Of a stretch of 64,000 bases of DNA, positions 1 through 64,000 are shown one piece after another. The notes under the pieces were generated by a model. The model was not told the origin of the DNA, ran no database searches, and saw only the letters and a program-made list of their open reading frames with translations. Source of the DNA: Bacteroidota bacterium (GTDB taxonomy: Bacteria; Bacteroidota; Bacteroidia; JABEUT01); the NCBI GenBank assembly GCA_013285655.1, contig JABDHI010000003.1:1310-65309 (forward strand), written 5' to 3'. Made by a program: the position numbers and the translations under genes. Within the stretch, counting starts at the first letter, position 1, and every line of letters starts with the position of its first letter.

Positions 1-1515
1 TTGAAAGAACAAAATCAGAAGGACTTGATATGTATAATAGGTTGTTAACTTATTCATCCCTGAAAATATTTGGCAATAACTATTGGGGGCTGAGAATACC
101 TGATGTAATAGTGTCTTTGCTGTTTCTTCTACTTATGTTTTCTGTTTTTAATTCTATTAGTCCGGGAAATAAATTGTCATTATTGTTAATGGGCATAATG
201 GCAACAAACTTTTATCTCTTTGCTTTCTCACGTTATAATAACCCTCAAATATTTTCGGTATTGGCTGTTACATGGGTTATCTGGCTAATTGTTAAATATG
301 GGTTTGAAAACCCTTTGCCATTAATTGCGCTTGGTTTTTTTGCTGCCTTCGCCGTATTTTTTTGTGTATGTGATGAATTTCTTTTTACTAGCAGGAGTGG
401 GGTTGTTTGTTTTCATAAAAGCAATTCAGCAAAAAAAAACTTTATTGCTGGTGTACTTTCTTACAGGCATAGTTTTGTGTTTCCTGGCTTTTTTTGCCGG
501 ATTGCATTTGATTGGCAGCAGTTTAAGTATTGTTGTTAATAAGGTTATAAGTTACGGAGGAGGAGATAACGATATATTATTGGCAAGTGGAAATATTAAG
601 GCTTTATTTCAACGAGGTATAACCGCTCTTACTAATACGGGTTTTTTTCGATATCAGTTACCGCTTTTGTTTGTGTCACTGGTAGTATTGCCTCTGTTGC
701 TTATTAAGGCCTTTAAGAAAAACGAAAAAAATGGTTCCATTTCGCTACTAATATTGCTGATTTTAATTTGTCAAGTCTTGCAGAATTTCTTTGCTATCAG
801 TTATCCGTTCAAGAAGATGTTAGTTGATTTACCTGTCATCATGTTGTTATTATTTCTGGTGTTTAATGATTTTGACCTTAAAACTTTTGTGTTAAAGACA
901 TCTGGTAAATTTTTGATGTTAGCATGGCTTCTTGCGGCTATTGTAATTTGTTGGTTTAACTACAAAACCAATAAGTCGCCTGATTATTGGAATTATAACG
1001 GTGTAGGGTGCTTTGGTGCGACTCCTATGTGGTTCAATATTATAAATATCGGAAGTTGTATGACATTGGCCGGTATCTTTATTTGGGGTGTATTATTTAA
1101 TAGCTATAGCTATGGTAAGTCAGCGTTTACTTTTCTCTTTGTTGTTTCTTTACTTATTAACCTGGTGTTTACTATTAATGTGTTTATTGTAAATAGGAAA
1201 TATGAAGTAAGAGATTGTCTTGTAGGCCTTCGGCCTTTGATCAATAATAAGGTTGTTATAGAAGGGTTTCCACTTACATATCAACTATACACTGATTGTA
1301 AGCCTGCTTTAAATGGTTACGAAATTGATTTTATTGATAAACCAAGTAATGAGGTTTTTAATAGAATGTTGGCAAACAAACAAGCAGATTTTGTTATTGA
1401 TAAGGTTATGTCAGGAAATCCGCCATACCATAAAGACTACCCTGCTCTTACTTTGGTTAAAGTGTGTAACTTTGAGTGTTATAGTTACTATGTGTATAAA
1501 AACAGCCTCGAATAA
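1..1515 (+). pseudogene. GT-C fold membrane glycosyltransferase of the PMT_2/ArnT-like family (GT39/GT83-like). The 5' end lies outside the window. An apparent frameshift sits in a T7 tract near 357-363, splitting the gene into ORF 30..539 (frame 0) and ORF 325..1515 (frame 1).
   Basis: The N-terminus reads YSSLKIFGNNYWGLRIPDVIVSLLFLLLMF, typical of the first TM/loop of ArnT/PMT-like transferases. The product is polytopic and hydrophobic throughout. Two ORFs in different frames overlap by about 215 bp. The hydrophobic reading continues in frame 1 after the T7 run. There is no stop between position 1 and 30 in frame 0. Confidence 0.45.
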
Positions 1516-1531
1516 TATTTATTGTTAAAAT

Positions 1532-2050
1532 ATGCTGCCTAAACTTGTATTAACTGATGTGGATGGGGTACTTACCGATGGAGGTATGTATTACGACCAG
1601 AAAGATAATGAATGGAAGAAGTTTAATACCGCTGATAGTTTTGGGGTAATGCTCTGTAGTACTATGGGGATTGAGGTGGTTTTTATAACCGGCGAGGATA
1701 CTAAAATTGTTGAACGCAGAGCAAATAAATTGAAAATAAAACATCTTATCCAGGGCTCGCGTAATAAATTATCTGATGCTGAAAAGCTTTGCAAAAAGCT
1801 GAAATTGAAGTTAACCGAACTAGCATACATCGGTGATGATTACATCGACCTGAATCTATTACAAAAAGTAGGGTTTTCTGGTACGCCTGCCAATGCCCCG
1901 AGTTATATAAAAGATAAAGTGGATTTTGTGACTAAAAAATCTGGTGGTGAGGGAGCTTTCAGAGAGTTTATTGAGGAAATATTTAGGCGCGAAGGAATTC
2001 TTGATTCCACTATTCAAAAAATACTGGCTGAAAAATATAGCGTAAAATAG
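1532..2050 (+). CDS. HAD-IIIA phosphatase of the KdsC/YrbI family (Kdo-8-phosphate or nonulosonate-9-phosphate phosphatase)
   Basis: LVLTDVDGVLTDGGMYY...VVFITGEDTKIVERRANKLKIKHLIQG...AYIGDDYIDL...GGEGAFRE is near-collinear with E. coli KdsC motifs (DVDGVL, ITGR..., GDD.ID). Confidence 0.8.
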   Translation: MLPKLVLTDVDGVLTDGGMYYDQKDNEWKKFNTADSFGVMLCSTMGIEVVFITGEDTKIVERRANKLKIKHLIQGSRNKLSDAEKLCKKLKLKLTELAYIGDDYIDLNLLQKVGFSGTPANAPSYIKDKVDFVTKKSGGEGAFREFIEEIFRREGILDSTIQKILAEKYSVK

Positions 2051-2069
2051 AAGACTACTTCAGAGCAGT

Positions 2070-3416
2070 ATGGTGCATTTTAAAACATGGATATTGTTCG
2101 TTCGTACCATAATAAGCTTTGCCTTGTCACCTAAAGGCTTTTCTAAATATTCTCTAGCTGGGAAAACGTTGTTTTCACTAACTTTCAGATACCCTGATAA
2201 AAGCAAGCATAGTTTTGGCTTCTTTTTGAAAAAGTATTTAGAAGCCTTAACTTGTAAGCGAATAATGCTTAATGATGCATGTCATAAATATACATCAGGG
2301 GATATTTTTTTCTATGATAACGATTCTTCGGTAGCTAACGAAAAAGCCAGAAAGGGGCATATTGAATTTTTTTTAAAGCACCCTGTTAATGGTAGCATAT
2401 GGAAGGATAAACTGCTTGCTTACTTCAGTTTGAGCGATAAGTTTTTACAACTATTGTTTGAAACCTTGCTTTTTATATTCCTGCTTCCGTTAACCCTGTT
2501 TGCTGAATATGAAGGTTCATTGGGTATGATTTTTATTGAGTATATAGAATTAGTAAATCTGATTAAAATTGTAAAAAAAGAAGAGGTCAATACTTTGTAT
2601 TACTATTCTATTTACGAGAAGGATTCAAACATTTCTTCAATTGCATTACAAAATATGGGTGTTAGGGTTAATAAAATAACATCGCTTACACCACTTAAGT
2701 TCTGGAATAGTATTATAGTGGCTGCTGATAAACTGATATTATGCGATATGAACCAGTTAGACGAAGTAGATGAATATAAAAGTACTATTCAGGTAGATGC
2801 TATAGAAGTTTGGGGGCCGGAAACTATAGCTGGTTCGGCCGCTCATTATTTCAACGGAGGTAGATACGATACGAACAAGAACGTAATAGGTTTTTATTCT
2901 ACTGCAGCATATATGCGGGCTATGCAAGGAGATGTAGACCATAAAAACAGTGCAAGAAACGAAAATTTAGTTAAATCATACCTGGCAGAGTATTTAAGGG
3001 CTAATCGGGCAAAAAAATTAATAGTGTTCCCCCATCCACGTGAAAAACGTGCAGAGAATAAGAGATTAGTAGAAGACCACTATAACTCTTTCTTTAATGG
3101 GCTCAGCTTCACAATATATGATAGCGAACTACCTTCTTCCTTATGTTTCGATGCCGTTGATCTTGGTATAGCAATGTATTCGAGCGTTATTTACGAACGG
3201 CTTTATTTCGGGTTTAAGTGCCTGATGATGCCGGGTGAAGAGGGCTTAGAACTACCAGGCAAAGCTTTGAGCTATATTTGTGCTAGAAGTAAAGAGGATC
3301 TATTTGCCAAAGCTGATATGTTCTCAGATTTAACTGTGCTAGAATATTTTAAAAAAACAGGATTGAAGCAATCTCCCTTTATGGTTGAATTATTGAATAC
3401 CCCACATAGTAAATGA
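2070..3416 (+). CDS. hypothetical polysaccharide-biosynthesis protein, 448 aa, soluble, no recognised motif
   Basis: Long ORF inside the glycan locus, overlapping the next gene by 4 bp (ATGA coupling). No family recognised by eye. Confidence 0.5.
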   Translation: MVHFKTWILFVRTIISFALSPKGFSKYSLAGKTLFSLTFRYPDKSKHSFGFFLKKYLEALTCKRIMLNDACHKYTSGDIFFYDNDSSVANEKARKGHIEFFLKHPVNGSIWKDKLLAYFSLSDKFLQLLFETLLFIFLLPLTLFAEYEGSLGMIFIEYIELVNLIKIVKKEEVNTLYYYSIYEKDSNISSIALQNMGVRVNKITSLTPLKFWNSIIVAADKLILCDMNQLDEVDEYKSTIQVDAIEVWGPETIAGSAAHYFNGGRYDTNKNVIGFYSTAAYMRAMQGDVDHKNSARNENLVKSYLAEYLRANRAKKLIVFPHPREKRAENKRLVEDHYNSFFNGLSFTIYDSELPSSLCFDAVDLGIAMYSSVIYERLYFGFKCLMMPGEEGLELPGKALSYICARSKEDLFAKADMFSDLTVLEYFKKTGLKQSPFMVELLNTPHSK

Positions 3417-4024
3417 GTATTGTAATTGTAAATTACGGCTTGGGCAATTTGGCGGCAATTAAAAATATGCTGCGTAAGCTGGGTCATGATTCGGTTATAA
3501 GTTCTGATGTTGATGTTATAGCAGGTGCAGGTAAATTAATCATTCCAGGGGTAGGTGCATTTGGCAAAGGAATGGAGAACATTAAAAGCATGAACTTGTT
3601 GGATGTGCTTAACAAGAAGGCGTTGAACGAGAAGGTACCTGTACTGGGTATTTGCCTGGGTATGCAGCTTTTAACCTCGCATAGTGAGGAAGGCAATGTA
3701 AATGGGTTAAACTGGATACCATTACAAACTAAGAAATTTGTGTTTTCACAGGAACAAAAACTCACTATCCCTCACATGGGATGGACTGACGTTGAATACA
3801 AGCCAAATCATTGGTTGTTTGAAGGCTATACTGAACAGCCACGGTTTTATTTTGCGCATTCATATTATGTAGAGTATACCCCAGCGTATTCGGTTGCTGA
3901 AGCGGTATACGGGTTTAAGTTTGCTTGCGCTATTGAACATGAAAATATTGTAGGGGTACAGTTTCACCCTGAAAAAAGCCACCGGTTTGGCTTAAACCTT
4001 CTCAATAACTTTGCAACGAAATAG
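3413..4024 (+). CDS. hisH: HisH-like class-I glutamine amidotransferase subunit (WbuY-like LPS paralogue of imidazole glycerol phosphate synthase HisH)
   Basis: VIVNYGLGNLAAIKNMLRKLG...LIIPGVGAFG...VLGICLGMQLL...FHPEKS matches the catalytic Cys-His triad layout of HisH. It is encoded next to the HisF-like and PP-loop amidotransferase genes. Confidence 0.85.
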   Translation: MSIVIVNYGLGNLAAIKNMLRKLGHDSVISSDVDVIAGAGKLIIPGVGAFGKGMENIKSMNLLDVLNKKALNEKVPVLGICLGMQLLTSHSEEGNVNGLNWIPLQTKKFVFSQEQKLTIPHMGWTDVEYKPNHWLFEGYTEQPRFYFAHSYYVEYTPAYSVAEAVYGFKFACAIEHENIVGVQFHPEKSHRFGLNLLNNFATK

Positions 4025-4026
4025 CG

Positions 4027-4794
4027 ATGAGGAGAGTGCGTATAATACCGGTATTGCTTATAAAAGGCAATGGATTGTATAAGACCATTGGTTTCAAAAA
4101 GCCCAATTATATTGGCGACCCGATTAACGCCGTTAAAATATTTAACGATAAAGGTGTTGACGAAATAGTAATACTTGATATTGATGCTACTATTGAAAAA
4201 CGCGGACCGAATTTTGTCCTGATAGAAGATATTGCCAGCGAATGTTTTATGCCTATGGCATATGGTGGCGGAATAAGTAATATGGATCAGGCTCGTGCTG
4301 TTTTTAATTTGGGTGTCGAAAAGGTGGTTATTAATTCTGCATTTGAAAACAGTGCTGAGCTTGTTGCCCAAATTGCTGAAGAATATGGTAGCCAAAGTGC
4401 GGTAGTATCAATAGATTATAAAAAGAGTCTATTGGGTAGCGCTTCGGTTTTTACGGTCGGGGCTACTCATAAAACCAATTCTAACCCTGTAGATTATGCC
4501 TTGCAGGCCGTTAAAGCGGGAGCAGGGGAGTTGTTTATTACATCCATAGATAAAGATGGTACCCGTTTAGGATATGATCTACCAATGCTTGCTAAAATAA
4601 CCACGGCGGTAAATGTGCCTGTTATTGCTTGTGGAGGTGCTGATGGCATGGAAGACTTTTATGACGCTATTACTAAGTCAGGTGTATCCGCAGTTGCAGC
4701 GGGTAGTATGTTTGTATATAAAGGCGATATTGATTCGATTTTGATAAATTACCCTTCGCAGGAAGAGATAAATAAGTTGTATGCCCGATTATAA
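4027..4794 (+). CDS. hisF: HisF-like cyclase subunit (WbuZ/AglZ-HisF2-type acetamidino-modification protein)
   Basis: RIIPVLLIKGNGLYKTIGFKKPNYIGDPINAVKIFNDKGVDEIVILDIDAT...IACGGA shows the HisF TIM-barrel motifs. It lies in the O-antigen locus between the HisH-like and WbuX-like genes. Confidence 0.85.
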   Translation: MRRVRIIPVLLIKGNGLYKTIGFKKPNYIGDPINAVKIFNDKGVDEIVILDIDATIEKRGPNFVLIEDIASECFMPMAYGGGISNMDQARAVFNLGVEKVVINSAFENSAELVAQIAEEYGSQSAVVSIDYKKSLLGSASVFTVGATHKTNSNPVDYALQAVKAGAGELFITSIDKDGTRLGYDLPMLAKITTAVNVPVIACGGADGMEDFYDAITKSGVSAVAAGSMFVYKGDIDSILINYPSQEEINKLYARL

Positions 4795-4807
4795 GGAGAA
4801 TAAAGAA

Positions 4808-5947
4808 ATGAAGGTTTGTGTACGTTGCATTATGGATAATGTAAACGACCCTGATTTGGTATTTGATGAAAGGGGTATTTGTAACCATTGTCTAAACTAT
4901 GAACGTGAAGTTGCTCAACTGGATTTTCTTAATTCAAAAGGTCAAAACTTAGACTCTGTTTTCGCTAGAATTAAAGAAAGTAGTAAAGGCAAAAAGTATG
5001 ATGCAGTGCTGGGAGTAAGTGGCGGAGTAGATAGTACGTACCTTGCATATCTCGCAAAAAAAATGGGCTTAAAACTGCTATTGGTACATTGCGATAACGG
5101 CTGGAATTCGGAATTGTCTGTTAAGAATATTGAAGGAATCATTCAGCATACAGGGTTCGACCTGCATACAATAGTTCTTGATTGGGAGGAGTTTAAAGAT
5201 ATTCAGCTTTCGTTCTTTAAAGCAGGTGTGGTAGATATTGAATTGCCATATGATTATGCTTTAGTAGCATCCATCTACAAGGTTGCAGAAAAGCACGGAA
5301 TAAGTAGTTTGTTGAGCGGCCATAACCTGGTTACAGAAGGAACATACATGCCCAAAAGCTGGAGGCACGATAAGTTAGATATTATTAATATAAAGGCTAT
5401 TCATAAGCTGTTTGGTAAACGTAAAATGAAGACTTTTCCTCATTTTTCAACCTGGAGGATGTCCTATTATTCCCTGACTAAAAAATTCGAAAATATTCGG
5501 TTGCTTAACTATGTTAAATACGATAAAAAAGAAGCGAAGGATATAATTATAAAAGAAATGGGCTGGCGCGATTACGGAGGCAAGCACTACGAATCGGTAT
5601 TTACCCGCTTTTATCAAGGCTATATTTTACCACAGAAATTCCACATCGATAAAAGACAGTTTCATTATTCAGTACTTATTTGTTCCGGGCAAATAACCCG
5701 TGAAGAAGCGTTAGAAGAAATGAAGAAACCTACCTATCCAAATCCGCAAATGCTGAAAGAGGACACTGAGTATGTGAAAAAGAAATTGGGTTTTACCGAT
5801 GAAACATTTGCCCAGTATATGTCGGCGCCCATTCACAAACACACCGATTACCCCAATATGGAGGTTTATTGGAAGCAATACTACAGGGTTATAAAGATAC
5901 TAGTGCCATTTAAGTTTATTCTTCGGGCAATATTTGAGCGTAAGTAA
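4808..5947 (+). CDS. N-acetyl sugar amidotransferase (WbuX-like PP-loop ATP pyrophosphatase, LPS biosynthesis)
   Basis: An N-terminal Cys-rich CxxC...CxxC segment is followed by the PP-loop VLGVSGGVDSTYLAYLAKK. The start is chosen at the internal ATG at 4808 (MKVCVRC) to avoid a 14-bp overlap; 4781 is the alternative. Confidence 0.85.
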   Translation: MKVCVRCIMDNVNDPDLVFDERGICNHCLNYEREVAQLDFLNSKGQNLDSVFARIKESSKGKKYDAVLGVSGGVDSTYLAYLAKKMGLKLLLVHCDNGWNSELSVKNIEGIIQHTGFDLHTIVLDWEEFKDIQLSFFKAGVVDIELPYDYALVASIYKVAEKHGISSLLSGHNLVTEGTYMPKSWRHDKLDIINIKAIHKLFGKRKMKTFPHFSTWRMSYYSLTKKFENIRLLNYVKYDKKEAKDIIIKEMGWRDYGGKHYESVFTRFYQGYILPQKFHIDKRQFHYSVLICSGQITREEALEEMKKPTYPNPQMLKEDTEYVKKKLGFTDETFAQYMSAPIHKHTDYPNMEVYWKQYYRVIKILVPFKFILRAIFERK

Positions 5948-5949
5948 AA

Positions 5950-7200
5950 ATGGGGAAATCAGTACTTATAGTTTCCTATACTTTTCCTCCTTCTACCAAT
6001 GTGGGAGGTAGGCGCTGGTCTAAAATGGTGCATCATCTTGCTAGTGCCGGGAATAAAGTTCATGTGTTAACAGCAACACCTAATGAAAAAAGTGAGTATG
6101 ATACATCTTCTAAAGATGGTATAACAATACATCGTATTAATGGTGGTTACCCGGAAATACTTGCGAATTATAAGATCTCAAGCTTTGTTCAGAAAGTAAA
6201 GTATGCATTAACGGTTAGGTATTTAAACCTTACCAATAAAGGGAATATATACGATAAGTCGGTTTGCTGGAAGGATGCTTTGCAAGCTAAGATACTGGAG
6301 ATAACCAGGCGAGAAAATATAAAGAATGTAATTGTTTCAGCCCCACCGTTTCAGCAAATGCATTATGTGGCTGAACTGAAAGATAAGCATCCTGAATTGA
6401 ATATTATTCTTGATTTTAGGGACCCGTGGGCCGAACACGCTGATTTTTCAAAATTCTATAGCCTGTCAGATGAACGAATGCGGTACCAACTACAAATTGA
6501 AAAAAATGCTTTAGATAAAGTCGACACTGTTATTTCAATTTCGCAAGGCATTACCGAGGGACTTGAAAAAGTATTAGGTAAAGCAAGTGATAAGTTTGTT
6601 ACCATAACCAATGGTGTTGATTCGTCTGATTATAACTTTTTGAAGAATCTCCCTGTTTCAAGCGATGATAAGTTTCGGATAGTTTATTATGGCTCACTAT
6701 ACCCGCGAACTGAAGATAACCTTGAAGCTTTAGTTGGTTTTATTAATAGGAATATGGAAGTTCTTAAAAAAGCAAATGTGCAGTTTGAGTTTTGTGGGCA
6801 TGTAAATGATAGTGGATTGACTATTTTGCAGAAGGCTGAGCCAGGATTCATAGTGTATCATGGCGTAAAGCCATATAAAGGGGCCTTACAGATACTTAAT
6901 GGGGCATCAATGGGACTCATTATAATTGCAAAGGACCATGAGGATATACAGTTTAATACCAAGCTTATGGAATGTATGGCACTCCATAAAAGGATTTTCT
7001 TAATTGGCCCTGATGGTAGGGTGGGTAGGTTCCTTGAAGAGAACAAAATTGGAGTTAGATTCTCAAATGAAACCATTGGTGATATGCTGGGCTGGATAAC
7101 AGACAAGAATAAGCTCAACTCACTTTCTTATGAAAATTTTGACCTCTCTCTTTTTGAATATAGTAACTTAGCAAAGCAGGTTGAGGCGCTACTTAAATAA
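5950..7200 (+). CDS. glycosyltransferase family 4 (GT-B)
   Basis: The N-terminus SVLIVSYTFPPSTNVGGRRW is a GT4 signature. The size of about 416 aa fits. Confidence 0.75.
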   Translation: MGKSVLIVSYTFPPSTNVGGRRWSKMVHHLASAGNKVHVLTATPNEKSEYDTSSKDGITIHRINGGYPEILANYKISSFVQKVKYALTVRYLNLTNKGNIYDKSVCWKDALQAKILEITRRENIKNVIVSAPPFQQMHYVAELKDKHPELNIILDFRDPWAEHADFSKFYSLSDERMRYQLQIEKNALDKVDTVISISQGITEGLEKVLGKASDKFVTITNGVDSSDYNFLKNLPVSSDDKFRIVYYGSLYPRTEDNLEALVGFINRNMEVLKKANVQFEFCGHVNDSGLTILQKAEPGFIVYHGVKPYKGALQILNGASMGLIIIAKDHEDIQFNTKLMECMALHKRIFLIGPDGRVGRFLEENKIGVRFSNETIGDMLGWITDKNKLNSLSYENFDLSLFEYSNLAKQVEALLK

Positions 7201-7217
7201 CGACCCTGTTTTAAGGA

Positions 7218-8237
7218 ATGGAAGTAATAACAAGAAATGAAATAGTAAGTCATTCTGATTTTGATGAGAGTGTATTGCCTTATTTTCTATCCGTAGGCTA
7301 CGAGGCTTTTATAAAGAAGTCTGATAATTACCTGTTGTTTTATTCTAAGATATTAAATACGTTAATGCCGGTACGTAAGTACGCCGTAAAATCATTCGCA
7401 CTTTTACAAGTCATATATCCACCAGTTACCGTTTCAGGTACAAGGCTTTCAGCAAAAGATGAAAAGCAATTTTTAAATGAATTCACTTCTCTCGTTAAAA
7501 AGAAGAAACTAGGAATAAGGGTGGTACAGTCATATAGTTATGCCGTTTTTAAGGCCGTGCCTACAGGTTCTGTTTCTTGCCCCTTTGGTACCTATGTTGT
7601 AAATATGGCAAAGCATATTGAAGAAGAGTTATTCTTAGGTATTGACCCTAAAGGCCGTAATAAAATACGGAATGCCCAAAAGAATGGAGTGGAACTGAAA
7701 TGGGGCGTTAAGCATGTCGCTGATTTTTATAAGCTATATAGGGATACAATGGAGCGTTCTAAAATGTATTGCGATACTGAGGAGCACTTTTTAGAAATGG
7801 CAAAGCAATTGAGCAGTAATAATATTTTGTGCGGTGTATCTTATGTAAGTGGTAAACCGCAGGCTGGTTTGTTTATTCCGTATACTGCTTATTCCGGTTA
7901 CTATTTACATGGGGCAATGGCTGCTAAAATGGATAACCCCGGGGCTATGGATTATTTGCAATGGGAAGCCATACGGATTTTGAAAACTAAGGGTGTTAAA
8001 CAATATGATTTTGTTGGGGCCAGGCTTAGTAATGTTGCCGGCACTAAATTAGAGGGGATACAGAATTTTAAGAAAAAATTTGGTGGCGAACTTTTGCATG
8101 GCCATTTATGGAAGATGGACATAGATACCATGCAGTGCAGAATATTTGACGGGCTTTTAAAAGTTAATCGCACTTTAAAGCGTGCAGTGAAGCATAAAGA
8201 TATTATTGACGAAGAGCTTGAAAAATTAGTTGAGTAA
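7218..8237 (+). CDS. FemAB-family/GNAT-fold (aminoacyl)transferase-like protein
   Basis: The C-terminal segment LHGAMAAKMDNPGAMDYLQWEAIRILKTKGVKQYDFVG...KKKFGGE resembles FemAB / lipid II glycyltransferase-type acyltransferases. It sits in the glycan locus. Confidence 0.4.
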   Translation: MEVITRNEIVSHSDFDESVLPYFLSVGYEAFIKKSDNYLLFYSKILNTLMPVRKYAVKSFALLQVIYPPVTVSGTRLSAKDEKQFLNEFTSLVKKKKLGIRVVQSYSYAVFKAVPTGSVSCPFGTYVVNMAKHIEEELFLGIDPKGRNKIRNAQKNGVELKWGVKHVADFYKLYRDTMERSKMYCDTEEHFLEMAKQLSSNNILCGVSYVSGKPQAGLFIPYTAYSGYYLHGAMAAKMDNPGAMDYLQWEAIRILKTKGVKQYDFVGARLSNVAGTKLEGIQNFKKKFGGELLHGHLWKMDIDTMQCRIFDGLLKVNRTLKRAVKHKDIIDEELEKLVE

Positions 8238-9258
8238 TATGCGCAACAAGCCCGTAAAAAATGTTCTGTTCACCTTCGATTATGAACTCTTTTTAGGAAA
8301 GAAGAGTGGTAGTGTTTATAGGTGTGTCATAGAGCCCACACGCAAGCTACTCAATCTTTTTTACGATTATAATATTTCTTCAGCCATTTTTTTTGTGGAT
8401 ACCCTTTGGCTTTTTCGGTTAAAGAAGGTTACAGAAGAAAGCTCTATTGCTAAAAAGGACTATGAGATGGTAGTTGAGCAGTTACAGCAAGCTGTTCGGT
8501 TGGGGCATTACGTGTTTCCGCATTTGCACCCACATTGGATAGACGCTACTTATTTAAAGGAAGCTAATCAATGGCAGCTTATCAACTACTCGCATTACCG
8601 CATGCATAATATTGATAAAAATGAACGCGAAAAATGGTTCAATGAGTCGGTGGAATTATTAAGGGAAATTGTGGGTAATAATTATATTCCGGTTGGTTAC
8701 CGGGCTGGCGGTTGGTCAATACAACCATTTGAGGATTTCGATCCTTTGTTTCAAAAGCATAATGTGCAATGCGATTTTAGTGTGTTGCCTGGGTCAAAGT
8801 ATATTTCGCCTGGCCAGCATTACGATTTCTCAGATGTTAAAACAACTATTCCGTATACTTTCTCTACCGATGTGGCTGTGCCTGGTAATGGCAGATATAC
8901 AGAATTCCCAATCAGTATACTGCAGCTTCCAAGTGTAAAAAGACTGATAAATAGGTTCTATTTGAAATACCTTTGGTGGAGCGGCTCCCGCTCTCATGGC
9001 GATGGAGTGGGTATAGTATCTGATATTGGGCCTCCTACAATGGATAAAGGGAACGAAATGGTATCTGTGGAATTAATAAACGAGGTGAAGCTATCTCTAT
9101 ATCTAAAGTTCTTGAGGAAGAATGATTACATGCAGTTTATATCGCACCCCAAAATGCTTACTCAGTATAACATTGATACATTCCGCAATTTTATACGTAA
9201 GGCAATACGTTCCTATAAACTGAATACCGATTTCATGAAAATGAAACCTGAGAATTAA
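8230..9258 (+). CDS. polysaccharide deacetylase-like (NodB/CE4-like) protein
   Basis: N-terminal VLFTFDYELFLG (TFDDG-like motif) and His-rich PHLHPHW. Weak by-eye similarity only. Confidence 0.35.
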   Translation: MSNMRNKPVKNVLFTFDYELFLGKKSGSVYRCVIEPTRKLLNLFYDYNISSAIFFVDTLWLFRLKKVTEESSIAKKDYEMVVEQLQQAVRLGHYVFPHLHPHWIDATYLKEANQWQLINYSHYRMHNIDKNEREKWFNESVELLREIVGNNYIPVGYRAGGWSIQPFEDFDPLFQKHNVQCDFSVLPGSKYISPGQHYDFSDVKTTIPYTFSTDVAVPGNGRYTEFPISILQLPSVKRLINRFYLKYLWWSGSRSHGDGVGIVSDIGPPTMDKGNEMVSVELINEVKLSLYLKFLRKNDYMQFISHPKMLTQYNIDTFRNFIRKAIRSYKLNTDFMKMKPEN

Positions 9259-9265
9259 AAAGCGC

Positions 9266-10306
9266 ATGGATTACTATTTCCCAGGCCCGATTGAAACCCT
9301 TAAGATACCCCATAACAAAGGGTTGTTGAAGTATTCTGTCAATTCAGGCGAAAATGCAGTAAGGCTTGTGCTTAAATGTTTTGGCCTTCAACCTAAGGAT
9401 AAGGTGGCAGTTCCTTTATTTGTATGCGATTCGTTAAAGGAGGCTGTTATAAAAGAGCACCTGCAGCCGCTATATCTCGATATTAAAGAAAGTAATTATT
9501 GGACAAATTATGATTTGGAGCTAATAGAAAAACAGAATGTAAAGGCTATTATATTGGTTCACTTATACGGCTTTATCCATCCGGATACTAATGCAGTAAG
9601 TCAATTTTGCAAAGAGAATGGAGTGTTGCTAATACATGACATGGCCCAATGTTATGGAACTGATGAATCGCTACTTACATACGGAAGCATCATATACTCA
9701 TTTGGCCCGGGCAAGTCTACTACTGCAGCAGGTGGTGGGTTGATTAAAACCATAGATGAGAAATTCTACACCAGCCAAATAAACAATCCTCCCTGGTGGG
9801 CTAATATTAAGTCTGGTCTTTTTTTTAAATCAAGGGTATTTGGGTATAAGTTCTCTGTTTTAGATAAACTGTGGCAAGCTGTCTTATCAAGATGTGCTTT
9901 AGGTAAGTCTATTGAAACGATGAGTGGTAACCAAAAGGATGCTGCAGAGTACGTTATGGAGATTGTTAATGGTAAAACTAAAGTGCGGAAAGAAAAGTAT
10001 GGGGTATTATCTGATTCAATAACCAATAATCCTGAACTTACAATTGCCTACGATGATAATGAGGGTCTTTATTTTAAGTGTGTTATAAATGTAAAGAGAG
10101 ACGTTCAAAAGTTTAAAGAATATCTGAGAAGTAATGCTGTTCCTTTTTTTAGTCTTTGTGACTCAATTACTATTGGTACAAATGAAACTGCCGATAAGCC
10201 CAGGTTCATTTTAAATGCCCAGCGGTTTATAGAGCTTTCAACTGAGGCAAGCATACCTTTAGTTGAGATTAAAAGGGTAGGCGAGGTATTGGCTAAATAT
10301 AGATAA
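9266..10306 (+). CDS. DegT/DnrJ/EryC1/StrS-family PLP-dependent sugar aminotransferase-like
   Basis: The segment HDMAQCYG...IYSFGPGKSTTAAGGG fits the SF..K....GGG PLP-lysine region of DegT-family enzymes. Confidence 0.5.
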   Translation: MDYYFPGPIETLKIPHNKGLLKYSVNSGENAVRLVLKCFGLQPKDKVAVPLFVCDSLKEAVIKEHLQPLYLDIKESNYWTNYDLELIEKQNVKAIILVHLYGFIHPDTNAVSQFCKENGVLLIHDMAQCYGTDESLLTYGSIIYSFGPGKSTTAAGGGLIKTIDEKFYTSQINNPPWWANIKSGLFFKSRVFGYKFSVLDKLWQAVLSRCALGKSIETMSGNQKDAAEYVMEIVNGKTKVRKEKYGVLSDSITNNPELTIAYDDNEGLYFKCVINVKRDVQKFKEYLRSNAVPFFSLCDSITIGTNETADKPRFILNAQRFIELSTEASIPLVEIKRVGEVLAKYR

Positions 10307-10336
10307 GGCATTGCTGTAAAAGGTTATTTTTGCAAG

Positions 10337-11431
10337 GTGAAAAAACGAATACTCATAGTAATAGGCACCCGCCCTAATTTCATTAAGGTTACCCAATTTA
10401 AAAGATTGGTAGCGCAATACCCGAATTTAGATTGCCAGATAGTTCATACAGGGCAGCATTTCGACGATGCTATGTCTTCGGTGTTCTTTAAGCAGTTTAA
10501 CCTACAGCCCGATATATTTTTGAATATAAAGCCCGGTTCTCCTGTTTCGCAAATAGCTGAGATAATGTTAGGGCTTGAAAAGGTAGTAAATGAATATAAG
10601 CCCAATCTTATTATTGTTCCGGGAGATGTAAACTCAACACTTGCAGGTGCATTGGTTGCTACCCGAATGGATATACCACTTGCTCACCTCGAAAGCGGAC
10701 TGCGTAGTGAGGACCGCACTATGCCTGAAGAGATTAACCGAGTGCTTACTGATGCCATAGCCGATTACTTTTTTGTAACAGAGCAAAGCGGTTATGATCA
10801 CTTGATAAAAGAAGGACGAAAAAAAGAAAGTATATACTTTGTAGGCAATACCATGATAGATACCATGGTTGCTTTTTCTGACAGTATTGAAAAGTGTACA
10901 ATATTAAATAAGCTTAATATCAGCCCTAAGAAGTTTGTATTGATGACCATTCATCGTCCTTCGAATGTTGATACCGAAGAAGGCTTAACGAAACTTAGTA
11001 GGCTGATTGCACATCTTACAAAAAGATACAAGCTTGTTTTTCCGGTGCACCCACGTACTGTGAAAAATATGCAGAAGTTTGGCTTGTATGATGAGATTAA
11101 GCAAAATCCGAATTTGATATTCTCTGAGCCAATGGATTACTTTTCTTTTCAGAAGCTTATAAAAGAAAGCGCCTTTATAATTACCGATAGCGGAGGGATA
11201 CAGGAAGAATCTACTTTCTTGCAAATACCTTGTCTTACACTAAGAGCTAACACCGAGAGGCCAGTGACGGTTACCTTGGGTACTAATGAACTTATTCCTT
11301 TCGATCTGGATTTGATTCAGCAGAAAATAGAAAGTATTGAGAAGGGAACATACAAAAAAGGTACTATACCACCCATGTGGGATGGCAAATCGACGGAAAG
11401 AATAGTAAAAGTGCTTTCTGAAATTCTCTAG
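10337..11431 (+). CDS. wecB: UDP-N-acetylglucosamine 2-epimerase (non-hydrolysing type), GTG start
   Basis: ILIVIGTRPNFIKV...VHTGQHFD...IIVPGDVNSTLAGALVA...HLESGLRS are WecB hallmark motifs. Confidence 0.85.
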   Translation: MKKRILIVIGTRPNFIKVTQFKRLVAQYPNLDCQIVHTGQHFDDAMSSVFFKQFNLQPDIFLNIKPGSPVSQIAEIMLGLEKVVNEYKPNLIIVPGDVNSTLAGALVATRMDIPLAHLESGLRSEDRTMPEEINRVLTDAIADYFFVTEQSGYDHLIKEGRKKESIYFVGNTMIDTMVAFSDSIEKCTILNKLNISPKKFVLMTIHRPSNVDTEEGLTKLSRLIAHLTKRYKLVFPVHPRTVKNMQKFGLYDEIKQNPNLIFSEPMDYFSFQKLIKESAFIITDSGGIQEESTFLQIPCLTLRANTERPVTVTLGTNELIPFDLDLIQQKIESIEKGTYKKGTIPPMWDGKSTERIVKVLSEIL

Positions 11432-12099
11432 AATAAGCCTCCGAACAGCTTACTGTCAATAACCTTAATTACCTTATCAAGGTCATCTTGCTTCTCTGAG
11501 AAATTATTATCGTCAACGTCAATGATAATAAGCTTACCCTTAGTTTCATGTTCGTAAGTGTCAATCCATGCTTCGTAACGCTCATTTAATCTTCTGAGGT
11601 AATCGAGGCGGATAGATTCTTCGTAAGGGCGACCACGTTTTTGTATTTGCTTTACCAATGTAGGCACTGTTGCCCTCAGGTAAATAAGTATATCGGGTGG
11701 CAATACAAACTCGAGCATGGTTGCAAATAACGACATGTAATTTTCATAATCACGTGTGGTCATTAAACCCATTGAATGAAGGTTGGATGCAAAAATGTAT
11801 CCATCTTCGTATATGGTGCGGTCTTGTATAACAGTCTTGTTGTTCTTACGTATTTGCTGTATCTGTTGTAAGCGGCTGTTTAAAAATGATACTTGCAGGT
11901 TGAATGACCAGCGCTGCATGTCTTCGTAAAAATCATTTAAGTAAGGGTTCTCATCTGCATCTTCAAAGTGAGGTTTCCACTTGTAGTGTTTTGCCAGCAA
12001 ACGCGTAAGGGTTGTTTTGCCTGAGCCTATATTACCTGCTACTGCTATAAGTTTACCTTGCATGATACGTAATGATTTCGCTATGTTATTTTGAAACAC
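11428..12099 (-). CDS. deoxynucleoside kinase (dAK/dGK/dCK family)
   Basis: The P-loop AVAGNIGSGKTTL, together with the ...FED...ENPYL and ...DR...ED motifs, marks deoxynucleoside kinases. Confidence 0.85.
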   Translation of the reverse strand: MFQNNIAKSLRIMQGKLIAVAGNIGSGKTTLTRLLAKHYKWKPHFEDADENPYLNDFYEDMQRWSFNLQVSFLNSRLQQIQQIRKNNKTVIQDRTIYEDGYIFASNLHSMGLMTTRDYENYMSLFATMLEFVLPPDILIYLRATVPTLVKQIQKRGRPYEESIRLDYLRRLNERYEAWIDTYEHETKGKLIIIDVDDNNFSEKQDDLDKVIKVIDSKLFGGLF

Positions 12100-12325
12100 A
12101 GCAAAAATAGTTAATTAACTATTCCATGCAAGGAATAAATAATAATTCTGAAGGGAAATTATTTTGCATAATTGAGATGTGATAAAATGTGATTAAATGC
12201 CATGATGGTGGTGAAGCAGAGCTTGATAATAAGATTTAATATTCAGCTAACAGAATTGTTATATATTGGGGCAGTAAATTCGTCTTTAGTAGATCAAATA
12301 ATAATAAACCCAAAAACAAATCATC

Positions 12326-12712
12326 ATGGAAAAAACAGCAAACGCATTAAACTGGTTCGAAATTCCTGCAAAGGATATTACCAGGGCAAAGAAATTTTAT
12401 GAATCTATTTTTAACATTAAAATGGAAGACATGCCTGAAATGATGGGCATGAAAATGTCAAGTTTCCCGGCAGACATGGGTAATGGAAAAGTTTCTGGCG
12501 CTTTGGCTCAAAGCACAAACCACAAACCTTCTACCGATGGAGCTGTTGTTTATTTAAATGCCAACCCAAGTATTCAAACTGTAATTGATAGGATTGAATC
12601 AAACGGTGGCAAAGTTGTGATGCCTAAAACACAAATATCTCCTGAAATTGGTTGTATGGCATTCTTCGTTGATACTGAAGGTAATAGGGTGGGGTTGCAC
12701 GCACAAAACTAA
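12326..12712 (+). CDS. VOC (glyoxalase/bleomycin-resistance/dioxygenase) family protein
   Basis: ALNWFEIPAKDITRAKKFYESIF...GCMAFFVDTEGNRVGLH shows the VOC fold motifs. Size 128 aa. Confidence 0.7.
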   Translation: MEKTANALNWFEIPAKDITRAKKFYESIFNIKMEDMPEMMGMKMSSFPADMGNGKVSGALAQSTNHKPSTDGAVVYLNANPSIQTVIDRIESNGGKVVMPKTQISPEIGCMAFFVDTEGNRVGLHAQN

Positions 12713-12736
12713 AGCTGTATTTAAGGCACGAGAAGC

Positions 12737-12760
12737 CCTGCAATATGCAGGTTTTTTTTT
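12737..12760 (+). terminator. rho-independent terminator after the VOC gene
   Basis: GC-rich hairpin cctgc-aatat-gcagg followed by T9. Confidence 0.55.
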
Positions 12761-12833
12761 GTTTTATAAAACTCAATCTAAAAGGTTCATATTTTGTTGA
12801 TATAATATTATTGGAAAGAAGACTCGAAAAAAC

Positions 12834-12841
12834 TATATTTG
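12834..12841 (+). promoter_or_regulatory. Bacteroidota sigma-A -7 box (TATATTTG) upstream of the SprB-repeat adhesin gene
   Basis: Matches the TAnnTTTG consensus about 45 bp upstream of the ATG at 12887. Confidence 0.35.
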
Positions 12842-12886
12842 TATAGTTAAGAAAACTAAATCGTTTATTTTGTTTGAAAGAGTAGT

Positions 12887-15800
12887 ATGAAATTAAAAAT
12901 ACAAAGTTTTTTATTTATTCTTATCGGCCTGTTTTGGTTTGGTAAAAGTTTCTCTCAAACTGTTAGTATACCTCATGAGTATTTATTTTTTAGCCGCGAT
13001 ACTTTAAATGGATTTGATTGGAAAGGAGCCCTGGGTAGTCACGAAGCCAAAGGTCTAAAAGGAGAAAGACTTTTAAGATATATACATATTAAGGAAAGGC
13101 AGTTTGTTGTAGACAAGTATAATTTGTCAATGCTAGAAGAATCTGATAATACACCAACACCTAAATATGATGCTGCCTTTGCATCGGTTTGTAATAATGC
13201 TGATTTCGAGACAGGTGATTTTACAAATTGGACTGGGTTTGTTGGTCAAAATGCCAATTCAACCAAAGCTTTAAAGAGTATTGTAGCTGGAATTGCCCCT
13301 AACCAAGGTGCAACTAATGCTGCAGAATCTTCGTGTAACTGGTTTACGTTATGTACAGCTGCTTCTCCTGTTGATCCATATGGTAGCTTTCCAATGCTTG
13401 ATCCAGGTGGAGGGAAGTATGCTTGTCGTATAGGAGGAGAGAGTGCGAATGCTGGTTGTAACTATAGTAATGGTGGTTTTCCAGCTGACGGTGTTGGAGA
13501 GCTTATTCAACAGGCATATACAGTTACATCTGCTAACTCGCTTTTTACCTTTAGATATGCCGTTTGTCTTTGTGATGGCGGACATACTTTAACTGAAGCA
13601 CCTTATTTTGAAGCACAAGTACTTGATGCATCTGGTGCTAAAATTACATGCTTGGATTATAATATTCATTGTACTAACGGTACTCCTCCTGCTGGATTTC
13701 AAACCTCTAATACGACTGCTGCTCAAGCTTTGTCAGATCCCGTATATTATAAGGGATGGACTACCTTATCTTTTAATCTGAAGCCGTATATTGGAACGAC
13801 AGTTACTCTTCAGTTTATTGCTGCAGGCTGTATTTATGATGTGCATTTCGGGTATGCTTATATAGACTGCTCTTGTGGCCAGGTTTACCCTACTATTGTA
13901 CCTACATGTACTAACGCTACATTAACGGGTCCTCCAGGTGATAGTTTATATGCATGGTCAGGGCCTAGTATAGTAGGCCCATCCAATGGTCAATCAGTAG
14001 TAGTTAACCAAAGTGGAACGTATACCTTGGATGTTACTATAAGTAAAGGTTGTACCTATACATTAGATACAACGGTTACTATTAACCCTTCACTTACTGT
14101 TACAACTACCCCCAATAATATTGCTTGCTTTGGAGAAAAAGGCAATATCACTTCAAACGTAACCGGAGGTAATCCCGGGTATACTTATAGTTGGAATAAT
14201 GGAGAGACTGGAGCAAAGGATTCATTATTACCTGCCGGAACATATACATTAACAGTTAAAGATTTGTCAGGATGTACACAAACATCAACTGCAACAATAA
14301 CCGGACCTACTAAATTAACAGCTACACTTTCCACAACTCCATCGAATTGTTCCTCAAATAATGGTTCCGCTACAGTAGCGGTAAGTAATGGAAGTCCTGC
14401 GTATACTTATTCATGGAATACTGGACAAACTACCTCGGCTATTACAAATGTTGCCGCAGGTACCTATTCAGTTACTATTACTGATACGCATAGCTGCAGC
14501 ATTGATACTGTGGTTACCGTACCGAGTACGGGTGCAACAATTACACCAACTATAACGGCTACTAATATACTGTGTAATGGAGCGGCAAATGGCACTGCAT
14601 CTTTAACGGGTATAAGTGGGGGAACGCCAGGCTATACTTATTCTTGGAGTAATGGAATTACAGGAACTAATATTACTGGGTTATCTGCAGGTGCCTATAC
14701 TATTACAGCTAAAGATGCTAATGGCTGTATTGGTACAGCTACTATCGCAGTTACTGAGCCAACAGCAATCAATCCTGTTGTAGCTACTACTAATGTATTA
14801 TGTAATGGCGGGAATGGAAGTATAACTACCGCTGGTACTTCTGGTGGTACACCGGGATATACTTATTCATGGACAAACGGAGCAACTACATCTGCTATAA
14901 CTGCAGGTGCGGGCTCATACACGGTAACTATTACAGATAATAATAGTTGTACTGTTACGGCCAATTCAACTATAACACAACCGGCAGTTATAACAGAAAC
15001 CTCCTCAATTACTCCACCTACATGCGGTTCAAGTAATGGCTCCGCCGGTTTAGTTACGGTGTCTGGTGGAACTCCCGGATATACATATAAGTGGAGCTCA
15101 GGTCAAACTACTTCAACGATTTCGGGTATAGCAGTTGGAAACTTTACCGTTACTATTACCGATGCAAATAATTGTACGCAACCTGTACCAATTGTAGTAC
15201 CTAATTCAAATGGGCCGAGAGATTCTATTACTAATACGGTAAATGAAAAATGTTTTGGGCAAACCATTGGTAGCGCAACTGTGGGGGTAGCAAATGGAAC
15301 CCCCGGATATACCTATGCATGGACTCCAAGCGGTGGCACTAATGCAACGGCTAGTAATCTGGCTGCTGGCGTTTATACGGTTACCGTTCAAGATGCGGCA
15401 GGTTGTAGTACTTCAGCAATTGATACTATAAAACAACCTACGCAGTTATTGCTTAGTGGCGCATCTTTTCCTGTAAGTTGTAATGGAGAGTGTAATGGTC
15501 AGTTGTTAAGTATCCCTTCTGGTGGTACTAAGCCATATATATATTCATGGAGTAATGGGGCTACATCAACGAGTCAATTAAATGTATGTGCCGGAACTTA
15601 TTCGGTTGTTGTTACTGATGCGAATGGTTGTGTTGTTGATAGTACTGGTCTTGTCGTTAGTCAACCAACTCCGGTAACCGGAGCGGTTACGCCGGTTACG
15701 GCAACATGTGGGCTTCCTAATGGAAGTGCTTGTGTTAATGGAGGCTCTGCCGGCGGCGGAACGCCTGGGTATACATATGCGTGGAGTAATGGGGCAACCA

Positions 15801-17416
15801 CAACATGTATAAATAATGTTTTACCCACTAATTATACTTTGATAATTACAGATGCTAATAAATGTAAGGATACTGTTAATTTTATTGTTCCTAGTTTACC
15901 TGGCGACACTGCAATAATTACCGGAATTACAGATGTACTATGTTTTGGTGGTAATAATGGTTCAGCGGTTGGCGGAGGGAAAGGCGGAACACAACCATAT
16001 TCTTATTCCTGGAGTCCAACATCACAAACTACACAAACTGCATCCAACCTTATTGCGGGTAATTATACATTAACAGTAACTGATAAAATTGGTTGCACTA
16101 GTACAGTAACTGTTACAATAACTCAACCTGCTTTGGTAGTAGCTACACCAAGTGGCCCCCAGGTTATATGTATTGGGCAATCGGCTACCTTATCTGTTTC
16201 AGCGATAGGCGGTACGCCAGGATATACTTATAACTGGATGCCTGGGAATTTAACTGGCCCTTCTGTCAGCGTTTCGCCTTCTAAAACTACAACCTATACT
16301 ATTACTACTGTCGATGCAAATAATTGCCCTTCATTGCCGGTTTATGTTACAGTTACAGTAAACCCCCCATTAACTATTAGTATTTCTCCTAACAAAGCAA
16401 CTTGTCCGGGGGGAAGCTTAAGCTTTACAGCTACTGTTAAAGGGGGAGATGGAATTTATACCTACAGTTGGGTACCACCCGCAGGTTTAAATGATACCAA
16501 TACGGCCACAGTAACATCAACGCCGGGTACTACTACCGAATATACTGTAACCGTGCACGATGCTTGTGGTGATGTTCCCGTAATAGATAGTGTAAAAGCC
16601 ATAGTTGATCCTATACCAGTGGTTAATTTTATTGCTGATACCTTGAATGGATGTACCCCTTTGTGTATTAGATTTAATGACACTAGCACTATTGCTGCCA
16701 GTGGAAATATAAGCTCATGGAGCTGGACATTTGGCGATGGAGGAGCATCTGTAGCAAAGGATACTATGTATTGTTATCAAAATGCTGGTGTGTATACAGT
16801 TGGCTTAATAGTAACGTCTGATAGCGGTTGTGTTGATAGTCTGATAATCCCTAATATGATAACAGCATACAGCCACCCTGTGGCTAAATTCTCAGCATCG
16901 CCACAACCAACTACTATAATGAACCCTACCATCTATTTTAAAGATGAAAGTACTGATGCATATGGTATAAAAACATGGTTCTGGGAATTTAAGGATCAAA
17001 CAGATAATACCAGCTCAATTGAAAACCCACAACATACCTTTATTGATACAGGACGATATTGCCCTGAATTGACTGTAGTAAATATTCATAATTGTGTGGA
17101 TTCAACTGAAGAATGTATTGAAATATCTCCATTTTTTACTATTTATATTCCTAATGCATTTTCGCCAAACGGTGATGGTTTAAATGATGTGTTTACCGCT
17201 AAAGGAACTTACATATGTAGCTTTGGCATGTATATATTCGACAGATGGGGAATGATGCTTTATAACACTAATGATATTAACCAAGGGTGGGACGGTACAG
17301 TAAATGGTGGCACCAATATTGCACAAGAGGATACTTATGTTTACCTTATTGAAGCAGTTGATTGTGTAGAACATAAGAAACACCGTTTTGTTGGTCGGGT
17401 TAGTATAGTTAAATAA
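12887..17416 (+). CDS. 1509-aa secreted cell-surface adhesin. It has a signal peptide, an N-terminal domain, about 10 SprB repeats, PKD-like domains and a T9SS type-B C-terminal sorting domain (17130..17413).
   Basis: Repeats of the form C.G..NG...GG.PGYTYSWSNG.TT..I..L.AG.YT.T.TDANGC are SprB repeats. The C-terminus FTIYIPNAFSPNGDGLNDVFTAKG...FDRWGMMLY...GWDG...YVY matches the gliding-motility / T9SS type-B sorting domain. Confidence 0.85.
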   Translation: MKLKIQSFLFILIGLFWFGKSFSQTVSIPHEYLFFSRDTLNGFDWKGALGSHEAKGLKGERLLRYIHIKERQFVVDKYNLSMLEESDNTPTPKYDAAFASVCNNADFETGDFTNWTGFVGQNANSTKALKSIVAGIAPNQGATNAAESSCNWFTLCTAASPVDPYGSFPMLDPGGGKYACRIGGESANAGCNYSNGGFPADGVGELIQQAYTVTSANSLFTFRYAVCLCDGGHTLTEAPYFEAQVLDASGAKITCLDYNIHCTNGTPPAGFQTSNTTAAQALSDPVYYKGWTTLSFNLKPYIGTTVTLQFIAAGCIYDVHFGYAYIDCSCGQVYPTIVPTCTNATLTGPPGDSLYAWSGPSIVGPSNGQSVVVNQSGTYTLDVTISKGCTYTLDTTVTINPSLTVTTTPNNIACFGEKGNITSNVTGGNPGYTYSWNNGETGAKDSLLPAGTYTLTVKDLSGCTQTSTATITGPTKLTATLSTTPSNCSSNNGSATVAVSNGSPAYTYSWNTGQTTSAITNVAAGTYSVTITDTHSCSIDTVVTVPSTGATITPTITATNILCNGAANGTASLTGISGGTPGYTYSWSNGITGTNITGLSAGAYTITAKDANGCIGTATIAVTEPTAINPVVATTNVLCNGGNGSITTAGTSGGTPGYTYSWTNGATTSAITAGAGSYTVTITDNNSCTVTANSTITQPAVITETSSITPPTCGSSNGSAGLVTVSGGTPGYTYKWSSGQTTSTISGIAVGNFTVTITDANNCTQPVPIVVPNSNGPRDSITNTVNEKCFGQTIGSATVGVANGTPGYTYAWTPSGGTNATASNLAAGVYTVTVQDAAGCSTSAIDTIKQPTQLLLSGASFPVSCNGECNGQLLSIPSGGTKPYIYSWSNGATSTSQLNVCAGTYSVVVTDANGCVVDSTGLVVSQPTPVTGAVTPVTATCGLPNGSACVNGGSAGGGTPGYTYAWSNGATTTCINNVLPTNYTLIITDANKCKDTVNFIVPSLPGDTAIITGITDVLCFGGNNGSAVGGGKGGTQPYSYSWSPTSQTTQTASNLIAGNYTLTVTDKIGCTSTVTVTITQPALVVATPSGPQVICIGQSATLSVSAIGGTPGYTYNWMPGNLTGPSVSVSPSKTTTYTITTVDANNCPSLPVYVTVTVNPPLTISISPNKATCPGGSLSFTATVKGGDGIYTYSWVPPAGLNDTNTATVTSTPGTTTEYTVTVHDACGDVPVIDSVKAIVDPIPVVNFIADTLNGCTPLCIRFNDTSTIAASGNISSWSWTFGDGGASVAKDTMYCYQNAGVYTVGLIVTSDSGCVDSLIIPNMITAYSHPVAKFSASPQPTTIMNPTIYFKDESTDAYGIKTWFWEFKDQTDNTSSIENPQHTFIDTGRYCPELTVVNIHNCVDSTEECIEISPFFTIYIPNAFSPNGDGLNDVFTAKGTYICSFGMYIFDRWGMMLYNTNDINQGWDGTVNGGTNIAQEDTYVYLIEAVDCVEHKKHRFVGRVSIVK

Positions 17417-17428
17417 ATTGCAAGTAAA

Positions 17429-17836
17429 ATGCCAAAGACAATTACGCAAAAGGTAATGTTTAAGAACACTGATTCAGATGTTCTGTATTCTATGTTCCTC
17501 GATTCAAAGCATCATACAGTGATAACCGGTGGTGTTCCGGCAAAAATATCTGCTAAAGAAGGTGCAAAGTTTTCAGTGCATGAAGGATATATAACCGGAA
17601 AGAATCTGCAGTTGGTTAAAAACAAATTAATAGTTCAGTCGTGGTATGGATCTGATTGGGCAAAGGATGATGTGGATTCTACTTTTATTTTATTGTTCGA
17701 GCAAAAAGGTAAAGATGCTGTTATTAATATGGTGCATGCTAATATACCCGATGAGCACGCCGATAGTATTAAACAAGGCTGGAATGATTACTATTGGAAG
17801 CCATGGAAAAACTATTTGGCTTCTTTGAAAAAATAG
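17429..17836 (+). CDS. SRPBCC-superfamily protein (Activator of Hsp90 ATPase homolog 1-like)
   Basis: 135 aa. The pattern ...VHEGY..G.....V.NKLIVQSW....W is typical of AHSA1-like SRPBCC proteins. Confidence 0.6.
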   Translation: MPKTITQKVMFKNTDSDVLYSMFLDSKHHTVITGGVPAKISAKEGAKFSVHEGYITGKNLQLVKNKLIVQSWYGSDWAKDDVDSTFILLFEQKGKDAVINMVHANIPDEHADSIKQGWNDYYWKPWKNYLASLKK

Positions 17837-17841
17837 AGCCT

Positions 17842-18255
17842 ATGAAAATTATAGTAATAACAATAATTGTTACTTTATTTCTTTGTGTTGACTGTAAGGC
17901 CCAAAAAGTTCCTTCGCCTTCTGATCCTTGTCAAAAACTTGATACTAATAATATAAAACAACTTTTGCTGGGTACCTGGGCTGATGTAAGTGATACATCC
18001 CACACAATTTACTTTTCACCCGATTCTTTGGTTGAAAATATTAAAGTGAATATGGATGGTAAACCTAAAAGCGATGTTTCGTATTGGTCGTACAAATTAA
18101 TCGATAACCTTTTTTCATCTGATGCAGTTACTTGCTATTCACTCAGGGAAATGAAAGAAGGCTATGCTCACCATACTGATGTTGCTATAAATTCAGTGGA
18201 TGCCCATTATCTACTATTAGGTTCAGGAGGGAAGTCGGTTTTCAGAAAAAGGTAA
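17842..18255 (+). CDS. hypothetical secreted/lipoprotein. Start chosen at the internal ATG (MKIIVITIIVTLFLCVDC); the ORF track starts at 17794.
   Basis: Signal peptide with lipobox-like LCVDC. The upstream extension overlaps the preceding gene. Confidence 0.45.
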   Translation: MKIIVITIIVTLFLCVDCKAQKVPSPSDPCQKLDTNNIKQLLLGTWADVSDTSHTIYFSPDSLVENIKVNMDGKPKSDVSYWSYKLIDNLFSSDAVTCYSLREMKEGYAHHTDVAINSVDAHYLLLGSGGKSVFRKR

Positions 18256-18284
18256 TTGGATAATCTTCTTAAAGCAACCTAACA

Positions 18285-19373
18285 TTAATAGGGGATATTA
18301 TTATTACGCATACCGTCTTGTCCGCTTAGAAAAGGGTTCGGATTAAGGAACCGAAGCGATATTTCAAAACCTCCTAGTCCTGTAGTTGCATTTATTAATG
18401 ATGATGTGTTAAGGTCATAGCTTAAACCAATTGCATATGAACCCAGTTCTAGTCCTAATAATGCAACTATAGCATCATTCCATCGATAATACGCACCTAA
18501 GTATATTGCGGCCCCTTGTTCACCCGTGTATTTGTGTTGCGACCTAAGGGCATACCGCAGTTTTGAACCAATATCAAACTCCTGTGCAGGCCCTTGTTGC
18601 ATGAACATAAAAGAGGGTACAATGCCAAAATTGGTATTGTTAATAAGGTAAAATACATTACCATGCAATACAAAGCGCATGTATAAATCAGATCCTGGCG
18701 TTGATTGACCGTAGTATGATAATTGGGGTTCGTTTACATGGAATACGGCCGCTCCCAAATTTAATTTAAATTGATTGTTCTTTGTCATCGTGGTTTGGCC
18801 TTGTGTATAATGATAGTAAATACCCGCAGAAAAGTCAAGGTAAGAGAATGAGTTACCTGTTGACGGTTCACCACTTGGTGCGTGGGGGTCATACTGGCCA
18901 TTAATTACCTGTTCTCCCCATTCAATGTTTTGCAAATTTATACTTTGCTGTCCCCAGCCTGCCTGCAGGCCTCCAGAAAGGCTACTTGATGGATTTAAAT
19001 AAATGCCGCTGGCAATTGTAAGATCAACATTGGTTGTTTGCAGGTTAGCATTGGCAGTCTTATCTGAGAAAAAGGATATGCCTGGCGACAAGTAGCCTTT
19101 TATCCATTTCTTCATTACGTTATGTAGTTGAAATGAGGCTGCCATAGTATTGTATCCGTAATTACTGCCAGATATAGTTGGCCATTGGTTGCGGTAGTTG
19201 ACTGTAGCTAAAATTTGACCACTATATGCTCCGCAAACTGCAGGGTTTAAAGTAAGTGGGCTTTCATCAAACTGCGAAAAATGTATATCCTGAGCATTTA
19301 GCGTAAAGCTTAATGCAAACAAGATCACTTTCGATAGAAGCGTTTTGTAAAATGAACCTTTTTTTGTGTTCAT
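18285..19373 (-). CDS. T9SS membrane protein of the PorP/SprF family
   Basis: Signal peptide, then AQDIHFSQFDESPLTLNPAVCGAY, which is the family N-terminal consensus QD.hFSQ....P...NPA..G. Size 362 aa. It lies immediately downstream of a type-B sorting-domain adhesin on the same strand, a sprB-sprF-like arrangement. Confidence 0.85.
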   Translation of the reverse strand: MNTKKGSFYKTLLSKVILFALSFTLNAQDIHFSQFDESPLTLNPAVCGAYSGQILATVNYRNQWPTISGSNYGYNTMAASFQLHNVMKKWIKGYLSPGISFFSDKTANANLQTTNVDLTIASGIYLNPSSSLSGGLQAGWGQQSINLQNIEWGEQVINGQYDPHAPSGEPSTGNSFSYLDFSAGIYYHYTQGQTTMTKNNQFKLNLGAAVFHVNEPQLSYYGQSTPGSDLYMRFVLHGNVFYLINNTNFGIVPSFMFMQQGPAQEFDIGSKLRYALRSQHKYTGEQGAAIYLGAYYRWNDAIVALLGLELGSYAIGLSYDLNTSSLINATTGLGGFEISLRFLNPNPFLSGQDGMRNNNIPY

Positions 19374-19422
19374 TTTTGTTATGCTTTACAATATAGTTTC
19401 ATACATATTCATTTTAAGTAAG

Positions 19423-22400
19423 CTATCGTACTAATAATACATCTCCCTTTTTCTTAATCTCTTGTCCGGTTACCAGTGATGTATTAAGATAATATATATA
19501 ATTGCCAGGGTTCATGGGTTTGCCTTTATAAGTACCATCCCAACCCATGCTAATATCATTGCTTTCAAACACTTTATTCCCCCAACGATCGTATACGGCA
19601 AAATAATAATCCGTTACGCATTCTGCAGTTACGTATAGTACATCGTTATGCCCATCGCCGTTAGGAGAAAATCCTGTAGGTACAAATACATAACCACATT
19701 TTTCAATAACTGTAATAGTTACCGAATCACCGGATTTGCAACCACCGCTATCAGTTATAGTTAGAAAATAAGTACCAGTAACTTTTGGGCTTATTGTAGG
19801 GTCGGGGCAAGTTGCACAGCTAACATCAGTTGTTGGGCTCCATATATACCTATAACCATTGGACACAGGAGTTGTAACTAAGCTTGCGCTACCACCAAGA
19901 TTAATAGTTGTATCACAACATAAAGTTGCAACCGGTATAGATGAAACTATAACAATGGTGCTATCTATAGCCGAGCATGGCCCATTGCTTATTGTAACTG
20001 TATATGTAGTGGTGCTTATGGGTGATGCCGTTGGGTTAGCAATTGAAATTGAACTTAGTCCTGTAGCCGGCGACCACGAATAAGTTGAACCGCCAGAGGC
20101 GCTTAAATTTATTTTCGAACCTGCGCATATGTTCTCTTTGTAACTGCCGACTGATGCGGTAGGTGTTGAATTAACTGTGATAGTTACTGTGCCAGAGCTT
20201 GAGCAGCTGCCGGAAGTACCAATAACAGTATATGTTGTAGATGAAATTGGTGTCGCAGTAATAGGAGTGCCCGTAGTTGATGATATTCCTTTGTTTGGAC
20301 TCCATGTGTATGAAATTGCTCCACTTGCAGAAAGTGTTGTTGAGTCTCCTTTACAAAGTGATGTGCTTGATGAAGATACGATAACTGTAGGAGTTGGGTT
20401 TACGGTGACACTTACTTTAGCTGAATCGACGCAAGCACCGTTTGAACCTACAACAAAGTATGTTATGCTGCTGGAAGGACTGGCAAAAATATTGGCACCT
20501 GTGGTTGAAGATAGTGATGTGTTTGGGCCCCATATATATGTTGTAGCGCCTGTTGCCATAAGGGCAGTCGAGTCGCCGGAACAAATTATAGGATTGGATG
20601 CTGAGACTGTTACGCTTGGTTTGCTAGTAACCTTGATGGGTATTTTAGAAGAATCAGAACAACTTCCATTCTTACCGGTTACTGTATACGTTACAGAGGT
20701 TGTTGGGTAGGTAGTTGTTGTAGCGCCGGTGGTTGAAGTTAATGAAGTGTTTGGGCTCCAGGTATAGGTTGCAGCACCCGTTGCCGATAATTTAGCAGAG
20801 TCACCTTTACAAATAGAATTGGTGGACGCCGATATTGTAACTGTTGGAGTAGGGTTAACAGTAATTGTCTTTAAAGCAGTATCAGAACAGCCTCCGTTTG
20901 AACCTGTAACAGTATATGTTACAGTATTGGTGGGTTTGACAAAGACTGCCGAACCACTTGTTGTTGATAAGCCGGTATTCGGTGCCCAGGTATAGCTGGT
21001 GGCACCATTCGCCGATAATTTGGTAGAATCACCAGAACAGATCGTGGAAATTGAGGCTGAAACCATAACCGTAGGAATAGGGTTAACTGTAATACTTACC
21101 TTAGATGAATCAGAACAACCATTACTTGTGCCAATAACAGTAAACGTAGTATTAGAAGTTGGGCTGGCATAAGTCGATGCTGCGTTGGGAGTTAAAAGGC
21201 TTGCAGCCGGTGACCAAATATAAGTTGTCGCTCCTTTTGCGGAAAGCTTAGTAGAATCTCCTTTGCAGATTGAATTAGCTAAGGCTGACGAAGTAACTGT
21301 TGGAGTTGGATTTACGGTTAATATTACCTTAGCTGAGTCGGTGCATCCGCCGCTATTCCCAATTACTGTATAGGTAATTGAGGTCGCAGGTTTGGCAACC
21401 ACAGTATCGCTTGTAACTGAAGAAAGACCTTTGTTCGGGATCCATATATATGTTGTAGCTCCAGCTGCAAATAAACTGTCAGTGGCTCCAGAACAAATGG
21501 TTGAGTTATGAGTATAAGCAGTAACTGTTGGAGTGGGGTTAATAGTCAGGGTTAATTTGGTAGAATCGGAACAGCCACCGGTGTTTCCAATTACAGTATA
21601 TGTAGTTGTTGAACTCGGGTTAGCAAAGGTTGATGCAGAACCCGGTGTCAAAAGATTTGTATTAGGTGCCCATGTATAGCTCGAGGCACCATTTGCAGAA
21701 AGCTTGGTAGAGTCTCCTTTGCAAATTGTAGTACTTAAAGCTGATGCTGTGATTGTTGGAGTTGTATTTACTGTAATTACAATTTTTGCAGAATCAGAGC
21801 AACTGCCAGTTATTCCAATGACAGTAAACGTAGATGTAGCACTAGGTTTTAAATAAGCTGTATCTGCTGTAGATGTGGACAATCCTGCATTCGGGCTCCA
21901 GGTGTAGGTATTGGCGCCAACAGCATATAAAGTATCGGTTGCTCCAGAACAAACAGTAGCAGCATAAACAGATGCAGTTACTGTAGGAGTAGGATTTACT
22001 GTAATGGTAATTTTCGCAGAATCAAAACAAGTGCTGGTTGTTCCAATTACAGTATAGGTTGTTGTATTAGTAGGGTTGGCAATAACCGTATCTTTTATAG
22101 AAGAAGATAAACTAGTATTAGGGTTCCATGCATAAGTTGTTGCACCTTTTGCAAATAAAGAATCTGAATTACCGGAACAGATTGTAGAGACAGAAGCTGA
22201 TGCCAAAACAGTAGGAGTAGGATTTACCGTAATGGTAACTTTAGCTGAATCAAAACAAGTGCCGGTTGTTCCAATTACAGTGTAAGTTGTTGTATTAGTA
22301 GGGTTGGCAATAACCGTATCTTTTGTGGAAGAAGATAAACCAGTATTAGGGTTCCATGCATAAGTTGTTGCACCTTTTGCAAATAAAGAATCTGAATTAC

Positions 22401-24048
22401 CGGAACAGATTGTAGAGACAGAAGCTGATGCCAAAACAGTAGGAGTAGGATTTACCGTAATGGTAACTTTAGCTGAATCAAAACAAGTGCCGGTTGTTCC
22501 AATTACAGTGTAAGTTGTTGTATTAGTAGGGTTGGCAATAACCGTATCTTTTGTGGAAGAAGATAAACCAGTATTAGGGTTCCATGCATAAGTTGTTGCA
22601 CCTTTTGCAAATAAAGAATCTGAATTACCGGAACAGATTGTAGAGACAGAAGCTGATGCCAAAACAGTAGGAGTAGGATTTACCGTAATGGTAACTTTAG
22701 CTGAATCAAAGCAAGTGCCGGTTGTTCCAATTACAGTATAGGTTATTGTATTAGTAGGGTTGGCAATAACCGTATCTTTTGTAGAAGAAGATAAACCAGT
22801 ATTAGGGTTCCATGCATAAATTGTTGCACCTTTTGCAAATAGTGAATCAGCATTGCCTGAACATATTGTGGAAGCAGAAGCGGTTGCAATAATTGTTGGG
22901 GTGGGGTTTACGGTAATGGTTATAGTTGTGGAGTCGTTACAACTTCCATTGGAGCCAATAACGGTATAAGTGGTCGTTGCTGTCGGCTTGGCTATAACGG
23001 TGTCTGCAGTTGTTGAGTTTAACCCTGTTAAAGGCTTCCAAGTATATAAGGCCCCGCCTTTGGCAATAAGCTTAATAGAGTCACCTGAACAAATTGTTGT
23101 GGCGCCAGATGGTGTGATTGTTATATTAAAAGGTGGAGGGGATGTAATTGTAATAGTGTCAGTAACTGTGCAGCCGGTAACATCTTTAACTGTGCAGGTA
23201 TAGGAGCCTGCACAAAGCCCTGTTGCGGTTGAGGTTGTTTGGACTGGGGTTGTGTTCCATGAATATGTATACCCAGGCGCACCTCCGGAGGTGGCCGCAG
23301 AGGCTTGTCCATCACAAACTCCATTGCATGTTAGGTTCGTTGCGTTTATAATACGTGAAGTCAATTTTACTCTTGTTAATACCCAGGGTGAAAATGTGTT
23401 TTGGTTTGGGATTGGCCCAATCGATCCTATTCCTGTAACTGTACCCAGGCTTCCCGGGCCCGCTTGTAAATCCCATAAAGTGCCATTCCAGTGCTGTGCT
23501 TTGAATGTATCTATGGGGTAAAGAGTAGTATTTTCCGCACCCATATAAGAGAATGTAAGGTTAGCAGTAGTAGGTGCAGAAGTTTCAATATCCCAAAATC
23601 TGTCTATCGCATTATTTACAGAATCGGGGGTGCCCGCCATATTAGTAACTGGCCCTACATCCGTTGCAGTTGGATATGGCACATTTTGCTGGGTTGTATG
23701 CCATGTAGATAAGCTTATGCTTGAGCTGCCCTGTGTTGTTTTGTTGAATGTAAATGGAATGTAGTTGGCTATATTATTACCTATTCCGAAAGGAAAAATA
23801 TAATTTCCTGTATCTGTGCCTGTATTCCACTTAATATAGTTGTATTGAGATTCAGAAGTTATTTGTCCACTACCAAGACGTATAATACCTAGTGTGTCAT
23901 TTTCATTAACAACGAAATAAGTTCCCAATGTGGAGGTACCGCCATTCAATACTATAAAGGCACCATTAATTACTACAGCATTGTTTTGGGAAAAGCCCAA
24001 CACTCTTCCCAAGAGCAATAAAAAAAAGAGTATGTGTTTGGTTTTCAC
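19423..24048 (-). CDS. 1541-aa secreted adhesin. It has a signal peptide, an N-terminal domain, one SprB repeat, about 13 tandem Ig-like domains of 76-78 aa and a T9SS type-B C-terminal sorting domain (19423..19700).
   Basis: SprB repeat LTCNGVCDGQASAATSGGAPGYTYSWN. The repeated modules follow the pattern ...ICSG.SD.L.A.GATTY.W.PN.GLSS......V..P...TTYTVIG..G.C.DSAKV.ITVNP. The C-terminus FVPTGFSPNGDGHNDVLYV...YDRWGNKVF...GWDG...YIYY is a type-B sorting domain. Confidence 0.85.
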   Translation of the reverse strand: MKTKHILFFLLLLGRVLGFSQNNAVVINGAFIVLNGGTSTLGTYFVVNENDTLGIIRLGSGQITSESQYNYIKWNTGTDTGNYIFPFGIGNNIANYIPFTFNKTTQGSSSISLSTWHTTQQNVPYPTATDVGPVTNMAGTPDSVNNAIDRFWDIETSAPTTANLTFSYMGAENTTLYPIDTFKAQHWNGTLWDLQAGPGSLGTVTGIGSIGPIPNQNTFSPWVLTRVKLTSRIINATNLTCNGVCDGQASAATSGGAPGYTYSWNTTPVQTTSTATGLCAGSYTCTVKDVTGCTVTDTITITSPPPFNITITPSGATTICSGDSIKLIAKGGALYTWKPLTGLNSTTADTVIAKPTATTTYTVIGSNGSCNDSTTITITVNPTPTIIATASASTICSGNADSLFAKGATIYAWNPNTGLSSSTKDTVIANPTNTITYTVIGTTGTCFDSAKVTITVNPTPTVLASASVSTICSGNSDSLFAKGATTYAWNPNTGLSSSTKDTVIANPTNTTTYTVIGTTGTCFDSAKVTITVNPTPTVLASASVSTICSGNSDSLFAKGATTYAWNPNTGLSSSTKDTVIANPTNTTTYTVIGTTGTCFDSAKVTITVNPTPTVLASASVSTICSGNSDSLFAKGATTYAWNPNTSLSSSIKDTVIANPTNTTTYTVIGTTSTCFDSAKITITVNPTPTVTASVYAATVCSGATDTLYAVGANTYTWSPNAGLSTSTADTAYLKPSATSTFTVIGITGSCSDSAKIVITVNTTPTITASALSTTICKGDSTKLSANGASSYTWAPNTNLLTPGSASTFANPSSTTTYTVIGNTGGCSDSTKLTLTINPTPTVTAYTHNSTICSGATDSLFAAGATTYIWIPNKGLSSVTSDTVVAKPATSITYTVIGNSGGCTDSAKVILTVNPTPTVTSSALANSICKGDSTKLSAKGATTYIWSPAASLLTPNAASTYASPTSNTTFTVIGTSNGCSDSSKVSITVNPIPTVMVSASISTICSGDSTKLSANGATSYTWAPNTGLSTTSGSAVFVKPTNTVTYTVTGSNGGCSDTALKTITVNPTPTVTISASTNSICKGDSAKLSATGAATYTWSPNTSLTSTTGATTTTYPTTSVTYTVTGKNGSCSDSSKIPIKVTSKPSVTVSASNPIICSGDSTALMATGATTYIWGPNTSLSSTTGANIFASPSSSITYFVVGSNGACVDSAKVSVTVNPTPTVIVSSSSTSLCKGDSTTLSASGAISYTWSPNKGISSTTGTPITATPISSTTYTVIGTSGSCSSSGTVTITVNSTPTASVGSYKENICAGSKINLSASGGSTYSWSPATGLSSISIANPTASPISTTTYTVTISNGPCSAIDSTIVIVSSIPVATLCCDTTINLGGSASLVTTPVSNGYRYIWSPTTDVSCATCPDPTISPKVTGTYFLTITDSGGCKSGDSVTITVIEKCGYVFVPTGFSPNGDGHNDVLYVTAECVTDYYFAVYDRWGNKVFESNDISMGWDGTYKGKPMNPGNYIYYLNTSLVTGQEIKKKGDVLLVR
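21981..22893. repeat. Four tandem 228-bp (76-aa) coding repeats inside the adhesin gene. The two central copies are identical at the nucleotide level.
   Basis: The unit beginning gtaggagtaggatttaccgtaatggtaacttt... recurs at 22211, 22439 and 22667 with a period of exactly 228 bp. Confidence 0.85.
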
Positions 24049-24086
24049 GTTAGTTGCTTGCTGACTTTGAATAGATATAGAGTTAA

Positions 24087-25991
24087 CTATTTGCCTGAGG
24101 CATCAGCTTTTTCGCTAAGTGAATAGATGAGTTTTTTTAGGTCTGCAATATCCTTTTCATCTTTTAGCTGACTATTCTTTAGGTCACTATTCATAGCATC
24201 AGTGTTTTTATAAATAGTTTCCATCTTTGCAATTAAGTTTCTCAAGCTATCTATCATTTGTTGTTGTTCCTGCACGGCTTTTACCAACGGAACCACAAAA
24301 TAGGTATAGCCAAGCCCATACAACCCATCAGGGGTAGTTGGTTTAGAAATTCCGCAGAAGTCGTAATTACATGCCTTGGCAGCTGCTTCTACTTCTTGTG
24401 CAATAAATCCACTTTGGTTTATTTTTTCAATATCATATTTACCTTCCCAATTTCCATCATCCTTTATTCCTAAAATCTGGTTCTCGCGGTGTATATTGTA
24501 ATAAAAAGTAACTGGCCTTAGTTTTGTAATAAAAGCAAGCCCGGGTATGTTATCTTTTATGCTATCTTTTATTCGTTTATCACTATATGCAGTTATAGAT
24601 GTTACCTGGGCACGGATAGCAGTAATGCTTGTATTGCCAAGGTTTACAGTATTTGCTGTGCCGGCACCAGTTACTATTCCTGAATTATAACCCAGGTAGG
24701 TAGTATTGGATACTATTATAGGCCCACTTGCCACCCCTGATTGGTACCCAACATAAGTATTAAAAGTACCACTGGTATTTAAATACCCTGCACTATCACC
24801 TACAAAAACATTGTTGCTGCCTGTGTTTGCATAACCAGCTATTGCCCCAATACCCGTGTTACTCATACCAGTAACATTTGAAAAAAGTGCCTCGTATCCC
24901 GATGCTGTATTATTAGTGCCCTTTGTGTTTTTATTTAGTGCGACTGAACCCTCAGCAACATTACCGGCCCCTAAAGTATTTTTAAATAAAGCTTCATATC
25001 CATTTGCAGTATTATGTCCGCCCGTGGTGTTTGCTGTTAGAGCCTTAAATCCACTTGCTGTATTATGCCCACCTGAAGTGTTCTTGTATAACGCCGATAA
25101 TCCATTGGCCGTATTATAATTGCCGCCCTTATTGTTGTTTAACGCATAAGCCCCACTTGCTGTATTGTCAATCCCTGTTGTATTTGAATATAGCGAGGAA
25201 TAGCCGATGGCTGTGTTACTATCGCCAATTGTATTAGTATAAAGGGTGTTGGTTCCAAATGCTGAATTATCACTTCCTGTGGTATTACTATAAAGCGCAT
25301 TGGCACCGACCGCGGTATTACTGTCTCCGGCTACATTCAGCATTAAAGCATTATACCCAACTGCTGTATTATGCCCACCAGATGTGTTGCTGAAAAGTGC
25401 TTTTGATCCGAGGGCGGCATTGCCGCTACCTCCTGTATTAGTACTTAATGCTCCTCCGCCAATTGCAACATTACTATCTCCTGTAGAGGCCGGATAATTA
25501 CCGGCAAGGTAACCGAAGAAAGAGTTGTATAAAGCGTTGTCGATCCTGCCTGCCTGTTTATTGTTTATCCTAAAACTTAAGGGAATATTGTCTGTTGTCC
25601 CTAAAAAACTTGTTCCATCAACTGTTCCTGCATTTCCCAGTAAATTCCATGCAGTTGCAATTGAAGAATTGCTCGTTAATAATAAAACCCACAGTGGCGC
25701 AACGGGTGTTCCACTGTTATAATAATAACCTGCTGGTGTTAGGCCTGCGGTACTGGTATTGTATACCAAAAGGCCCGTTGCAGGTGTTGCAACTGTAGTA
25801 GCATCAGTACTTGAAACAAGTGCAACTTGCTCGGGTAAGAAACCTTTATTGCCGCTATTCCCCGTATTTAGGTCGAGTACCGCTGACGCATCTGGTGTTG
25901 CACCGGTAGCATTAATGCCCACATTGTTTTGTGCCTGTAGTTGAAGTGTTGTTGCAAGTAAAAATGCAGGTAATAGATAGAGGTATTTCAT
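24087..25991 (-). CDS. Secreted tail-fibre-like protein. It has a signal peptide, Asn/Gly/Thr-rich beta-helix repeats (N.A.G..AL..NT.G..NTA.G) and a C-terminal peptidase-S74 intramolecular chaperone domain.
   Basis: The C-terminus SDKRIKDSIKDNIPGLAFITKLRPVTFYY...GFIAQEVE matches the auto-processing chaperone domain of phage tail spikes / endosialidases. The start is chosen at the internal ATG MKYLYLLPAFLLATTLQLQAQ; the ORF track extends to 26051. Confidence 0.7.
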   Translation of the reverse strand: MKYLYLLPAFLLATTLQLQAQNNVGINATGATPDASAVLDLNTGNSGNKGFLPEQVALVSSTDATTVATPATGLLVYNTSTAGLTPAGYYYNSGTPVAPLWVLLLTSNSSIATAWNLLGNAGTVDGTSFLGTTDNIPLSFRINNKQAGRIDNALYNSFFGYLAGNYPASTGDSNVAIGGGALSTNTGGSGNAALGSKALFSNTSGGHNTAVGYNALMLNVAGDSNTAVGANALYSNTTGSDNSAFGTNTLYTNTIGDSNTAIGYSSLYSNTTGIDNTASGAYALNNNKGGNYNTANGLSALYKNTSGGHNTASGFKALTANTTGGHNTANGYEALFKNTLGAGNVAEGSVALNKNTKGTNNTASGYEALFSNVTGMSNTGIGAIAGYANTGSNNVFVGDSAGYLNTSGTFNTYVGYQSGVASGPIIVSNTTYLGYNSGIVTGAGTANTVNLGNTSITAIRAQVTSITAYSDKRIKDSIKDNIPGLAFITKLRPVTFYYNIHRENQILGIKDDGNWEGKYDIEKINQSGFIAQEVEAAAKACNYDFCGISKPTTPDGLYGLGYTYFVVPLVKAVQEQQQMIDSLRNLIAKMETIYKNTDAMNSDLKNSQLKDEKDIADLKKLIYSLSEKADASGK

Positions 25992-26212
25992 ACTAAGTTG
26001 ATTAATGGCCATTCTAATACCATTTAGATAATAATTCCTTAAAGACATCAATATTATGTATCATTTTAAAAAAAAACAAGGCTCCTCATTCTGTTTCTCT
26101 TATGTTGCTGGTTATCAGTTTAATAATTCATATTGATTATTAGTAATCGCGCATTGATTCCCATAAAAAAGCCTACAGGTTTTACTAACGGCTTTTTTTA
26201 ATAACCAATATC

Positions 26213-29200
26213 CTATTGCTTTATAAACGAAACGACCTGCTCATTGTTATTCAATAGTACTCTCACAAAATAAAAACCTTGGGGCAATGATTGAATATTC
26301 AGTGTTATTGTTTTGCCATTTGTTACTAATGCTTTTTGTGTCATTATTTCTTTACCGCTTAAGTCTATAATTTTTATTTCCGCACTATTATCAGATTGAA
26401 GGCTTTGAACATTAAATACCAAGTTTAACTCATTGTTTGCAGGGTTAGGGTATAGTTCGGTATTTGTATTTTCCATAATTGAATTTATGCCTGTAGGAAC
26501 TACCGTTACAGAAAAGGTGGCAACACCCGAACAACCATTGGTGGTGCCAGTAACCGTGTAGGTCATAGAAATAAGGGGACTGACAATTGTGGTGTCGTAT
26601 AAACTTCCACTTGACCATGAATATGTAGTAGCACCTTTGGCTGTTAATGTATCTCGACTACCTATATTTATATTGCTTGTTCCCGTTATAGTTACAGTTG
26701 GTGTTGGAGTAATAGTTAAATTAAGAGTTAAGGTACTGTCGCAACCTTCTTTATCAGTTAATAATTGAGTTGGCGTACCCGAAGAAGTGTAGATGTTGCC
26801 ATACCATTTAAAGCTATTACAAGCTGAAGCAGTGGTGTCTCCTGTAGTAGGGTTATGAATAGTCAAATGAAGTGTAAGGGTGCTGTCACAACCCGTTTTA
26901 TTTGTTAATATTTCAGTTGGAGTGCCAGATGAGGTATAAACATTACCATACCATTTAAAGCTACCGCAAGCTGAAGCAGTGGTGTCTCCTGTAGTAGGGG
27001 TGTTAATAGTCAGGTGGAGTGTAAGTGTGCTATCGCAACCCGCTTTATTTGTTAATATTTCAGTTGGAGTGCCGGATGAAGTATAAACATTACCATACCA
27101 TTTAAAGCTACCGCATGCTGAAGCAGTAGTGTCTCCTGTAGTAGGGGTGTTAATAGTCAGGTGAAGTGTAAGTGTGCTGTCGCAACCTTCTTTATCAGTT
27201 AATAATTGAGTTGGCGTACCCGAAGAAGTGTAGATGTTGCCATACCATTTAAAGCTATTACAAGCTGAAGCAGTGGTGTCTCCTGTAGTAGGGGTGTTAA
27301 TAGTCAGGTGGAGTGTAAGTGTACTATCGCAACCCGCTTTATTTGTTAATATTTCAGCTGGAGTGCCGGATGAAGTATAAACATTACCATACCATTTAAA
27401 ACTGCTGCATGCTGAAGCGGTGGTGTCTCCTGTAGTAGGATTATTAATAGTCAGGTGGAGTGTAAGTGTACTATCGCAACCCGCTTTATTTGTTAATATT
27501 TCAGCTGGAGTGCCGGATGAAGTATAAACATTACCATACCATTTAAAACTGCTGCATGCTGAAGCGGTGGTGTCTCCTGTAGTAGGATTATTAATAGTCA
27601 GGTGAAGTGTAAGTGTGCTGTCACAACCTTCTTTATCAATTAATGCCTGAGTAGGTGTACCCGAAGAAGTATAGATGTTGCCATACCATTTAAAACTGCT
27701 GCATGCTGAAGCAGTAGTGTCTCCTTTAGTAGGATTATTAATAGTCAGGTGAAGTGTAAGTGTGCTGTCACAACCTTCTTTATCAATTAATGCCTGAGTA
27801 GGTGTACCCGAAGAAGTATAGATGTTGCCATACCATTTAAAACTGCTGCATGCTGAAGCAGTAGTGTCTCCTTTAGTAGGATTATTAATAGTCAGGTGAA
27901 GTGTAAGTGTGCTGTCACAACCTTCTTTATCAATTAATACCTGAGTAGGTGTACCCGAAGAAGTGTAGATGTTGCCATACCATTTAAAACTGCTGCATGC
28001 TGAAGCAGTAGTGTCTCCTGTAGTAGGATTATTAATAGTCAGGTGAAGTGTAAGTGTGCTGTCACAACCTTCTTTATCAATTAATACCTGAGTAGGTGTA
28101 CCCGACGAAGTGTAGATGTTGCCATACCATTTAAAACTGCTGCATGCTGAAGCAGTAGTGTCTCCTGTAGTAGGGTTATTAATAGTCAGGTGCAATGTAA
28201 GTGTACTATCACAACCTTCTTTATCAGTAAACATATGAGTAGGAGTAGCTGACGAAGTATAGGTTGTACCATACCATGTAAAGCTTGAACAAGCTGAAGC
28301 AGTAGTATCTCCGGTAGTAGGATTATTAATAGTCAGGTGGAGTGTAAGTGTGCTGTCACAACCCGCTTTATTAGTTAAGATTTGAGTAGGTGTACCTGAT
28401 GAAGTATAAACATTACCATACCATTTAAAGCTGCTACAAGCTGAAGCAGTGGTGTCTCCAGTAGTAGGATTATTAATAGTCAGGTGGAGTGTAAGTGTGC
28501 TGTCACAACCCGCTTTATTAGTTAAGATTTGAGTAGGTGTACCCGACGAAGAATAAACTGTTCCATACCATTTAAAGCTACTGCATGCTACAGCAGTAGT
28601 ATCGCCAGTATTAGAACATCCGCCCATAACAAAATACCCTAAGCTAACTGTGTTGTCGGAATTATTTATTGAGTTTATTGTTGGAGTGCCATGCAAGGTA
28701 GAGTATGTTCCATTAACAGTAGCACTTGTGGCAATAACATTTAGCGGGCTAATTGCACTAGGACGTGTAAGACCAACAATAGCTCCGGTAAGACTTCCAG
28801 ATGCAACATCTGCATACCAGTATTCAGTATTACTTAATGAGTGAACCGTAATGTTATCCGGTGTTCCTCCGCAATTACTGTTGAACGCTTGTGCCTGCAC
28901 TTGTGGTAATGTACCGGTAGGTGTAATAGTAAAAGGATAATAGCTTGTGCCGTTACCTATAGGATAAGTATAGGCGGTTCCTGATGACAAGTTCCAGTTC
29001 ATTGGACCGTTCACATAGCTTGTTGAAGATGGTGCAACTACTGAGGTAGTTAATGTATCGTTTACAGTTAATAAGTTTGTTGTGGTCGTAGTAAGTAAGC
29101 CATTGGTCAGTGTAAGTATTCCATCTACAGTAGTCGGATTTGATAGAGTTACACCCGCAACATTATTAATATTTAAATTGTTTATAGTGCTTGGCATCGT

Positions 29201-32200
29201 TAGCCCCGTTGTTTGGGCTATAGTACCATTGAATGTGTAGTTTGCGGCGGGGTCAAAATGGTTTAGTCCTGAGGTTGTAATAGTACCATCAAGGCCTGTC
29301 GTATTTGTTGTTCTAATTGTTGCTCCGCTTTGAAGCGAGAAAACTCCTGATCCGCTAATAACATTTGATCCCGCTGTTAATATCGCTCCTGTTTTCACAG
29401 TAAATGTGCCTGTAACAACAACATTACTTGTTAAAGTAGTACCAAAGGCAATGTTTTGCAGGGTAATGTTACCTGCAGCCGTTAAATAAGCACCTGTATT
29501 CATTGCAGCTGTGCTTTGCAGAAACACATAGTTAGCCGCAGGATTAAGTAAAACGTTTGTAATGGTAAAGCATCCATTGATGCCTGTAGTTTTTGCTATT
29601 TCTAAGGTAGCTCCGGCCAAAAGATTAAAAGTTCCAGTTCCGCTTATTACACGTATTGTGTCATCCAGTGTGGCGCCACTATTTACGGTAAGGCTTGTTG
29701 CATTAATTGCCTTGGCTGCACCCACACGTATAACTCCTGTATTTGCAATAGTAATTCCACCGGTGGCAGTAAAGGGTGTTATCCATTCTACGCCGGTTGT
29801 TCTTGCTAAATATGTGTTGTATTCTAATGACGCGGCGCTTCCATATATTGGTGCGTTGGATACAAAAGCGCTATCTTCCAAAGTTAGAGTGCCATTAACA
29901 GTATCACCAATTGTAGTTTTAAGTCCGTTACGTTCTAAAATAAGGTTGTAGTATTTTGTGCCTCCAACAATCTGATTAGTTCCGTCAAAAATAACAGTAC
30001 TTGTGTTTGAAATGAATTTGCCGCTATTTGAAAAATTACCCCTTACTACCAAGCTATCTGTGCCTGATATGGTTAATGAATCTCCTGAATTTATGGTAAT
30101 GTTATTACAATATGCAATTGTGTCATTGCCAATTACTGGTTGATAAGGTGGGGTAGATGAAATAGCAACATTAGTAGTAGAATCGGGAACGGTGCCGTAC
30201 GACCAGTTGCTGGGATTATTCCAGTCCGTACTCACAACACCTATCCAAGAATTTACAATGGCCGCCACATTTAAAATGCCTGTAGAAACAGGTGCAAAAT
30301 AGGTGGAGTTAATATTTGTAGCAGCAGACCCTGTTCCGCCGTATGAGCCCGGATTTTGTCCGGTAGTTCCATAAGTTAATGTATAAGCATAAGAGTTGCC
30401 GCTTCCAAGGTCGACTATAGCTGGATTAGTAATTGATAAATTTCCCTTTATACTATCAATCCCTGCAAATGTTTTAGTCCCAGTACCAGAAGCCGTTAAG
30501 CCGTAGAAATTAAAGGCAGGTATCGTTTGGGGGGACGTTCCATTAAAGTTTACTGTGCTCCCGTTTGTTGAATAAGTATTAGTGCCCGGGGTAAAAGTTC
30601 CAGCTATACCAATGTTATGGTTGGTACCCAATGTAATAGCAGCGGTTCCGCTAACGGTAAGGTTGTAATAATTAAATGCAGGGATGGTAAGAGTGGTGGT
30701 TCCATTAAATATTACGGTATTACCTGTTGCTTTTGCATCTATTGTATCAATAGTGGGTGTTGTGTCTATAGTAATTGTTGCTCCTGAAGCATTTAACAGG
30801 CCACCTGTTCCTGCTAAGGCAGAGGTTACGGTAAGTGTACCTGTGTTTTTTAATGAAATGCCAGTAACGGTTACTTTAGGCATTGAGAAATTTCCGGTTA
30901 AGGTTTGAGCATTGGTATTGAATGTTTGTACACCTGTACCGCCGACGGTAAAAGTACCATTGTTCGTAATACCTCCTCTAAATGTACTTGCCCTGCCTAC
31001 CGTATTATTCCATGTTGCACCACTGTTTATAGTTACCAATCCAATAAAGATCCTTGTTGTTCCTAAGGTTGAAATAAAATTGAAGCTACCGCTTAAGCCT
31101 GCACCAACTGTGGTTGTTCCATCAACAGTAAGGTCGTAATTGTTGTATACATTACTATTGTCAGCAATAGATAGGCTCCCTGTAATAACTGTAGCTTTGG
31201 TTTTTGATGCACCTGCAAGTATGGTGTCATTCCCGGGGCCTGAAAAAGTAACATTTCCATAAGTACCCGCCGCTAAATTTTGGTTAGTGCCATAAAATTG
31301 GATTGTACTGCCGCTACAGGAGAATGATGAGAATGTGGGTAGAGAATCATTACTTCCGCCGATTTTTAACGTGGTACCTATTCCCAGGAATAATTTTGCC
31401 GGGGTTACGGTAGTCATTTGGTAGATAGATAAATCAAGTGTTCCTGTTGAAATACTTAGGCCGGCTGTTGTAGCACCATTAATATTAATTGCAGAACCAG
31501 CAGTTACACCGGCGGAATTGTTAATTATTAGACTTCTGAAATTACATGTGCCACTTATAGTTTGTGCGCTTGTACCATTCATGGTAAGATTTAAATAGGA
31601 AGCGTTTGTTATAGCTCCCTGGAAAGAGTAATTGCCCGCGACGCTCATATTGCAACTTGAAACCACTTGTAATTCACCATATGCCGACGAGGAACAGGTT
31701 AAATTTCCTCCTATAGTTACAGTTGAAGTGTTGATTAGCCATTGGAGTACTGCCGAAGTAGCAATACTCCCCGAATTAAAAGTGAAATTCCCAGTACAAT
31801 TTAATGTACCTCCATTAATAGTAATTAAATTTTTTCGAGTGGCAAGTGTCCCACCATTAATTATAATGCTTCCAGCATTTAAAGTTCCTGTTCCAATTGC
31901 AAATGTTTTTGTAACTGCAGAGGTTTGAGCATTAAATGTAACTGCGCCGCTTACAGTTAAAACATCTCCGGCACCTATGGTAAATGTTGTTGCCGTCGCA
32001 GTTGTGTTTAAAGTGAGGCTTGCGCATGCGTCGGTAGTAGTATTTACCGAAACGTTTGCTCCTGAAGCAATGATTACATTATCGCCAGCGGCTGGGACTA
32101 CCCCAGTCGCCCATGTAGTAGTACTTTCCCAAGGACCTCCTGTCGCTGTAGATGTAATAGTTGCAGCATTCGAGATAATAATTGTACACAAAAATATTGC

Positions 32201-32251
32201 CAACGTAGCAATACACTTCTGTATCGTATTAGATTTTGTATTTGATGTCAT
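26213..32251 (-). CDS. 2012-aa secreted giant adhesin. It has about 1100 aa of parallel beta-helix-like Gly/Thr/Asn repeats, about 14 tandem 49-aa two-cysteine repeats and a T9SS type-A C-terminal sorting domain (26213..26455).
   Basis: Signal peptide. Beta-helix-style repeats of the form TxNGGTLxxxGNxT. The repeat unit is TTGDTTASACSSFKWYGNVYTSSGTPTQILTNKAGCDSTLTLHLTINNP, present about 14 times. The C-terminus ELYPNPANNELNLVF...IKIIDLSGKEI...LPQGFYFVRVLLNN fits the Por secretion (type-A) sorting domain. Confidence 0.85.
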   Translation of the reverse strand: MTSNTKSNTIQKCIATLAIFLCTIIISNAATITSTATGGPWESTTTWATGVVPAAGDNVIIASGANVSVNTTTDACASLTLNTTATATTFTIGAGDVLTVSGAVTFNAQTSAVTKTFAIGTGTLNAGSIIINGGTLATRKNLITINGGTLNCTGNFTFNSGSIATSAVLQWLINTSTVTIGGNLTCSSSAYGELQVVSSCNMSVAGNYSFQGAITNASYLNLTMNGTSAQTISGTCNFRSLIINNSAGVTAGSAININGATTAGLSISTGTLDLSIYQMTTVTPAKLFLGIGTTLKIGGSNDSLPTFSSFSCSGSTIQFYGTNQNLAAGTYGNVTFSGPGNDTILAGASKTKATVITGSLSIADNSNVYNNYDLTVDGTTTVGAGLSGSFNFISTLGTTRIFIGLVTINSGATWNNTVGRASTFRGGITNNGTFTVGGTGVQTFNTNAQTLTGNFSMPKVTVTGISLKNTGTLTVTSALAGTGGLLNASGATITIDTTPTIDTIDAKATGNTVIFNGTTTLTIPAFNYYNLTVSGTAAITLGTNHNIGIAGTFTPGTNTYSTNGSTVNFNGTSPQTIPAFNFYGLTASGTGTKTFAGIDSIKGNLSITNPAIVDLGSGNSYAYTLTYGTTGQNPGSYGGTGSAATNINSTYFAPVSTGILNVAAIVNSWIGVVSTDWNNPSNWSYGTVPDSTTNVAISSTPPYQPVIGNDTIAYCNNITINSGDSLTISGTDSLVVRGNFSNSGKFISNTSTVIFDGTNQIVGGTKYYNLILERNGLKTTIGDTVNGTLTLEDSAFVSNAPIYGSAASLEYNTYLARTTGVEWITPFTATGGITIANTGVIRVGAAKAINATSLTVNSGATLDDTIRVISGTGTFNLLAGATLEIAKTTGINGCFTITNVLLNPAANYVFLQSTAAMNTGAYLTAAGNITLQNIAFGTTLTSNVVVTGTFTVKTGAILTAGSNVISGSGVFSLQSGATIRTTNTTGLDGTITTSGLNHFDPAANYTFNGTIAQTTGLTMPSTINNLNINNVAGVTLSNPTTVDGILTLTNGLLTTTTTNLLTVNDTLTTSVVAPSSTSYVNGPMNWNLSSGTAYTYPIGNGTSYYPFTITPTGTLPQVQAQAFNSNCGGTPDNITVHSLSNTEYWYADVASGSLTGAIVGLTRPSAISPLNVIATSATVNGTYSTLHGTPTINSINNSDNTVSLGYFVMGGCSNTGDTTAVACSSFKWYGTVYSSSGTPTQILTNKAGCDSTLTLHLTINNPTTGDTTASACSSFKWYGNVYTSSGTPTQILTNKAGCDSTLTLHLTINNPTTGDTTASACSSFTWYGTTYTSSATPTHMFTDKEGCDSTLTLHLTINNPTTGDTTASACSSFKWYGNIYTSSGTPTQVLIDKEGCDSTLTLHLTINNPTTGDTTASACSSFKWYGNIYTSSGTPTQVLIDKEGCDSTLTLHLTINNPTKGDTTASACSSFKWYGNIYTSSGTPTQALIDKEGCDSTLTLHLTINNPTKGDTTASACSSFKWYGNIYTSSGTPTQALIDKEGCDSTLTLHLTINNPTTGDTTASACSSFKWYGNVYTSSGTPAEILTNKAGCDSTLTLHLTINNPTTGDTTASACSSFKWYGNVYTSSGTPAEILTNKAGCDSTLTLHLTINTPTTGDTTASACNSFKWYGNIYTSSGTPTQLLTDKEGCDSTLTLHLTINTPTTGDTTASACGSFKWYGNVYTSSGTPTEILTNKAGCDSTLTLHLTINTPTTGDTTASACGSFKWYGNVYTSSGTPTEILTNKTGCDSTLTLHLTIHNPTTGDTTASACNSFKWYGNIYTSSGTPTQLLTDKEGCDSTLTLNLTITPTPTVTITGTSNINIGSRDTLTAKGATTYSWSSGSLYDTTIVSPLISMTYTVTGTTNGCSGVATFSVTVVPTGINSIMENTNTELYPNPANNELNLVFNVQSLQSDNSAEIKIIDLSGKEIMTQKALVTNGKTITLNIQSLPQGFYFVRVLLNNNEQVVSFIKQ
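26700..28640. repeat. About 14 tandem near-identical coding repeats of about 147 bp (49 aa) within the giant adhesin gene
   Basis: The DNA unit ...gtaagtgtgctgtcacaaccttctttatcaattaat...ccatttaaaactgctgcatgctgaagc... repeats head-to-tail with only sparse substitutions. Confidence 0.8.
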
Positions 32252-32320
32252 ATCAATTGTTTGTGAATTGCAATTTTAAAATGAAATAATAAGTTTTATT
32301 TGTCAAGGTTAAGGAGTTTG

Positions 32321-32353
32321 CAAAAATAAGAAATGACGTATTCCTTTAGCAAA
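32321..32353 (-). promoter_or_regulatory. Candidate Bacteroidota sigma-A promoter for the giant adhesin gene
   Basis: On the minus strand there is a -7 box TATTTTTG (reverse complement of 32321..32328) and a TTTG (reverse complement of 32350..32353) 21 bp upstream of it. The promoter lies about 60 nt upstream of the start codon at 32251. Confidence 0.4.
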
Positions 32354-32573
32354 TACATTATATTTTAATGGGTCTGATTCTCATTATGTTGTGTTTTGCT
32401 AGCATATATATGTAAGGAAACATCATATTACCAAGTCGTTTTTGTTGTAATAACGAACTAGTAGCGTTAAGCCAATGATTTTTTTATAACATGAATTTGG
32501 GCGAGAACGAGTTTCCACCCTGTGCGAAAAATTAAAAAGCCCCTGATTTCTCAAGAGCTTTTTATCGTTTTAG

Positions 32574-32645
32574 TAGCGGGGGCTGGATTCGAACCAACGA
32601 CTTTTGGGTTATGAGCCCAACGAGCTACCTCTGCTCTACCCCGCA
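32574..32645 (-). tRNA. tRNA-Met (anticodon CAT), initiator-like
   Basis: The reverse complement GCGGGGTAGAGCAGAGGTAGCTCGTTGGGCTCATAACCCAAAAGTCGTTGGTTCGAATCCAGCCCCCGCTA folds as a cloverleaf. The anticodon stem TTGGG/CCCAA places three G-C pairs next to a CTCATAA loop. The T-arm is GTTGG-TTCGAAT-CCAGC. The 1:72 position is unpaired or weak, as in initiator tRNAs. CCA is not encoded. Confidence 0.8.
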
Positions 32646-32902
32646 ATATAAGTGCAAATATACACTATTTTTATACGGCAGGGGGCAATTGGTTCAGAGT
32701 TATGAACAGATATGAACAAAATGGGCATAATTCAGACTTAGCCATCTTGATATTTGGTAAGTTAAACCATGTTTAGGTATTGTTTCATCCGTCAAACTAG
32801 GGCGAGTGTCTAAAAGCGTAAAAACAGGCTGAAAAACGAAAGTAATGGGTGATTTGCTGCCATTATCGATGTCTTTAATCATTACAGGCAATAACTATAC
32901 AC

Positions 32903-32910
32903 TATCTTTG
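32903..32910 (+). promoter_or_regulatory. candidate -7 box TATCTTTG upstream of era
   Basis: Matches TAnnTTTG, 27 bp upstream of the era ATG. Confidence 0.35.
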
Positions 32911-32936
32911 CAGCTTAAAGTTATTTAGGAAGTATA

Positions 32937-33818
32937 ATGAAGAATGCAGAAAAGTCAGGATGGGTAAGTGTTATAGGTAGCCCAAACGTAGGTAAATCAA
33001 CCCTGGTTAACGCCTTGGTTGGCGAAAAGCTATCTATTGTTACCCATAAACCCCAAACAACCCGTAAGCGCATTACTGCCATTGCCAATGGGCCCGACTT
33101 TCAAATGGTGTTCTCCGATACTCCAGGTGTGTTAAAGCCGCATTACAAAATGCAAGAGGCCATGATGCAAAAGGTAGGTGAGGCCATGGAAGACGCTGAC
33201 ATAATTATGGCGATGACCGATGTTGAGGAAAATGGCTTTAATGAAGAATTGGTAAAACGACTTCAACATGTTAAGGTTCCTATAATTGCTGTTTTAAATA
33301 AAGTTGATTTAAAAAAGCCTGAAGAAACTGCTGCCAAGATTGAACTAATAAAGACTCAATTGAAAAGCAGAGAGTTGATAATGGTGTCGGCACTTCACGA
33401 TTTTAATGTCAAAGAACTAAAGAAGATATTGGTAAGTATGTTACCTGAAGGTGAACCGTTCTTTCCTAAAGACCAGATGTCGGACTTACCTGAACGTTTT
33501 TTCGCCGCAGAAATAATCCGCGAAAAGATTTTAATGTATTACCAAAAAGAGGTTCCGTATTCGGTTGAGGTTATTGTAGAAGAGTTCAGGGAAGAGGAAA
33601 AGATTACCTTTATACGCGCAGTTATTTATGTTAACCGACATACACAAAAGGGTATAATTATTGGCCACAAGGGTGATGCACTTAAGCGAACAGCTACTGC
33701 AGCCCGCAAGGATATGGAGAAATGGCTGAATGCTAAAGTGTTTTTAGAAGTGCAGGTTAAAGTAAAGAAGGATTGGCGCGATAGTGAAAGTCACTTAAAG
33801 AATTTTGGATATATGTAA
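32937..33818 (+). CDS. era: GTPase Era
   Basis: [23 protein letters not shown]...DTPG. A C-terminal KH domain is present. 293 aa. Confidence 0.9.
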   Translation: MKNAEKSGWVSVIGSPNVGKSTLVNALVGEKLSIVTHKPQTTRKRITAIANGPDFQMVFSDTPGVLKPHYKMQEAMMQKVGEAMEDADIIMAMTDVEENGFNEELVKRLQHVKVPIIAVLNKVDLKKPEETAAKIELIKTQLKSRELIMVSALHDFNVKELKKILVSMLPEGEPFFPKDQMSDLPERFFAAEIIREKILMYYQKEVPYSVEVIVEEFREEEKITFIRAVIYVNRHTQKGIIIGHKGDALKRTATAARKDMEKWLNAKVFLEVQVKVKKDWRDSESHLKNFGYM

Positions 33819-33910
33819 TATCGGTTTGGTAATTTGATGGTGTGCCAAATTGATGATCAATGGCATTTCATTTTCAAATTTTCAAATAAACGAATTATCA
33901 AATTAGTAAT

Positions 33911-35227
33911 ATGGCAAGAGTTGTAGCAATAGTAGGAAGGCCTAACGTAGGTAAATCGACATTATTTAACCGTTTAACCGGCACCCGTTCGGCTATTGAA
34001 GAGCAGACGGCAGGTGTAACCCGCGACAGACATTATGGACGTGTAGAGTGGAATGGCCAATGGTTTACATTGGTTGATACCGGTGGGTACGTGCATGGCA
34101 GTGAAGATATTTTTGAAGGTGAAATACGTAAGCAGGTACAGTTTGCTATTGATGAAGCTAACCTGATTTTGTTTTTGGTTGATATTGAAGAAGGCCTTAC
34201 GCCGTTTGACGAAACCGTTGCTGATATGTTGCGCCGTAACCAAAGTAAAGACCGCAAGGTTATTATAGTTGCCAATAAGGCCGATAATCACGAACGTGCC
34301 TCCCAGTCTGCTGAATTTTACTCATTGGGTATTGGAGATCTGCATGCTGTTTCTGCTATTAGTGGCGCGGGTACCGGAGATCTTTTAGATGATGTTTTAA
34401 AGAACCTTGGTGAACTGCAAGATGAACACTACGATGAAAGTTTGCCGCGCATTGCCGTTGTAGGAAGGCCTAACGTAGGTAAGTCTTCACTGATAAATAC
34501 ATTGCTGGAAGAAAACCGCCAGATAGTTACTGAAATAGCAGGTACAACCCGCGATTCTATTGACATGCGTTATACCCGATTCGGGCACGATATGTTGCTG
34601 GTAGATACTGCCGGGCTTCGTAAAAAATCGAAGGTGCATGAAGATATCGAGTTTTATTCGGTGATGCGTACGGTTAATGCTATTGAGCGTTGCGATGTAG
34701 TGTTGATTTTAATTGATGCCACACAGGGCTGGGAGCAGCAGGACATGAGCATTTTTTCGTTAGCAGTAGATAATCACAAAGGCGTAGTTATTGTAGTTAA
34801 CAAGTGGGACTTAATGGATAAGGAAACCAACTCGGTTGATTATTATACCGAGGAGATCCGTAATAAGCTGGCTCCTTTCCGCGATGTGCCTATTATATTT
34901 ACCTCGGTACACGAAAAGCAAAGACTCATTAAAGTGCTTGATACTGCGATGAAAGTGTATAACAACCGTAAGCAACATATCAGTACACACAAGTTGAATG
35001 AAGCCATGTTGCCTGTTATAGAGCTTAACCCGCCGCCGGCATACAAAGGCAAGTACATACGTATTAAGTACATGACCCAGTTACCTGTTAAGTTCCCTTG
35101 TTTTGTTATGTTCTGTAACCTGCCTCAATACGTACAAGAGCATTACAAGCGTTTCCTCGAGAATAAGTTCCGCGAGATGTTCGACTTTCAGGGTGTGCCC
35201 ATGGAGATCTTCTTCCGGAAGAAGTAG
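33911..35227 (+). CDS. der: ribosome-associated GTPase Der (EngA)
   Basis: Two tandem G domains ([19 protein letters not shown] and [18 protein letters not shown]) plus a C-terminal KH-like domain. Confidence 0.9.
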
Positions 35228-35335
35228 TTTTTACCGCAAAGGCACTAAGTCGCAAAATTCCCGTCATTGCGAGGAACGAAGCCCGTCCGAACGGCATTTA
35301 AGCCGGGCGGGCATCTATTCCTATTAAATGCAATA

Positions 35336-35415
35336 GAACGCTGATGACACGGATTTATTAAGATTTACACTGATTTTATCTTTTTGATCATAAACAATCT
35401 GCGTTATCTGCGTTC
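35336..35415. repeat. 80-bp hairpin-forming intergenic repeat element, copy A, with inverted termini gaacgcTgatgac...tctgcgttc
   Basis: About 75% identical to copy B at 39431..39511. Both sit just downstream of a plus-strand gene. The termini are reverse complements of each other. Confidence 0.6.
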
Positions 35416-35766
35416 CTTTTATCAGATTCCAAAACCTCTGAACACGGGTTACATTGGGTACTTACTGTTTTTGACTCGAATTCCACGAATTTTATTCATA
35501 ACTCTGAAAATGTCGTTTGGTGTCGTTTTACGTCGTACTGTAAATTTAATTTCATTCCCCAACAAAAAATAAATTATAATATTTCAAAAGAACATTCAAT
35601 CCCTCGCCTTGGGCAAGGATAGGGCAGGGTGAGGTCTGTCCCGCAATGCTGCGGGATGTCGCCATTTATGTTTTTAATTGAATGGCTCCACAAATTTACC
35701 GCTTATATTTACCATACTAAAAGAAAACAAAAAACCAGTTTTAAACAGGTCGAATAACAACCACTC

Positions 35767-36135
35767 ATGCTAAATATTTACAACTATATATTTTACAGGT
35801 TTTATTTTCAATATTGTAAAACAACAAATCGTACTAAGTCATCAAGTGCATATTTTGCTGTTGTTTCTCTGACTTGGGTGGTTTTATTTAATATATTCAC
35901 TATTCTTATTCCTTTTAGGAATAAAATACCAGTGTATCCTGATTGGGCAGCAATTATACCTGTCGTCATTTTGTTGTTGTTAAACAGCTATTGGTTTTTT
36001 AGGAAAGAGAAATATCTTGAAATTGAAAAGAAATACGCTAATGAAAATCCAAAACAGAGAGAAAGAGGAGGTGTTCTTACGGTGATTTATGTTGTATTAT
36101 CTTTTCTTTCTCTTATAATATTGGGTTGTTTATAA
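35767..36135 (+). CDS. hypothetical small membrane protein (3-4 TM)
   Basis: Hydrophobic ORF of 122 aa with no recognisable family. Confidence 0.4.
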   Translation: MLNIYNYIFYRFYFQYCKTTNRTKSSSAYFAVVSLTWVVLFNIFTILIPFRNKIPVYPDWAAIIPVVILLLLNSYWFFRKEKYLEIEKKYANENPKQRERGGVLTVIYVVLSFLSLIILGCL

Positions 36136-36432
36136 AAGTATCTTAACCGAAAGTGCTCTTTTTAATCCTTACTCCTGCAAGTTTAGCGAAGCGTAACTTG
36201 TGGATATAAATAAGCAAGGTTTGTAACCTTGCTCGCAGGCACATTTAAATTATAGCAGTTGCAAACTGCTATAAGTATTCCCACAAGTCACAGACTTGCG
36301 AGAGCAATTGGGCCTTCGATTCTTAATTCCTAATTTTTAATTCTTAATTGATATTTCATTGTTATTATCTTGTTAAAACCTATTGAGTTTGGCTGTTTAC
36401 ACTTTTTGTAAGTTTATAGCCAAATTAGTGTT

Positions 36433-38475
36433 GTGCATACCAATCGCCTTATAAACGAAACAAGCCCTTACCTTTTGCAGCATGCACATAACCCTGTAGA
36501 TTGGTACCCATGGGGAGATGAGGCCTTTGCTAAGGCCAAAGCCGAAGGCAAATTGGTATTAGTAAGTATTGGTTATTCTGCCTGCCACTGGTGCCATGTA
36601 ATGGAGCATGAGTCTTTCGAGGACGAAGACATTGCCGGTATAATGAATGATTATTTTGTTTGCATTAAGGTAGATAGAGAAGAGCGCCCAGATGTTGACC
36701 AGGTGTATATGGATGCAGTGCAGATAATATCGGGTAGGGGTGGCTGGCCTTTGAATTGCTTTACATTACCCGATACCCGGCCCATATATGGTGCTACTTA
36801 TTTTCCGAAGGATAACTGGAAGCAGTTGCTCATTAACCTTCACACCCTTTATATCAACGAAAGGGAGAAGGTATTGGAGTTTGTTACCGATCTTGAAAAA
36901 GGCTTGGTATCGATTGCTAAAATACCTGCGATTGCTACTACCGAAGCAAAGCCCGATTTTAAAGCATTAGAGGAGTTTAGCGGTAAGATGGTCGAGATAT
37001 TCGATATGGCGTATGGAGGATATAACTATTCGCCAAAATTCCCGATGCCGAATAACTACGAGTATTTACTATACTATGCTTATGTATTAAAAAAGAGCGG
37101 TAAAGAAGAACAAGCAAAAAGCATTGATGCACATATAAACCTGACGCTTGAGAAAATGGCGTTGGGTGGTATTTACGATCAGGTTGAAGGTGGTTTTGCC
37201 CGCTATTCTACCGATAGTATTTGGAAAGCCCCTCACTTTGAAAAGATGCTGTACGATAACGGACAATTGATGTCATTATATAGCCATGGGTATATGGTTG
37301 CACCTCAGAAGCTTTATAAAGATGTGGTTTACGGTATTCATAATTTTATTGCAAAGCGTTTAACTTCTGCCGAAAACGGATTCTACTGCGCTTTGGATGC
37401 CGATTCGGAAGGGAAGGAAGGTAAATACTATGTGTGGACAAAAGAAGAACTAGAAGAACTGATTGGTAGCGATTTCTCTTTGTTTGCTCCATATTACAGT
37501 ATCACTAACGAAGATGTGTGGGAAGATGATACTTATATCCTTTTCAGTAAAAAGAATGACGAAGCGTTTTGTGCTGAACAAAACATATCGCTTGCAGAGC
37601 TAGAAGAAAAGAAAGTTAAATGGTTGAAGATACTTGCGGAGAGGAGAAGCAAAAGAATAGCACCAGGACTTGATGATAAAATACTGGCATCGTGGAATGG
37701 GTTGATGCTAAAAGGCTACATAGATGCATTTAAAGCATTAAAGGAACCTGAGTTCCTTACTATGGCAATTAAAAATGCAACCTTCATTTCTCAAAAAATG
37801 ATGCGTAACGATGGCTTGCTCTACCGCAACTATAAAAACGGTAAAGTATCTATCACCGGTTTTTTAGATGATTACGCTTTGGTTGCACAAGCATTTGTAG
37901 CATTGTATGAAGTAACATTTGATGAGACTTGGTTAGCTCTTTCTGAAAAATTGGTACAATATGCCATCGCGCATTTTTACGATAAGGAGAAGTATTTGTT
38001 CTACTATACATCTGACGAGCAACAAGCAGTTGTAGCCCGCAAAGCTGAAACGACAGATAATGTTATTCCTGCTTCTAATTCCGCCATGGCATTAGTACTG
38101 AATGCTCTGGGGCATATAATGGCTAAAGAAGAATATGTGGCTATAGCCGATAAAATGTTGCGTGTAGTTAAAAACAATATGAGTAATTATCCGCAAGGTT
38201 ATACCAATTGGGGAATACTTGCTTTGCACCAATATTGCAACTTTTACGAAGTGGCTATTGCAGGCAGACAGGCGGTAATGTTTCGCGATAAGCTGAATGC
38301 CGTGTATATGCCTAATAAAGTGTTGTTAGGAGCAGAAACAAAATCGAATTTAGAATTGCTAAAGCCGAAACTTGTTGGCGAAAGAACATTAATATACGTT
38401 TGTGAAAATAAAACATGCAAAATGCCCGTTAGCTCAGCGCCTGAGGCAGTAGCACTAATTGAGCGGGTTGTATGA
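36433..38475 (+). CDS. thioredoxin-domain-containing protein of the DUF255/YyaL family
   Basis: The N-terminus [52 protein letters not shown] is the DUF255 thioredoxin-like domain. 680 aa. Confidence 0.85.
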
Positions 38476-39422
38476 AGTTAAGGTTAAGAAAGAGAATATT
38501 GGAAGGTCTTCGACGGGCTCAGACTGACATTGTTTTATTGGTTGCATTTACTTTTATTGCTTCTTCAAGTGCATTTGCACAATTAGCAATTTTTCAAGAT
38601 GAGGATGATGTTATAACTCCTACGTTCCGATATGATGTTATTAAGCAAAACAAGATCAGTTCAATAACCATTGCATTTGAATACAAACCAGATGGAGCAG
38701 GCATCATTAATGACGGTAATGTTAAGTACTATCGTTTTGATAGTCTCTATCGCCTGGCCGAATCATACTTCACCGTTCGCGAAAGCCGCGATAGCTGGGA
38801 TACTGTCCGCTCGCTTTATTATTACGATAAACAAGGGCACTTAATTATTAAGCGTACCGATGAGGGTAACTTTTTCGATACCTGGTATTATCGTTGGTAT
38901 GATGATGGTTCTATGAAACGCCGCGCCCATGTGCATGAAGTACCTGCGGCATCATCCAGCCTCACTGATTTCAGAATCGGCTCACAAACCATACTGTCCG
39001 CCGATAGTTTTGCTTATACACCATACCCTAAGCAATTGCAGCGTTTCGGCTATAACGAGGAACATAAAATATACGAACGCACCATTTCTTATTTTGATGA
39101 TAAGCACCGCCTCACCAGTCGCAACTTCCATTATGAGGTTGGCTGGCTTTATTCGCAAGTCGATGTAAAGTATGATGACAAGAACAGGATCAGCGATTAT
39201 ACATTTACAGGTAACCTGAATGGCGACACTTACCGCACCACATCTATTACTTACGATGCTAACGGTGGAATTGCTTCAGAAAAATTATTTGATAAGTTTA
39301 AACAAACCGACAATATTGAATTTATGTACGATAAGGATTCCGGCCTAATTACAAATCAACTCGATAGAGATTTCGTAAAGCTTACCATCAATATTTCCCG
39401 CTTTAGTTATGAGTACAGGTAA
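38472..39422 (+). CDS. secreted YD-repeat-containing hypothetical protein
   Basis: Signal peptide. YD-type motifs recur ([40 protein letters not shown]). It overlaps the upstream gene by 4 bp. Confidence 0.45.
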
Positions 39423-39430
39423 TGCAAGTG

Positions 39431-39511
39431 GAACGCAGATGACGCTGATTTAATAAGATAATTAATGATTCTGTCCGTATTAATCATAAACAATCTGTGT
39501 CGTCTGCGTTC
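39431..39511. repeat. 80-bp hairpin-forming intergenic repeat element, copy B (gaacgcagatgacg ... cgtcgtctgcgttc)
   Basis: Terminal 14-nt inverted repeat with one mismatch. Shares the central tcataaacaatctg core with copy A. Confidence 0.6.
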
Positions 39512-39665
39512 TATTCTTTTAGGCAGATAGTTAAGTAGCGACTTTCTCTCTTATTTGTTAAAGAATGTTACAGGCTTATACCTGGCGTGTAATAATTCCG
39601 TTTGTCCCATTGAACCTTTTTAACCCACCGTTGTATTAGCTTCTGTAAAACCAATTATTCAAAGA

Positions 39666-40832
39666 ATGAAACGACTACTAATATTACTGATACAAATAAG
39701 CCCTGCAGCTTTTGCCCAGCAACCCGAGAAGATATATTCGATTGCTGTGCAGCCCCACGAAACGGCCTATTATACCACCCAGGCGGAGTTATGGGAGAAA
39801 GAAACGGACAAACACCCAAAGGATGCTGCTGCATGGGAAAATTACTATTTGGCAATGCGGTACAGTAACCAGGCATATAACATGGGTAATGAAGACAAGC
39901 AAAAGCTAATGGGCAAGATAGTCGATCAAATAGCCAAGAATGCTCCAGGCACTATAGAGTATTACCGGTGTAAGTTGAGTTACGATGGTTGGCCCAATAA
40001 AGATACTACAGGCAGGTTAGTAATGCTGAAAAAGGCACTGGCTATGGCTCCTAATGATAGGGCAGTACTGGAAGATTACATGATATATTGCGAAACAACA
40101 GGCCGCATCGATAAACTGAATGAGTTAAGTACGGCACTTTATAAGAGTAATAATTTCCCTTTAGGACTAATGGAATTTGGGTATAACGTATTAATGTCGG
40201 CTGATAGAAATGCTATTGTGTTTACCTGTGGCGATAACGACACCTTCCCGGAATGGATGCTACAGGAAACAAAAGGTATCCGCACCGATCTGGCTGTTAT
40301 AAATATTCCGCTTTGTATCAACTTTCCCGGCTACCTGAAACGGATGCTTAAGCAGAAGAACATTGTGCTGTCAGATGATTTTTGGAACAGGGAGAAGGAT
40401 TTGAAGGATATGAACCAACTAACCAAGATGATTGTGTTAGAGATCAATAAAACCAACCCTGAGGTGCCTGTGTTCTTTGCCATAACCTGCGACTTGCAAA
40501 ATGTTTTCCCTGATAGCCTTTACTGCACAGGCCTTGCCTGGTACTTCAGCACAACGCGTATTGATAACATGGCCAAGATGAAGAACAATGTGGAGAATCA
40601 TTTTCACTTAGATTATTTGAACGGAGGCTTGTACGATGATAACAGTATTACCAAAGATATTGTAGAAGACTGCAACACGCTTTATGTAACTCCATTTGCA
40701 TTGCTCTACAAGCATTACAAAGCCATGCGGGAGGATAGTGATAGGGTTACGTTCTATAAAGATTATGTGATGAGATATGCCACCAAAATGGGGAAGGAGC
40801 AGCAAATGAAAGAGTATTTGGAAGCCAAGTAA
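39666..40832 (+). CDS. secreted hypothetical protein that shares a conserved motif with the C-terminal (periplasmic) region of the DUF2723 protein at 50167..53346
   Basis: Signal peptide. FTCGDNDTFPEWMLQETKGIRTDLAVINIPL aligns with [31 protein letters not shown] of the 1059-aa DUF2723 protein. Confidence 0.55.
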   Translation: MKRLLILLIQISPAAFAQQPEKIYSIAVQPHETAYYTTQAELWEKETDKHPKDAAAWENYYLAMRYSNQAYNMGNEDKQKLMGKIVDQIAKNAPGTIEYYRCKLSYDGWPNKDTTGRLVMLKKALAMAPNDRAVLEDYMIYCETTGRIDKLNELSTALYKSNNFPLGLMEFGYNVLMSADRNAIVFTCGDNDTFPEWMLQETKGIRTDLAVINIPLCINFPGYLKRMLKQKNIVLSDDFWNREKDLKDMNQLTKMIVLEINKTNPEVPVFFAITCDLQNVFPDSLYCTGLAWYFSTTRIDNMAKMKNNVENHFHLDYLNGGLYDDNSITKDIVEDCNTLYVTPFALLYKHYKAMREDSDRVTFYKDYVMRYATKMGKEQQMKEYLEAK

Positions 40833-40837
40833 TACGA

Positions 40838-41416
40838 ATGAGCAAATATTCCATAATGACCGACAAGGAGCTAATGCTTTACCTTAAGCAGGGTGAGGTA
40901 TTGGCTTTTGATGAGCTTTATCTCCGCTACAGTAAAAGGCTATTGGGGTATTTTATCCGCATGATGAATTATGACAGAGAAAAAGCCCAGGACCTTCTGC
41001 ACGATGTGTTTTTGAAGGTGATTGAAAAGCCGGAGTTATTTGACAGAACACGATCATTTAAAACATGGATATATACTATTGCTTATAATACCTGCAAGAA
41101 CCAATATAAACATGCCGGTGTTGTAAAGGAGGCTCACGCGGAATTGAAAAGCACCGAAGCTGTATTGGATGAACGGTTTTTTATAACTGCTGCTGCTAAA
41201 ATGGATGCAGTAGAATTTAAAAAGGCTTTGCATACTGAGCTTGAATTATTGGCCGAAGACAAGAAGACCACTTTTATTTTACGTTACCAGGAAGATAACT
41301 CCATTGCCGAAATAGCGGAGATAATGGAATGTTCGGAAGGGACAGTAAAATCGAGGATACATTATACCTTAAAAATACTAGCAGATAGATTGAAAATTTA
41401 CAACCCATTAAATTAA
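40838..41416 (+). CDS. ECF-type RNA polymerase sigma-70 factor
   Basis: Region-2 motifs LLHDVFLKVIEK and FKTWIYTIAYNTCKN. A region-4 helix-turn-helix (IAEIAEIMECSEGTVKSRIH) is present. 192 aa. Confidence 0.8.
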   Translation: MSKYSIMTDKELMLYLKQGEVLAFDELYLRYSKRLLGYFIRMMNYDREKAQDLLHDVFLKVIEKPELFDRTRSFKTWIYTIAYNTCKNQYKHAGVVKEAHAELKSTEAVLDERFFITAAAKMDAVEFKKALHTELELLAEDKKTTFILRYQEDNSIAEIAEIMECSEGTVKSRIHYTLKILADRLKIYNPLN

Positions 41417-41422
41417 TACGTT

Positions 41423-41779
41423 ATGGATACACCTAAGAATGAAATGGATGACTTATTGAGCAATGCAATGCAGTTTACCGAGGGCGAAATACCCGAACCT
41501 GATAAGGCCAGGTACAATAAACTCAGAAAAAAGGTAGGCGCACGCAAACCTAAAACAAACCCTTTAGCAAGACTATTCAATTTAGAAATAAAGCTTTACC
41601 AGGCTGCTTTGGCAGTTACCGCAGTAGCTATAATATGCCTGGTGTTTCGTCCGGCTATTATTCCGCAGGGGACGGAGAACATGGGTATGCCCGGTTCAGA
41701 TACTGCCACAGCTTATAAGGGTTCTAGTTTAAAGAGTGATAGCTTCCTTGTGAAGAATTTTACTTCCGCTATTTATTAA
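41423..41779 (+). CDS. putative anti-sigma factor (single TM)
   Basis: It lies immediately downstream of the ECF sigma gene. One TM segment (LYQAALAVTAVAIICLVF) follows a basic N-terminal region. Confidence 0.5.
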   Translation: MDTPKNEMDDLLSNAMQFTEGEIPEPDKARYNKLRKKVGARKPKTNPLARLFNLEIKLYQAALAVTAVAIICLVFRPAIIPQGTENMGMPGSDTATAYKGSSLKSDSFLVKNFTSAIY

Positions 41780-41913
41780 AAAATGTTAAGTTTTTGCTAC
41801 GAACAAGGCTTTGTCGACTAAAACGTTGTTTAACGGGATGAGTAATGTCATCGGCCGATTTTTTGTAAAAAAGAAAAGCTTATATTTGCAACTATACTAA
41901 AAAGAGGAGTACT

Positions 41914-43014
41914 GTGGCAGAAACAAAAATTCAATTCAACACCCAGCAGAGGTTGTTCTTTCAAACCTTGCATAAAAGAGTAGATCAGTATTTTAAAACC
42001 AACGGAATATCAAAGAATGGTAACAGTACCATGTTTGTGAAGACCGTTTGCATGTTTTCTATATACTTTGTTCCGTATTTTTTAATGGTATTTGGTGTAG
42101 TAACCTGGATACCGGCTATGGCGCTGTTTGCAGTTATGATGGGTTTCGGCGCTGCGGGTATTGGCCTCTCGGTAATGCACGATGCAAATCATGGCAGCTA
42201 TTCTAATAATCCAAAGGTTAACAAATTCATTGCCTATAGTATCAATCTTATTGGTGGCCACTACCTTAACTGGCAATTACAACACAATACGTTGCATCAT
42301 ACCTTTACCAATATTCACGGTCATGACCATGATATTGACACTCAGGGTATCATGAGGTTTTCTCCGCACACACCGCATAAAAAGGTTCACCGTTTTCAAT
42401 TTATATACGCATGGTTTTTATATGGCCTTATGACTTTGTCGTGGGTTATGAAGAAGGACTTTATTCAGTTAAGTCTTTTCAGGAAGATGGGTTTACTTGA
42501 AATGCGTAAGAAAAAATTCAGCACTGAGTTAGTAAGGTTAATTATTTGGAAGATAGTATATTATATATATATGCTGGTAATACCAATGCTTGTTATGAAA
42601 GCGGCTTGGTGGCAAATATTAATAGGCTTCTTTATTATTCACTATACAGGCGGTTTATTGCTTGCACTGGTATTTCAACCTGCACACGTTACCGAAAATC
42701 TTGATTTCCCTCTTCCTGACGAAACAGGCAATATGGAAAACGATTGGGCGGTTCATCAATTGTATACAACATCTAACTATGCACCTAAGGCAAAGCTCTT
42801 AAGTTGGTTCGTAGGTGGTTTAAATTTCCAGGTCGAACATCACTTGTTCCCTACAATATGCCATGTGCATTATAAAAAACTTGCGCCTATTGTACAGCAA
42901 ACAGCCGAGGAGTTTAAGTATCCATATCATTCATTCCCTACATTCTTTCAGGCTATTGCCTCACACGGCCGTATTCTAAAGAAGTTCGGAAGTGAGCCGG
43001 TTGTTTCCTTATAA
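41914..43014 (+). CDS. membrane fatty-acid desaturase
   Basis: Three histidine boxes (HDANHGSY, HNTLHH, QVEHHLFP) and four TM segments. Confidence 0.85.
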   Translation: MAETKIQFNTQQRLFFQTLHKRVDQYFKTNGISKNGNSTMFVKTVCMFSIYFVPYFLMVFGVVTWIPAMALFAVMMGFGAAGIGLSVMHDANHGSYSNNPKVNKFIAYSINLIGGHYLNWQLQHNTLHHTFTNIHGHDHDIDTQGIMRFSPHTPHKKVHRFQFIYAWFLYGLMTLSWVMKKDFIQLSLFRKMGLLEMRKKKFSTELVRLIIWKIVYYIYMLVIPMLVMKAAWWQILIGFFIIHYTGGLLLALVFQPAHVTENLDFPLPDETGNMENDWAVHQLYTTSNYAPKAKLLSWFVGGLNFQVEHHLFPTICHVHYKKLAPIVQQTAEEFKYPYHSFPTFFQAIASHGRILKKFGSEPVVSL

Positions 43015-43089
43015 TTATTTTCACTCTTTTTAAGTTTTTTGTTGTGGGAAAGGAAAATCCTGTATTTTTGTGCCTCTCTTTGAAAAAAT

Positions 43090-43163
43090 GGTTCGGTAGT
43101 TCAGCTGGTTAGAATGCCTGCCTGTCACGCAGGAGGTCGCGGGTTCGAGTCCCGTCCGGACCG
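43090..43163 (+). tRNA. tRNA-Asp (anticodon GTC)
   Basis: GGTTCGGTAGTTCAGCTGGTTAGAATGCCTGCCTGTCACGCAGGAGGTCGCGGGTTCGAGTCCCGTCCGGACCG folds as a cloverleaf. Acceptor stem GGTTCGG/CCGGACC, anticodon loop CTGTCAC, T-loop GGTTCGAGTCC. Confidence 0.9.
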
Positions 43164-43179
43164 CTAAGAGAAAAAGAAA

Positions 43180-43209
43180 GCCTTCCCGAGTATTTGGGGA
43201 GGCTTTTTT
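43180..43209 (+). terminator. rho-independent terminator after tRNA-Asp
   Basis: Hairpin gccttccc-gagtattt-ggggaggc followed by T6. Confidence 0.6.
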
Positions 43210-43217
43210 ATTATACA

Positions 43218-43475
43218 ATGGAATATAGAGTTTATATACTACAAAGCCAAAAGGATATGTCCTATTACATAGGATATACTTCAAATATCGAATCAAGGTT
43301 AATTGAACATAATTCAGGGTTATCACGTTATACGTCTAAAAAAATTCCTTGGATACTGGTTTATTCTGAGATATGCGTTTCGAAAGGTGATGCTATTAAA
43401 AGAGAGCAATTTTTGAAAAGGCAGAAAAATAGACGGTTCTATGAGAGGTTGATTAATGAAAACAAAACCCATTGA
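43218..43475 (+). CDS. GIY-YIG nuclease family protein (COG2827/UPF0213-like)
   Basis: YRVYILQSQKDMSYYIGYTSNIESRLIEHNSG...IPWILVYSE is the canonical GIY-YIG motif. The start is chosen at the ATG at 43218; the ORF-track start at 43194 lies inside the terminator hairpin. Confidence 0.75.
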   Translation: MEYRVYILQSQKDMSYYIGYTSNIESRLIEHNSGLSRYTSKKIPWILVYSEICVSKGDAIKREQFLKRQKNRRFYERLINENKTH

Positions 43476-43483
43476 ATGCCTGC

Positions 43484-43541
43484 CTGTCATCCCGAGTACT
43501 CGGGTTCGAGTCCCGTCCGGACCGCTAAGAGAAAAAAAAGC
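43484..43541 (+). repeat. Chimeric duplicate of the 3' half of tRNA-Asp (tRNA fragment, att-like direct repeat)
   Basis: gaatgcctgcctgtca + tcccgagtact + cgggttcgagtcccgtccggaccgctaagag matches the tRNA from the anticodon-stem arm to the 3' end, including the downstream aagagaaaaa. The central 12 nt are replaced, giving a cccgagtactcggg hairpin. Confidence 0.7.
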
Positions 43542-43566
43542 CTCGCAGAAATGTGGGGCTTTTTTG
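43538..43566 (+). terminator. rho-independent terminator after the tRNA fragment
   Basis: Hairpin aagcctcgcagaaatgtggggctt followed by T6. Confidence 0.45.
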
Positions 43567-43667
43567 TTTAACTAACCGAGCACAAAGTCGGCAATGTAAT
43601 ATTCCACGGGCAATAGACCAATAACATCCCAATAAACAAAATAAAGCCAGTAAGAAATTTTGATTTT

Positions 43668-44177
43668 CTAGTGCTTAAACGCGATATAAATACCGTAAAG
43701 CAATCCTACGCATAGGCCCGATACAATTATTGTTGCAACGGTATTACCAATTGCCGGCCCGGTTGAAGTGAAGGTGGTATGTGTAACATCTGTAATGTCT
43801 GATTTCTTTAATACTACTTCATTGCTATCAGCAACTGTGGTCTTGGTATAAAGGCTTAGATCATGCTTGTGTCTCTTAACTAATGCGGGTGTAGATGGAT
43901 TTTTAATTTCACCTATAGTTTCAGGATCGGTGATCTTTACAAGCTGTGCATCTTTAATTCCAGCGGGGGTAAGCACAGGTTTATCTACTTTGTAAGTATT
44001 ATTCTTATCGTGTATGTAAACTGAGTATTTACTTATTTTACCCACCTTATCAAGCTCACTGCTTTTATAATGAACCATTGTGTACGTTTTGCACGAAGTG
44101 AGCCCGGCTGTAGCTAAGAGCATAAATAAAGCCCTGTTGGCAAAGATTCTCATAGTTTGAAAAGTGCGGTGTTGCAA
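43668..44177 (-). CDS. hypothetical lipoprotein with C-terminal TM anchor
   Basis: Signal peptide with lipobox (LTSCK). The C-terminal hydrophobic segment is IIVSGLCVGLLYGIYIAF. Confidence 0.45.
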   Translation of the reverse strand: MQHRTFQTMRIFANRALFMLLATAGLTSCKTYTMVHYKSSELDKVGKISKYSVYIHDKNNTYKVDKPVLTPAGIKDAQLVKITDPETIGEIKNPSTPALVKRHKHDLSLYTKTTVADSNEVVLKKSDITDVTHTTFTSTGPAIGNTVATIIVSGLCVGLLYGIYIAFKH

Positions 44178-44233
44178 AGCCCTAAAGTATAAAATATTTG
44201 TAATGCAATATTATAAACGTGTTGTGCAGAAGG

Positions 44234-45154
44234 TTATTGCATACGTATGCGCTTAACAAGATAGGGGAGTAGTATCTGCCGGAAGCCCTGCTTTATATCG
44301 GCTTCAACAAAATCAATTTGGTACTGCCTGCAACGGAGCATTAGCTCTTTCCTGTATTTGTTCATGGCGGTTACGTAATTCTCACGTACTTCAGAAGGGT
44401 GAACCTTTACTTCATCGCCACTCTCCATGTCAATAAACTTATAAGGTCGATTGTCGAATTTAAAGTCCTCTTCGGTGTCTTTATCGGTTACATGAAAGAG
44501 TATCACTTCGTGTTTATTATGTTTTAAGTGCTGCAGGGCCGCAAATATTTCATTCTCGCGGCCGGGCTCAGAGTCGAACATATCGCTGAATATAACAACC
44601 AATGATCTTTTATGAATGCTATCAGCTATAGCGTGCAGTGCTTCAACGGTGAATGTGCGCTTGCGTTGCTCAGGCGAGTAGGCATGGTATATCTTTCCCA
44701 GTTCGTTAAACAGCATCTTTTGATGCATAGGCGTCGACTTGGCCTGCGTATGCAGGTTTACTGTTTCCGAGAAAATGCTCAAGCCTGCTGCATCGCGCTG
44801 CCTTTTTAATAACTGAATTAGCACAGCAGCACACTGTATTGAGAATGACATTTTGTTTAATCCTTTTTCAGGAAAATACATGGAGGATGAATTATCAATA
44901 ACCACCTGGCAGCGAAGGTTGGTCTCCTCTTCGAATTTTTTTACAAAAAGTTTCTCTGTCTTTCCGAATAGTTTCCAGTCGATATGACGTGTCGATTCAC
45001 CTGTATTGTAAATACGGTGCTCAGCAAATTCAACCGAAAAGCCATGGAAAGGGCTTTTGTGCAAACCCGTAATAAAGCCTTCTACCACCTGGTTGGCTAA
45101 TATCTCGAGCCGGGAAAATTCCCGTAACTCTTCCGGTTTCAGCTCGTCAGCCAA
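44234..45154 (-). CDS. DUF58 (vWA-like) domain protein
   Basis: FHGFSVEFAEHRIYNTGESTRHIDWKLFGKTEKLFVKKFEEETN...VIDNSSSM shows the DUF58 signature and an MIDAS-like DxSxS. Confidence 0.8.
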   Translation of the reverse strand: MADELKPEELREFSRLEILANQVVEGFITGLHKSPFHGFSVEFAEHRIYNTGESTRHIDWKLFGKTEKLFVKKFEEETNLRCQVVIDNSSSMYFPEKGLNKMSFSIQCAAVLIQLLKRQRDAAGLSIFSETVNLHTQAKSTPMHQKMLFNELGKIYHAYSPEQRKRTFTVEALHAIADSIHKRSLVVIFSDMFDSEPGRENEIFAALQHLKHNKHEVILFHVTDKDTEEDFKFDNRPYKFIDMESGDEVKVHPSEVRENYVTAMNKYRKELMLRCRQYQIDFVEADIKQGFRQILLPYLVKRIRMQ

Positions 45155-45185
45155 ATGGCGAAGGATTAATTAAGTAAAAAGAGTA

Positions 45186-45503
45186 TTATAGTTGGCTCTT
45201 TAATTTGCCTTCTAATACCGATTTTGGTACAGCACCTACTTGCTTGTCAACTATCTTTCCTCCCTTAAAAAAGAGGATAGTTGGTATATTACGAATACCA
45301 AACTCTGCAGAAACATTAGGGTTGTTATCAACGTCTACTTTTCCTACAATAGCTTTTCCTTCATATTCCTTCGATAGTTCTTCAACAAAAGGGCCTACCA
45401 TGCGGCAAGGGCCACACCATTCTGCCCAAAAGTCTAACAATACCGGTTTATCTGATTTCAGGACTAATTCCTGATAGTTTGCGTCTGTGATTTCAATTGC
45501 CAT
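45186..45503 (-). CDS. trxA: thioredoxin
   Basis: 105 aa with the WCGPC active site (FWAEWCGPCRM). Confidence 0.9.
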   Translation of the reverse strand: MAIEITDANYQELVLKSDKPVLLDFWAEWCGPCRMVGPFVEELSKEYEGKAIVGKVDVDNNPNVSAEFGIRNIPTILFFKGGKIVDKQVGAVPKSVLEGKLKSQL

Positions 45504-45732
45504 AATTCAAAATTTATAATACAAAGTTACTAAAAAAGAATCGCTTTTGCGGGTGACCTTAAACCACTTATTCAGATTTATTAACATAGTTTAACTGCTA
45601 TGATAAGTACCATTGCTGATTATTGTAATGGTTTAAATTATTTATTGCAACATACTTATAATCAATGCTTTATTTGTTGTTTGTGGCACTAAGGCCTATT
45701 AATTATGTTGTAGAACATTTCAACTAAAAAGT

Positions 45733-45740
45733 TACTTTTG
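45733..45740 (+). promoter_or_regulatory. candidate -7 box TACTTTTG upstream of the GT2 gene
   Basis: Matches TAnnTTTG, 20 bp upstream of the ATG at 45761. Confidence 0.3.
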
Positions 45741-45760
45741 GCGTTCTTACACAATAACAT

Positions 45761-46492
45761 ATGCCGAAACTTTCAATTATTATACCTGTATATAACGAGG
45801 CCAGAACAGTTACTCTTATTCTCGATAAGGTGATAGAAGCTCCCGTTTCATATTCAATGGTTAAAGAAATTGTAATTGTTAATGACGGTTCAAAAGATAG
45901 CTCGCAGGCTATTATTGATGAGTACTTCGCAAAAAACAAGGAAAGGATAGAAGCCCAACAAGTAAGCTATAATATTCACCACAAAACGGTAAACGAGGGC
46001 AAAGGTGCAGCAATACATACGGGTATTAAATTGGCTACCGGAGATTATATTATTGTTCAAGATGCTGACTTAGAGTATGACCCAAGGGAGTATGATGTAT
46101 TGTTGAAACCAATAGCAGAAGGTTTTGCTGATGTTGTTTTTGGTTCACGCTTTATGGGTGGGAATCCACATCGTATATTGTTTTTCTGGCATTCTATCGG
46201 TAATAAAATACTCACTGCGGCATCTAACATGTTTACCAACCTAAACCTTAGTGATATGGAAACATGCTACAAACTATTTAAAGCTGATATTGTAAAAGGG
46301 TTAGATTTAAAAGAAAAGCGGTTTGGTTTTGAGCCCGAAGTTACCGCTAAGGTTGCTAAGGTAAAGGGAGTGAGAATATACGAAGTAGGTATATCGTATT
46401 ATGGCAGAACCTATGAAGAAGGTAAAAAAATTAACTGGCAAGATGGCTTCAGGGCTTTGTGGTGTATTTTAAAATACAACGCCATTAATTAA
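45761..46492 (+). CDS. GT2 polyprenyl-phosphate sugar synthase (Dpm1/PpmA-like). It is soluble and has no C-terminal TM segments.
   Basis: [14 protein letters not shown]...[11 protein letters not shown]...[11 protein letters not shown] shows the GT2 DxD motif and Dpm1-like architecture. 243 aa. Confidence 0.75.
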
Positions 46493-46494
46493 AA

Positions 46495-46953
46495 TTATTG
46501 TTTTATAAATAAGGCTAATTGCCTTTCAGCACCCGATACTTTTTCTTTTTCTGTAAGCATTGTATCTTTTTTCCAGTTGGGGTCTTTGTCTAGTAATTCG
46601 AATGGCATTCCGCCTTCTTCTTTTGAATACCAGTCATCCCAAATATATAAATTGCCTTTATGAAAACCGTCAGGATGCATAGGGTTTACTCCGGTAGTAG
46701 TAGGGTCAACATCCAAAGGCACTGATAAATATGAAGCATGGAAGAATATTCCTCTTTTTTTATAATCGGGATATTTAGTTTTTATGTATTCGCTCAGTTT
46801 ATTGGCAATTTCCTGATCGGCAGTTACTCTTATCGCCAAGTCGATGTGCTCAGATTTGCTACTTAAATTCTGTAGCATATACACCAGGTTAACAGTTATT
46901 ACTACTGCAATGCCAATAATGCTGATGATTTTTATTCTTTTTGTATTATTCAC
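46495..46953 (-). CDS. hypothetical membrane-anchored protein (N-terminal TM)
   Basis: 152-aa ORF with an N-terminal hydrophobic anchor. It is convergent with the GT2 gene. Confidence 0.4.
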   Translation of the reverse strand: MNNTKRIKIISIIGIAVVITVNLVYMLQNLSSKSEHIDLAIRVTADQEIANKLSEYIKTKYPDYKKRGIFFHASYLSVPLDVDPTTTGVNPMHPDGFHKGNLYIWDDWYSKEEGGMPFELLDKDPNWKKDTMLTEKEKVSGAERQLALFIKQ

Positions 46954-47041
46954 AGCTCAAAATAAATAAATATAAACGAGTTGATAGGTTTAAATAACGA
47001 TATTTCCTTGTAAACAGACTTTATTACTTATTTTTGGCTTA

Positions 47042-49990
47042 TTGAATCTTAGAATGAACGAGAAAAGGTTTATTACTTTTTTTATTCCGGCATCATTTCT
47101 TTTGCTTGTTTTTTGCGCTTTTTACTATAAAGGTACGGTTGACTCGGGCGATAGTGTTATGCATTACCTGTTTGCAAGGTTTGCCATAAACCATCCTGAA
47201 AGTTTCCTGAACCCATGGGCAAAGCCATTATATGTAGCACTTGCGACTCCTTTCGCCCAATTGGGTTTTATTGGTATAAAGCTGTTCAATTGCGTTAATA
47301 CAATTCTATCAATGCTGGCTGCTTATTTAATTGCCAAAAAGCTGAACATGAAAAATAGCTGGTTGGTACCTGTATTGCTTTTGTTGGCACCCATGAATTT
47401 TGCCCTTTCTTTCTCAGGTTTAACAGAGCCCTTGTTTGCTTCTGTAATAATTGTTGGTTTGTGTTTTCTTGTTTACGATCGTACTACTACAGGCCTTATA
47501 ATTCTTTCCTTTTTACCTTTTGTACGCTCTGAAGGTATGTTCCTGCTTATGGCAGTTGGCTTGTATTTAATAACTCAAAAAAAGTACAGAAGCATAATAT
47601 GGCTGGCAACCGGCCAGGTTGTTTATGCTGTTATAGGGTATTTTCATTTTAAAGATTTGTTGTGGTTTTATCACAACAATCCTTATTCTATGTTCAGTTC
47701 TTATGGCGATGGACCCTGGACAGATTATATAGATAACTTACCCTTAGTAGCAGGCTCTGCAACGTATTACTTAATTCTTGCAGGTTTTATAACTGCTCCG
47801 TTTACATTACTTAAAAAAGAAAACAAGAAGGACAACTGGCAGCTTATGCTTATTTGGACCATGGCTACTATGTATTTCTTCTTTCATGTTATATCATGGA
47901 CATTTGGGTTGTTCGGCTCGTTTGGTATGGCGCGTGTAATTGTGGGTATAATGCCATTGAGCGCTATACTTGCAGTATATGGCTTTAATAATATTATTAC
48001 GCTCGTTACTCCGGGGCTGTTTACTTATATAAAACAAACCTATAATGGATTAAAACCGCAATTTGTTTTTTATGCTATTATGTTACTGTTTGGTTTTATA
48101 TACGGTTTAATGGCTGTAGCCAATCACTATTTTTTCCGATCTACAGCATTTGACTTTGGACCATATAACTATGCGTTTTGGGATTATGCACATTTTCATG
48201 TAACGCCTTGCCCTATTTATAAGGTATTCTTCCCTATGAATGTTACATTCTTGCAAGATCATTTTTCACTTTTGCTAATGTTTCTTGCTCCTTTCTATTG
48301 GTTGCTAAACTGGTTAACGGGTACTTATACATTGTTACTTATACAAACCGGTTTTATTTTATGGGGGGCTTGGGCAATTTACAAACTGGTTGAACTTAAG
48401 ACCAAAGACGGATGGTTAGCGGTAGGGGCCGTATTGTATTTCTTTTTGTTACAGGGTAGGTATTCGGCTTTTGATGAGGATTGTAATATTATAATAATGG
48501 CATCCTGTTTTGTTCCATTGTTCTTATGGTTCTTCGAATCGAAGCGATATGTTGCTGCGTTGGTAATATTTATAGCTGCTGTTTTTTCAAGAGAAGATAT
48601 GTCATTATGGTTTGCATTTATACCTGTAGTATTAATTATATGGCATTGGAAGGAAAGGAAACTTGTGTATGTATCTATAGGTTATATACTGGCTTCTGTT
48701 ATTTGCTTTGTTTTAATTTTTAAGGTCTTTATACCTATGGTTCAATCTCCCGATAGGAAATATGACCTGTTTACCTATTCTGCTCTAGGTAAAGATCCTC
48801 TGGAAGCTTTGAATTATATACTAGGGTACCCTTTAAATGCCTTTACGCTATTATTCAAGAACCAATCGGGCAACCACGATTACGATAGCGTGAAAATGGA
48901 ATTCTATATGGTTTACCTGGTTTCGGGCGGGTTTGTATTATTTTATCGCCCCAAATATTTCATTTGGTTCCTTCCTCTCATTGCTCAAAAAATGTTTAAT
49001 GATGAACCTATTCGTTGGAGTATTGAGTCCTATTATTCTGTACAAGTAGCAACACTTTTACCAATACCGGTGTTTTTAATTCTTGCTAACGATAAAACAA
49101 AATGGCGTTATGGTTTAGCAATTTTAGTATGTGCGCTGGCCTTAACGGTTACACTGTATGATAATAATCCTTACAATCGCAAATTGGGTTACGCTGAGTC
49201 CATTAAGAGGAATATATTTAACTCAAAATTCTTTTTACCCGGCTATGATGCCGCCGCCATACATCACGATCTGCAAGAGATTCCTAAATATGCCAGCGTA
49301 TCGGCTTCAGCATCTATATTACCACATTTAGCTCAGCGTAAAAATATTTATGAATTTCCGGATATAGAGAATGCGCAGTATGTTGCTGCATTAACTTCAC
49401 CTGATTATTTTGCGATGCCTTCAGAATTTTACACCCAAGAGCTTTTTAATAAATATGTGTTTAATTCGGATTGGCAAATAATTCGATATGACGCACCATT
49501 TGTACTGTTGAAAAAAATATATGCTACAAACAGAACAAATAGTTATGAAAGTATTGTGTGTGACGCAGAGACTATGAGCCCTGATGGTAAGCGTTTAGTT
49601 GCCACTGGTGGAGTACTGCTGGACAACGATAGCGCCACCTGGAACACTGAACATGTGAGGCATGGAAAGCACTCTGTAAAACTTACTAAAGAAAAGCAGT
49701 ATGGAATGACTTTACGCATGGAGAAGTTTACCGCAGGCGATTTTGTATTGGCAAGTGTTTGGCGTTATTCTGCCAATAAAGACAAAGGTGCTCTTGTTGT
49801 TTCGGGTAATGGTATGTATTTACCATCTACTAAAAGTACGGCGAAAGACTCAGCTGGGTGGGAACAGCTTACTGTTTTCTTTATTATACCAGATAACCAT
49901 CAGGACCTGGGAGTTTATATTTGGGATAATAGTGATGACCCGGTTTGGTTTGATGATATGGAAGTGAAAAGATTAAAAGCACACCAATAA
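47042..49990 (+). CDS. 982-aa polytopic membrane protein. It is a GT-C-fold-like glycosyltransferase candidate with a C-terminal beta-sandwich domain.
   Basis: More than 12 predicted TM helices. An acidic motif (DSGDSVMHY) lies in the first extracytoplasmic loop, as in GT-C enzymes. The soluble C-terminal domain of about 250 aa is rich in beta-strand-type sequence. Confidence 0.5.
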   Translation: MNLRMNEKRFITFFIPASFLLLVFCAFYYKGTVDSGDSVMHYLFARFAINHPESFLNPWAKPLYVALATPFAQLGFIGIKLFNCVNTILSMLAAYLIAKKLNMKNSWLVPVLLLLAPMNFALSFSGLTEPLFASVIIVGLCFLVYDRTTTGLIILSFLPFVRSEGMFLLMAVGLYLITQKKYRSIIWLATGQVVYAVIGYFHFKDLLWFYHNNPYSMFSSYGDGPWTDYIDNLPLVAGSATYYLILAGFITAPFTLLKKENKKDNWQLMLIWTMATMYFFFHVISWTFGLFGSFGMARVIVGIMPLSAILAVYGFNNIITLVTPGLFTYIKQTYNGLKPQFVFYAIMLLFGFIYGLMAVANHYFFRSTAFDFGPYNYAFWDYAHFHVTPCPIYKVFFPMNVTFLQDHFSLLLMFLAPFYWLLNWLTGTYTLLLIQTGFILWGAWAIYKLVELKTKDGWLAVGAVLYFFLLQGRYSAFDEDCNIIIMASCFVPLFLWFFESKRYVAALVIFIAAVFSREDMSLWFAFIPVVLIIWHWKERKLVYVSIGYILASVICFVLIFKVFIPMVQSPDRKYDLFTYSALGKDPLEALNYILGYPLNAFTLLFKNQSGNHDYDSVKMEFYMVYLVSGGFVLFYRPKYFIWFLPLIAQKMFNDEPIRWSIESYYSVQVATLLPIPVFLILANDKTKWRYGLAILVCALALTVTLYDNNPYNRKLGYAESIKRNIFNSKFFLPGYDAAAIHHDLQEIPKYASVSASASILPHLAQRKNIYEFPDIENAQYVAALTSPDYFAMPSEFYTQELFNKYVFNSDWQIIRYDAPFVLLKKIYATNRTNSYESIVCDAETMSPDGKRLVATGGVLLDNDSATWNTEHVRHGKHSVKLTKEKQYGMTLRMEKFTAGDFVLASVWRYSANKDKGALVVSGNGMYLPSTKSTAKDSAGWEQLTVFFIIPDNHQDLGVYIWDNSDDPVWFDDMEVKRLKAHQ

Positions 49991-50117
49991 AACTTTAGGT
50001 AAACACTGTTATATATCTAAGCTGTAATATATCCCGAACAGAATTGAAGACTTATATACCCCTTGTAATTATTGGTTGGCTATAATGACTTCTTGCATTA
50101 AAGCATTAATAAAAAAA

Positions 50118-50146
50118 CGCCCCGAGTATTCGGGGCGTTTTTTTTA
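50118..50146. terminator. bidirectional rho-independent terminator between convergent genes
   Basis: A7, then hairpin cgccccga-gtat-tcggggcg, then T9. Confidence 0.8.
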
Positions 50147-50166
50147 TTGGTATTTCTATTTAATAC

Positions 50167-53100
50167 TTATTGTTGTTGCTGACCCATCTTTAGCATACCA
50201 GCTTTGTCCAGTTTGTCTATGCGGGCCTGAAATTCCTTAGCAACATCTGCTTGTCCAGCACTTTGAGAGAAGTATGCAAGCTGTTCCAATATACGGGTCG
50301 CTTGAACCTCCTGGTTGCCATAATAAGCAGCATTTTGCGGATCTAAACTATGGTCGTACTTCAATTCTTTTTCAAACTGATCGAACAACTGCTTAGCCAA
50401 CGGATTTGCTTTCTTAAAGTCCTTTAACTGGTAATAGTTATAGGCTATCATTACCATAGGGCCATCATACGGGCAGCTCTTTTCAGAGATAGAATCCATA
50501 CAAAGGTTAAGCACTTTTTCAGCAGAGTCTTTCTTATTCTCCTTAATTAAAGCTTCGGCTAATGTACCAACCTGTATCCTTAAGTCGGTTGCCATGCGCC
50601 TAACGTTCTCATCAAGGTACTCGCCGCTAGCCATGTTACCCCAGTGGAATTTATGCATTACATTGTCATACATAACATCTGTATTTACACGTGTGCCTTC
50701 AACTGAGTTATCGTTGGTTGCCGCAACAGGAACGAGTCTGTATATAAGCCCTTCTAACTGAAGGTACTTTTCAAGGCCCATATAGGCTTCCTGGCCGGTA
50801 GTAACTGCAAAACATATAGGGCGTTTCCAGTCGTTATGCGCCATTGCATCAAGCACCATTAATGTACTACGGTATACACCGTTGCCCGACATGGTCCAAT
50901 CAATAGCCGGAACAATTGCGCTGTCCGAAGTTTCTTTCGAAAGGGCTCCGCTTTTAATTACGTTTTCCTTATTTACTTTCAGTTCGAAGTTCTTGGTTGG
51001 GAAATAGTTTACATATTCGCCCTGGCCATTACTTATATCAAACTTATCTTCGGTCTTATCGCTCTTTACAAAGTTTATAAGGTCCTTCAGGTCAGTAAAT
51101 CCTTTTATACGTTTATCTTCAATAAAATAAACATAATCGCGGGTACCATCCCTGTACTGGTCGTGAGTAAGCGAGAATGGCATACGATCAGATTCGTAAG
51201 CCTTTCTGTTCATCTGGTCAACATACCAGCCCATACCTAGGAGTTCAAGGTTACAAACACGAACGTCTGTACGTATACCTTCAACTTCCTGTGCGTACCA
51301 AAGCGGGAATGTGTCATTATCGCCATTGGTAAATAGTATCGCATTCTTAGGGCACGATTCAAGATAGTCGATAGCAAGATCTCGTGTAGTGGTACGTTTT
51401 GAACGGTCGTGGTCATTCCATTCAGCATTTGCCATAACAACAGGTACTACCATGCTGGCTAATAATGCTATTGCAACAGCAGGTTTTCCATTGCCGTCTT
51501 TCATGCGCTTAGCAACAAACTCATAAATAGCCATTGCACCAAGGCCTATCCATATACAGAAGGCATAGAAGGAACCTACGTATGAATAATCACGTTCCCT
51601 AGGTTGATAAGGGGCCTGGTTAAGGTAAAGTACAATTGCAAGACCTGTAAAGAAGAAGTAGGTGAGTACCACTAAGCTATTCCTTCTGTCTTTCTTAAAG
51701 TGGAACACAAAGCCTAACAAGCCAAGAATAAGCGGTAAGCCGAACATTGCATTCTTTCCTTTATTATCAGCCAGTTCAGATGGTTGGTCATCTTGCGGGT
51801 AACGCATAGAATCTAAGAAAGGTATACCGGTTATCCAGTTACCATGCAGGTTATCCGGTGGATCGTATCCCTGTATATCATTTTGTCTTCCGCAGAAGTT
51901 CCATAAGAAATATCGTACATACATAAACTTAACCTGGTAGTTGAAGAAGTAGGTAATATTGTTCAAATAGCTTGGTTTTTCAACCATTTTACGTGCTTCG
52001 CCATCGGTAGGTGTAAAGGCTATCTTCTCGTATCCATCGGTACCGCCCCAGCTCTTATAACCTCTTGGGTGGCCTTCGTTAGGATCCCACATACGAGGAA
52101 AAAGAACACAGAAGTTAGGATCGTATTTTGGAAGTCTTATTTCATAAGCTTTAACATACTTACCCGATTTTTCATCCTTTGCATACGATGGGCCATTGTC
52201 AATTGCATCTATTTGCGGTGCAGTATAGTATGCGCCATATAATACAGGCCAGTCGCCGTATTGCTTACGGTCTAAGTAATCGTGCAGGCTTATAGGATCA
52301 CTAGGATTGTCTTCGTTCATTGGGGTAGGAGCATTTGCCCTTACTACTAATAATAAGAAGGAGCAATAGCCGATAATGAGAACAGCTAATGAAAGTATAG
52401 CAGTGTTCCAGCCTGGTTTGTTCCTTTTACGTGTATAATTAAGGCCCCAAACAATTAAGCTAATAACTACAACGGCATAAATAAGTATACCAGAGTTAAA
52501 TGGCATGCTCAAATGGTTTACGAAGAACAGCTCAAAGCCGGTAGCCAGATTTATAAGGCCTGGTATTATAAGACTCTTTACAATACCTGTAAGCACAATT
52601 GCTGCAATACCTGCAATTATAACGCCTTGTGTTTTCTTGTCTTTAGTAAATGGATTAAGGGCAATACTGAAGAACTTTGAATCAATTCCGTTAGGGTAGG
52701 TTTTAAAGAAGTAAAGCAATACCGCCGCAGGAATGAATAGTAAGCAAAGTAAGTGAACACCAATAGATAAGCCAATTAAGAAGAATATAAAGATGATCCA
52801 ACGTTCAGGATGTACTTCGCACCTGTCCCATTTGGTGGCGCACCAAAACATAAATGCAGTAAAACAACCCGACATTGACCAAACAGAGGCTTCAACTGCT
52901 GAGAACCATTGAGAATCGACAAAGGTGAATGATAAGCCGGCAATAATACCGCAGGCAAGTATCATGTACATTTTGTTTTCGGTAAGTTCACCATTACGTA
53001 ACACAAGCTTACGTGCAAAGAAGGTGGTTGTCCAGAATGCAAAAAGTATAGTAAATGCACTGAATGTAGATGCTGCATGGTTCATAAGCGGCGCTGCTTT

Positions 53101-53346
53101 ATGCACATCGCCAAAGCTTAATAATGAAACCAAGTGCTGTATCAGCTGCAAAAACGGCTCCCCTGGCGGGTGGCCCACTTCAAGTTTATAGTAAATAGAA
53201 AGGTTTTCGCTACAATCCCAAAAACTGGCTGTTGGTTCAACAGTACTGTAATATACCACTATTGCCACAAGGAATACTAACCAGCCTACTATTGTATTTA
53301 GGCGCGAAAGTCTTTGATCGAGAAGGTTATTTGAGCCGTTTGCCAT
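50167..53346 (-). CDS. DUF2723-family GT-C-fold membrane protein (TMEM260-like) with a C-terminal soluble region including TPR-like helices
   Basis: The N-terminus STVEPTASFWDCSENLSIYYKLEVGHPPGEPFLQLI matches the DUF2723 signature (D..E........HPPG.P). There are about 11 TM helices, then a domain of about 450 aa containing GDNDTFPLWYAQEVEGIRTD. Confidence 0.75.
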   Translation of the reverse strand: MANGSNNLLDQRLSRLNTIVGWLVFLVAIVVYYSTVEPTASFWDCSENLSIYYKLEVGHPPGEPFLQLIQHLVSLLSFGDVHKAAPLMNHAASTFSAFTILFAFWTTTFFARKLVLRNGELTENKMYMILACGIIAGLSFTFVDSQWFSAVEASVWSMSGCFTAFMFWCATKWDRCEVHPERWIIFIFFLIGLSIGVHLLCLLFIPAAVLLYFFKTYPNGIDSKFFSIALNPFTKDKKTQGVIIAGIAAIVLTGIVKSLIIPGLINLATGFELFFVNHLSMPFNSGILIYAVVVISLIVWGLNYTRKRNKPGWNTAILSLAVLIIGYCSFLLLVVRANAPTPMNEDNPSDPISLHDYLDRKQYGDWPVLYGAYYTAPQIDAIDNGPSYAKDEKSGKYVKAYEIRLPKYDPNFCVLFPRMWDPNEGHPRGYKSWGGTDGYEKIAFTPTDGEARKMVEKPSYLNNITYFFNYQVKFMYVRYFLWNFCGRQNDIQGYDPPDNLHGNWITGIPFLDSMRYPQDDQPSELADNKGKNAMFGLPLILGLLGFVFHFKKDRRNSLVVLTYFFFTGLAIVLYLNQAPYQPRERDYSYVGSFYAFCIWIGLGAMAIYEFVAKRMKDGNGKPAVAIALLASMVVPVVMANAEWNDHDRSKRTTTRDLAIDYLESCPKNAILFTNGDNDTFPLWYAQEVEGIRTDVRVCNLELLGMGWYVDQMNRKAYESDRMPFSLTHDQYRDGTRDYVYFIEDKRIKGFTDLKDLINFVKSDKTEDKFDISNGQGEYVNYFPTKNFELKVNKENVIKSGALSKETSDSAIVPAIDWTMSGNGVYRSTLMVLDAMAHNDWKRPICFAVTTGQEAYMGLEKYLQLEGLIYRLVPVAATNDNSVEGTRVNTDVMYDNVMHKFHWGNMASGEYLDENVRRMATDLRIQVGTLAEALIKENKKDSAEKVLNLCMDSISEKSCPYDGPMVMIAYNYYQLKDFKKANPLAKQLFDQFEKELKYDHSLDPQNAAYYGNQEVQATRILEQLAYFSQSAGQADVAKEFQARIDKLDKAGMLKMGQQQQ

Positions 53347-53512
53347 AGAATAATTAAATGTTTAGTTAAAAATGAAGGTGTGAAAATAACAAATTATATA
53401 ATCGGAACGCTATACCTTTATTTATTAGGGCGTTTCAGGTTAATACAACTGTTTTGGCTTTAGGTTCATGCAATAAATCATTTATACATAGTTTAATTTA
53501 TCTGTTAGCTTT

Positions 53513-54712
53513 GTGTTTATGATTCTGTCTCTGAGGAACTTACTCATAATATGTGTTGTTTTGCTTGGATTGGCATGCAAAAATCTGAACAGGCAATCTG
53601 TTGAAATTACTAATAGACAATTGAAACCTGCCTTGGGTTGGGGCTCGGTTGGGTCAGGCTTAAGCGGCACCGTTAATGCCTTAGCAGTTTATAATGGCAA
53701 TTTGTATGCAGGTGGCAGAATTGATAGCGCCGGAGGTGCTCCCGTAAGCGGCATTGCTATGTGGGATGGTTATAGCTGGCATTCGGTTGGCAAAGGTATA
53801 ACGGGTAATGTTAAAGCGCTTACAGTTTATCACAATGAATTATATGCCGGAGGATTTTTTGACAGTGCCGGAGGGAAGCCATATAGTTGTATAGCTAAGT
53901 GGAATGGCACTAACTGGAGTGATGTAGATACACTTGCAGATGTTATTGCTATGACCACTTATAATAATAGGCTTTATGCAACCGGGTTTAACGATTCGAC
54001 TGATGAGAGAACTACCCATACTATTGGCAGCTGGGATGGATCAGAATGGGACAGTTTAGGTAATCCGGATAAGGACTGGGAAATTAAAAGCTTATGTAGC
54101 TATAATGGTAATTTATATGGCGGCGGAAAAATAAGTGGAGATAGTAACCTGATAGTGATGGCGAAACATGGGTGGACTTTAATACGTAAGCCTTTCAGGT
54201 TCGAAATTAATACCATGTTGCAATACAATGATGAATTATATACAGGGGGTGATGATGTTGCAAGCAACAGCGCTTCACATATTATGAAATGGAATGGTAA
54301 GATATGGAGTACTCCCGGAACTGGCCTTAAGGGGCAAATAAAATCATTGGCTTTATATAATGGCAAATTATATGCAGGTGGACAGTTTGCCAGAGTTGGT
54401 AATGAATATGCAGGATGCTTAGCCGTGTTAAATGAAGTCGATTGGCAAGCTGTGGGCGGAGGAGTTAACTTAAGCAACATTGCACTTGAAACAAAATGCC
54501 CCACTACACCAAGTAACTTGGTAATATATGTTGACAACACTCCGAATAAACGTGGTGTAATATACTACGATACCTTATTCGCAAATATCAGTGTTAATGC
54601 TATGGTAGAGTACAAAGGAGAACTGTATATAGCGGGTAAGTTCGATATAGCAGGAGGCTTACCTGCACAAAACATAGCTCGGTATAAAGAACCGGCTAAG
54701 CTGAATAAATAA
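53513..54712 (+). CDS. secreted beta-propeller-type repeat protein
   Basis: Signal peptide. There are at least 6 repeats of the form N.LYAGG.F.SAGG.P...IA.W.G..W...G. Confidence 0.5.
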   Translation: MFMILSLRNLLIICVVLLGLACKNLNRQSVEITNRQLKPALGWGSVGSGLSGTVNALAVYNGNLYAGGRIDSAGGAPVSGIAMWDGYSWHSVGKGITGNVKALTVYHNELYAGGFFDSAGGKPYSCIAKWNGTNWSDVDTLADVIAMTTYNNRLYATGFNDSTDERTTHTIGSWDGSEWDSLGNPDKDWEIKSLCSYNGNLYGGGKISGDSNLIVMAKHGWTLIRKPFRFEINTMLQYNDELYTGGDDVASNSASHIMKWNGKIWSTPGTGLKGQIKSLALYNGKLYAGGQFARVGNEYAGCLAVLNEVDWQAVGGGVNLSNIALETKCPTTPSNLVIYVDNTPNKRGVIYYDTLFANISVNAMVEYKGELYIAGKFDIAGGLPAQNIARYKEPAKLNK

Positions 54713-54715
54713 GTT

Positions 54716-55633
54716 TTACTTAATAATTGGAATCAAACCTCGAACGCCCATATCGGTAACGGTATCGCCGCTTAGTGGCTCATAAAGGCCGTTGCCATTA
54801 GCGTCTTTCCATTCAAAGCTTTTGTTGGTAGAGAGAGAAACAACAATAGTATCGTTAGTTGTTTCGGTGCCACTAATGGTAAATGGAGATAGCGCCATTG
54901 ATGAATTCACAAATTGGCCTGTTACCACGCAAGACCCTGCCGGAATAGGAGAGGTAGATGCAATTGGGTTAGGTACTGTAGTAGTGCCTGCGCTTTGTCC
55001 GGTAACAACACCATACTGATCTTCGAAGCCCCAGTAGCCTTGTGCCCTGTTGCCGTTTACGTGTACTGTGCTATCCTTTATTTTATAAGAAGTGATGTAT
55101 GTGTTAAACCCAATGAACGATGCTATAGTACCCCATGCATTGTGAATGTTGTACGTGGTATCTGTCCACTTGATATTGTAGTTTTGGTATGCCAACGATA
55201 CACGTAGCCATTGGTAAGAACCAGGAGTAACACTACTTATAGGGCATGAGAAAAATACCTGGCCTTGGCCAACTGCGGTGCATTTACTGAAATCAATAGC
55301 TAAGTTGCTACCGCTGCCAACTTCTGGTGCGCGGTATAATACATCGCCTGCACCTAATTGGGTTGTTGAGTTTTGTGCTAACTCAATATAGTGTGAACTC
55401 ATGGCATTAAATACCGGTGATAAACCTGAATGTCCTGCAGGCATGGTAGCCACTTGCCCAAAGTTATTTAACCTTACCTGGGTCGAATCGAACTTAAATA
55501 CAAATACCAGTTGAGGGCCTATTGTAGTGGTTGTATTGTTTGTCGCAGGAGTGTCCTTTTTACAAGCCATAAATAAGGCAAAAACTGAAAAAGCTAGAGT
55601 TCCGGCAGTGAAGGCAAATCTTTGGTGTTTCAT
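54716..55633 (-). CDS. hypothetical lipoprotein
   Basis: Signal peptide with lipobox FMACKK. Thr-rich linker. Confidence 0.45.
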   Translation of the reverse strand: MKHQRFAFTAGTLAFSVFALFMACKKDTPATNNTTTTIGPQLVFVFKFDSTQVRLNNFGQVATMPAGHSGLSPVFNAMSSHYIELAQNSTTQLGAGDVLYRAPEVGSGSNLAIDFSKCTAVGQGQVFFSCPISSVTPGSYQWLRVSLAYQNYNIKWTDTTYNIHNAWGTIASFIGFNTYITSYKIKDSTVHVNGNRAQGYWGFEDQYGVVTGQSAGTTTVPNPIASTSPIPAGSCVVTGQFVNSSMALSPFTISGTETTNDTIVVSLSTNKSFEWKDANGNGLYEPLSGDTVTDMGVRGLIPIIK

Positions 55634-55792
55634 GCGGTAAATGATATACTACAAATATATACTTTTCTGGCAAAGCCTATTTCTAAACACTTTAGATACG
55701 GAATTAATAACGAAATAAAGTTTCATTGAGGTGAATTTTAAAATGACACTGTATCTTTTTGTACCCTTTAGCATTATAAAAGAAAACACACT

Positions 55793-56368
55793 ATGAAAAA
55801 GACAAACGTTTTCAGTTATGGACTATTCCTTTTTGTAGCCCTTTCGGTGACGGATTCAAAACTACCTAAAGGATGGATTAAGGCGGGCGATGTCCCAAGT
55901 AAATATGATATGTATGTGGACAAACAAATAGCCGAGGATGGTAAAAATTGTGCCACCATAAAATCGATTTATGATGAAATTAATGGCTTCGGTACTTTAA
56001 TGCAGGATTGTAAACCGGGTAAATATCGTGGTAAAAGAATACACATGTCGGGATATGTAAAATCAAAAGATGTAAAGGAATGGGCAGGGTTATGGGTTAG
56101 AGTTGACGGACGCTATACTACACTGTCATTTGATAATATGCAAGACAGGGGAATTAGCGGAACGACCGATTGGAAAAAATATGATGTTATACTTGATGTT
56201 CCTAAAGCTGCAACAAATATTGCCTTTGGTGCATTGCTTTCCGGTACCGGCCAAATTTGGTTCGATAATATTGCGTTTGAAATTGTTCCTGACTCAACCA
56301 AAACAACAAGTAGCTTTGTTCAAAGAGAGTATAATGATGAACCCACTAATTTGAATTTTGAAGAGTAA
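55793..56368 (+). CDS. hypothetical secreted protein
   Basis: Signal peptide. The sequence character suggests a beta-sandwich-like fold. Confidence 0.4.
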   Translation: MKKTNVFSYGLFLFVALSVTDSKLPKGWIKAGDVPSKYDMYVDKQIAEDGKNCATIKSIYDEINGFGTLMQDCKPGKYRGKRIHMSGYVKSKDVKEWAGLWVRVDGRYTTLSFDNMQDRGISGTTDWKKYDVILDVPKAATNIAFGALLSGTGQIWFDNIAFEIVPDSTKTTSSFVQREYNDEPTNLNFEE

Positions 56369-56406
56369 TGTGGTCGTTGATATTAAAATAACTATATTTA
56401 TTTCTG

Positions 56407-57222
56407 ATGATCACCTATCAGAAATACAATCCATCGGCAGGGTTAAGTAAATACATAAAGTATTTTTACTTTTTAGAGCATGACGGCAATTACCAAAATG
56501 CTTCATTGCAACGCGTAACGCCCGATGGCTGTGTGGAGGTTAATTTTAACCTTGCAGGTAAATCGTTACAAAGTATCTCTGGTAATGGAAAAGAAAGAGT
56601 GCAAGCGGAAAGTTATGTTGTAAACCGAACCTCAGAGCATTACTTTGTTAAACGAAAGGGATATGTAAAAATGATGGGAATATGTTTTTACCCCTGGGGA
56701 TTTAATGCATTTACCCATGTGCCAACGACAGAGATAAGAGATATGCAGGTAGACGCCGTTGATATAGTTGGGCCAGATATTAAATGGTTATATGAACGTT
56801 TGCGTGAAGCTATTAATTGCAATGAAATGATATCGTTGGTAGAAGATTATCTGTTGAAGAGAATAGCAGAAGATAAAGTAGATAAACTTGTTATGCAAAG
56901 TGCTATAGAAATGCAGCGGAATCCTTTTGTATCTGTTTCAGATATTGCTAATTGTTATTCTATTTCTCACCGAAGATTAGAGCAGCGTTTCAAGAGTGCA
57001 TTAGGAATAAGTCCAAAATATTTTAATAAAATAAATCGCTTTCAACGGTCATTAGCTCAATTAAAGAAGGGTAACACACAGGATGTTGTATTCAAGCAAG
57101 GGTATTACGACCAGGCTCATTTTATAAAAGAATTCAAACTGTTTAGCGGGCTTAGCCCTGAAAAATACCTGAACGCAAATCATTCACTGAACGATCTAGT
57201 AACAAAGTGGGGAAGTGTATAG
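56407..57222 (+). CDS. AraC-family transcriptional regulator
   Basis: C-terminal dual helix-turn-helix: ISHRRLEQRFKSALGISPKYFNKINRFQRSLAQL. Confidence 0.75.
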   Translation: MITYQKYNPSAGLSKYIKYFYFLEHDGNYQNASLQRVTPDGCVEVNFNLAGKSLQSISGNGKERVQAESYVVNRTSEHYFVKRKGYVKMMGICFYPWGFNAFTHVPTTEIRDMQVDAVDIVGPDIKWLYERLREAINCNEMISLVEDYLLKRIAEDKVDKLVMQSAIEMQRNPFVSVSDIANCYSISHRRLEQRFKSALGISPKYFNKINRFQRSLAQLKKGNTQDVVFKQGYYDQAHFIKEFKLFSGLSPEKYLNANHSLNDLVTKWGSV

Positions 57223-57292
57223 TCCTGTTTCGTTTTTTTACAATACAGCGTAACATTTTCTTTATTCCTTTGCAATATCTTAATTTAAAGCC

Positions 57293-58225
57293 ATGAATAA
57301 GAGTATAATACTAGCATTTGTTGTTTGTGTCCATTCTTTTTGTTTTTCGCAAACCACTGGTTCGCATAGGGGCGATTCACTTTATGGAGCAGGAAAGTGG
57401 GCGAAGGCCATAACTGCTTATAAAGCTGATATTAAACAAACAGCCAATCTCGATAAAAGCCCGTTGGTATGGTACAGGTTAGGGTTTGCTTATTATAAAC
57501 TTGGCCAGTACGATAATGCTAACCGCTCCTATATCAAGTCTGATTCACTTATGCCGAGTGCTGCACTAAAACCGGTATTGTATTCTAAAATGGCAAGGTT
57601 ATTTGCTTTAAAGAACAACAGAACCGAAATGATTGTGTATTTGAAAAAGGCTGTAGAATCGGGATATGTGCTGTTTAATGAAATGGATACGCTAAAAGAG
57701 TTCAAATCATTTAAAGCAGATACTGAGTTTAAGCAATTAAGAGAAAAAGCATATGCAGCAGCTTATCCTTGCAGTATAGACCCGAAAGCTCGTCAGTTCG
57801 ATTTTTGGGTAGGTGAGTGGGATGCGTATCAAACCGGAACCAATATGCTTGCAGGGCATAGCGTAATACAAATAGCTTCAGGCGGATGTATGATACTCGA
57901 AAACTGGACCTCGGCGTCACAACCTTATAGCGGCAAAAGCATGAATTTTATTGATAAAGCAAGCGGTAAGTGGGAACAAGTTTGGGTAGGTGCTGAAGGG
58001 GGCGGAGAGCACATTTTTACGAATGGTACCTATCACGACAGCGCTATGCATTTTGATTTTGAAGATTCAGGCAAAAACGGTAGTAAAATAAAAGGGCGTT
58101 TTACATTTTTTAACGAGGGGCCAAACAAGGTTCGCCAACTAAATGAAACATCAGATGATGCCGGTAAAACCTGGACTACTGCTTACGATTTAACCTATAT
58201 CAGAAAAAAGAAAACTGTAAATTAA
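57293..58225 (+). CDS. secreted hypothetical protein with N-terminal TPR-like region
   Basis: Signal peptide. TPR-like segment WYRLGFAYYKLGQYDNANRSY. Confidence 0.4.
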   Translation: MNKSIILAFVVCVHSFCFSQTTGSHRGDSLYGAGKWAKAITAYKADIKQTANLDKSPLVWYRLGFAYYKLGQYDNANRSYIKSDSLMPSAALKPVLYSKMARLFALKNNRTEMIVYLKKAVESGYVLFNEMDTLKEFKSFKADTEFKQLREKAYAAAYPCSIDPKARQFDFWVGEWDAYQTGTNMLAGHSVIQIASGGCMILENWTSASQPYSGKSMNFIDKASGKWEQVWVGAEGGGEHIFTNGTYHDSAMHFDFEDSGKNGSKIKGRFTFFNEGPNKVRQLNETSDDAGKTWTTAYDLTYIRKKKTVN

Positions 58226-58331
58226 TTCAACTTATAGTTTACCTTCTTATATGCCTGTTTTTTGAAGAGTTATTGTTCCGTTAATATGCTATTGATTTCG
58301 TATATTTAAATTGGAATTTTAACGAAGCAAA

Positions 58332-58742
58332 ATGAATACAGTAACAATTAATAAGGATATTACCGTGTTTTGTGTGAAAGCTAAGTCTTTCCCTGCTGGT
58401 ATACAAGAAGCACACAATACACTTCGAAGCTTAATTCCGTTTGACCCTGCCAGGAAATTCTACGGCATTTCGGCACCTGATAAGTCTGGCGCTATTATTT
58501 ATAGAGCAGCTGCTGAAGAGCTAAAGGAAGGGGAATTGGCTAAACACAAATTGGAGGCCTTTACAATAAAACGAGGTGTTTATATATATAGTGATGTTAA
58601 AGAGTATAAACGAAATGCAATGTTAATCACTAACGCTTTCAAGGAGCTATTATCAAATCCTAAGATTGATACAGATGGATATTGCCTTGAGTGCTATATT
58701 AATGATACAGATTGCCGGTGTATGGTAAAAATAAATGTATAA
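58332..58742 (+). CDS. GyrI-like small-molecule-binding domain protein
   Basis: 136 aa. By-eye resemblance to the AraC effector-binding / GyrI-like fold. Confidence 0.4.
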   Translation: MNTVTINKDITVFCVKAKSFPAGIQEAHNTLRSLIPFDPARKFYGISAPDKSGAIIYRAAAEELKEGELAKHKLEAFTIKRGVYIYSDVKEYKRNAMLITNAFKELLSNPKIDTDGYCLECYINDTDCRCMVKINV

Positions 58743-58769
58743 CTAACCGGCTTAATTAAGTATAGAATT

Positions 58770-61700
58770 CTAATTCAACTTATAGCTCAAATTATCCATA
58801 GTATCCAAGTCGCGGATAAGTTCGTTGCTCAAATTAAGCTTTACCTTTTTAGATATCATTTCAACACTCATGTTTTCGTCAGAATCTATGAGTGTTATTT
58901 TTAAGTTACAATTGCCGGGGTAGGTATTGGTAACCGTATAAATACTTTTAACCATATCCTCCGATACATTATTCAATGGTATTTTAAGTGTAAGTGATTT
59001 AGCCATTTTATCACGTACTTCAGTCAATAACATAATCTGGGTTGTCTTTATTTCTGTTTGCTCCGGGTTCTTGTAGTTAGGCATGGTTTTAGCCTTTATA
59101 TATAGGAAAGTACCGGGAACAAAGAAATGTCTCCACTTTAAATAATCGTCTTTAAACAATCGCAATTGTATGCTTCCTGTAAAGTCTTCAATAGTTAAAA
59201 GACCCCATAAGTTGCCGTTTTGGGCAGTGCGGTTTTCGGCGCCAATTACTAAGCCGGCAAAGGTAAATTCCTTGCCTTTAGTATCTGGCAGGCCTTCCAG
59301 TTGTTCTATCTTATATGTACAGAAGTTATTCAGGTCAAATTTAAAATCATCGAGTGGGTGGCCTGAAATATAAAAACCTGCTACGTCTTTTTCTTTATTG
59401 ATAAGCTCGATGCGGCTCCATGGCGGGCATAGCGGTGCTTTAGGTTTCGGTATTGAATCGTTGGTCATTTCACCAAACAATGAATTGGTGTTCGCACCCG
59501 AAGCTCCCTGGTAACCGTTACCATACTTTATCAATGTTTCAAGGAAAGTCTCTTTGTTGTTTTCCGATGCAAAATATTGTGCACGTGTGTATCCAAATGC
59601 ATCGAACGCACCAGCCATAATAAGGCTTTCAAATGTCTTTTTATTGGCCGAGCGCAAGTTGATGCGGCTCATTATATCATATATATCTGTAAAATGGCCA
59701 TTCTTTTCCCGCTCTTCAACAATACTACCTACGGCAGCTTCACCAACGCCTTTCACCGCTCCTAAACCAAAGCTTACTTCACCCTTATCGGTAACTGCAA
59801 AGCTGTGTTCGCTCTTATTAATATCGGGCCCAAGTACGGTTAAGCCCATTTTCTTACACTCATCAATAAAAAAGGTAAGCTTGTCAATTTCACCCATTGA
59901 GTTGGTAAGTACCGATGCCATAAACTCTGCTGTGAAATTGGCCTTGAGGTACGCGGTTTGGTATGCAAGTACTGAATATGCAGCAGCGTGCGCACGGTTA
60001 AATCCGTACCCGCCAAACTTGGCCATCTTATCGAACAGCTCGGTTGCAGTTTCTTGCGGAACACCTTTCTTTACTGCGCCTTCTACAAATACAGATTTCT
60101 GCTTATCCAGCAAAACCATATCTTTTTTACCCATTGCTTTGCGCAATACGTCGGCCTGACCCTTGGTAAAGTCAGCCATCACCTGCGATATTAACATCAC
60201 CTGTTCCTGGTAAACTATAACACCAAAGGTTGGTTTAAGTATGGTTTCAGCAAGCGGATGGTAGTAGTTCGGTTTTTCTTTTCCGTTCTTACGTGCAATA
60301 TACGCCGGTATATCATCCATTGGCCCCGGACGGTACAAGGCGTTCATTGCAATAAGGTCTTCAATATTTGTAGGTTTTAACTCCTTCATATATTGTTGCA
60401 TTCCCTGCGACTCAAACTGGAATATGCCGACCATTTCACCACGCTGGAACATTTCGTAGGTCTTTTTATCATCCAGCGGAATGTTGTCAATATCTATATC
60501 AATGCCTTTGCTCTTTTTAATAAGGGCAATAGCATCTTTCATAATGGTTAGTGTCTTCAGGCCTAAAAAGTCCATCTTCAACATACCAACCGATTCTACA
60601 TACTTGCCCTCATATTGGGTAACAAGCAGATCAGAATCCTTTGATTTGAAAACCGGCAGGTAATTGATCAGGTCGTCAGGTGCAATAATAACACCCGCAG
60701 CATGTATACCCGTTTGGCGGGCCGTACCATCCAATATCATTGCCAGGTTCAGGGTCTTCGATAAAGGATTGTTCAGGTCTTTCTTTATCTCCGATAATTC
60801 CTTTACCTGGCCAATAGCATCTTCTAATGTATCAGCGCCAAAAGGAACAAGCTTGGTTAAGCGTATAGCATCAGCAAGCGGAACTTTTAATGTACGTGCC
60901 ACATCTTTAATAGCCGATTTGGCAGCCATGGTGCCGATGGTTACAATTTGCCCTACACGTTCTTTTCCGTATTTTTCAATAACATATTTAATAACCTTAT
61001 CTCGGCCCTTATCATCAAAGTCAATGTCTATATCGGGCATTGATATACGCTCCGGGTTTAAGAAGCGCTCAAAGAGTAGGTTATAGCCTATAGGGTCGAT
61101 ATTAGTAATACCAGTGCAATATGCAATAATAGAACTGGCTGCCGAGCCCCGGCCCGGACCAACCCATACGCCGAGCCTTTTTGCTGCTGCAATAAAATCC
61201 TGCACAATAAGGAAGTAACCTGCAAAGCCCATCTTTTTAATTACCCCTAACTCAAATTCAATACGTGTGCGGACCTCGTCGTTTATCTCTTTGTAAAGCC
61301 GTTGTGCACCTGTATATGTTAAGTGGCTTAAGTATGCATCAGCATCGGTAAAGCCTTCAGGTAGCTTGTATATAGGTAATAATACGTCGCGTTTTAATTT
61401 AATGGGCTCAATCTTCGATACTATTTCTCCCGTATTATCAAGCGCTTCAGGCATGTCGGCAAATATCTTGCTCATCTCATCCTGGGTCTTCAAAAAGAAC
61501 TGATCGTTATCAAAACGCATACGGCGCGGGTCATCAAAGTCCTTGCCGGTTTGTATGCACAATAAAATATCCTGTGCTTCAGCATCGGCCACATCTACAT
61601 AATGCACATCGTTAGTGGCTATAATTTTAACGTTGTACTTTTTGCTCCACTTAACTAATATTTCGTTGCAAATGTTTTGTTCGTTAATGCCGTGCCTTTG

Positions 61701-62228
61701 TAATTCTATATAATAGTCCTCGCCAAAAATATCGAGATATTCTTTAAACACCTTTTCAGCTTCGGCCTCACCTTTGCTCATAATGGTGCGGCTTATTTCA
61801 CTGGCCAGGCACGATGTGGTTGCTATTAAGCCTTCTTTGTATTGCTTAAGTAGTTCCTTATCAATACGTGGTTTGTAATAGTAGCCTTCAATAAAACCTA
61901 ATGAACATAACCTTGATAGATTTTTATAACCTATCGGGTTCTTGGCAAGAAGTAACTGATGGTAGTAATTCTTTTCATCATCGCTATCGCTTTTTGCCTT
62001 GTCGAAGCGGCTACGCGGCGCCATATAAAACTCACAACCAACTATGGGTATAATGCCCATTTTATCGGCCTCAGCCACAAATTCGGGTACGCCGAGCATA
62101 TTACCGTGATCTGTAATAGCGACAGATTTCATGCCGTTTTCCTTCACCTTTTTCATAAGGCCCGAAACCTGTGAAGCGCCGTCTAACAGCGAGTATTTAG
62201 TATGTACGTGTAAGTGCGAAAATTCCAT
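58770..62228 (-). CDS. dnaE: DNA polymerase III alpha subunit
   Basis: N-terminal PHP domain FSHLHVHTKYSLLDGAS...AITDHGNM. Length 1152 aa. Confidence 0.95.
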   Translation of the reverse strand: MEFSHLHVHTKYSLLDGASQVSGLMKKVKENGMKSVAITDHGNMLGVPEFVAEADKMGIIPIVGCEFYMAPRSRFDKAKSDSDDEKNYYHQLLLAKNPIGYKNLSRLCSLGFIEGYYYKPRIDKELLKQYKEGLIATTSCLASEISRTIMSKGEAEAEKVFKEYLDIFGEDYYIELQRHGINEQNICNEILVKWSKKYNVKIIATNDVHYVDVADAEAQDILLCIQTGKDFDDPRRMRFDNDQFFLKTQDEMSKIFADMPEALDNTGEIVSKIEPIKLKRDVLLPIYKLPEGFTDADAYLSHLTYTGAQRLYKEINDEVRTRIEFELGVIKKMGFAGYFLIVQDFIAAAKRLGVWVGPGRGSAASSIIAYCTGITNIDPIGYNLLFERFLNPERISMPDIDIDFDDKGRDKVIKYVIEKYGKERVGQIVTIGTMAAKSAIKDVARTLKVPLADAIRLTKLVPFGADTLEDAIGQVKELSEIKKDLNNPLSKTLNLAMILDGTARQTGIHAAGVIIAPDDLINYLPVFKSKDSDLLVTQYEGKYVESVGMLKMDFLGLKTLTIMKDAIALIKKSKGIDIDIDNIPLDDKKTYEMFQRGEMVGIFQFESQGMQQYMKELKPTNIEDLIAMNALYRPGPMDDIPAYIARKNGKEKPNYYHPLAETILKPTFGVIVYQEQVMLISQVMADFTKGQADVLRKAMGKKDMVLLDKQKSVFVEGAVKKGVPQETATELFDKMAKFGGYGFNRAHAAAYSVLAYQTAYLKANFTAEFMASVLTNSMGEIDKLTFFIDECKKMGLTVLGPDINKSEHSFAVTDKGEVSFGLGAVKGVGEAAVGSIVEEREKNGHFTDIYDIMSRINLRSANKKTFESLIMAGAFDAFGYTRAQYFASENNKETFLETLIKYGNGYQGASGANTNSLFGEMTNDSIPKPKAPLCPPWSRIELINKEKDVAGFYISGHPLDDFKFDLNNFCTYKIEQLEGLPDTKGKEFTFAGLVIGAENRTAQNGNLWGLLTIEDFTGSIQLRLFKDDYLKWRHFFVPGTFLYIKAKTMPNYKNPEQTEIKTTQIMLLTEVRDKMAKSLTLKIPLNNVSEDMVKSIYTVTNTYPGNCNLKITLIDSDENMSVEMISKKVKLNLSNELIRDLDTMDNLSYKLN

Positions 62229-62550
62229 AAATAATGTCTTTCCTGTAGCTTTTCTCCTCTAAAAATTCAAAAGGAATGCGAAGTTATACCAATAGAATTA
62301 TTTTAAGAAGATGTGCGAGAAGAAATTATGAAGTGATATTAACAATGCTTTGTTTACAGGGCTTGAGGGTGTATGTGGGCGTAAGCAACTGCTTGCCAGT
62401 CGGTTTGTGTTTGTTGATTATTGCTGACAAGATTTTTCTTGGTATTAAAGAGGATAAGATTAATTTTGGGGAGAATTATTGCGGGGGAGGAAATGCTCTT
62501 GAAAAGGACTGATTAGCCCTTGACTACAATTAATTAAAAAATACTAATAC

Positions 62551-64000
62551 ATGAAGAAAATTACACTTGTTGCATCATTATTTGTTTTAGCCTTTTCATT
62601 AACCAAGGCACAGTCTGTTACAACATTAGCGGGCTCAACTACTCCAGGCTCGGCAAACGGAACAGGAGCTGCTGCTGGTTTTTGGCTGCCGACCGGGGTG
62701 GCAACTGACGGTACTAATTTATATGTGGCGGATGCTTCTAATAACCTAATACGCCAAATTAATATTAGCACTGGTGCAGTTACCACACTTGCAGGTTCCG
62801 GATCACCTGGTAATACCGATGGAACAGCTATAGGCGCGAGTTTTAATGCTCCATATGGTATCGTGTATGATGCAGCTACATCTGCTCTGTATGTTGCCGA
62901 CTATAATAATAATGAAATACGTAAGGTTGGTTTACCCGGAGGTACAGTAAATACAATTGCGGGTAATGGTACTGCAGGTTTTTCTGACGGGCCATCTACT
63001 AATGCAACATTCCATAACCCAAATGCTATTGCTACAGATGGAGCAGGTAACCTATATGTAACAGACGCAGGTAACAACGAAATACGTGAGCTTGTTATTT
63101 CTACTGGTGCAGTCACTACGGTTGCGGGTTCTCCTACTGCCGGCTCTACCGATGGAACAGGCGCTGCTGCGCAATTTTTAACCCCATCTGGTATTGCTTA
63201 TGCCGGGGGGTACCTATATGTAGCCGATGCTGGTAATAATGAAATACGCCAGGTTACACCATCAACAGGTAATACAGTTACCGTTTATGGGTCTACTACA
63301 CCGGGTTCGAATAATGGTAATGGTACCGGCGCAAGTTTTAATCAACCATATGGAATAGCATTTGATGGAAGCAGTAATTTGTATGTGAGTGATATGGGTA
63401 ATAATTCCATACGCAGAATATATCTTGGAACCTCAGCGGTTTCTACTTATGCTGGTTTTAGTGGTTCAGGAGCAACGAACGGCACAACGCTTACGGCGCA
63501 GTTTGGTTCTCCGCATGGCCTGGTTGTAGACGCTACAGGTGATGTTTATATAGCAGATGCAAGCAATAACGAGATTCGTGAAATAGGTGTTTGCTCTACC
63601 GCAATGACGGTTAGCCTTACTGGCAGAACTACTATGTGCTATGGTATTGGCGATACGCTGGTTGGTGTAGAAACAGGTGGAACGGTTGGTCCGTATTCAT
63701 TTTATTGGAATGGTGCAGTTGCTACAGATTCACTTTTTATAATTCCACTTAATAATACTATGTACAACCTTACCGTTGTAGATGGAATAGGTTGCCACTC
63801 AGATACCGCGAATACCTATGTTATAGTTGATAATCCGGGTTCTATCGTTCTAACTAATTTTGGGTCTAATCCTATTTGCCCGGGAACTACTGATATGTTG
63901 TTTGCAACATCAACAGGTAACGGAGGCGGTTCTTATACATGGACTCCATCAGTTGGGTCTGTAGGCTCCCCATATGCGGGTAATGCTACCCCAAGTGTAA
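62551..64000 (+). CDS. secreted NHL-repeat protein followed by SprB/Ig-like repeats. 3'-partial; it runs off the window.
   Basis: Signal peptide MKKITLVASLFVLAFSLTKAQ. There are at least 7 NHL-type repeats (G.A.F..P.GIA.D..GNLYVAD.GNN.IR.I). From about 63600 SprB-like cysteine-framed repeats begin. The frame is open to the window edge. It is not in the ORF track because no stop codon is reached. Confidence 0.7.
   Translation, partial: MKKITLVASLFVLAFSLTKAQSVTTLAGSTTPGSANGTGAAAGFWLPTGVATDGTNLYVADASNNLIRQINISTGAVTTLAGSGSPGNTDGTAIGASFNAPYGIVYDAATSALYVADYNNNEIRKVGLPGGTVNTIAGNGTAGFSDGPSTNATFHNPNAIATDGAGNLYVTDAGNNEIRELVISTGAVTTVAGSPTAGSTDGTGAAAQFLTPSGIAYAGGYLYVADAGNNEIRQVTPSTGNTVTVYGSTTPGSNNGNGTGASFNQPYGIAFDGSSNLYVSDMGNNSIRRIYLGTSAVSTYAGFSGSGATNGTTLTAQFGSPHGLVVDATGDVYIADASNNEIREIGVCSTAMTVSLTGRTTMCYGIGDTLVGVETGGTVGPYSFYWNGAVATDSLFIIPLNNTMYNLTVVDGIGCHSDTANTYVIVDNPGSIVLTNFGSNPICPGTTDMLFATSTGNGGGSYTWTPSVGSVGSPYAGNATPSV

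Follow-up and report, generated by a model that had tools for sequence, protein, structure and literature searches.

The tRNA-Asp locus

Within the window, the whole 64-kb stretch of DNA that was analysed, an intact tRNA-Asp(GTC) gene is followed on the same strand by a terminator, a small gene for a GIY-YIG nuclease, an altered second copy of part of the tRNA and a second terminator (Table 1). ARAGORN and Rfam agree with the first-pass annotation on the intact tRNA, which is identical to the tRNA at the empty site of a related genome (L081). The GIY-YIG gene lies between the tRNA and its partial duplicate, as had been described from the sequence, and the last two bases of its stop codon TGA (43473-43475) are also the first two of the duplicate.

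Table 1. Features of the tRNA-Asp locus, in positions of the window.
Feature	Position	Strand	Basis
Intact tRNA-Asp(GTC)	43090..43164	+	ARAGORN; Rfam RF00005, 67.9 bits at 43090-43163
Anticodon GTC of the intact tRNA	43124-43126		
A37 of the intact tRNA	43127		
Direct repeat copy 1: T arm, acceptor 3' strand and 11-nt trailer TAAGAGAAAAA	43140..43175	+	Repeat family D1
Terminator 1 (stem 43174-43209, then T run)	43174..43212	+	RNA fold; repeats D3, D4
Single-domain GIY-YIG nuclease gene, 85 aa	43218..43475	+	ORF list; Pfam PF01541, E=1.4e-15
tRNA pseudo-copy, 5' block GAATGCCTGCCTGTCA	43474..43489	+	16-nt exact repeat of 43112-43127
Hairpin motif TCCCGAGTACTCGGG, in place of tRNA positions 38-49	43490..43504	+	Palindrome; same motif elsewhere; covariation
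tRNA pseudo-copy, 3' block (direct repeat copy 2)	43501..43536	+	36-nt exact match to 43140-43175
Terminator 2 (native tRNA-Asp terminator)	43534..43568	+	RNA fold; orthologous to the L081 terminator directly after the tRNA
361-bp insert, removal of which restores an L081-like empty site	43140..43500	+	Repeat start-to-start spacing of 361 nt; three-way alignment with L081 and L082

The pseudo-copy of the tRNA consists of two blocks with a replacement between them. Its 5' block spans the 3' strand of the D-stem, the 5' strand of the anticodon stem and the loop up to A37; the 36-nt match of its 3' block has E=9e-15 within the window, and no further copies of the two blocks occur across the 64 kb. 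Between the blocks, 12 nt CGCAGGAGGTCG are exchanged for 11 nt TCCCGAGTACT, which creates a 14-nt palindrome CCCGAGTACTCGGG at 43491-43504, and the first 4 nt of the 3' block double as the end of the hairpin. The first-pass annotation had the duplicate running from the 3' arm of the anticodon stem to the acceptor end and trailer. The copying of the T arm, acceptor and trailer holds, but the anticodon-stem arm and the variable loop are precisely what was replaced, and the 16-nt block 5' of the swap had been overlooked. The block alignment confirms a breakpoint exactly after A37, and the swap of 12 nt does yield a hairpin as stated; it is not, however, a chimeric junction, but a conserved 16-nt hairpin that is present in the pseudo-copies of many phyla.

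Both terminators, which had also been recognised at first reading, fold strongly and are followed by T runs (terminator 1: -23.0 kcal/mol, z -5.4 (-5.35); terminator 2: -19.1 kcal/mol, z -6.1). A simple consensus terminator scan picked up neither of them. When copy 1, copy 2 and L081 are aligned, the outer stem of terminator 1 matches terminator 2, and the inner part of terminator 1, TCCCGAGTATTTGGGGA (43184-43200), repeats the hairpin motif in degenerate form, with three mismatches to the consensus. This would give the locus a hairpin-gene-hairpin layout, although a 13/15 match with a chance expectation of about 0.1 in the region is suggestive only. The ORF sits behind the strong terminator 1, with no space for a promoter of its own.

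An independent Logan contig from the same species stops exactly where a k=31 assembly graph would run into the 36-nt repeat, and this argues against misassembly. The duplicate was not called as any Rfam family, giving weak leader and terminator look-alikes only, and the pseudo-copy does not fold more stably than shuffled sequence, whether as RNA or as DNA, which makes a functional tRNA-like RNA unlikely. A group I intron or split tRNA was also rejected, as a ribozyme would not fit into the approximately 60 nt of non-tRNA sequence outside the ORF.

Empty, filled and remnant sites in relatives

In the closest relative found (L081; 86% identity in the neighbouring desaturase), the 361 bp are missing from the same locus. 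Its tRNA and promoter region match those of the window, and the tRNA runs straight into the equivalent of terminator 2. A more distant relative (L082; 74%) carries an ORF-less hairpin remnant, TTGCCTGTCA / TCCCGAGTACTCGGGA / CGGGTTCG, and two others (L083 and L084) are likewise empty. That the 361-bp unit at tRNA-Asp is an insertion is supported, with one filled/empty pair (n=1) for the window's own locus. The frame of the insert is arbitrary inside the 36-nt repeat, such that 43176-43536 is equivalent to 43140..43500.

The first-pass annotation had proposed a tRNA-targeting insertion, free of any integrase, that restored the 3' end of the tRNA and displaced the old one. It called for the locus to be compared in close relatives, where a lack of empty sites and of other tRNA-associated copies would speak for an old fixed duplication. 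The insertion is borne out by the clean empty site in L081 and the general association with tRNA genes by the same-strand tRNA-Asp beside 55/80 homologue loci, and the displacement fits the native terminator that now lies behind the broken copy. The whole insert measures 361 bp and has the GIY-YIG gene as its only ORF, so an integrase is indeed absent. Relatives provided both empty sites (L081, L083 and L084) and a remnant (L082), and further copies stand beside tRNA genes in other genomes, so that both of these refuting conditions are contradicted.

Along with the tRNA part, the duplication took in the trailer and the outer stem of the terminator. At least some of it must thus have arisen at the locus itself or stem from a very near relative rather than from a distant donor.

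The GIY-YIG protein

The protein starts MEYRVYILQS... and consists of a catalytic domain only: the Pfam GIY-YIG domain spans residues 4-72 of 85, and a linker or DNA-binding domain is absent. Residues Y6, Y17, R27, H31, N32 and E63 are invariant across the family alignment. Over its full length, the protein is 37% identical to the N. gonorrhoeae SsnA orthologue (pairwise E=4e-12), with Y6/Y17/E63 aligning with the catalytic residues Y6/Y17/E64 of the latter; the tblastn match to Ssn has E=5e-4 in 7.3 Gb. With 6,838 representatives at E<=1e-3, the family is very large, and most of it is intact. A look-up of the exact protein, in the 72-aa form that the database gives for the ORF, found no record.

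Similarity to UPF0213 is at least as strong. The family HMM assigns 52-66 bits to three UPF0213 sequences versus 47-56 bits to three Ssn sequences, and a small UPF0213 profile gives the higher score for 30 of 30 family members. Among solved structures, matches were to UPF0213 and SLX1 only, with no structure of SsnA, and the best are to UPF0213 (PDB 1ZG2 and 1YWL; E about 1e-7). Proteins of the UPF0213/YhbQ group (cd10456) are of the same size and provide the best sequence match among structures and small reference profiles. They differ in a GxGAKYT motif where the present protein has GLSRYTS (GLSRYTSKKIPW here versus GKGAKYTRGRGP in BH0048 and Radiobacillus), and the one example examined lies in a housekeeping (methyltransferase) operon from which both hairpin and tRNA gene are absent.

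Searches of PADLOC, PHROGs and NCBIfam returned nothing meaningful and no phage or defence family. Relatives of the protein were absent from 2.9 million viral contigs, and paralogues of the gene from the 64-kb window; a weak match at 48809-48916, within the gene of a DUF2079 membrane protein, was discarded as chance.

Comparison with the Ssn nucleases

The nearest system described so far is the Ssn family (cd10448), whose members are single-domain GIY-YIG nucleases that cut single-stranded DNA (ssDNA) next to a hairpin of the form GTCA-TCCC…GGGA (Chenal et al., Nat Commun 2025, PMC11893778). Cleavage is confined to ssDNA and falls a few bases 5' (upstream) of the bound hairpin, and the C after the palindrome is the most critical base for binding in Neisseria (PMC11893778). 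The Neisseria SsnA/NTS system has a measured cellular role, in which it limits recombination with incoming DNA in transformation (PMC11893778). Membership in that study required a BLASTP E<1e-10 with >=75% coverage against Nm SsnA in a proteome search, or cd10448 as the top CDD match.

The present protein shares with Ssn nucleases the single GIY-YIG domain, a length of about 90 aa (85 here; 90-100 in the family) and the catalytic residues. In Neisseria as here, a hairpin with a TCCC...GGGA core begins just a few bases from the stop codon, on the same strand as the gene. At the commonest hairpin position, the TGTCAT 5' flank fits the published HGTCWY and the base behind the palindrome is a C. 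In both systems each hairpin variant goes with a variant of the protein, and the architecture is insertion-sequence-like. The locus of the N. gonorrhoeae SsnA orthologue holds 16 NTS repeats around the gene, and the canonical Ssn genes of Azospirillum/Rhizobium plasmids are flanked by CGTCA-TCCCCGCG-AAG-GCGGGGA-TCC and CGTCA-TCCCAGGG-...-CCCTGGGA-TCC; in the same register, the motif of the present family reads TGTCA-TCCCGAG-TA-CTCGGGA-C.

The systems differ in that the hairpins here lie in tRNA pseudo-copies at a tRNA locus and are not dispersed over the genome, their flanks vary with hairpin position, and the protein resembles UPF0213 no less than Ssn. Neither tRNA nor Bacteroidota are mentioned in the Ssn study (PMC11893778). 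The published Ssn-related motif pattern, HGTCWYN(0-2)YYVSBRHN(0-5)WNVSBRGN(0-2)RNCYNB (PMC11893778), has 0 matches in the window and L001-L084, as the consensus would need 2-3 substitutions; it has 9 matches in the Neisseria locus and 4-5 in the Azospirillum and Rhizobium loci. Given that Ssn is not a nearer relative of the protein than UPF0213 is, and that the published pattern does not fit, membership of the Ssn family is unproven. A literature search for links between GIY-YIG, Ssn or UPF0213 proteins and tRNA-Asp or partial tRNA genes yielded nothing relevant beyond the papers on Ssn and SegB.

The hairpin

The family consensus is a 16-nt hairpin, TCCCGAG-NN-CTCGGGA (extended, TCCCGAG-TA-CTCGGGA-CGGG), which in the consensus pseudo-tRNA stands in the context ...GAATGCCTGCCTGTCA-TCCCGAGTACTCGGGA-CGGGTTCGAG... 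The 80 homologue loci (350 kb) hold 170 perfect copies, compared with 0.35 in shuffles and 0 in reversed sequence, and the hairpin is nearly always embedded in tRNA-derived sequence. It occurs at no fewer than five positions of the pseudo-copies, and 61 copies, across 37 loci, directly follow A37. Six stem pairs are 100% paired over 19 distinct hairpin sequences, a set that had been chosen for pairing, and two pairs vary on both sides. The stem variants TCTCGCC, TCCCGCC, TCCCGAC and TCCCGAT each go with separate protein clusters. GTCA flanks the hairpin at the commonest position only; elsewhere GCCTG, GGGTT or GGTTA takes its place, and the palindrome is followed by A or T, not C. The conservation of the hairpin at several pseudo-copy positions in many phyla points to a recognition element of the nuclease.

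The hairpin of the window is a version of the consensus shortened by 5 nt, in which the closing A and the following C are lost. Since this C is the base most critical for binding in Neisseria, the window's copy may no longer be a good substrate for the nuclease. No hairpins are found elsewhere in the 64-kb window.

Mapped onto the tRNA, the Neisseria cut site falls between C28 and T29, 2 nt from a second recurrent hairpin junction; as evidence, this correspondence was set aside as too indirect.

Association with tRNA genes and array formation

A scan of GTDB species genomes with a 13-sequence alignment found 211 relatives, and the locus statistics rest on the best 80 of them. A full tRNA-Asp(GTC) lies <=500 nt away in 55/80 loci, in all 55 on the ORF strand. 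Six further loci of the best 80, which belong to distant homologues, adjoin tRNA-Lys, Ile, Pro or Glu, and hairpins resembling the Asp-type one are seen in the Lys, Ile and Pro copies. Many homologue loci terminate at contig breaks; among the remaining loci, 12/19 are interrupted by a contig end <300 nt upstream.

Members of the gene family nearly always adjoin a tRNA gene in the same orientation, which for this clade is tRNA-Asp. With them go tRNA pseudo-copies that have 9-13 nt exchanged for the hairpin, and the unit of gene and hairpin recurs in dozens of unrelated genomes, with carriers in Bacteroidota, Ignavibacteria, KSB1, Aminicenantia and lineages of the candidate phyla radiation. One locus (L027) forms an array of at least 8 units of 388 bp, and strains of Marinifilum flexuosum have 1 or 2 units behind the same five tRNA-Asp genes. 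In many loci, L019, L034 and L086 among them, 2-6 tandem intact tRNA-Asp genes stand immediately upstream of the nuclease gene. The amplified material of the arrays is mainly broken rather than functional tRNA copies.

A proposed selfish nuclease-plus-hairpin module at tRNA-Asp

It is proposed, with a probability of roughly 0.6, that the region is a minimal selfish module of nuclease and hairpin at tRNA-Asp, which uses tRNA sequence as homology. Its mechanism, including recognition of the hairpin by the nuclease, is one that we infer. By analogy with the Ssn nucleases, the hairpin would be the nuclease's own recognition site, and the Asp anticodon loop (T-GTC-A) would provide the GTCA flank at the commonest hairpin position. 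The nuclease would break beside the hairpin in single strands exposed during replication, transcription or DNA uptake, leaving ends with tRNA sequence on them. Such sequence is near-identical from copy to copy and from species to species, so these ends could recombine with intact tRNA-Asp genes, leading either to local duplication (arrays) or to entry into an empty tRNA-Asp locus. One intact tRNA would be kept throughout. At every position a constant 16-nt hairpin replaces 9-13 nt, and this replacement is left unexplained by the model.

It is possible, more tentatively, that such modules form an undescribed class of minimal autonomous mobile element of about 320-400 bp, made up of nothing but a nuclease gene (~85 aa) and a 16-nt hairpin, which would hitch-hike on tRNA genes. 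The hairpin would overwrite one arm of a tRNA copy, and single-strand breaks, together with the conserved tRNA as a portable homology arm, would allow spread across species and phyla. Sister clades would have specialised on tRNA-Lys, Ile, Pro and Glu. If this reading is true, all autonomous insertion sequences and homing-endonuclease genes known to us are larger than this element. REP/BIME repeats with their RAYT (Y1) transposases, and IS200/IS605 elements, similarly pair a small protein with short hairpin repeats, which are recognised as ssDNA and multiply. They differ in having the HUH/Y1 fold rather than GIY-YIG, and the REP/BIME repeats are intergenic and genome-wide, whereas those described here lie inside tRNA copies.

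Alternative explanations

The first-pass annotation suggested that the GIY-YIG nuclease might itself be the homing activity. In its classical form, a free-standing endonuclease of the Seg/I-TevI type would cut duplex, cassette-free tRNA-Asp, repair would copy the gene in, and the hairpin would represent a change conferring immunity. The protein does have a GIY-YIG domain, the target is highly conserved, and filled and empty alleles exist (L081 empty, window filled, L082 a remnant). There is also a precedent in SegB, a GIY-YIG homing endonuclease of T-even phages that is over-represented next to tRNA genes and causes segmental amplification (PMC13096335). The present arrays are similar, and the two systems have in common a GIY-YIG gene beside tRNA genes, tandem segmental amplification and presence/absence polymorphism. 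However, SegB is a phage-borne protein of about 220 aa that has a DNA-binding domain, cuts duplex DNA and has no isotype preference (PMC13096335), and it comes with neither hairpin nor tRNA pseudo-copies.

Enzymes of the Seg/I-TevI type have a C-terminal DNA-binding domain and a total length of about 200-250 aa, whereas the 85-aa protein has neither that domain nor a linker. Its match to the group I intron endonuclease model TIGR01453 reaches just E=0.03, far below the cut-off of that model, and it matches no PHROG family; the lack of relatives in the viral contigs also weighs against homing. Moreover, an intact and presumably cuttable tRNA-Asp adjoins the gene in those 55/80 loci, and an immunity scar would not stay constant across phyla, covary, track protein clades and occupy five or more positions. 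Since the DNA-binding domain is absent and the nearest characterised relatives are ssDNA-hairpin nucleases, classical double-strand homing is not the best model, and it is judged unlikely.

Alternatively, the module could be useful to its host, having been domesticated for tRNA-Asp amplification or for curbing recombination with incoming DNA, and would not then be a parasite. The many loci with 2-6 tandem intact tRNA-Asp genes upstream, the size and mostly intact state of the family, and the measured cellular role of Neisseria SsnA favour such a function. It is nevertheless improbable, given that close relatives are without the module, the amplified material is chiefly broken tRNA copies, an ORF-less remnant exists (L082) and the hairpins are confined to the locus rather than spread over 64 kb.

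Least credible by far is a remnant of an integrase element, with the tRNA 3' end duplicated as attL/attR, or a tandem duplication that became fixed long ago and contains an ORF by chance: the insert resembles tRNA-integrating islands and prophages (PMC9897764) in its position at a tRNA, the one intact tRNA kept and the displaced partial 3' copy that forms an exact 36-nt direct repeat at both ends, but it differs from the empty site by just 361 bp rather than kilobases, lacks an integrase, has in its partial copy a 5' block and internal hairpin replacement that are foreign to att sites, forms arrays, varies in copy number between strains, and recurs as a unit of ORF, hairpin and pseudo-tRNA in dozens of unrelated genomes.

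Implications

If the nuclease recognises the hairpin, the year-old discovery of hairpin-directed ssDNA nucleases would gain a second, large protein lineage, which holds hundreds to thousands of 50%-identity clusters. Should the reading as a minimal element also be true, hairpin-guided single-strand nucleases would extend beyond the Ssn clade, and their role here would be that of a self-propagating element living on tRNA genes. New pairs of nuclease and hairpin would be available as tools for single-stranded DNA. The module would account for the widespread tRNA fragments and tandem pseudo-tRNA arrays in the genomes of Bacteroidota and candidate phyla, which confuse tRNA annotation and break assemblies. 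It illustrates that a mobile element which takes its homology arm from a universally conserved gene may get by on very little sequence.

The cassette beside tRNA-Asp

The first-pass annotation described a tRNA-Asp followed by a GIY-YIG ORF, a partial tRNA copy and two terminators, and ARAGORN, Rfam, Pfam, exact repeats and folds confirmed all of these parts (Table). The partial copy consists of two exact blocks and its beginning is overlapped by the TGA of the ORF. Between the blocks, TCCCGAGTACT takes the place of 12 nt of tRNA (CGCAGGAGGTCG; the anticodon-stem 3′ strand together with the variable loop), yielding the palindrome CCCGAGTACTCGGG. No further copy of any cassette part occurs within the 64-kb window. 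An independent Logan contig from the same species stops exactly where a k=31 assembly graph would meet the 36-nt repeat, which argues against misassembly of the duplication.

Table. Features of the window and of homologous loci.
Feature	Position	Evidence or remark
Window: tRNA-Asp(GTC), intact	43090-43164	ARAGORN; Rfam 67.9 bits
Window: terminator 1	43174-43212	strong fold, -23 kcal/mol
Window: GIY-YIG ORF, 85 aa	43218-43475	Pfam GIY-YIG E=1.4e-15
Window: pseudo-copy, 5′ block	43474-43489	= 43112-43127, 16 nt; last base anticodon-loop A37
Window: pseudo-copy, 3′ block	43501-43536	= 43140-43175, 36 nt; T arm, acceptor 3′ strand, trailer TAAGAGAAAAA
Window: terminator 2, native to tRNA-Asp	43534-43568	strong fold, -19.1 kcal/mol
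Window: tRNA-Met(CAT)	32573-32645 (-)	second tRNA gene; no GIY-YIG gene, partial copy or hairpin nearby
Window: palindrome CCCCGAGTATTCGGGG	50120-50135	flanked by A run and T run, between convergent genes ending 49990 (+) and 50167 (-)
Window: tandem repeat, coding-sized	26729-28614	147 bp x 12.8, 89% matches
Window: tandem repeat, coding-sized	21983-22920	228 bp x 4.1, 94% matches
L027: tandem cassettes	2000-5234	at least 8, 388 bp each
L060: tandem units	2800-4480	407 bp; two hairpins per pseudo-tRNA (anticodon arm and T arm replaced)
L055: ORF-less pseudo-copies	1860-2200	139-bp period, before intact tRNA-Asp
L028: ORF-less pseudo-copies	1800-2340	84-bp period, before intact tRNA-Asp
L056: non-Asp pseudo-copy (tRNA-Lys)	2388-2500	extra 46-nt long-hairpin insert in D loop
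L061: non-Asp pseudo-copy	1805-1960	
L067: non-Asp pseudo-copies	360-410; 760-800	
L069: non-Asp pseudo-copy	2010-2085	
L070: non-Asp pseudo-copy	2840-2890	

Empty, filled and decayed loci

Relatives' loci were found by searching for the neighbouring desaturase gene, and the contigs of the closest homologues were compared. In the closest relative found (L081; desaturase 86% identical), the promoter region and tRNA-Asp are the same as in the window and AAAAAGCCTCACAGAAATGTGGGGCTTTTTTG, corresponding to terminator 2, directly follows the tRNA; the ORF, duplicate and hairpin are all absent from this locus. Two further relatives (L083 and L084; 72%) are likewise empty, and another (L082; 74%) carries an ORF-less remnant, TTGCCTGTCA-TCCCGAGTACTCGGGA-CGGGTTCG-TCCAGACCGC, 13 nt after the tRNA. 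A single locus is thus seen empty, filled and decayed, demonstrating both gain and loss. Taking 361 bp out of the window gives back the empty form, and the cassette is an insertion at the tRNA-Asp locus. As the native terminator now lies 3′ of the broken copy, the 3′ part of the intact tRNA and terminator 1 form the 'new' side. The empty site and the recurrence described below uphold the earlier proposal that a tiny cassette, free of any integrase, targets tRNA genes.

A family associated with tRNA genes

When each GTDB species was represented by one genome, 211 relatives were recovered. In the full library, cluster representatives number 6,838 at E<=1e-3, of which 527 reach E<=1e-10. Among the best 80 of the 211, a full tRNA-Asp(GTC) lies within 500 nt in 55, always on the strand of the ORF (55/55; 33 upstream and 22 downstream), so that co-orientation is strict. 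Six more-distant homologues adjoin tRNA-Lys, Ile, Pro or Glu. Of the remaining 19 loci, 12 are truncated by a contig end that lies upstream at less than 300 nt, and only one of the 80 (L076) has no tRNA trace. Carriers occur in many orders of Bacteroidota, in Ignavibacteria, Chlorobiota, KSB1 and Aminicenantia, and in several groups of the candidate phyla radiation. The association of this GIY-YIG family with tRNA genes is general.

Gene miscalling is systematic at cassette loci: many database proteins of the family either bear N-terminal extensions of 20-60 aa that are translated upstream tRNA or pseudo-tRNA, such as ...GFESRP... in P0076, or are two tandem copies fused into one, such as the 214-aa P0202 with its two matched stretches.

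Two main layouts occur. In Type A, that of the window (also L003, L022, L055 and L072), the tRNA is followed by a terminator, the ORF and a hairpin-bearing pseudo-copy that begins in the D loop. In Type B (L012), a pseudo-copy made up of positions 1-37, the hairpin and a partial T arm comes first, followed by the ORF and then the intact tRNA. Tandem units are frequent, with arrays also in L003, L012, L046, L048 and L060, and the ORF-less units of L028 and L055 each have their own upstream spacer. Copy number varies between strains: in Marinifilum flexuosum, the same five tRNA-Asp genes are followed by one unit or by two, depending on the strain. The two coding-sized repeats elsewhere in the window probably correspond to domains repeated within large surface proteins.

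A conserved hairpin

The swapped nucleotides had been read as a chimeric junction; they are instead a conserved hairpin, which follows A37 in unrelated genomes as ...CTGTCA, TCCCGAG-NN-CTCGGGA, CGGGTTCGAG.... Perfect hairpins number 170 in the 80 loci (350 kb), against 0.35 in shuffled and 0 in reversed sequence, and nearly all lie in tRNA-derived sequence. They follow A37 (61 sites) or about G30 (37), or lie in the T loop (29), the D loop (8) or elsewhere, and at every position the hairpin replaces 9-13 nt of tRNA. Beside tRNA-Lys and tRNA-Ile, the anticodon arm of the pseudo-copy is replaced by TCCCGAC/TCCCGAT hairpins; beside tRNA-Pro (one homologue), the T arm is replaced. These non-Asp homologues are mostly from candidate-phyla-radiation MAGs, with replacing hairpins TCCCGAC, TCCCGAT or CCCCGAG.

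Stem variants preserve pairing (TCTCGCC/GGCGAGA, TCCCGCC/GGCGGGA, TCCCGAC/GTCGGGA and TCCCGAT/ATCGGGA). Across 19 distinct hairpin sequences, 114/114 cells are paired and both sides change in 2/6 pairs; the pairing percentage is biased because the sequences were chosen as hairpins, and the compensatory types are genuine. Variants sort with separate protein clusters, so the conserved, covarying hairpin tracks the protein clade, the pattern expected of a protein and its site.

Compared with the consensus, the window's hairpin is short by five bases (ACGGG), through a slip between two CGGG repeats. Both the closing A and the C after it are missing, and this copy may therefore be inactive as a site.

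Terminator 1 shares the outer stem AAAGCCT...GGCTTTTTT with terminator 2 and looks like a copy of it, in which the inner CGCAGAAATGT has given way to TCCCGAGTATTT, a degenerate version of the hairpin motif. Both replaced stretches begin with CGCAG. With a second motif here the arrangement would be hairpin-gene-hairpin, like that seen at Neisseria ssnA; with about 0.1 such matches expected by chance, the match stands only marginally beyond chance. The core of CCCCGAGTATTCGGGG also resembles the motif; it has no tRNA context and is most simply a bidirectional terminator.

Relationship to known GIY-YIG nucleases

Phage SegB is a GIY-YIG homing endonuclease that is enriched beside tRNA genes and drives segmental amplification (PMC13096335). 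SegB is about 220 aa long, contains a DNA-binding domain and works on duplex DNA. Among viral contigs, no relatives of the window's protein were found.

Chenal et al. described Ssn, single-domain GIY-YIG proteins of about 94 aa that bind the hairpin repeat CGTCA-TTCCCGCG-MAV-GCGGGAA-TCYRG only when it is single-stranded, cleaving a few nt upstream of it (2025, PMC11893778). The three bases before the palindrome matter for cutting and the C after it for binding, and ssn genes usually have motifs of this kind on their flanks; neither tRNA nor Bacteroidota is mentioned in the paper (PMC11893778). The Neisseria gonorrhoeae SsnA orthologue was recovered (94 aa; Y6, Y17 and E64; 16 repeats within 3.2 kb), and aligns end to end with the window's protein (37% identity, pairwise E=4e-12). 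Its source, with the repeats, is NZ_CP119140.1 (2.17 Mb), a complete chromosome filed as a plasmid with 12 annotated features. The flanks of canonical Ssn genes on Azospirillum and Rhizobium plasmids read CGTCA-TCCCCGCG-AAG-GCGGGGA-TCC and CGTCA-TCCCAGGG-...-CCCTGGGA-TCC. The commonest site here, TGTCA-TCCCGAG-TA-CTCGGGA-C, resembles these in its GTCA flank, TCCC...GGGA stem ends and following C, and its flank comes from the Asp anticodon loop (T33-G34-T35-C36-A37). The published degenerate motif has 0 matches in the window and the 84 homologous and relatives' loci; a fit needs 2-3 substitutions, so a survey with that pattern would miss the whole tRNA-embedded class.

By a family HMM and small reference profiles, the protein is at least as near UPF0213, another single-domain GIY-YIG family, as Ssn, and among solved structures UPF0213 matches best. 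Neither a hairpin nor a tRNA context accompanies the one UPF0213 gene examined. These comparisons do not place the protein within Ssn; the hairpin itself would connect the element with hairpin-directed single-strand nucleases and not with classical homing.

Proposed mechanism

The nuclease may recognise the hairpin on exposed single strands and nick beside it. The nicked ends, bearing tRNA sequence, could then recombine with intact tRNA-Asp genes, expanding arrays and, more rarely, seating a unit at an empty locus with one intact tRNA left. One crossover joining a unit to roughly the final 25-36 nt of the resident tRNA would produce precisely the arrangement seen in the window. Duplication extends to the trailer and to the terminator's outer stem, which speaks against simple import of a unit; at least part of the duplication was therefore made in place or came from a very close relative. 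The single-strand mechanism is tentative, at somewhat under even odds, and does not explain why a constant hairpin replaces 9-13 nt at several tRNA positions. That the cassette is a dynamic nuclease-plus-hairpin module is considered probable (about 0.8). The finding is real, and of wider interest than a one-off footprint.

Follow-up and report, generated by a model that had tools for sequence, protein, structure and literature searches.

What does a small Dpm1-like glycosyltransferase of family 2 (GT2) do beside a series of large membrane proteins of the GT-C type, and which of these proteins does it serve? The question is raised by positions 45,761 to 53,346 of a 64,000-nucleotide stretch of DNA from a Bacteroidota bacterium, an uncultured member of the Bacteroidia (GCA_013285655.1 JABDHI010000003.1:1310-65309), the whole of which is referred to here as the window. 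A sequence-only reading of the window had placed at this locus a soluble GT2, a 982-aa polytopic protein and a 1059-aa DUF2723 protein, all of which are present exactly where it put them. The answer that we favor, as somewhat better than an even bet, is a glycosylation module that works outside the cytoplasm with a lipid-linked monosaccharide as its donor and consists of the GT2 and the two parts of the 982-aa protein, namely the N-domain and DUF2079; the module has been rearranged by a 1-kb inversion, and the DUF2723 protein is separate from it. The features of the locus are the following.

45761..46492, + strand: soluble GT2, 243 aa, Dpm1/GtrB/ArnC-like, candidate polyprenyl-phosphate sugar synthase (PF00535)
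46495..46953, - strand: 152-aa ORF between the GT2 and the 982-aa gene, one N-terminal transmembrane (TM) helix and a periplasmic domain
47042..47995, + strand: N-domain, aa 1-318 of the 982-aa ORF, GT-C module with 10 TM helices, its family lacking a Pfam model; probable start codon ATG at 47054
47996..48052, + strand: 19-aa linker, aa 319-337, made by the inversion junction (comparison with the related locus L090), predicted to be cytoplasmic
48053..49162, + strand: DUF2079 GT-C membrane module, aa 338-707 (PF09852)
49250..49975, + strand: periplasmic tail of the DUF2079 protein: alpha/beta subdomain at aa ~737-825, CBM-like beta-sandwich at aa ~836-978
50111..50144, unstranded: bidirectional intrinsic terminator between convergent genes, 15-bp stem and 4-nt loop
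50167..53346, - strand: DUF2723/TMEM260-like GT-C, 1059 aa (PF11028, E=7e-53)

The 152-aa ORF and the composite nature of the 982-aa ORF had been overlooked in the sequence-only reading.

Membership of the first protein in glycosyltransferase family 2 is clear from the Pfam scan (PF00535, E=2.6e-30, 106 bits against a cut-off of 23.3), and its description as Dpm1-like holds as well. When searched against the PDB, the profile of its family matches PfDPMS (5mlz, E=1.5e-24, covering 2-221 of 238), GtrB (5e-22, over 3-181) and ArnC (4e-18, over 2-216), so that the likeness to characterized synthases of this type extends over most or all of the length, beyond the nucleotide-binding half. For most other GT2 structures, the match is confined to the N-terminal half (~4-112/120, about the first 110 residues), with the longer matches to GalT1 (5hea) and 6h1j as exceptions. 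The DXD motif is DAD (D101-A-D103, aa 101-103), which aligns with the DAD of PfDPMS and is invariant across the GT2 orthogroup. The hydropathy profile shows no TM-like segment, the C-terminal helices of GtrB, ArnC and archaeal DPMS/PfDPMS being absent; in that respect, the GT2 resembles the catalytic domain of mycobacterial Ppm1, which also lacks TM segments (PMC3485146). Measured against the NCBIfam models tested (AglJ, ArnC, PgfS and PpgS), it is the equivalog of no named enzyme, with scores far below every threshold (the best, AglJ, at 100.6 bits vs 325). The GT2 probably charges a lipid carrier in the membrane with a sugar.

The same protein could conceivably be a glycosyltransferase of the ordinary kind, adding to a lipid-linked or soluble glycan, with the GT-Cs using undecaprenyl-diphosphate oligosaccharides in the manner of oligosaccharyltransferases or ligases. 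We consider this improbable, given that the best full-length matches of the GT2 are all polyprenyl-phosphate sugar synthases, that the fusion or translational coupling of a small GT2 to a GT-C, described below, parallels known synthase/GT-C pairs, and that neither an initiating phosphoglycosyltransferase nor Wzx was recognized among the ORFs scanned in the flanks of the module.

The 982-aa ORF (47042-49990, + strand) opens with TTG, and the ATG at 47054 fits the start position of its homologues. This ORF joins in tandem two GT-C modules that are unrelated to each other, the N-domain (aa 1-318) and DUF2079 (aa 338-982), with conserved acidic residues after TM1 in both halves. The sequence-only reading had counted two giant GT-C proteins and had asked whether fold searches would place them outside GT-C; the assignment stands for both the N-domain and DUF2079, whereas the view of the 982-aa protein as one GT-C, and with it the count, does not, the locus encoding three GT-C modules and a detached periplasmic domain.

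The N-domain belongs to the GT-C fold superfamily by virtue of its 10 TM helices, a fold match to solved GT-C enzymes and a conserved acidic residue in loop 1. The motif of this periplasmic loop is GTVDSGDSVMHY; around its acidic stretch GTVDSGDS, which had been noticed before, D34 is nearly invariant, and D37 and H41 are invariant. Neither the N-domain nor five of its homologues gave a Pfam match to PMT, PMT_2 or ArnT at E≤1, and the family profile had no match in the PDB. As far as could be found, the N-domain represents a PMT/ArnT-like GT-C family that is apparently undescribed and for which Pfam has no model; it includes ~1,700 clusters at 50% identity, mostly from Bacteroidota. [quoted passage not shown] The C-terminal beta-sandwich, which had also been noticed before, resembles carbohydrate-binding modules in its fold. 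DUF2079 can be placed in the GT-C fold, with a CBM-like tail.

Comparative gene order shows that the two modules were fused via inversion of the 5' ~1 kb of an adjacent gene encoding a protein of ~470 aa. The layout is unfused in L007, L088 and L090; in L090, against which the junction was mapped, aa ≤318 and ≥338 correspond to two different genes, and the linker has no homologue. The 152-aa ORF, to judge from sequence similarity, is the detached C-terminal part (TM11 and C-domain) of the ancestral ~470-aa GT-C protein: it shares 42% identity (E=7e-33) with the 472-aa protein of L002, over aa 332-460 of the latter, is 27-35% identical to the C-termini of GT2::GT-C fusion proteins, and has no Pfam or NCBIfam match (both models were scanned). 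The inversion cut the first GT-C gene after TM10 and joined the membrane core in frame to DUF2079, with TM11 and the periplasmic C-domain staying behind as a separate protein. Because the breakpoint falls in the cytoplasmic loop after TM10 (topology from a model and hydropathy), both predicted topologies are kept.

The fused layout is rare, being found in only two contigs, the window and L006, the latter also carrying the 152-aa ORF at the equivalent place, and the linker is poorly conserved (pN/pS 0.64, indicating relaxed constraint, although it can still be aligned with L006 at 6/19 identical positions). Both observations would be expected if the fusion and the 152-aa ORF were functionless debris of a rearrangement or a mis-assembly, which we nevertheless regard as highly improbable. 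The layout recurs in an independent sequencing run and sample (SRR28211874 vs SRR8422479), the ORFs are intact in both genomes, the breakpoint preserves both topologies, and, with synonymous sites saturated, pN/pS is 0.12-0.35 for all pieces apart from the linker (0.12 for the GT2, compared with L006, and 0.20-0.35 for the pieces at issue; dN/dS is 0.20 for the 152-aa ORF). All pieces of the split and fused layout are under purifying selection. Given this selection on both products and the preservation of their predicted topology, the split enzyme presumably reassembles non-covalently. The locus amounts to a natural experiment in which one inversion separated a GT-C membrane core from its periplasmic domain and made a tandem GT-C polypeptide that has since been maintained by selection.

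The functional link between the GT2 and the two modules of the 982-aa protein comes from other genomes. Fifteen protein clusters of 714-729 aa combine the GT2, the N-domain and the C-domain in one chain, and the GT2 of the window is 57-61% identical to their N-terminal domain. In many loci, including that of the cultured Sunxiuqinia indica, the GT2 and N-domain genes abut or overlap, and distant relatives repeat the arrangement in which the N-domain gene comes after the GT2 and is convergent with DUF2079. Downstream flank of 4.5 kb or more was available for 43 DUF2079 loci, of which 14 contain the N-domain gene and 13 the orthologous GT2; both are present in 11 of the 21 loci that make up the most distant identity band. 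The majority of DUF2079 loci lack both partners, and the orthologous GT2 is missing within 10 kb in about 70 of 80 N-domain loci; the linkage is therefore recurrent rather than universal. Taken together, the fusions and the recurrent gene order with DUF2079 imply that the GT2, the N-domain and DUF2079 form a functional module. The fusion couples the N-domain family to a Dpm1-like synthase as a concrete, testable donor-acceptor pair, for which a cultured carrier of the GT2-GT-C operon exists in S. indica.

The DUF2723 protein is a different case. Its assignment to the TMEM260 fold family, made previously from the D..E...HPPG signature, is borne out: PF11028 scores 179.5 bits against a cut-off of 24.2 (PF28495 and PF28497 are precomputed), the signature reads WDCSE...VGHPPG, and the sole PDB match of the family profile is human TMEM260, a protein O-mannosyltransferase (E=7.4e-17). 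The bacterial protein begins with a membrane module, followed by a ~190-aa periplasmic insert, more TM helices and then a ~415-aa periplasmic domain. The HMM alignment spans only human residues 29-206 and 364-479, which leaves R264, Y267 and R355 unaligned; within it, the invariant D44, E47, H59 and G675-D676 correspond to TMEM260 D52, E55, H67 and G440-D441, and D44, H59 and D676 are invariant in 34 sequences of the bacterial family. With its catalytic residues intact, it is a genuine TMEM260-type GT-C (dN/dS 0.08) and most likely a protein O-glycosyltransferase acting on its own. To our knowledge, no bacterial member of the family has been studied.

The sequence-only reading had tied the GT2 to all GT-Cs of the locus and had suggested glycosylation of T9SS cargo. 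Conserved linkage to the synthase holds for the N-domain and DUF2079, through Rosetta-stone fusions and gene order, and fails for DUF2723, which adjoins the module only in the window and close relatives (L002, L006, L007, L008/L088, L011 and L090). All three GT-Cs could still form one module fed by the GT2 and glycosylating proteins such as T9SS cargo, given this adjacency, the very large and conserved GT2 orthogroup, as might be expected of a shared donor synthase, and the requirement of DUF2723 for a lipid-linked donor from some source; we judge this unlikely. Of 80 loci examined for each, only 3 with DUF2079 and 2 with the N-domain also contain DUF2723, without exception in close relatives and in no DUF2079 locus outside that clade, and none of five more distant DUF2723 loci (47-61% identity) has any of the GT2, N-domain and DUF2079 genes within 10 kb. 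Moreover, DUF2723 is convergent with the module, from which it is separated by the strong, perfect bidirectional terminator that had been described earlier (7 G-C pairs in the stem, A7 upstream and T7 downstream). T9SS cargo genes often neighbor DUF2723 in other genomes; however, such genes are common throughout the phylum, and so this adjacency is weak evidence. In the window, unrelated housekeeping genes separate them from the locus, at a distance of 14-33 kb, and no link to the locus was found. Thus, DUF2723 adjoins the module yet probably has a separate function.

That function might bear on protein O-glycosylation in Bacteroidota, for which the OTase and core-glycan machinery are undiscovered according to a 2025 review that gives the reducing-end sugar of the O-glycan as a hexose (mannose) and urges a search for homologues of eukaryotic O-mannosylation (PMC12871550). 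[quoted passage not shown] The likeliest candidate would be the TMEM260 homologue, which is highly conserved phylum-wide, or else the PMT/ArnT-like N-domain family, with the strongly conserved Dpm1-like GT2 supplying Und-P-mannose. A literature search found no paper tying TMEM260 to Bacteroidota, and the bacterial homologue, with its catalytic residues intact, is flagged here as a candidate for the missing enzyme.

For the module of GT2, N-domain and DUF2079, we envisage that the soluble GT2, working at the cytoplasmic face, would charge undecaprenyl phosphate with a sugar taken from a nucleotide sugar, that the lipid-sugar would be flipped by a protein encoded elsewhere, and that the two periplasm-facing GT-C modules, the 10-TM PMT/ArnT-like one and DUF2079 with its CBM-like beta-sandwich, would pass the sugar to an acceptor, which the CBM-like tail suggests to be a glycan. 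As reported before, no flippase-like gene is apparent: no Pfam family of the GtrA, SMR or MATE type was detected in the ORFs scanned at 39.6-58.2 kb, and no flippase family among the recurrent neighbor families scanned at related loci.

Compared with known enzymes, the N-domain differs from PMT (GT39) and ArnT (GT83) in having no sequence match to the PMT, PMT_2 and ArnT models and no MIR domain; the periplasmic domain of its family is a different module of ~130 aa, carried here on a separate polypeptide. The likeness of the 1059-aa protein to human TMEM260 (PDB 9rql; PMC10214176; bioRxiv 10.64898/2026.03.17.711096) covers the GT-C module at the N-terminus and a portion of the lumenal domain, and residues D52, H67 and D441, which were shown to be essential in the human enzyme (PMC10214176; bioRxiv 10.64898/2026.03.17.711096), are invariant in the bacterial family. 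Unlike TMEM260, the 1059-aa protein is 350 aa longer, with the ~190-aa periplasmic insert (Pfam DUF8416), and its donor would be undecaprenyl- rather than dolichyl-linked.

The three-component systems (GtrA/GtrB/Gtr*, CsbB/GtcA/YfhO and the GT136 system of Kelly et al. 2024, PMC11127046) likewise couple a GT2 synthase genetically to outward-facing GT-Cs, and in ORF12 of the GT136 system a GT-C bears a CBM-like domain (PMC11127046). By contrast, the present locus has no linked flippase gene, its GT2 lacks TM helices, and its GT-Cs belong to uncharacterized families, one without a Pfam model and one a DUF; in some species the synthase is fused to a GT-C, and here two GT-Cs are fused together. 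The sequence-only reading was aware of no characterized bacterial example of one synthase with several GT-Cs; such examples do exist. In the Streptococcus mutans Pgf cluster, the GT-A PgfS lies beside two different GT-Cs, PgfM1 and PgfM2, which were shown to put GalNAc on Ser/Thr-rich protein regions (PMC11092751); these GT-Cs are YfhO-type and Gram-positive, whereas the CBM-like tail of our locus points to a glycan. In mycobacterial Ppm1/Ppm2 (PMC3485146), a soluble DPM-like domain fused or adjacent to a membrane protein feeds several GT-Cs; there, the partner (D1/Ppm2) is a six-TM membrane anchor and not a GT-C, whereas in the family described here the GT-C fused to the synthase is a candidate for using the donor itself.

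The three genes named in the sequence-only reading of the locus are reproduced exactly by the ORF table, whereas a fourth, the 152-aa minus-strand ORF, had been overlooked. The features are as follows.

45186-45503, minus strand: thioredoxin gene, adjoining GT2
45761-46492, plus strand: GT2, 243 aa, PF00535 match (E=2.6e-30), hydrophobic segment absent
46495-46953, minus strand: 152-aa ORF
47042-49990, plus strand: 982-aa ORF, DUF2079 match across aa 362-797 (E=8e-32)
50111-50144: bidirectional hairpin, 15-bp stem with A7 and T7 on its sides
50167-53346, minus strand: DUF2723 gene, 1059 aa, TMEM260-like N-terminal model (E=7e-53), WDCSE...VGHPPG signature
53513-54712, plus strand: Rax2-like beta-propeller gene, divergent from DUF2723

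The two large genes are convergent, and the hairpin lies between them as a shared terminator. The 982-aa ORF, however, is not the single polytopic protein it was taken for: alignments to relatives reveal a composite of two genes. In L002, the locus of a relative with a DUF2723 protein 78% identical to that of the window, a 472-aa protein aligns to the window in two pieces, with its first 316 residues matching aa 5-321 of the 982-aa ORF (59% identity, E=9e-128) and residues 332-460 matching the 152-aa minus-strand ORF (42% identity, E=7e-33). Homologs of the DUF2079 part are nearly all about 650 aa long and cover just the C-terminal two thirds of the 982-aa ORF. The full fused architecture is found elsewhere only in the homolog P0121 (960 aa, 66% identity), whose contig, L006, comes from run SRR28211874, independent of the run (SRR8422479, uncultured Bacteroidia organism) that yielded the window contig; both contigs have the gene order thioredoxin, GT2, 152-aa ORF, fusion, DUF2723, Rax2-like gene. 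In the unfused loci L007, L088 and L090, GT2 is convergent with a gene of about 450-470 aa, itself divergent from a DUF2079 gene of about 650 aa. These gene orders show the unfused layout to be ancestral, and the window arrangement results exactly when the 470-aa gene has its 5' ~1 kb inverted.

In the comparison with L090, residues up to 318 of the 982-aa ORF come from the 470-aa gene and those from 338 onward from the DUF2079 N-terminus, with residues 319-337 forming a new linker. The AF2 model of the N-terminal part (N-domain) has ten TM helices and both termini in the cytoplasm, which places the inversion breakpoint in the cytoplasmic loop that precedes TM11; what remains in the 152-aa ORF is TM11 plus the periplasmic C-domain of the ancestral protein. 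Topology is preserved because the fusion joins two N-in modules. The linker is homologous and still alignable in both fused genomes, and therefore the rearrangement appears to be a single old event, not a switch. A programmed, invertase-type inversion was considered and rejected, given that no inverted repeats spanning both breakpoints were found; the longest exact match between the breakpoints is 8 nt, a length reached by 123 of 200 shuffles. The window DUF2723 protein shares 88-89% identity with those of unfused relatives, against just 85% with that of the other fused genome (L006, L088 and L090 compared), a pattern at odds with the single origin of the fusion indicated by the linker, possibly due to rate variation or recombination.

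Between the window and L006, where synonymous sites are saturated, pN/pS is 0.12 for GT2, 0.20 for the 152-aa ORF, 0.30 for the N-domain, 0.20 for DUF2079, 0.35 for the beta-sandwich and 0.64 for the linker, so that every coding piece is maintained by selection and the linker alone is relaxed. The adjoining thioredoxin is 99% identical at the protein level between the two contigs, and a thioredoxin-DUF58 pair adjoins GT2 in L002 as well.

The N-domain (aa 1-335) is modeled with pLDDT 91.1 and pTM 0.90, and the DUF2079 part with pLDDT 91.6. Searches with family profiles against the PDB gave no match for either; the N-domain has no meaningful Pfam match even at E<=1 and only a weak NCBIfam match, NF046093, and our literature searches found no mention of NF046093 and no publications on DUF2079. 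A motif after TM1 of the N-domain (D34, D37, H41) is conserved; the loop-1 aspartates of the DUF2079 part are D371 and D381. Clustering at 50% identity divides the N-domain family into about 1,684 groups, mostly of 460-490 aa with a subset of 620-645 aa, and the family is present in 459 GTDB species genomes, for the most part Bacteroidota. The three GT-C modules of the window are distinct families: profile comparisons among them give hhalign probabilities of at most 1.3%, and a shared ancestry was therefore rejected.

The GT2 lacks TM helices and scores under every NCBIfam equivalog cut-off. Its orthogroup profile matches PfDPMS over nearly the full length (E=1.5e-24), and also GtrB and ArnC, with alignments to most other GT2 structures confined to the nucleotide-binding half. 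This orthogroup is both very large and highly conserved, with 70% identity still seen at the 120th best cluster. Two GT2 paralogs, 69% and 72% identical to the window GT2, lie at 14661-17986 in L002; between them is a 606-aa membrane protein that carries no annotation and has no sequence relationship to the 982-aa ORF.

Fusions link these families directly. Fifteen protein clusters of 714-729 aa combine, in a single chain, GT2 (57-61% identical to the window GT2), the N-domain (39-44%) and the C-domain (27-35% identical to the 152-aa ORF). Because a single TM helix lies between GT2, which is cytoplasmic, and the DxGDS loop in these chains, we infer, in part, that this loop is periplasmic. A layout that recurs among 80 DUF2079 loci from metagenomes has GT2 and then the N-domain gene, the stop of one often overlapping the start of the next, with DUF2079-CBM convergent to them. 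Counting only the 43 loci with enough flank, the N-domain gene is present in 14, the orthologous GT2 in 13 and both in 12; in the most divergent identity band, both partners occur in 11 of 21 loci. In the cultured Sunxiuqinia indica (GCA_009847015.1), a 623-aa N-domain homolog starts 11 bp after GT2. At N-domain loci, GT2 is within 10 kb in only about 9 of 80, and no family recurs as a neighbor in more than 10 loci across 80 species genomes. The linkage of GT2 to the N-domain is recurrent, not obligatory. Weak hints (hhalign 64-69%, one PMT_2 match) suggest that further 8-10-TM neighbors in DUF2079 loci might also be GT-C proteins.

Tandem DUF2079 duplicates occur at L089, L094 and L109. Loci with the GT2/N-domain operon (L113, L119, L120, L128, L133 and others; L171, 5698-7594) repeatedly carry additional genes. 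These encode a ~160-aa cytidylyltransferase, adjoined by an AhpC/TSA-domain protein of 466-480 aa; other proteins with 8-10 TM helices and 468-584 aa, among them one that matches PMT_2; an MBOAT; and a GH3-beta-lactamase fusion.

The kinship of the DUF2723 protein with TMEM260 holds: the family profile matches human TMEM260 alone in the PDB (E=7.4e-17), and 34 diverse bacterial sequences show no variation at the positions aligned with D52, H67 and D441, each of which has been shown to be indispensable to the human enzyme (bioRxiv 10.64898/2026.03.17.711096). Its proposed co-occurrence with GT2 fails in relatives, with five loci at 47-61% identity lacking any module gene, and DUF2723 is therefore treated as a neighbor, not a member; it adjoins the module only in the window's own clade. 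Thus, of the single module of GT2 and two giant GT-C proteins originally proposed, fusions and gene order uphold GT2, the split N-domain GT-C and the DUF2079 GT-C, with DUF2723 alongside. Bacteroidota general O-glycosylation, in which mannose is the reducing-end sugar, still lacks a known transferase and core machinery (PMC12871550; PMC8729774). Obvious candidates are a TMEM260 homolog found across the phylum, its catalytic residues intact, together with the conserved Dpm1-like GT2, albeit ones we consider rather unlikely to be this machinery; we found no paper that makes this connection.

The surroundings of DUF2723 vary. Its pairing with the Rax2-like gene is retained in L005, L006, L007 and the contig of P0001, the closest relative (DUF2723 identity 89%), and L002 has a PKD/Por_Secre_tail gene instead. 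In the P0001 contig, what is probably a mobile element, with an rve-type integrase gene and some ten small ORFs, is inserted between DUF2723 and a 651-aa DUF2079 gene (13336-21005); in the unfused L007, a GH16 glycoside hydrolase gene (4087-5142) lies between the two. In the more distant L003 (7326-9032 and 15872-19039) and L170 (6066-9550 and 22804-23153), DUF2723 is directly downstream, on the same strand, of one or two PMT_2(+TPR) genes, with a second DUF2723 paralog within 10 kb. Genes for Por_Secre_tail T9SS cargo adjoin DUF2723 in L002 (7768-9822), L168 (7849-9543) and L169 (8092-9639), in otherwise different neighborhoods; because such genes are common in Bacteroidota, this adjacency may be chance.

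Farther away, the window holds T9SS cargo and sugar-modification genes.

325-11431, plus strand: HAD hydrolase, HisH/HisF-like amidotransferase pair, QueC-like protein, GT4, FemAB-like protein, DegT aminotransferase, UDP-GlcNAc 2-epimerase
12887-32251: three very large T9SS cargo genes, 1509 aa (SprB/PKD/CHU_C), 1541 aa (Ig_7/CHU_C) and 2012 aa (Por_Secre_tail)
18285-19373, minus strand: PorP/SprF gene

The suggested link of the module to the T9SS cargo is rejected on account of the distance and the housekeeping genes in between; the intervening genes encode Era/Der GTPases, a DsbH-like protein and an ECF sigma factor. The gene run at 325-11431 resembles a locus for the biosynthesis of a polysaccharide or of LPS sugars, and might be a source of an acceptor glycan.

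Beyond the folds, fusions, gene order and selection, which are established, we propose that GT2 makes an Und-P-monosaccharide, which an unlinked flippase would move (the search at this and related loci was negative, in line with the initial impression) and from which the two GT-C modules would transfer the sugar in the periplasm. The CBM-like tail would imply a glycan acceptor, and the detached C-domain presumably reassociates with the N-domain. The same logic underlies the Gtr, CsbB/YfhO and GT136 three-component systems (PMC11127046), mycobacterial Ppm1 (PMC3485146) and the Pgf cluster, and therefore this kind of system is already known; the architecture had been thought to lack a characterized bacterial example, but Pgf comprises one synthase and two GT-Cs (PMC11092751). 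New relative to these systems are a GT-C family that no Pfam model covers, the assignment of DUF2079 to a fold, the covalent joining of synthase and GT-C in single chains, and a polypeptide with two GT-C modules in tandem whose periplasmic domain has been split off.
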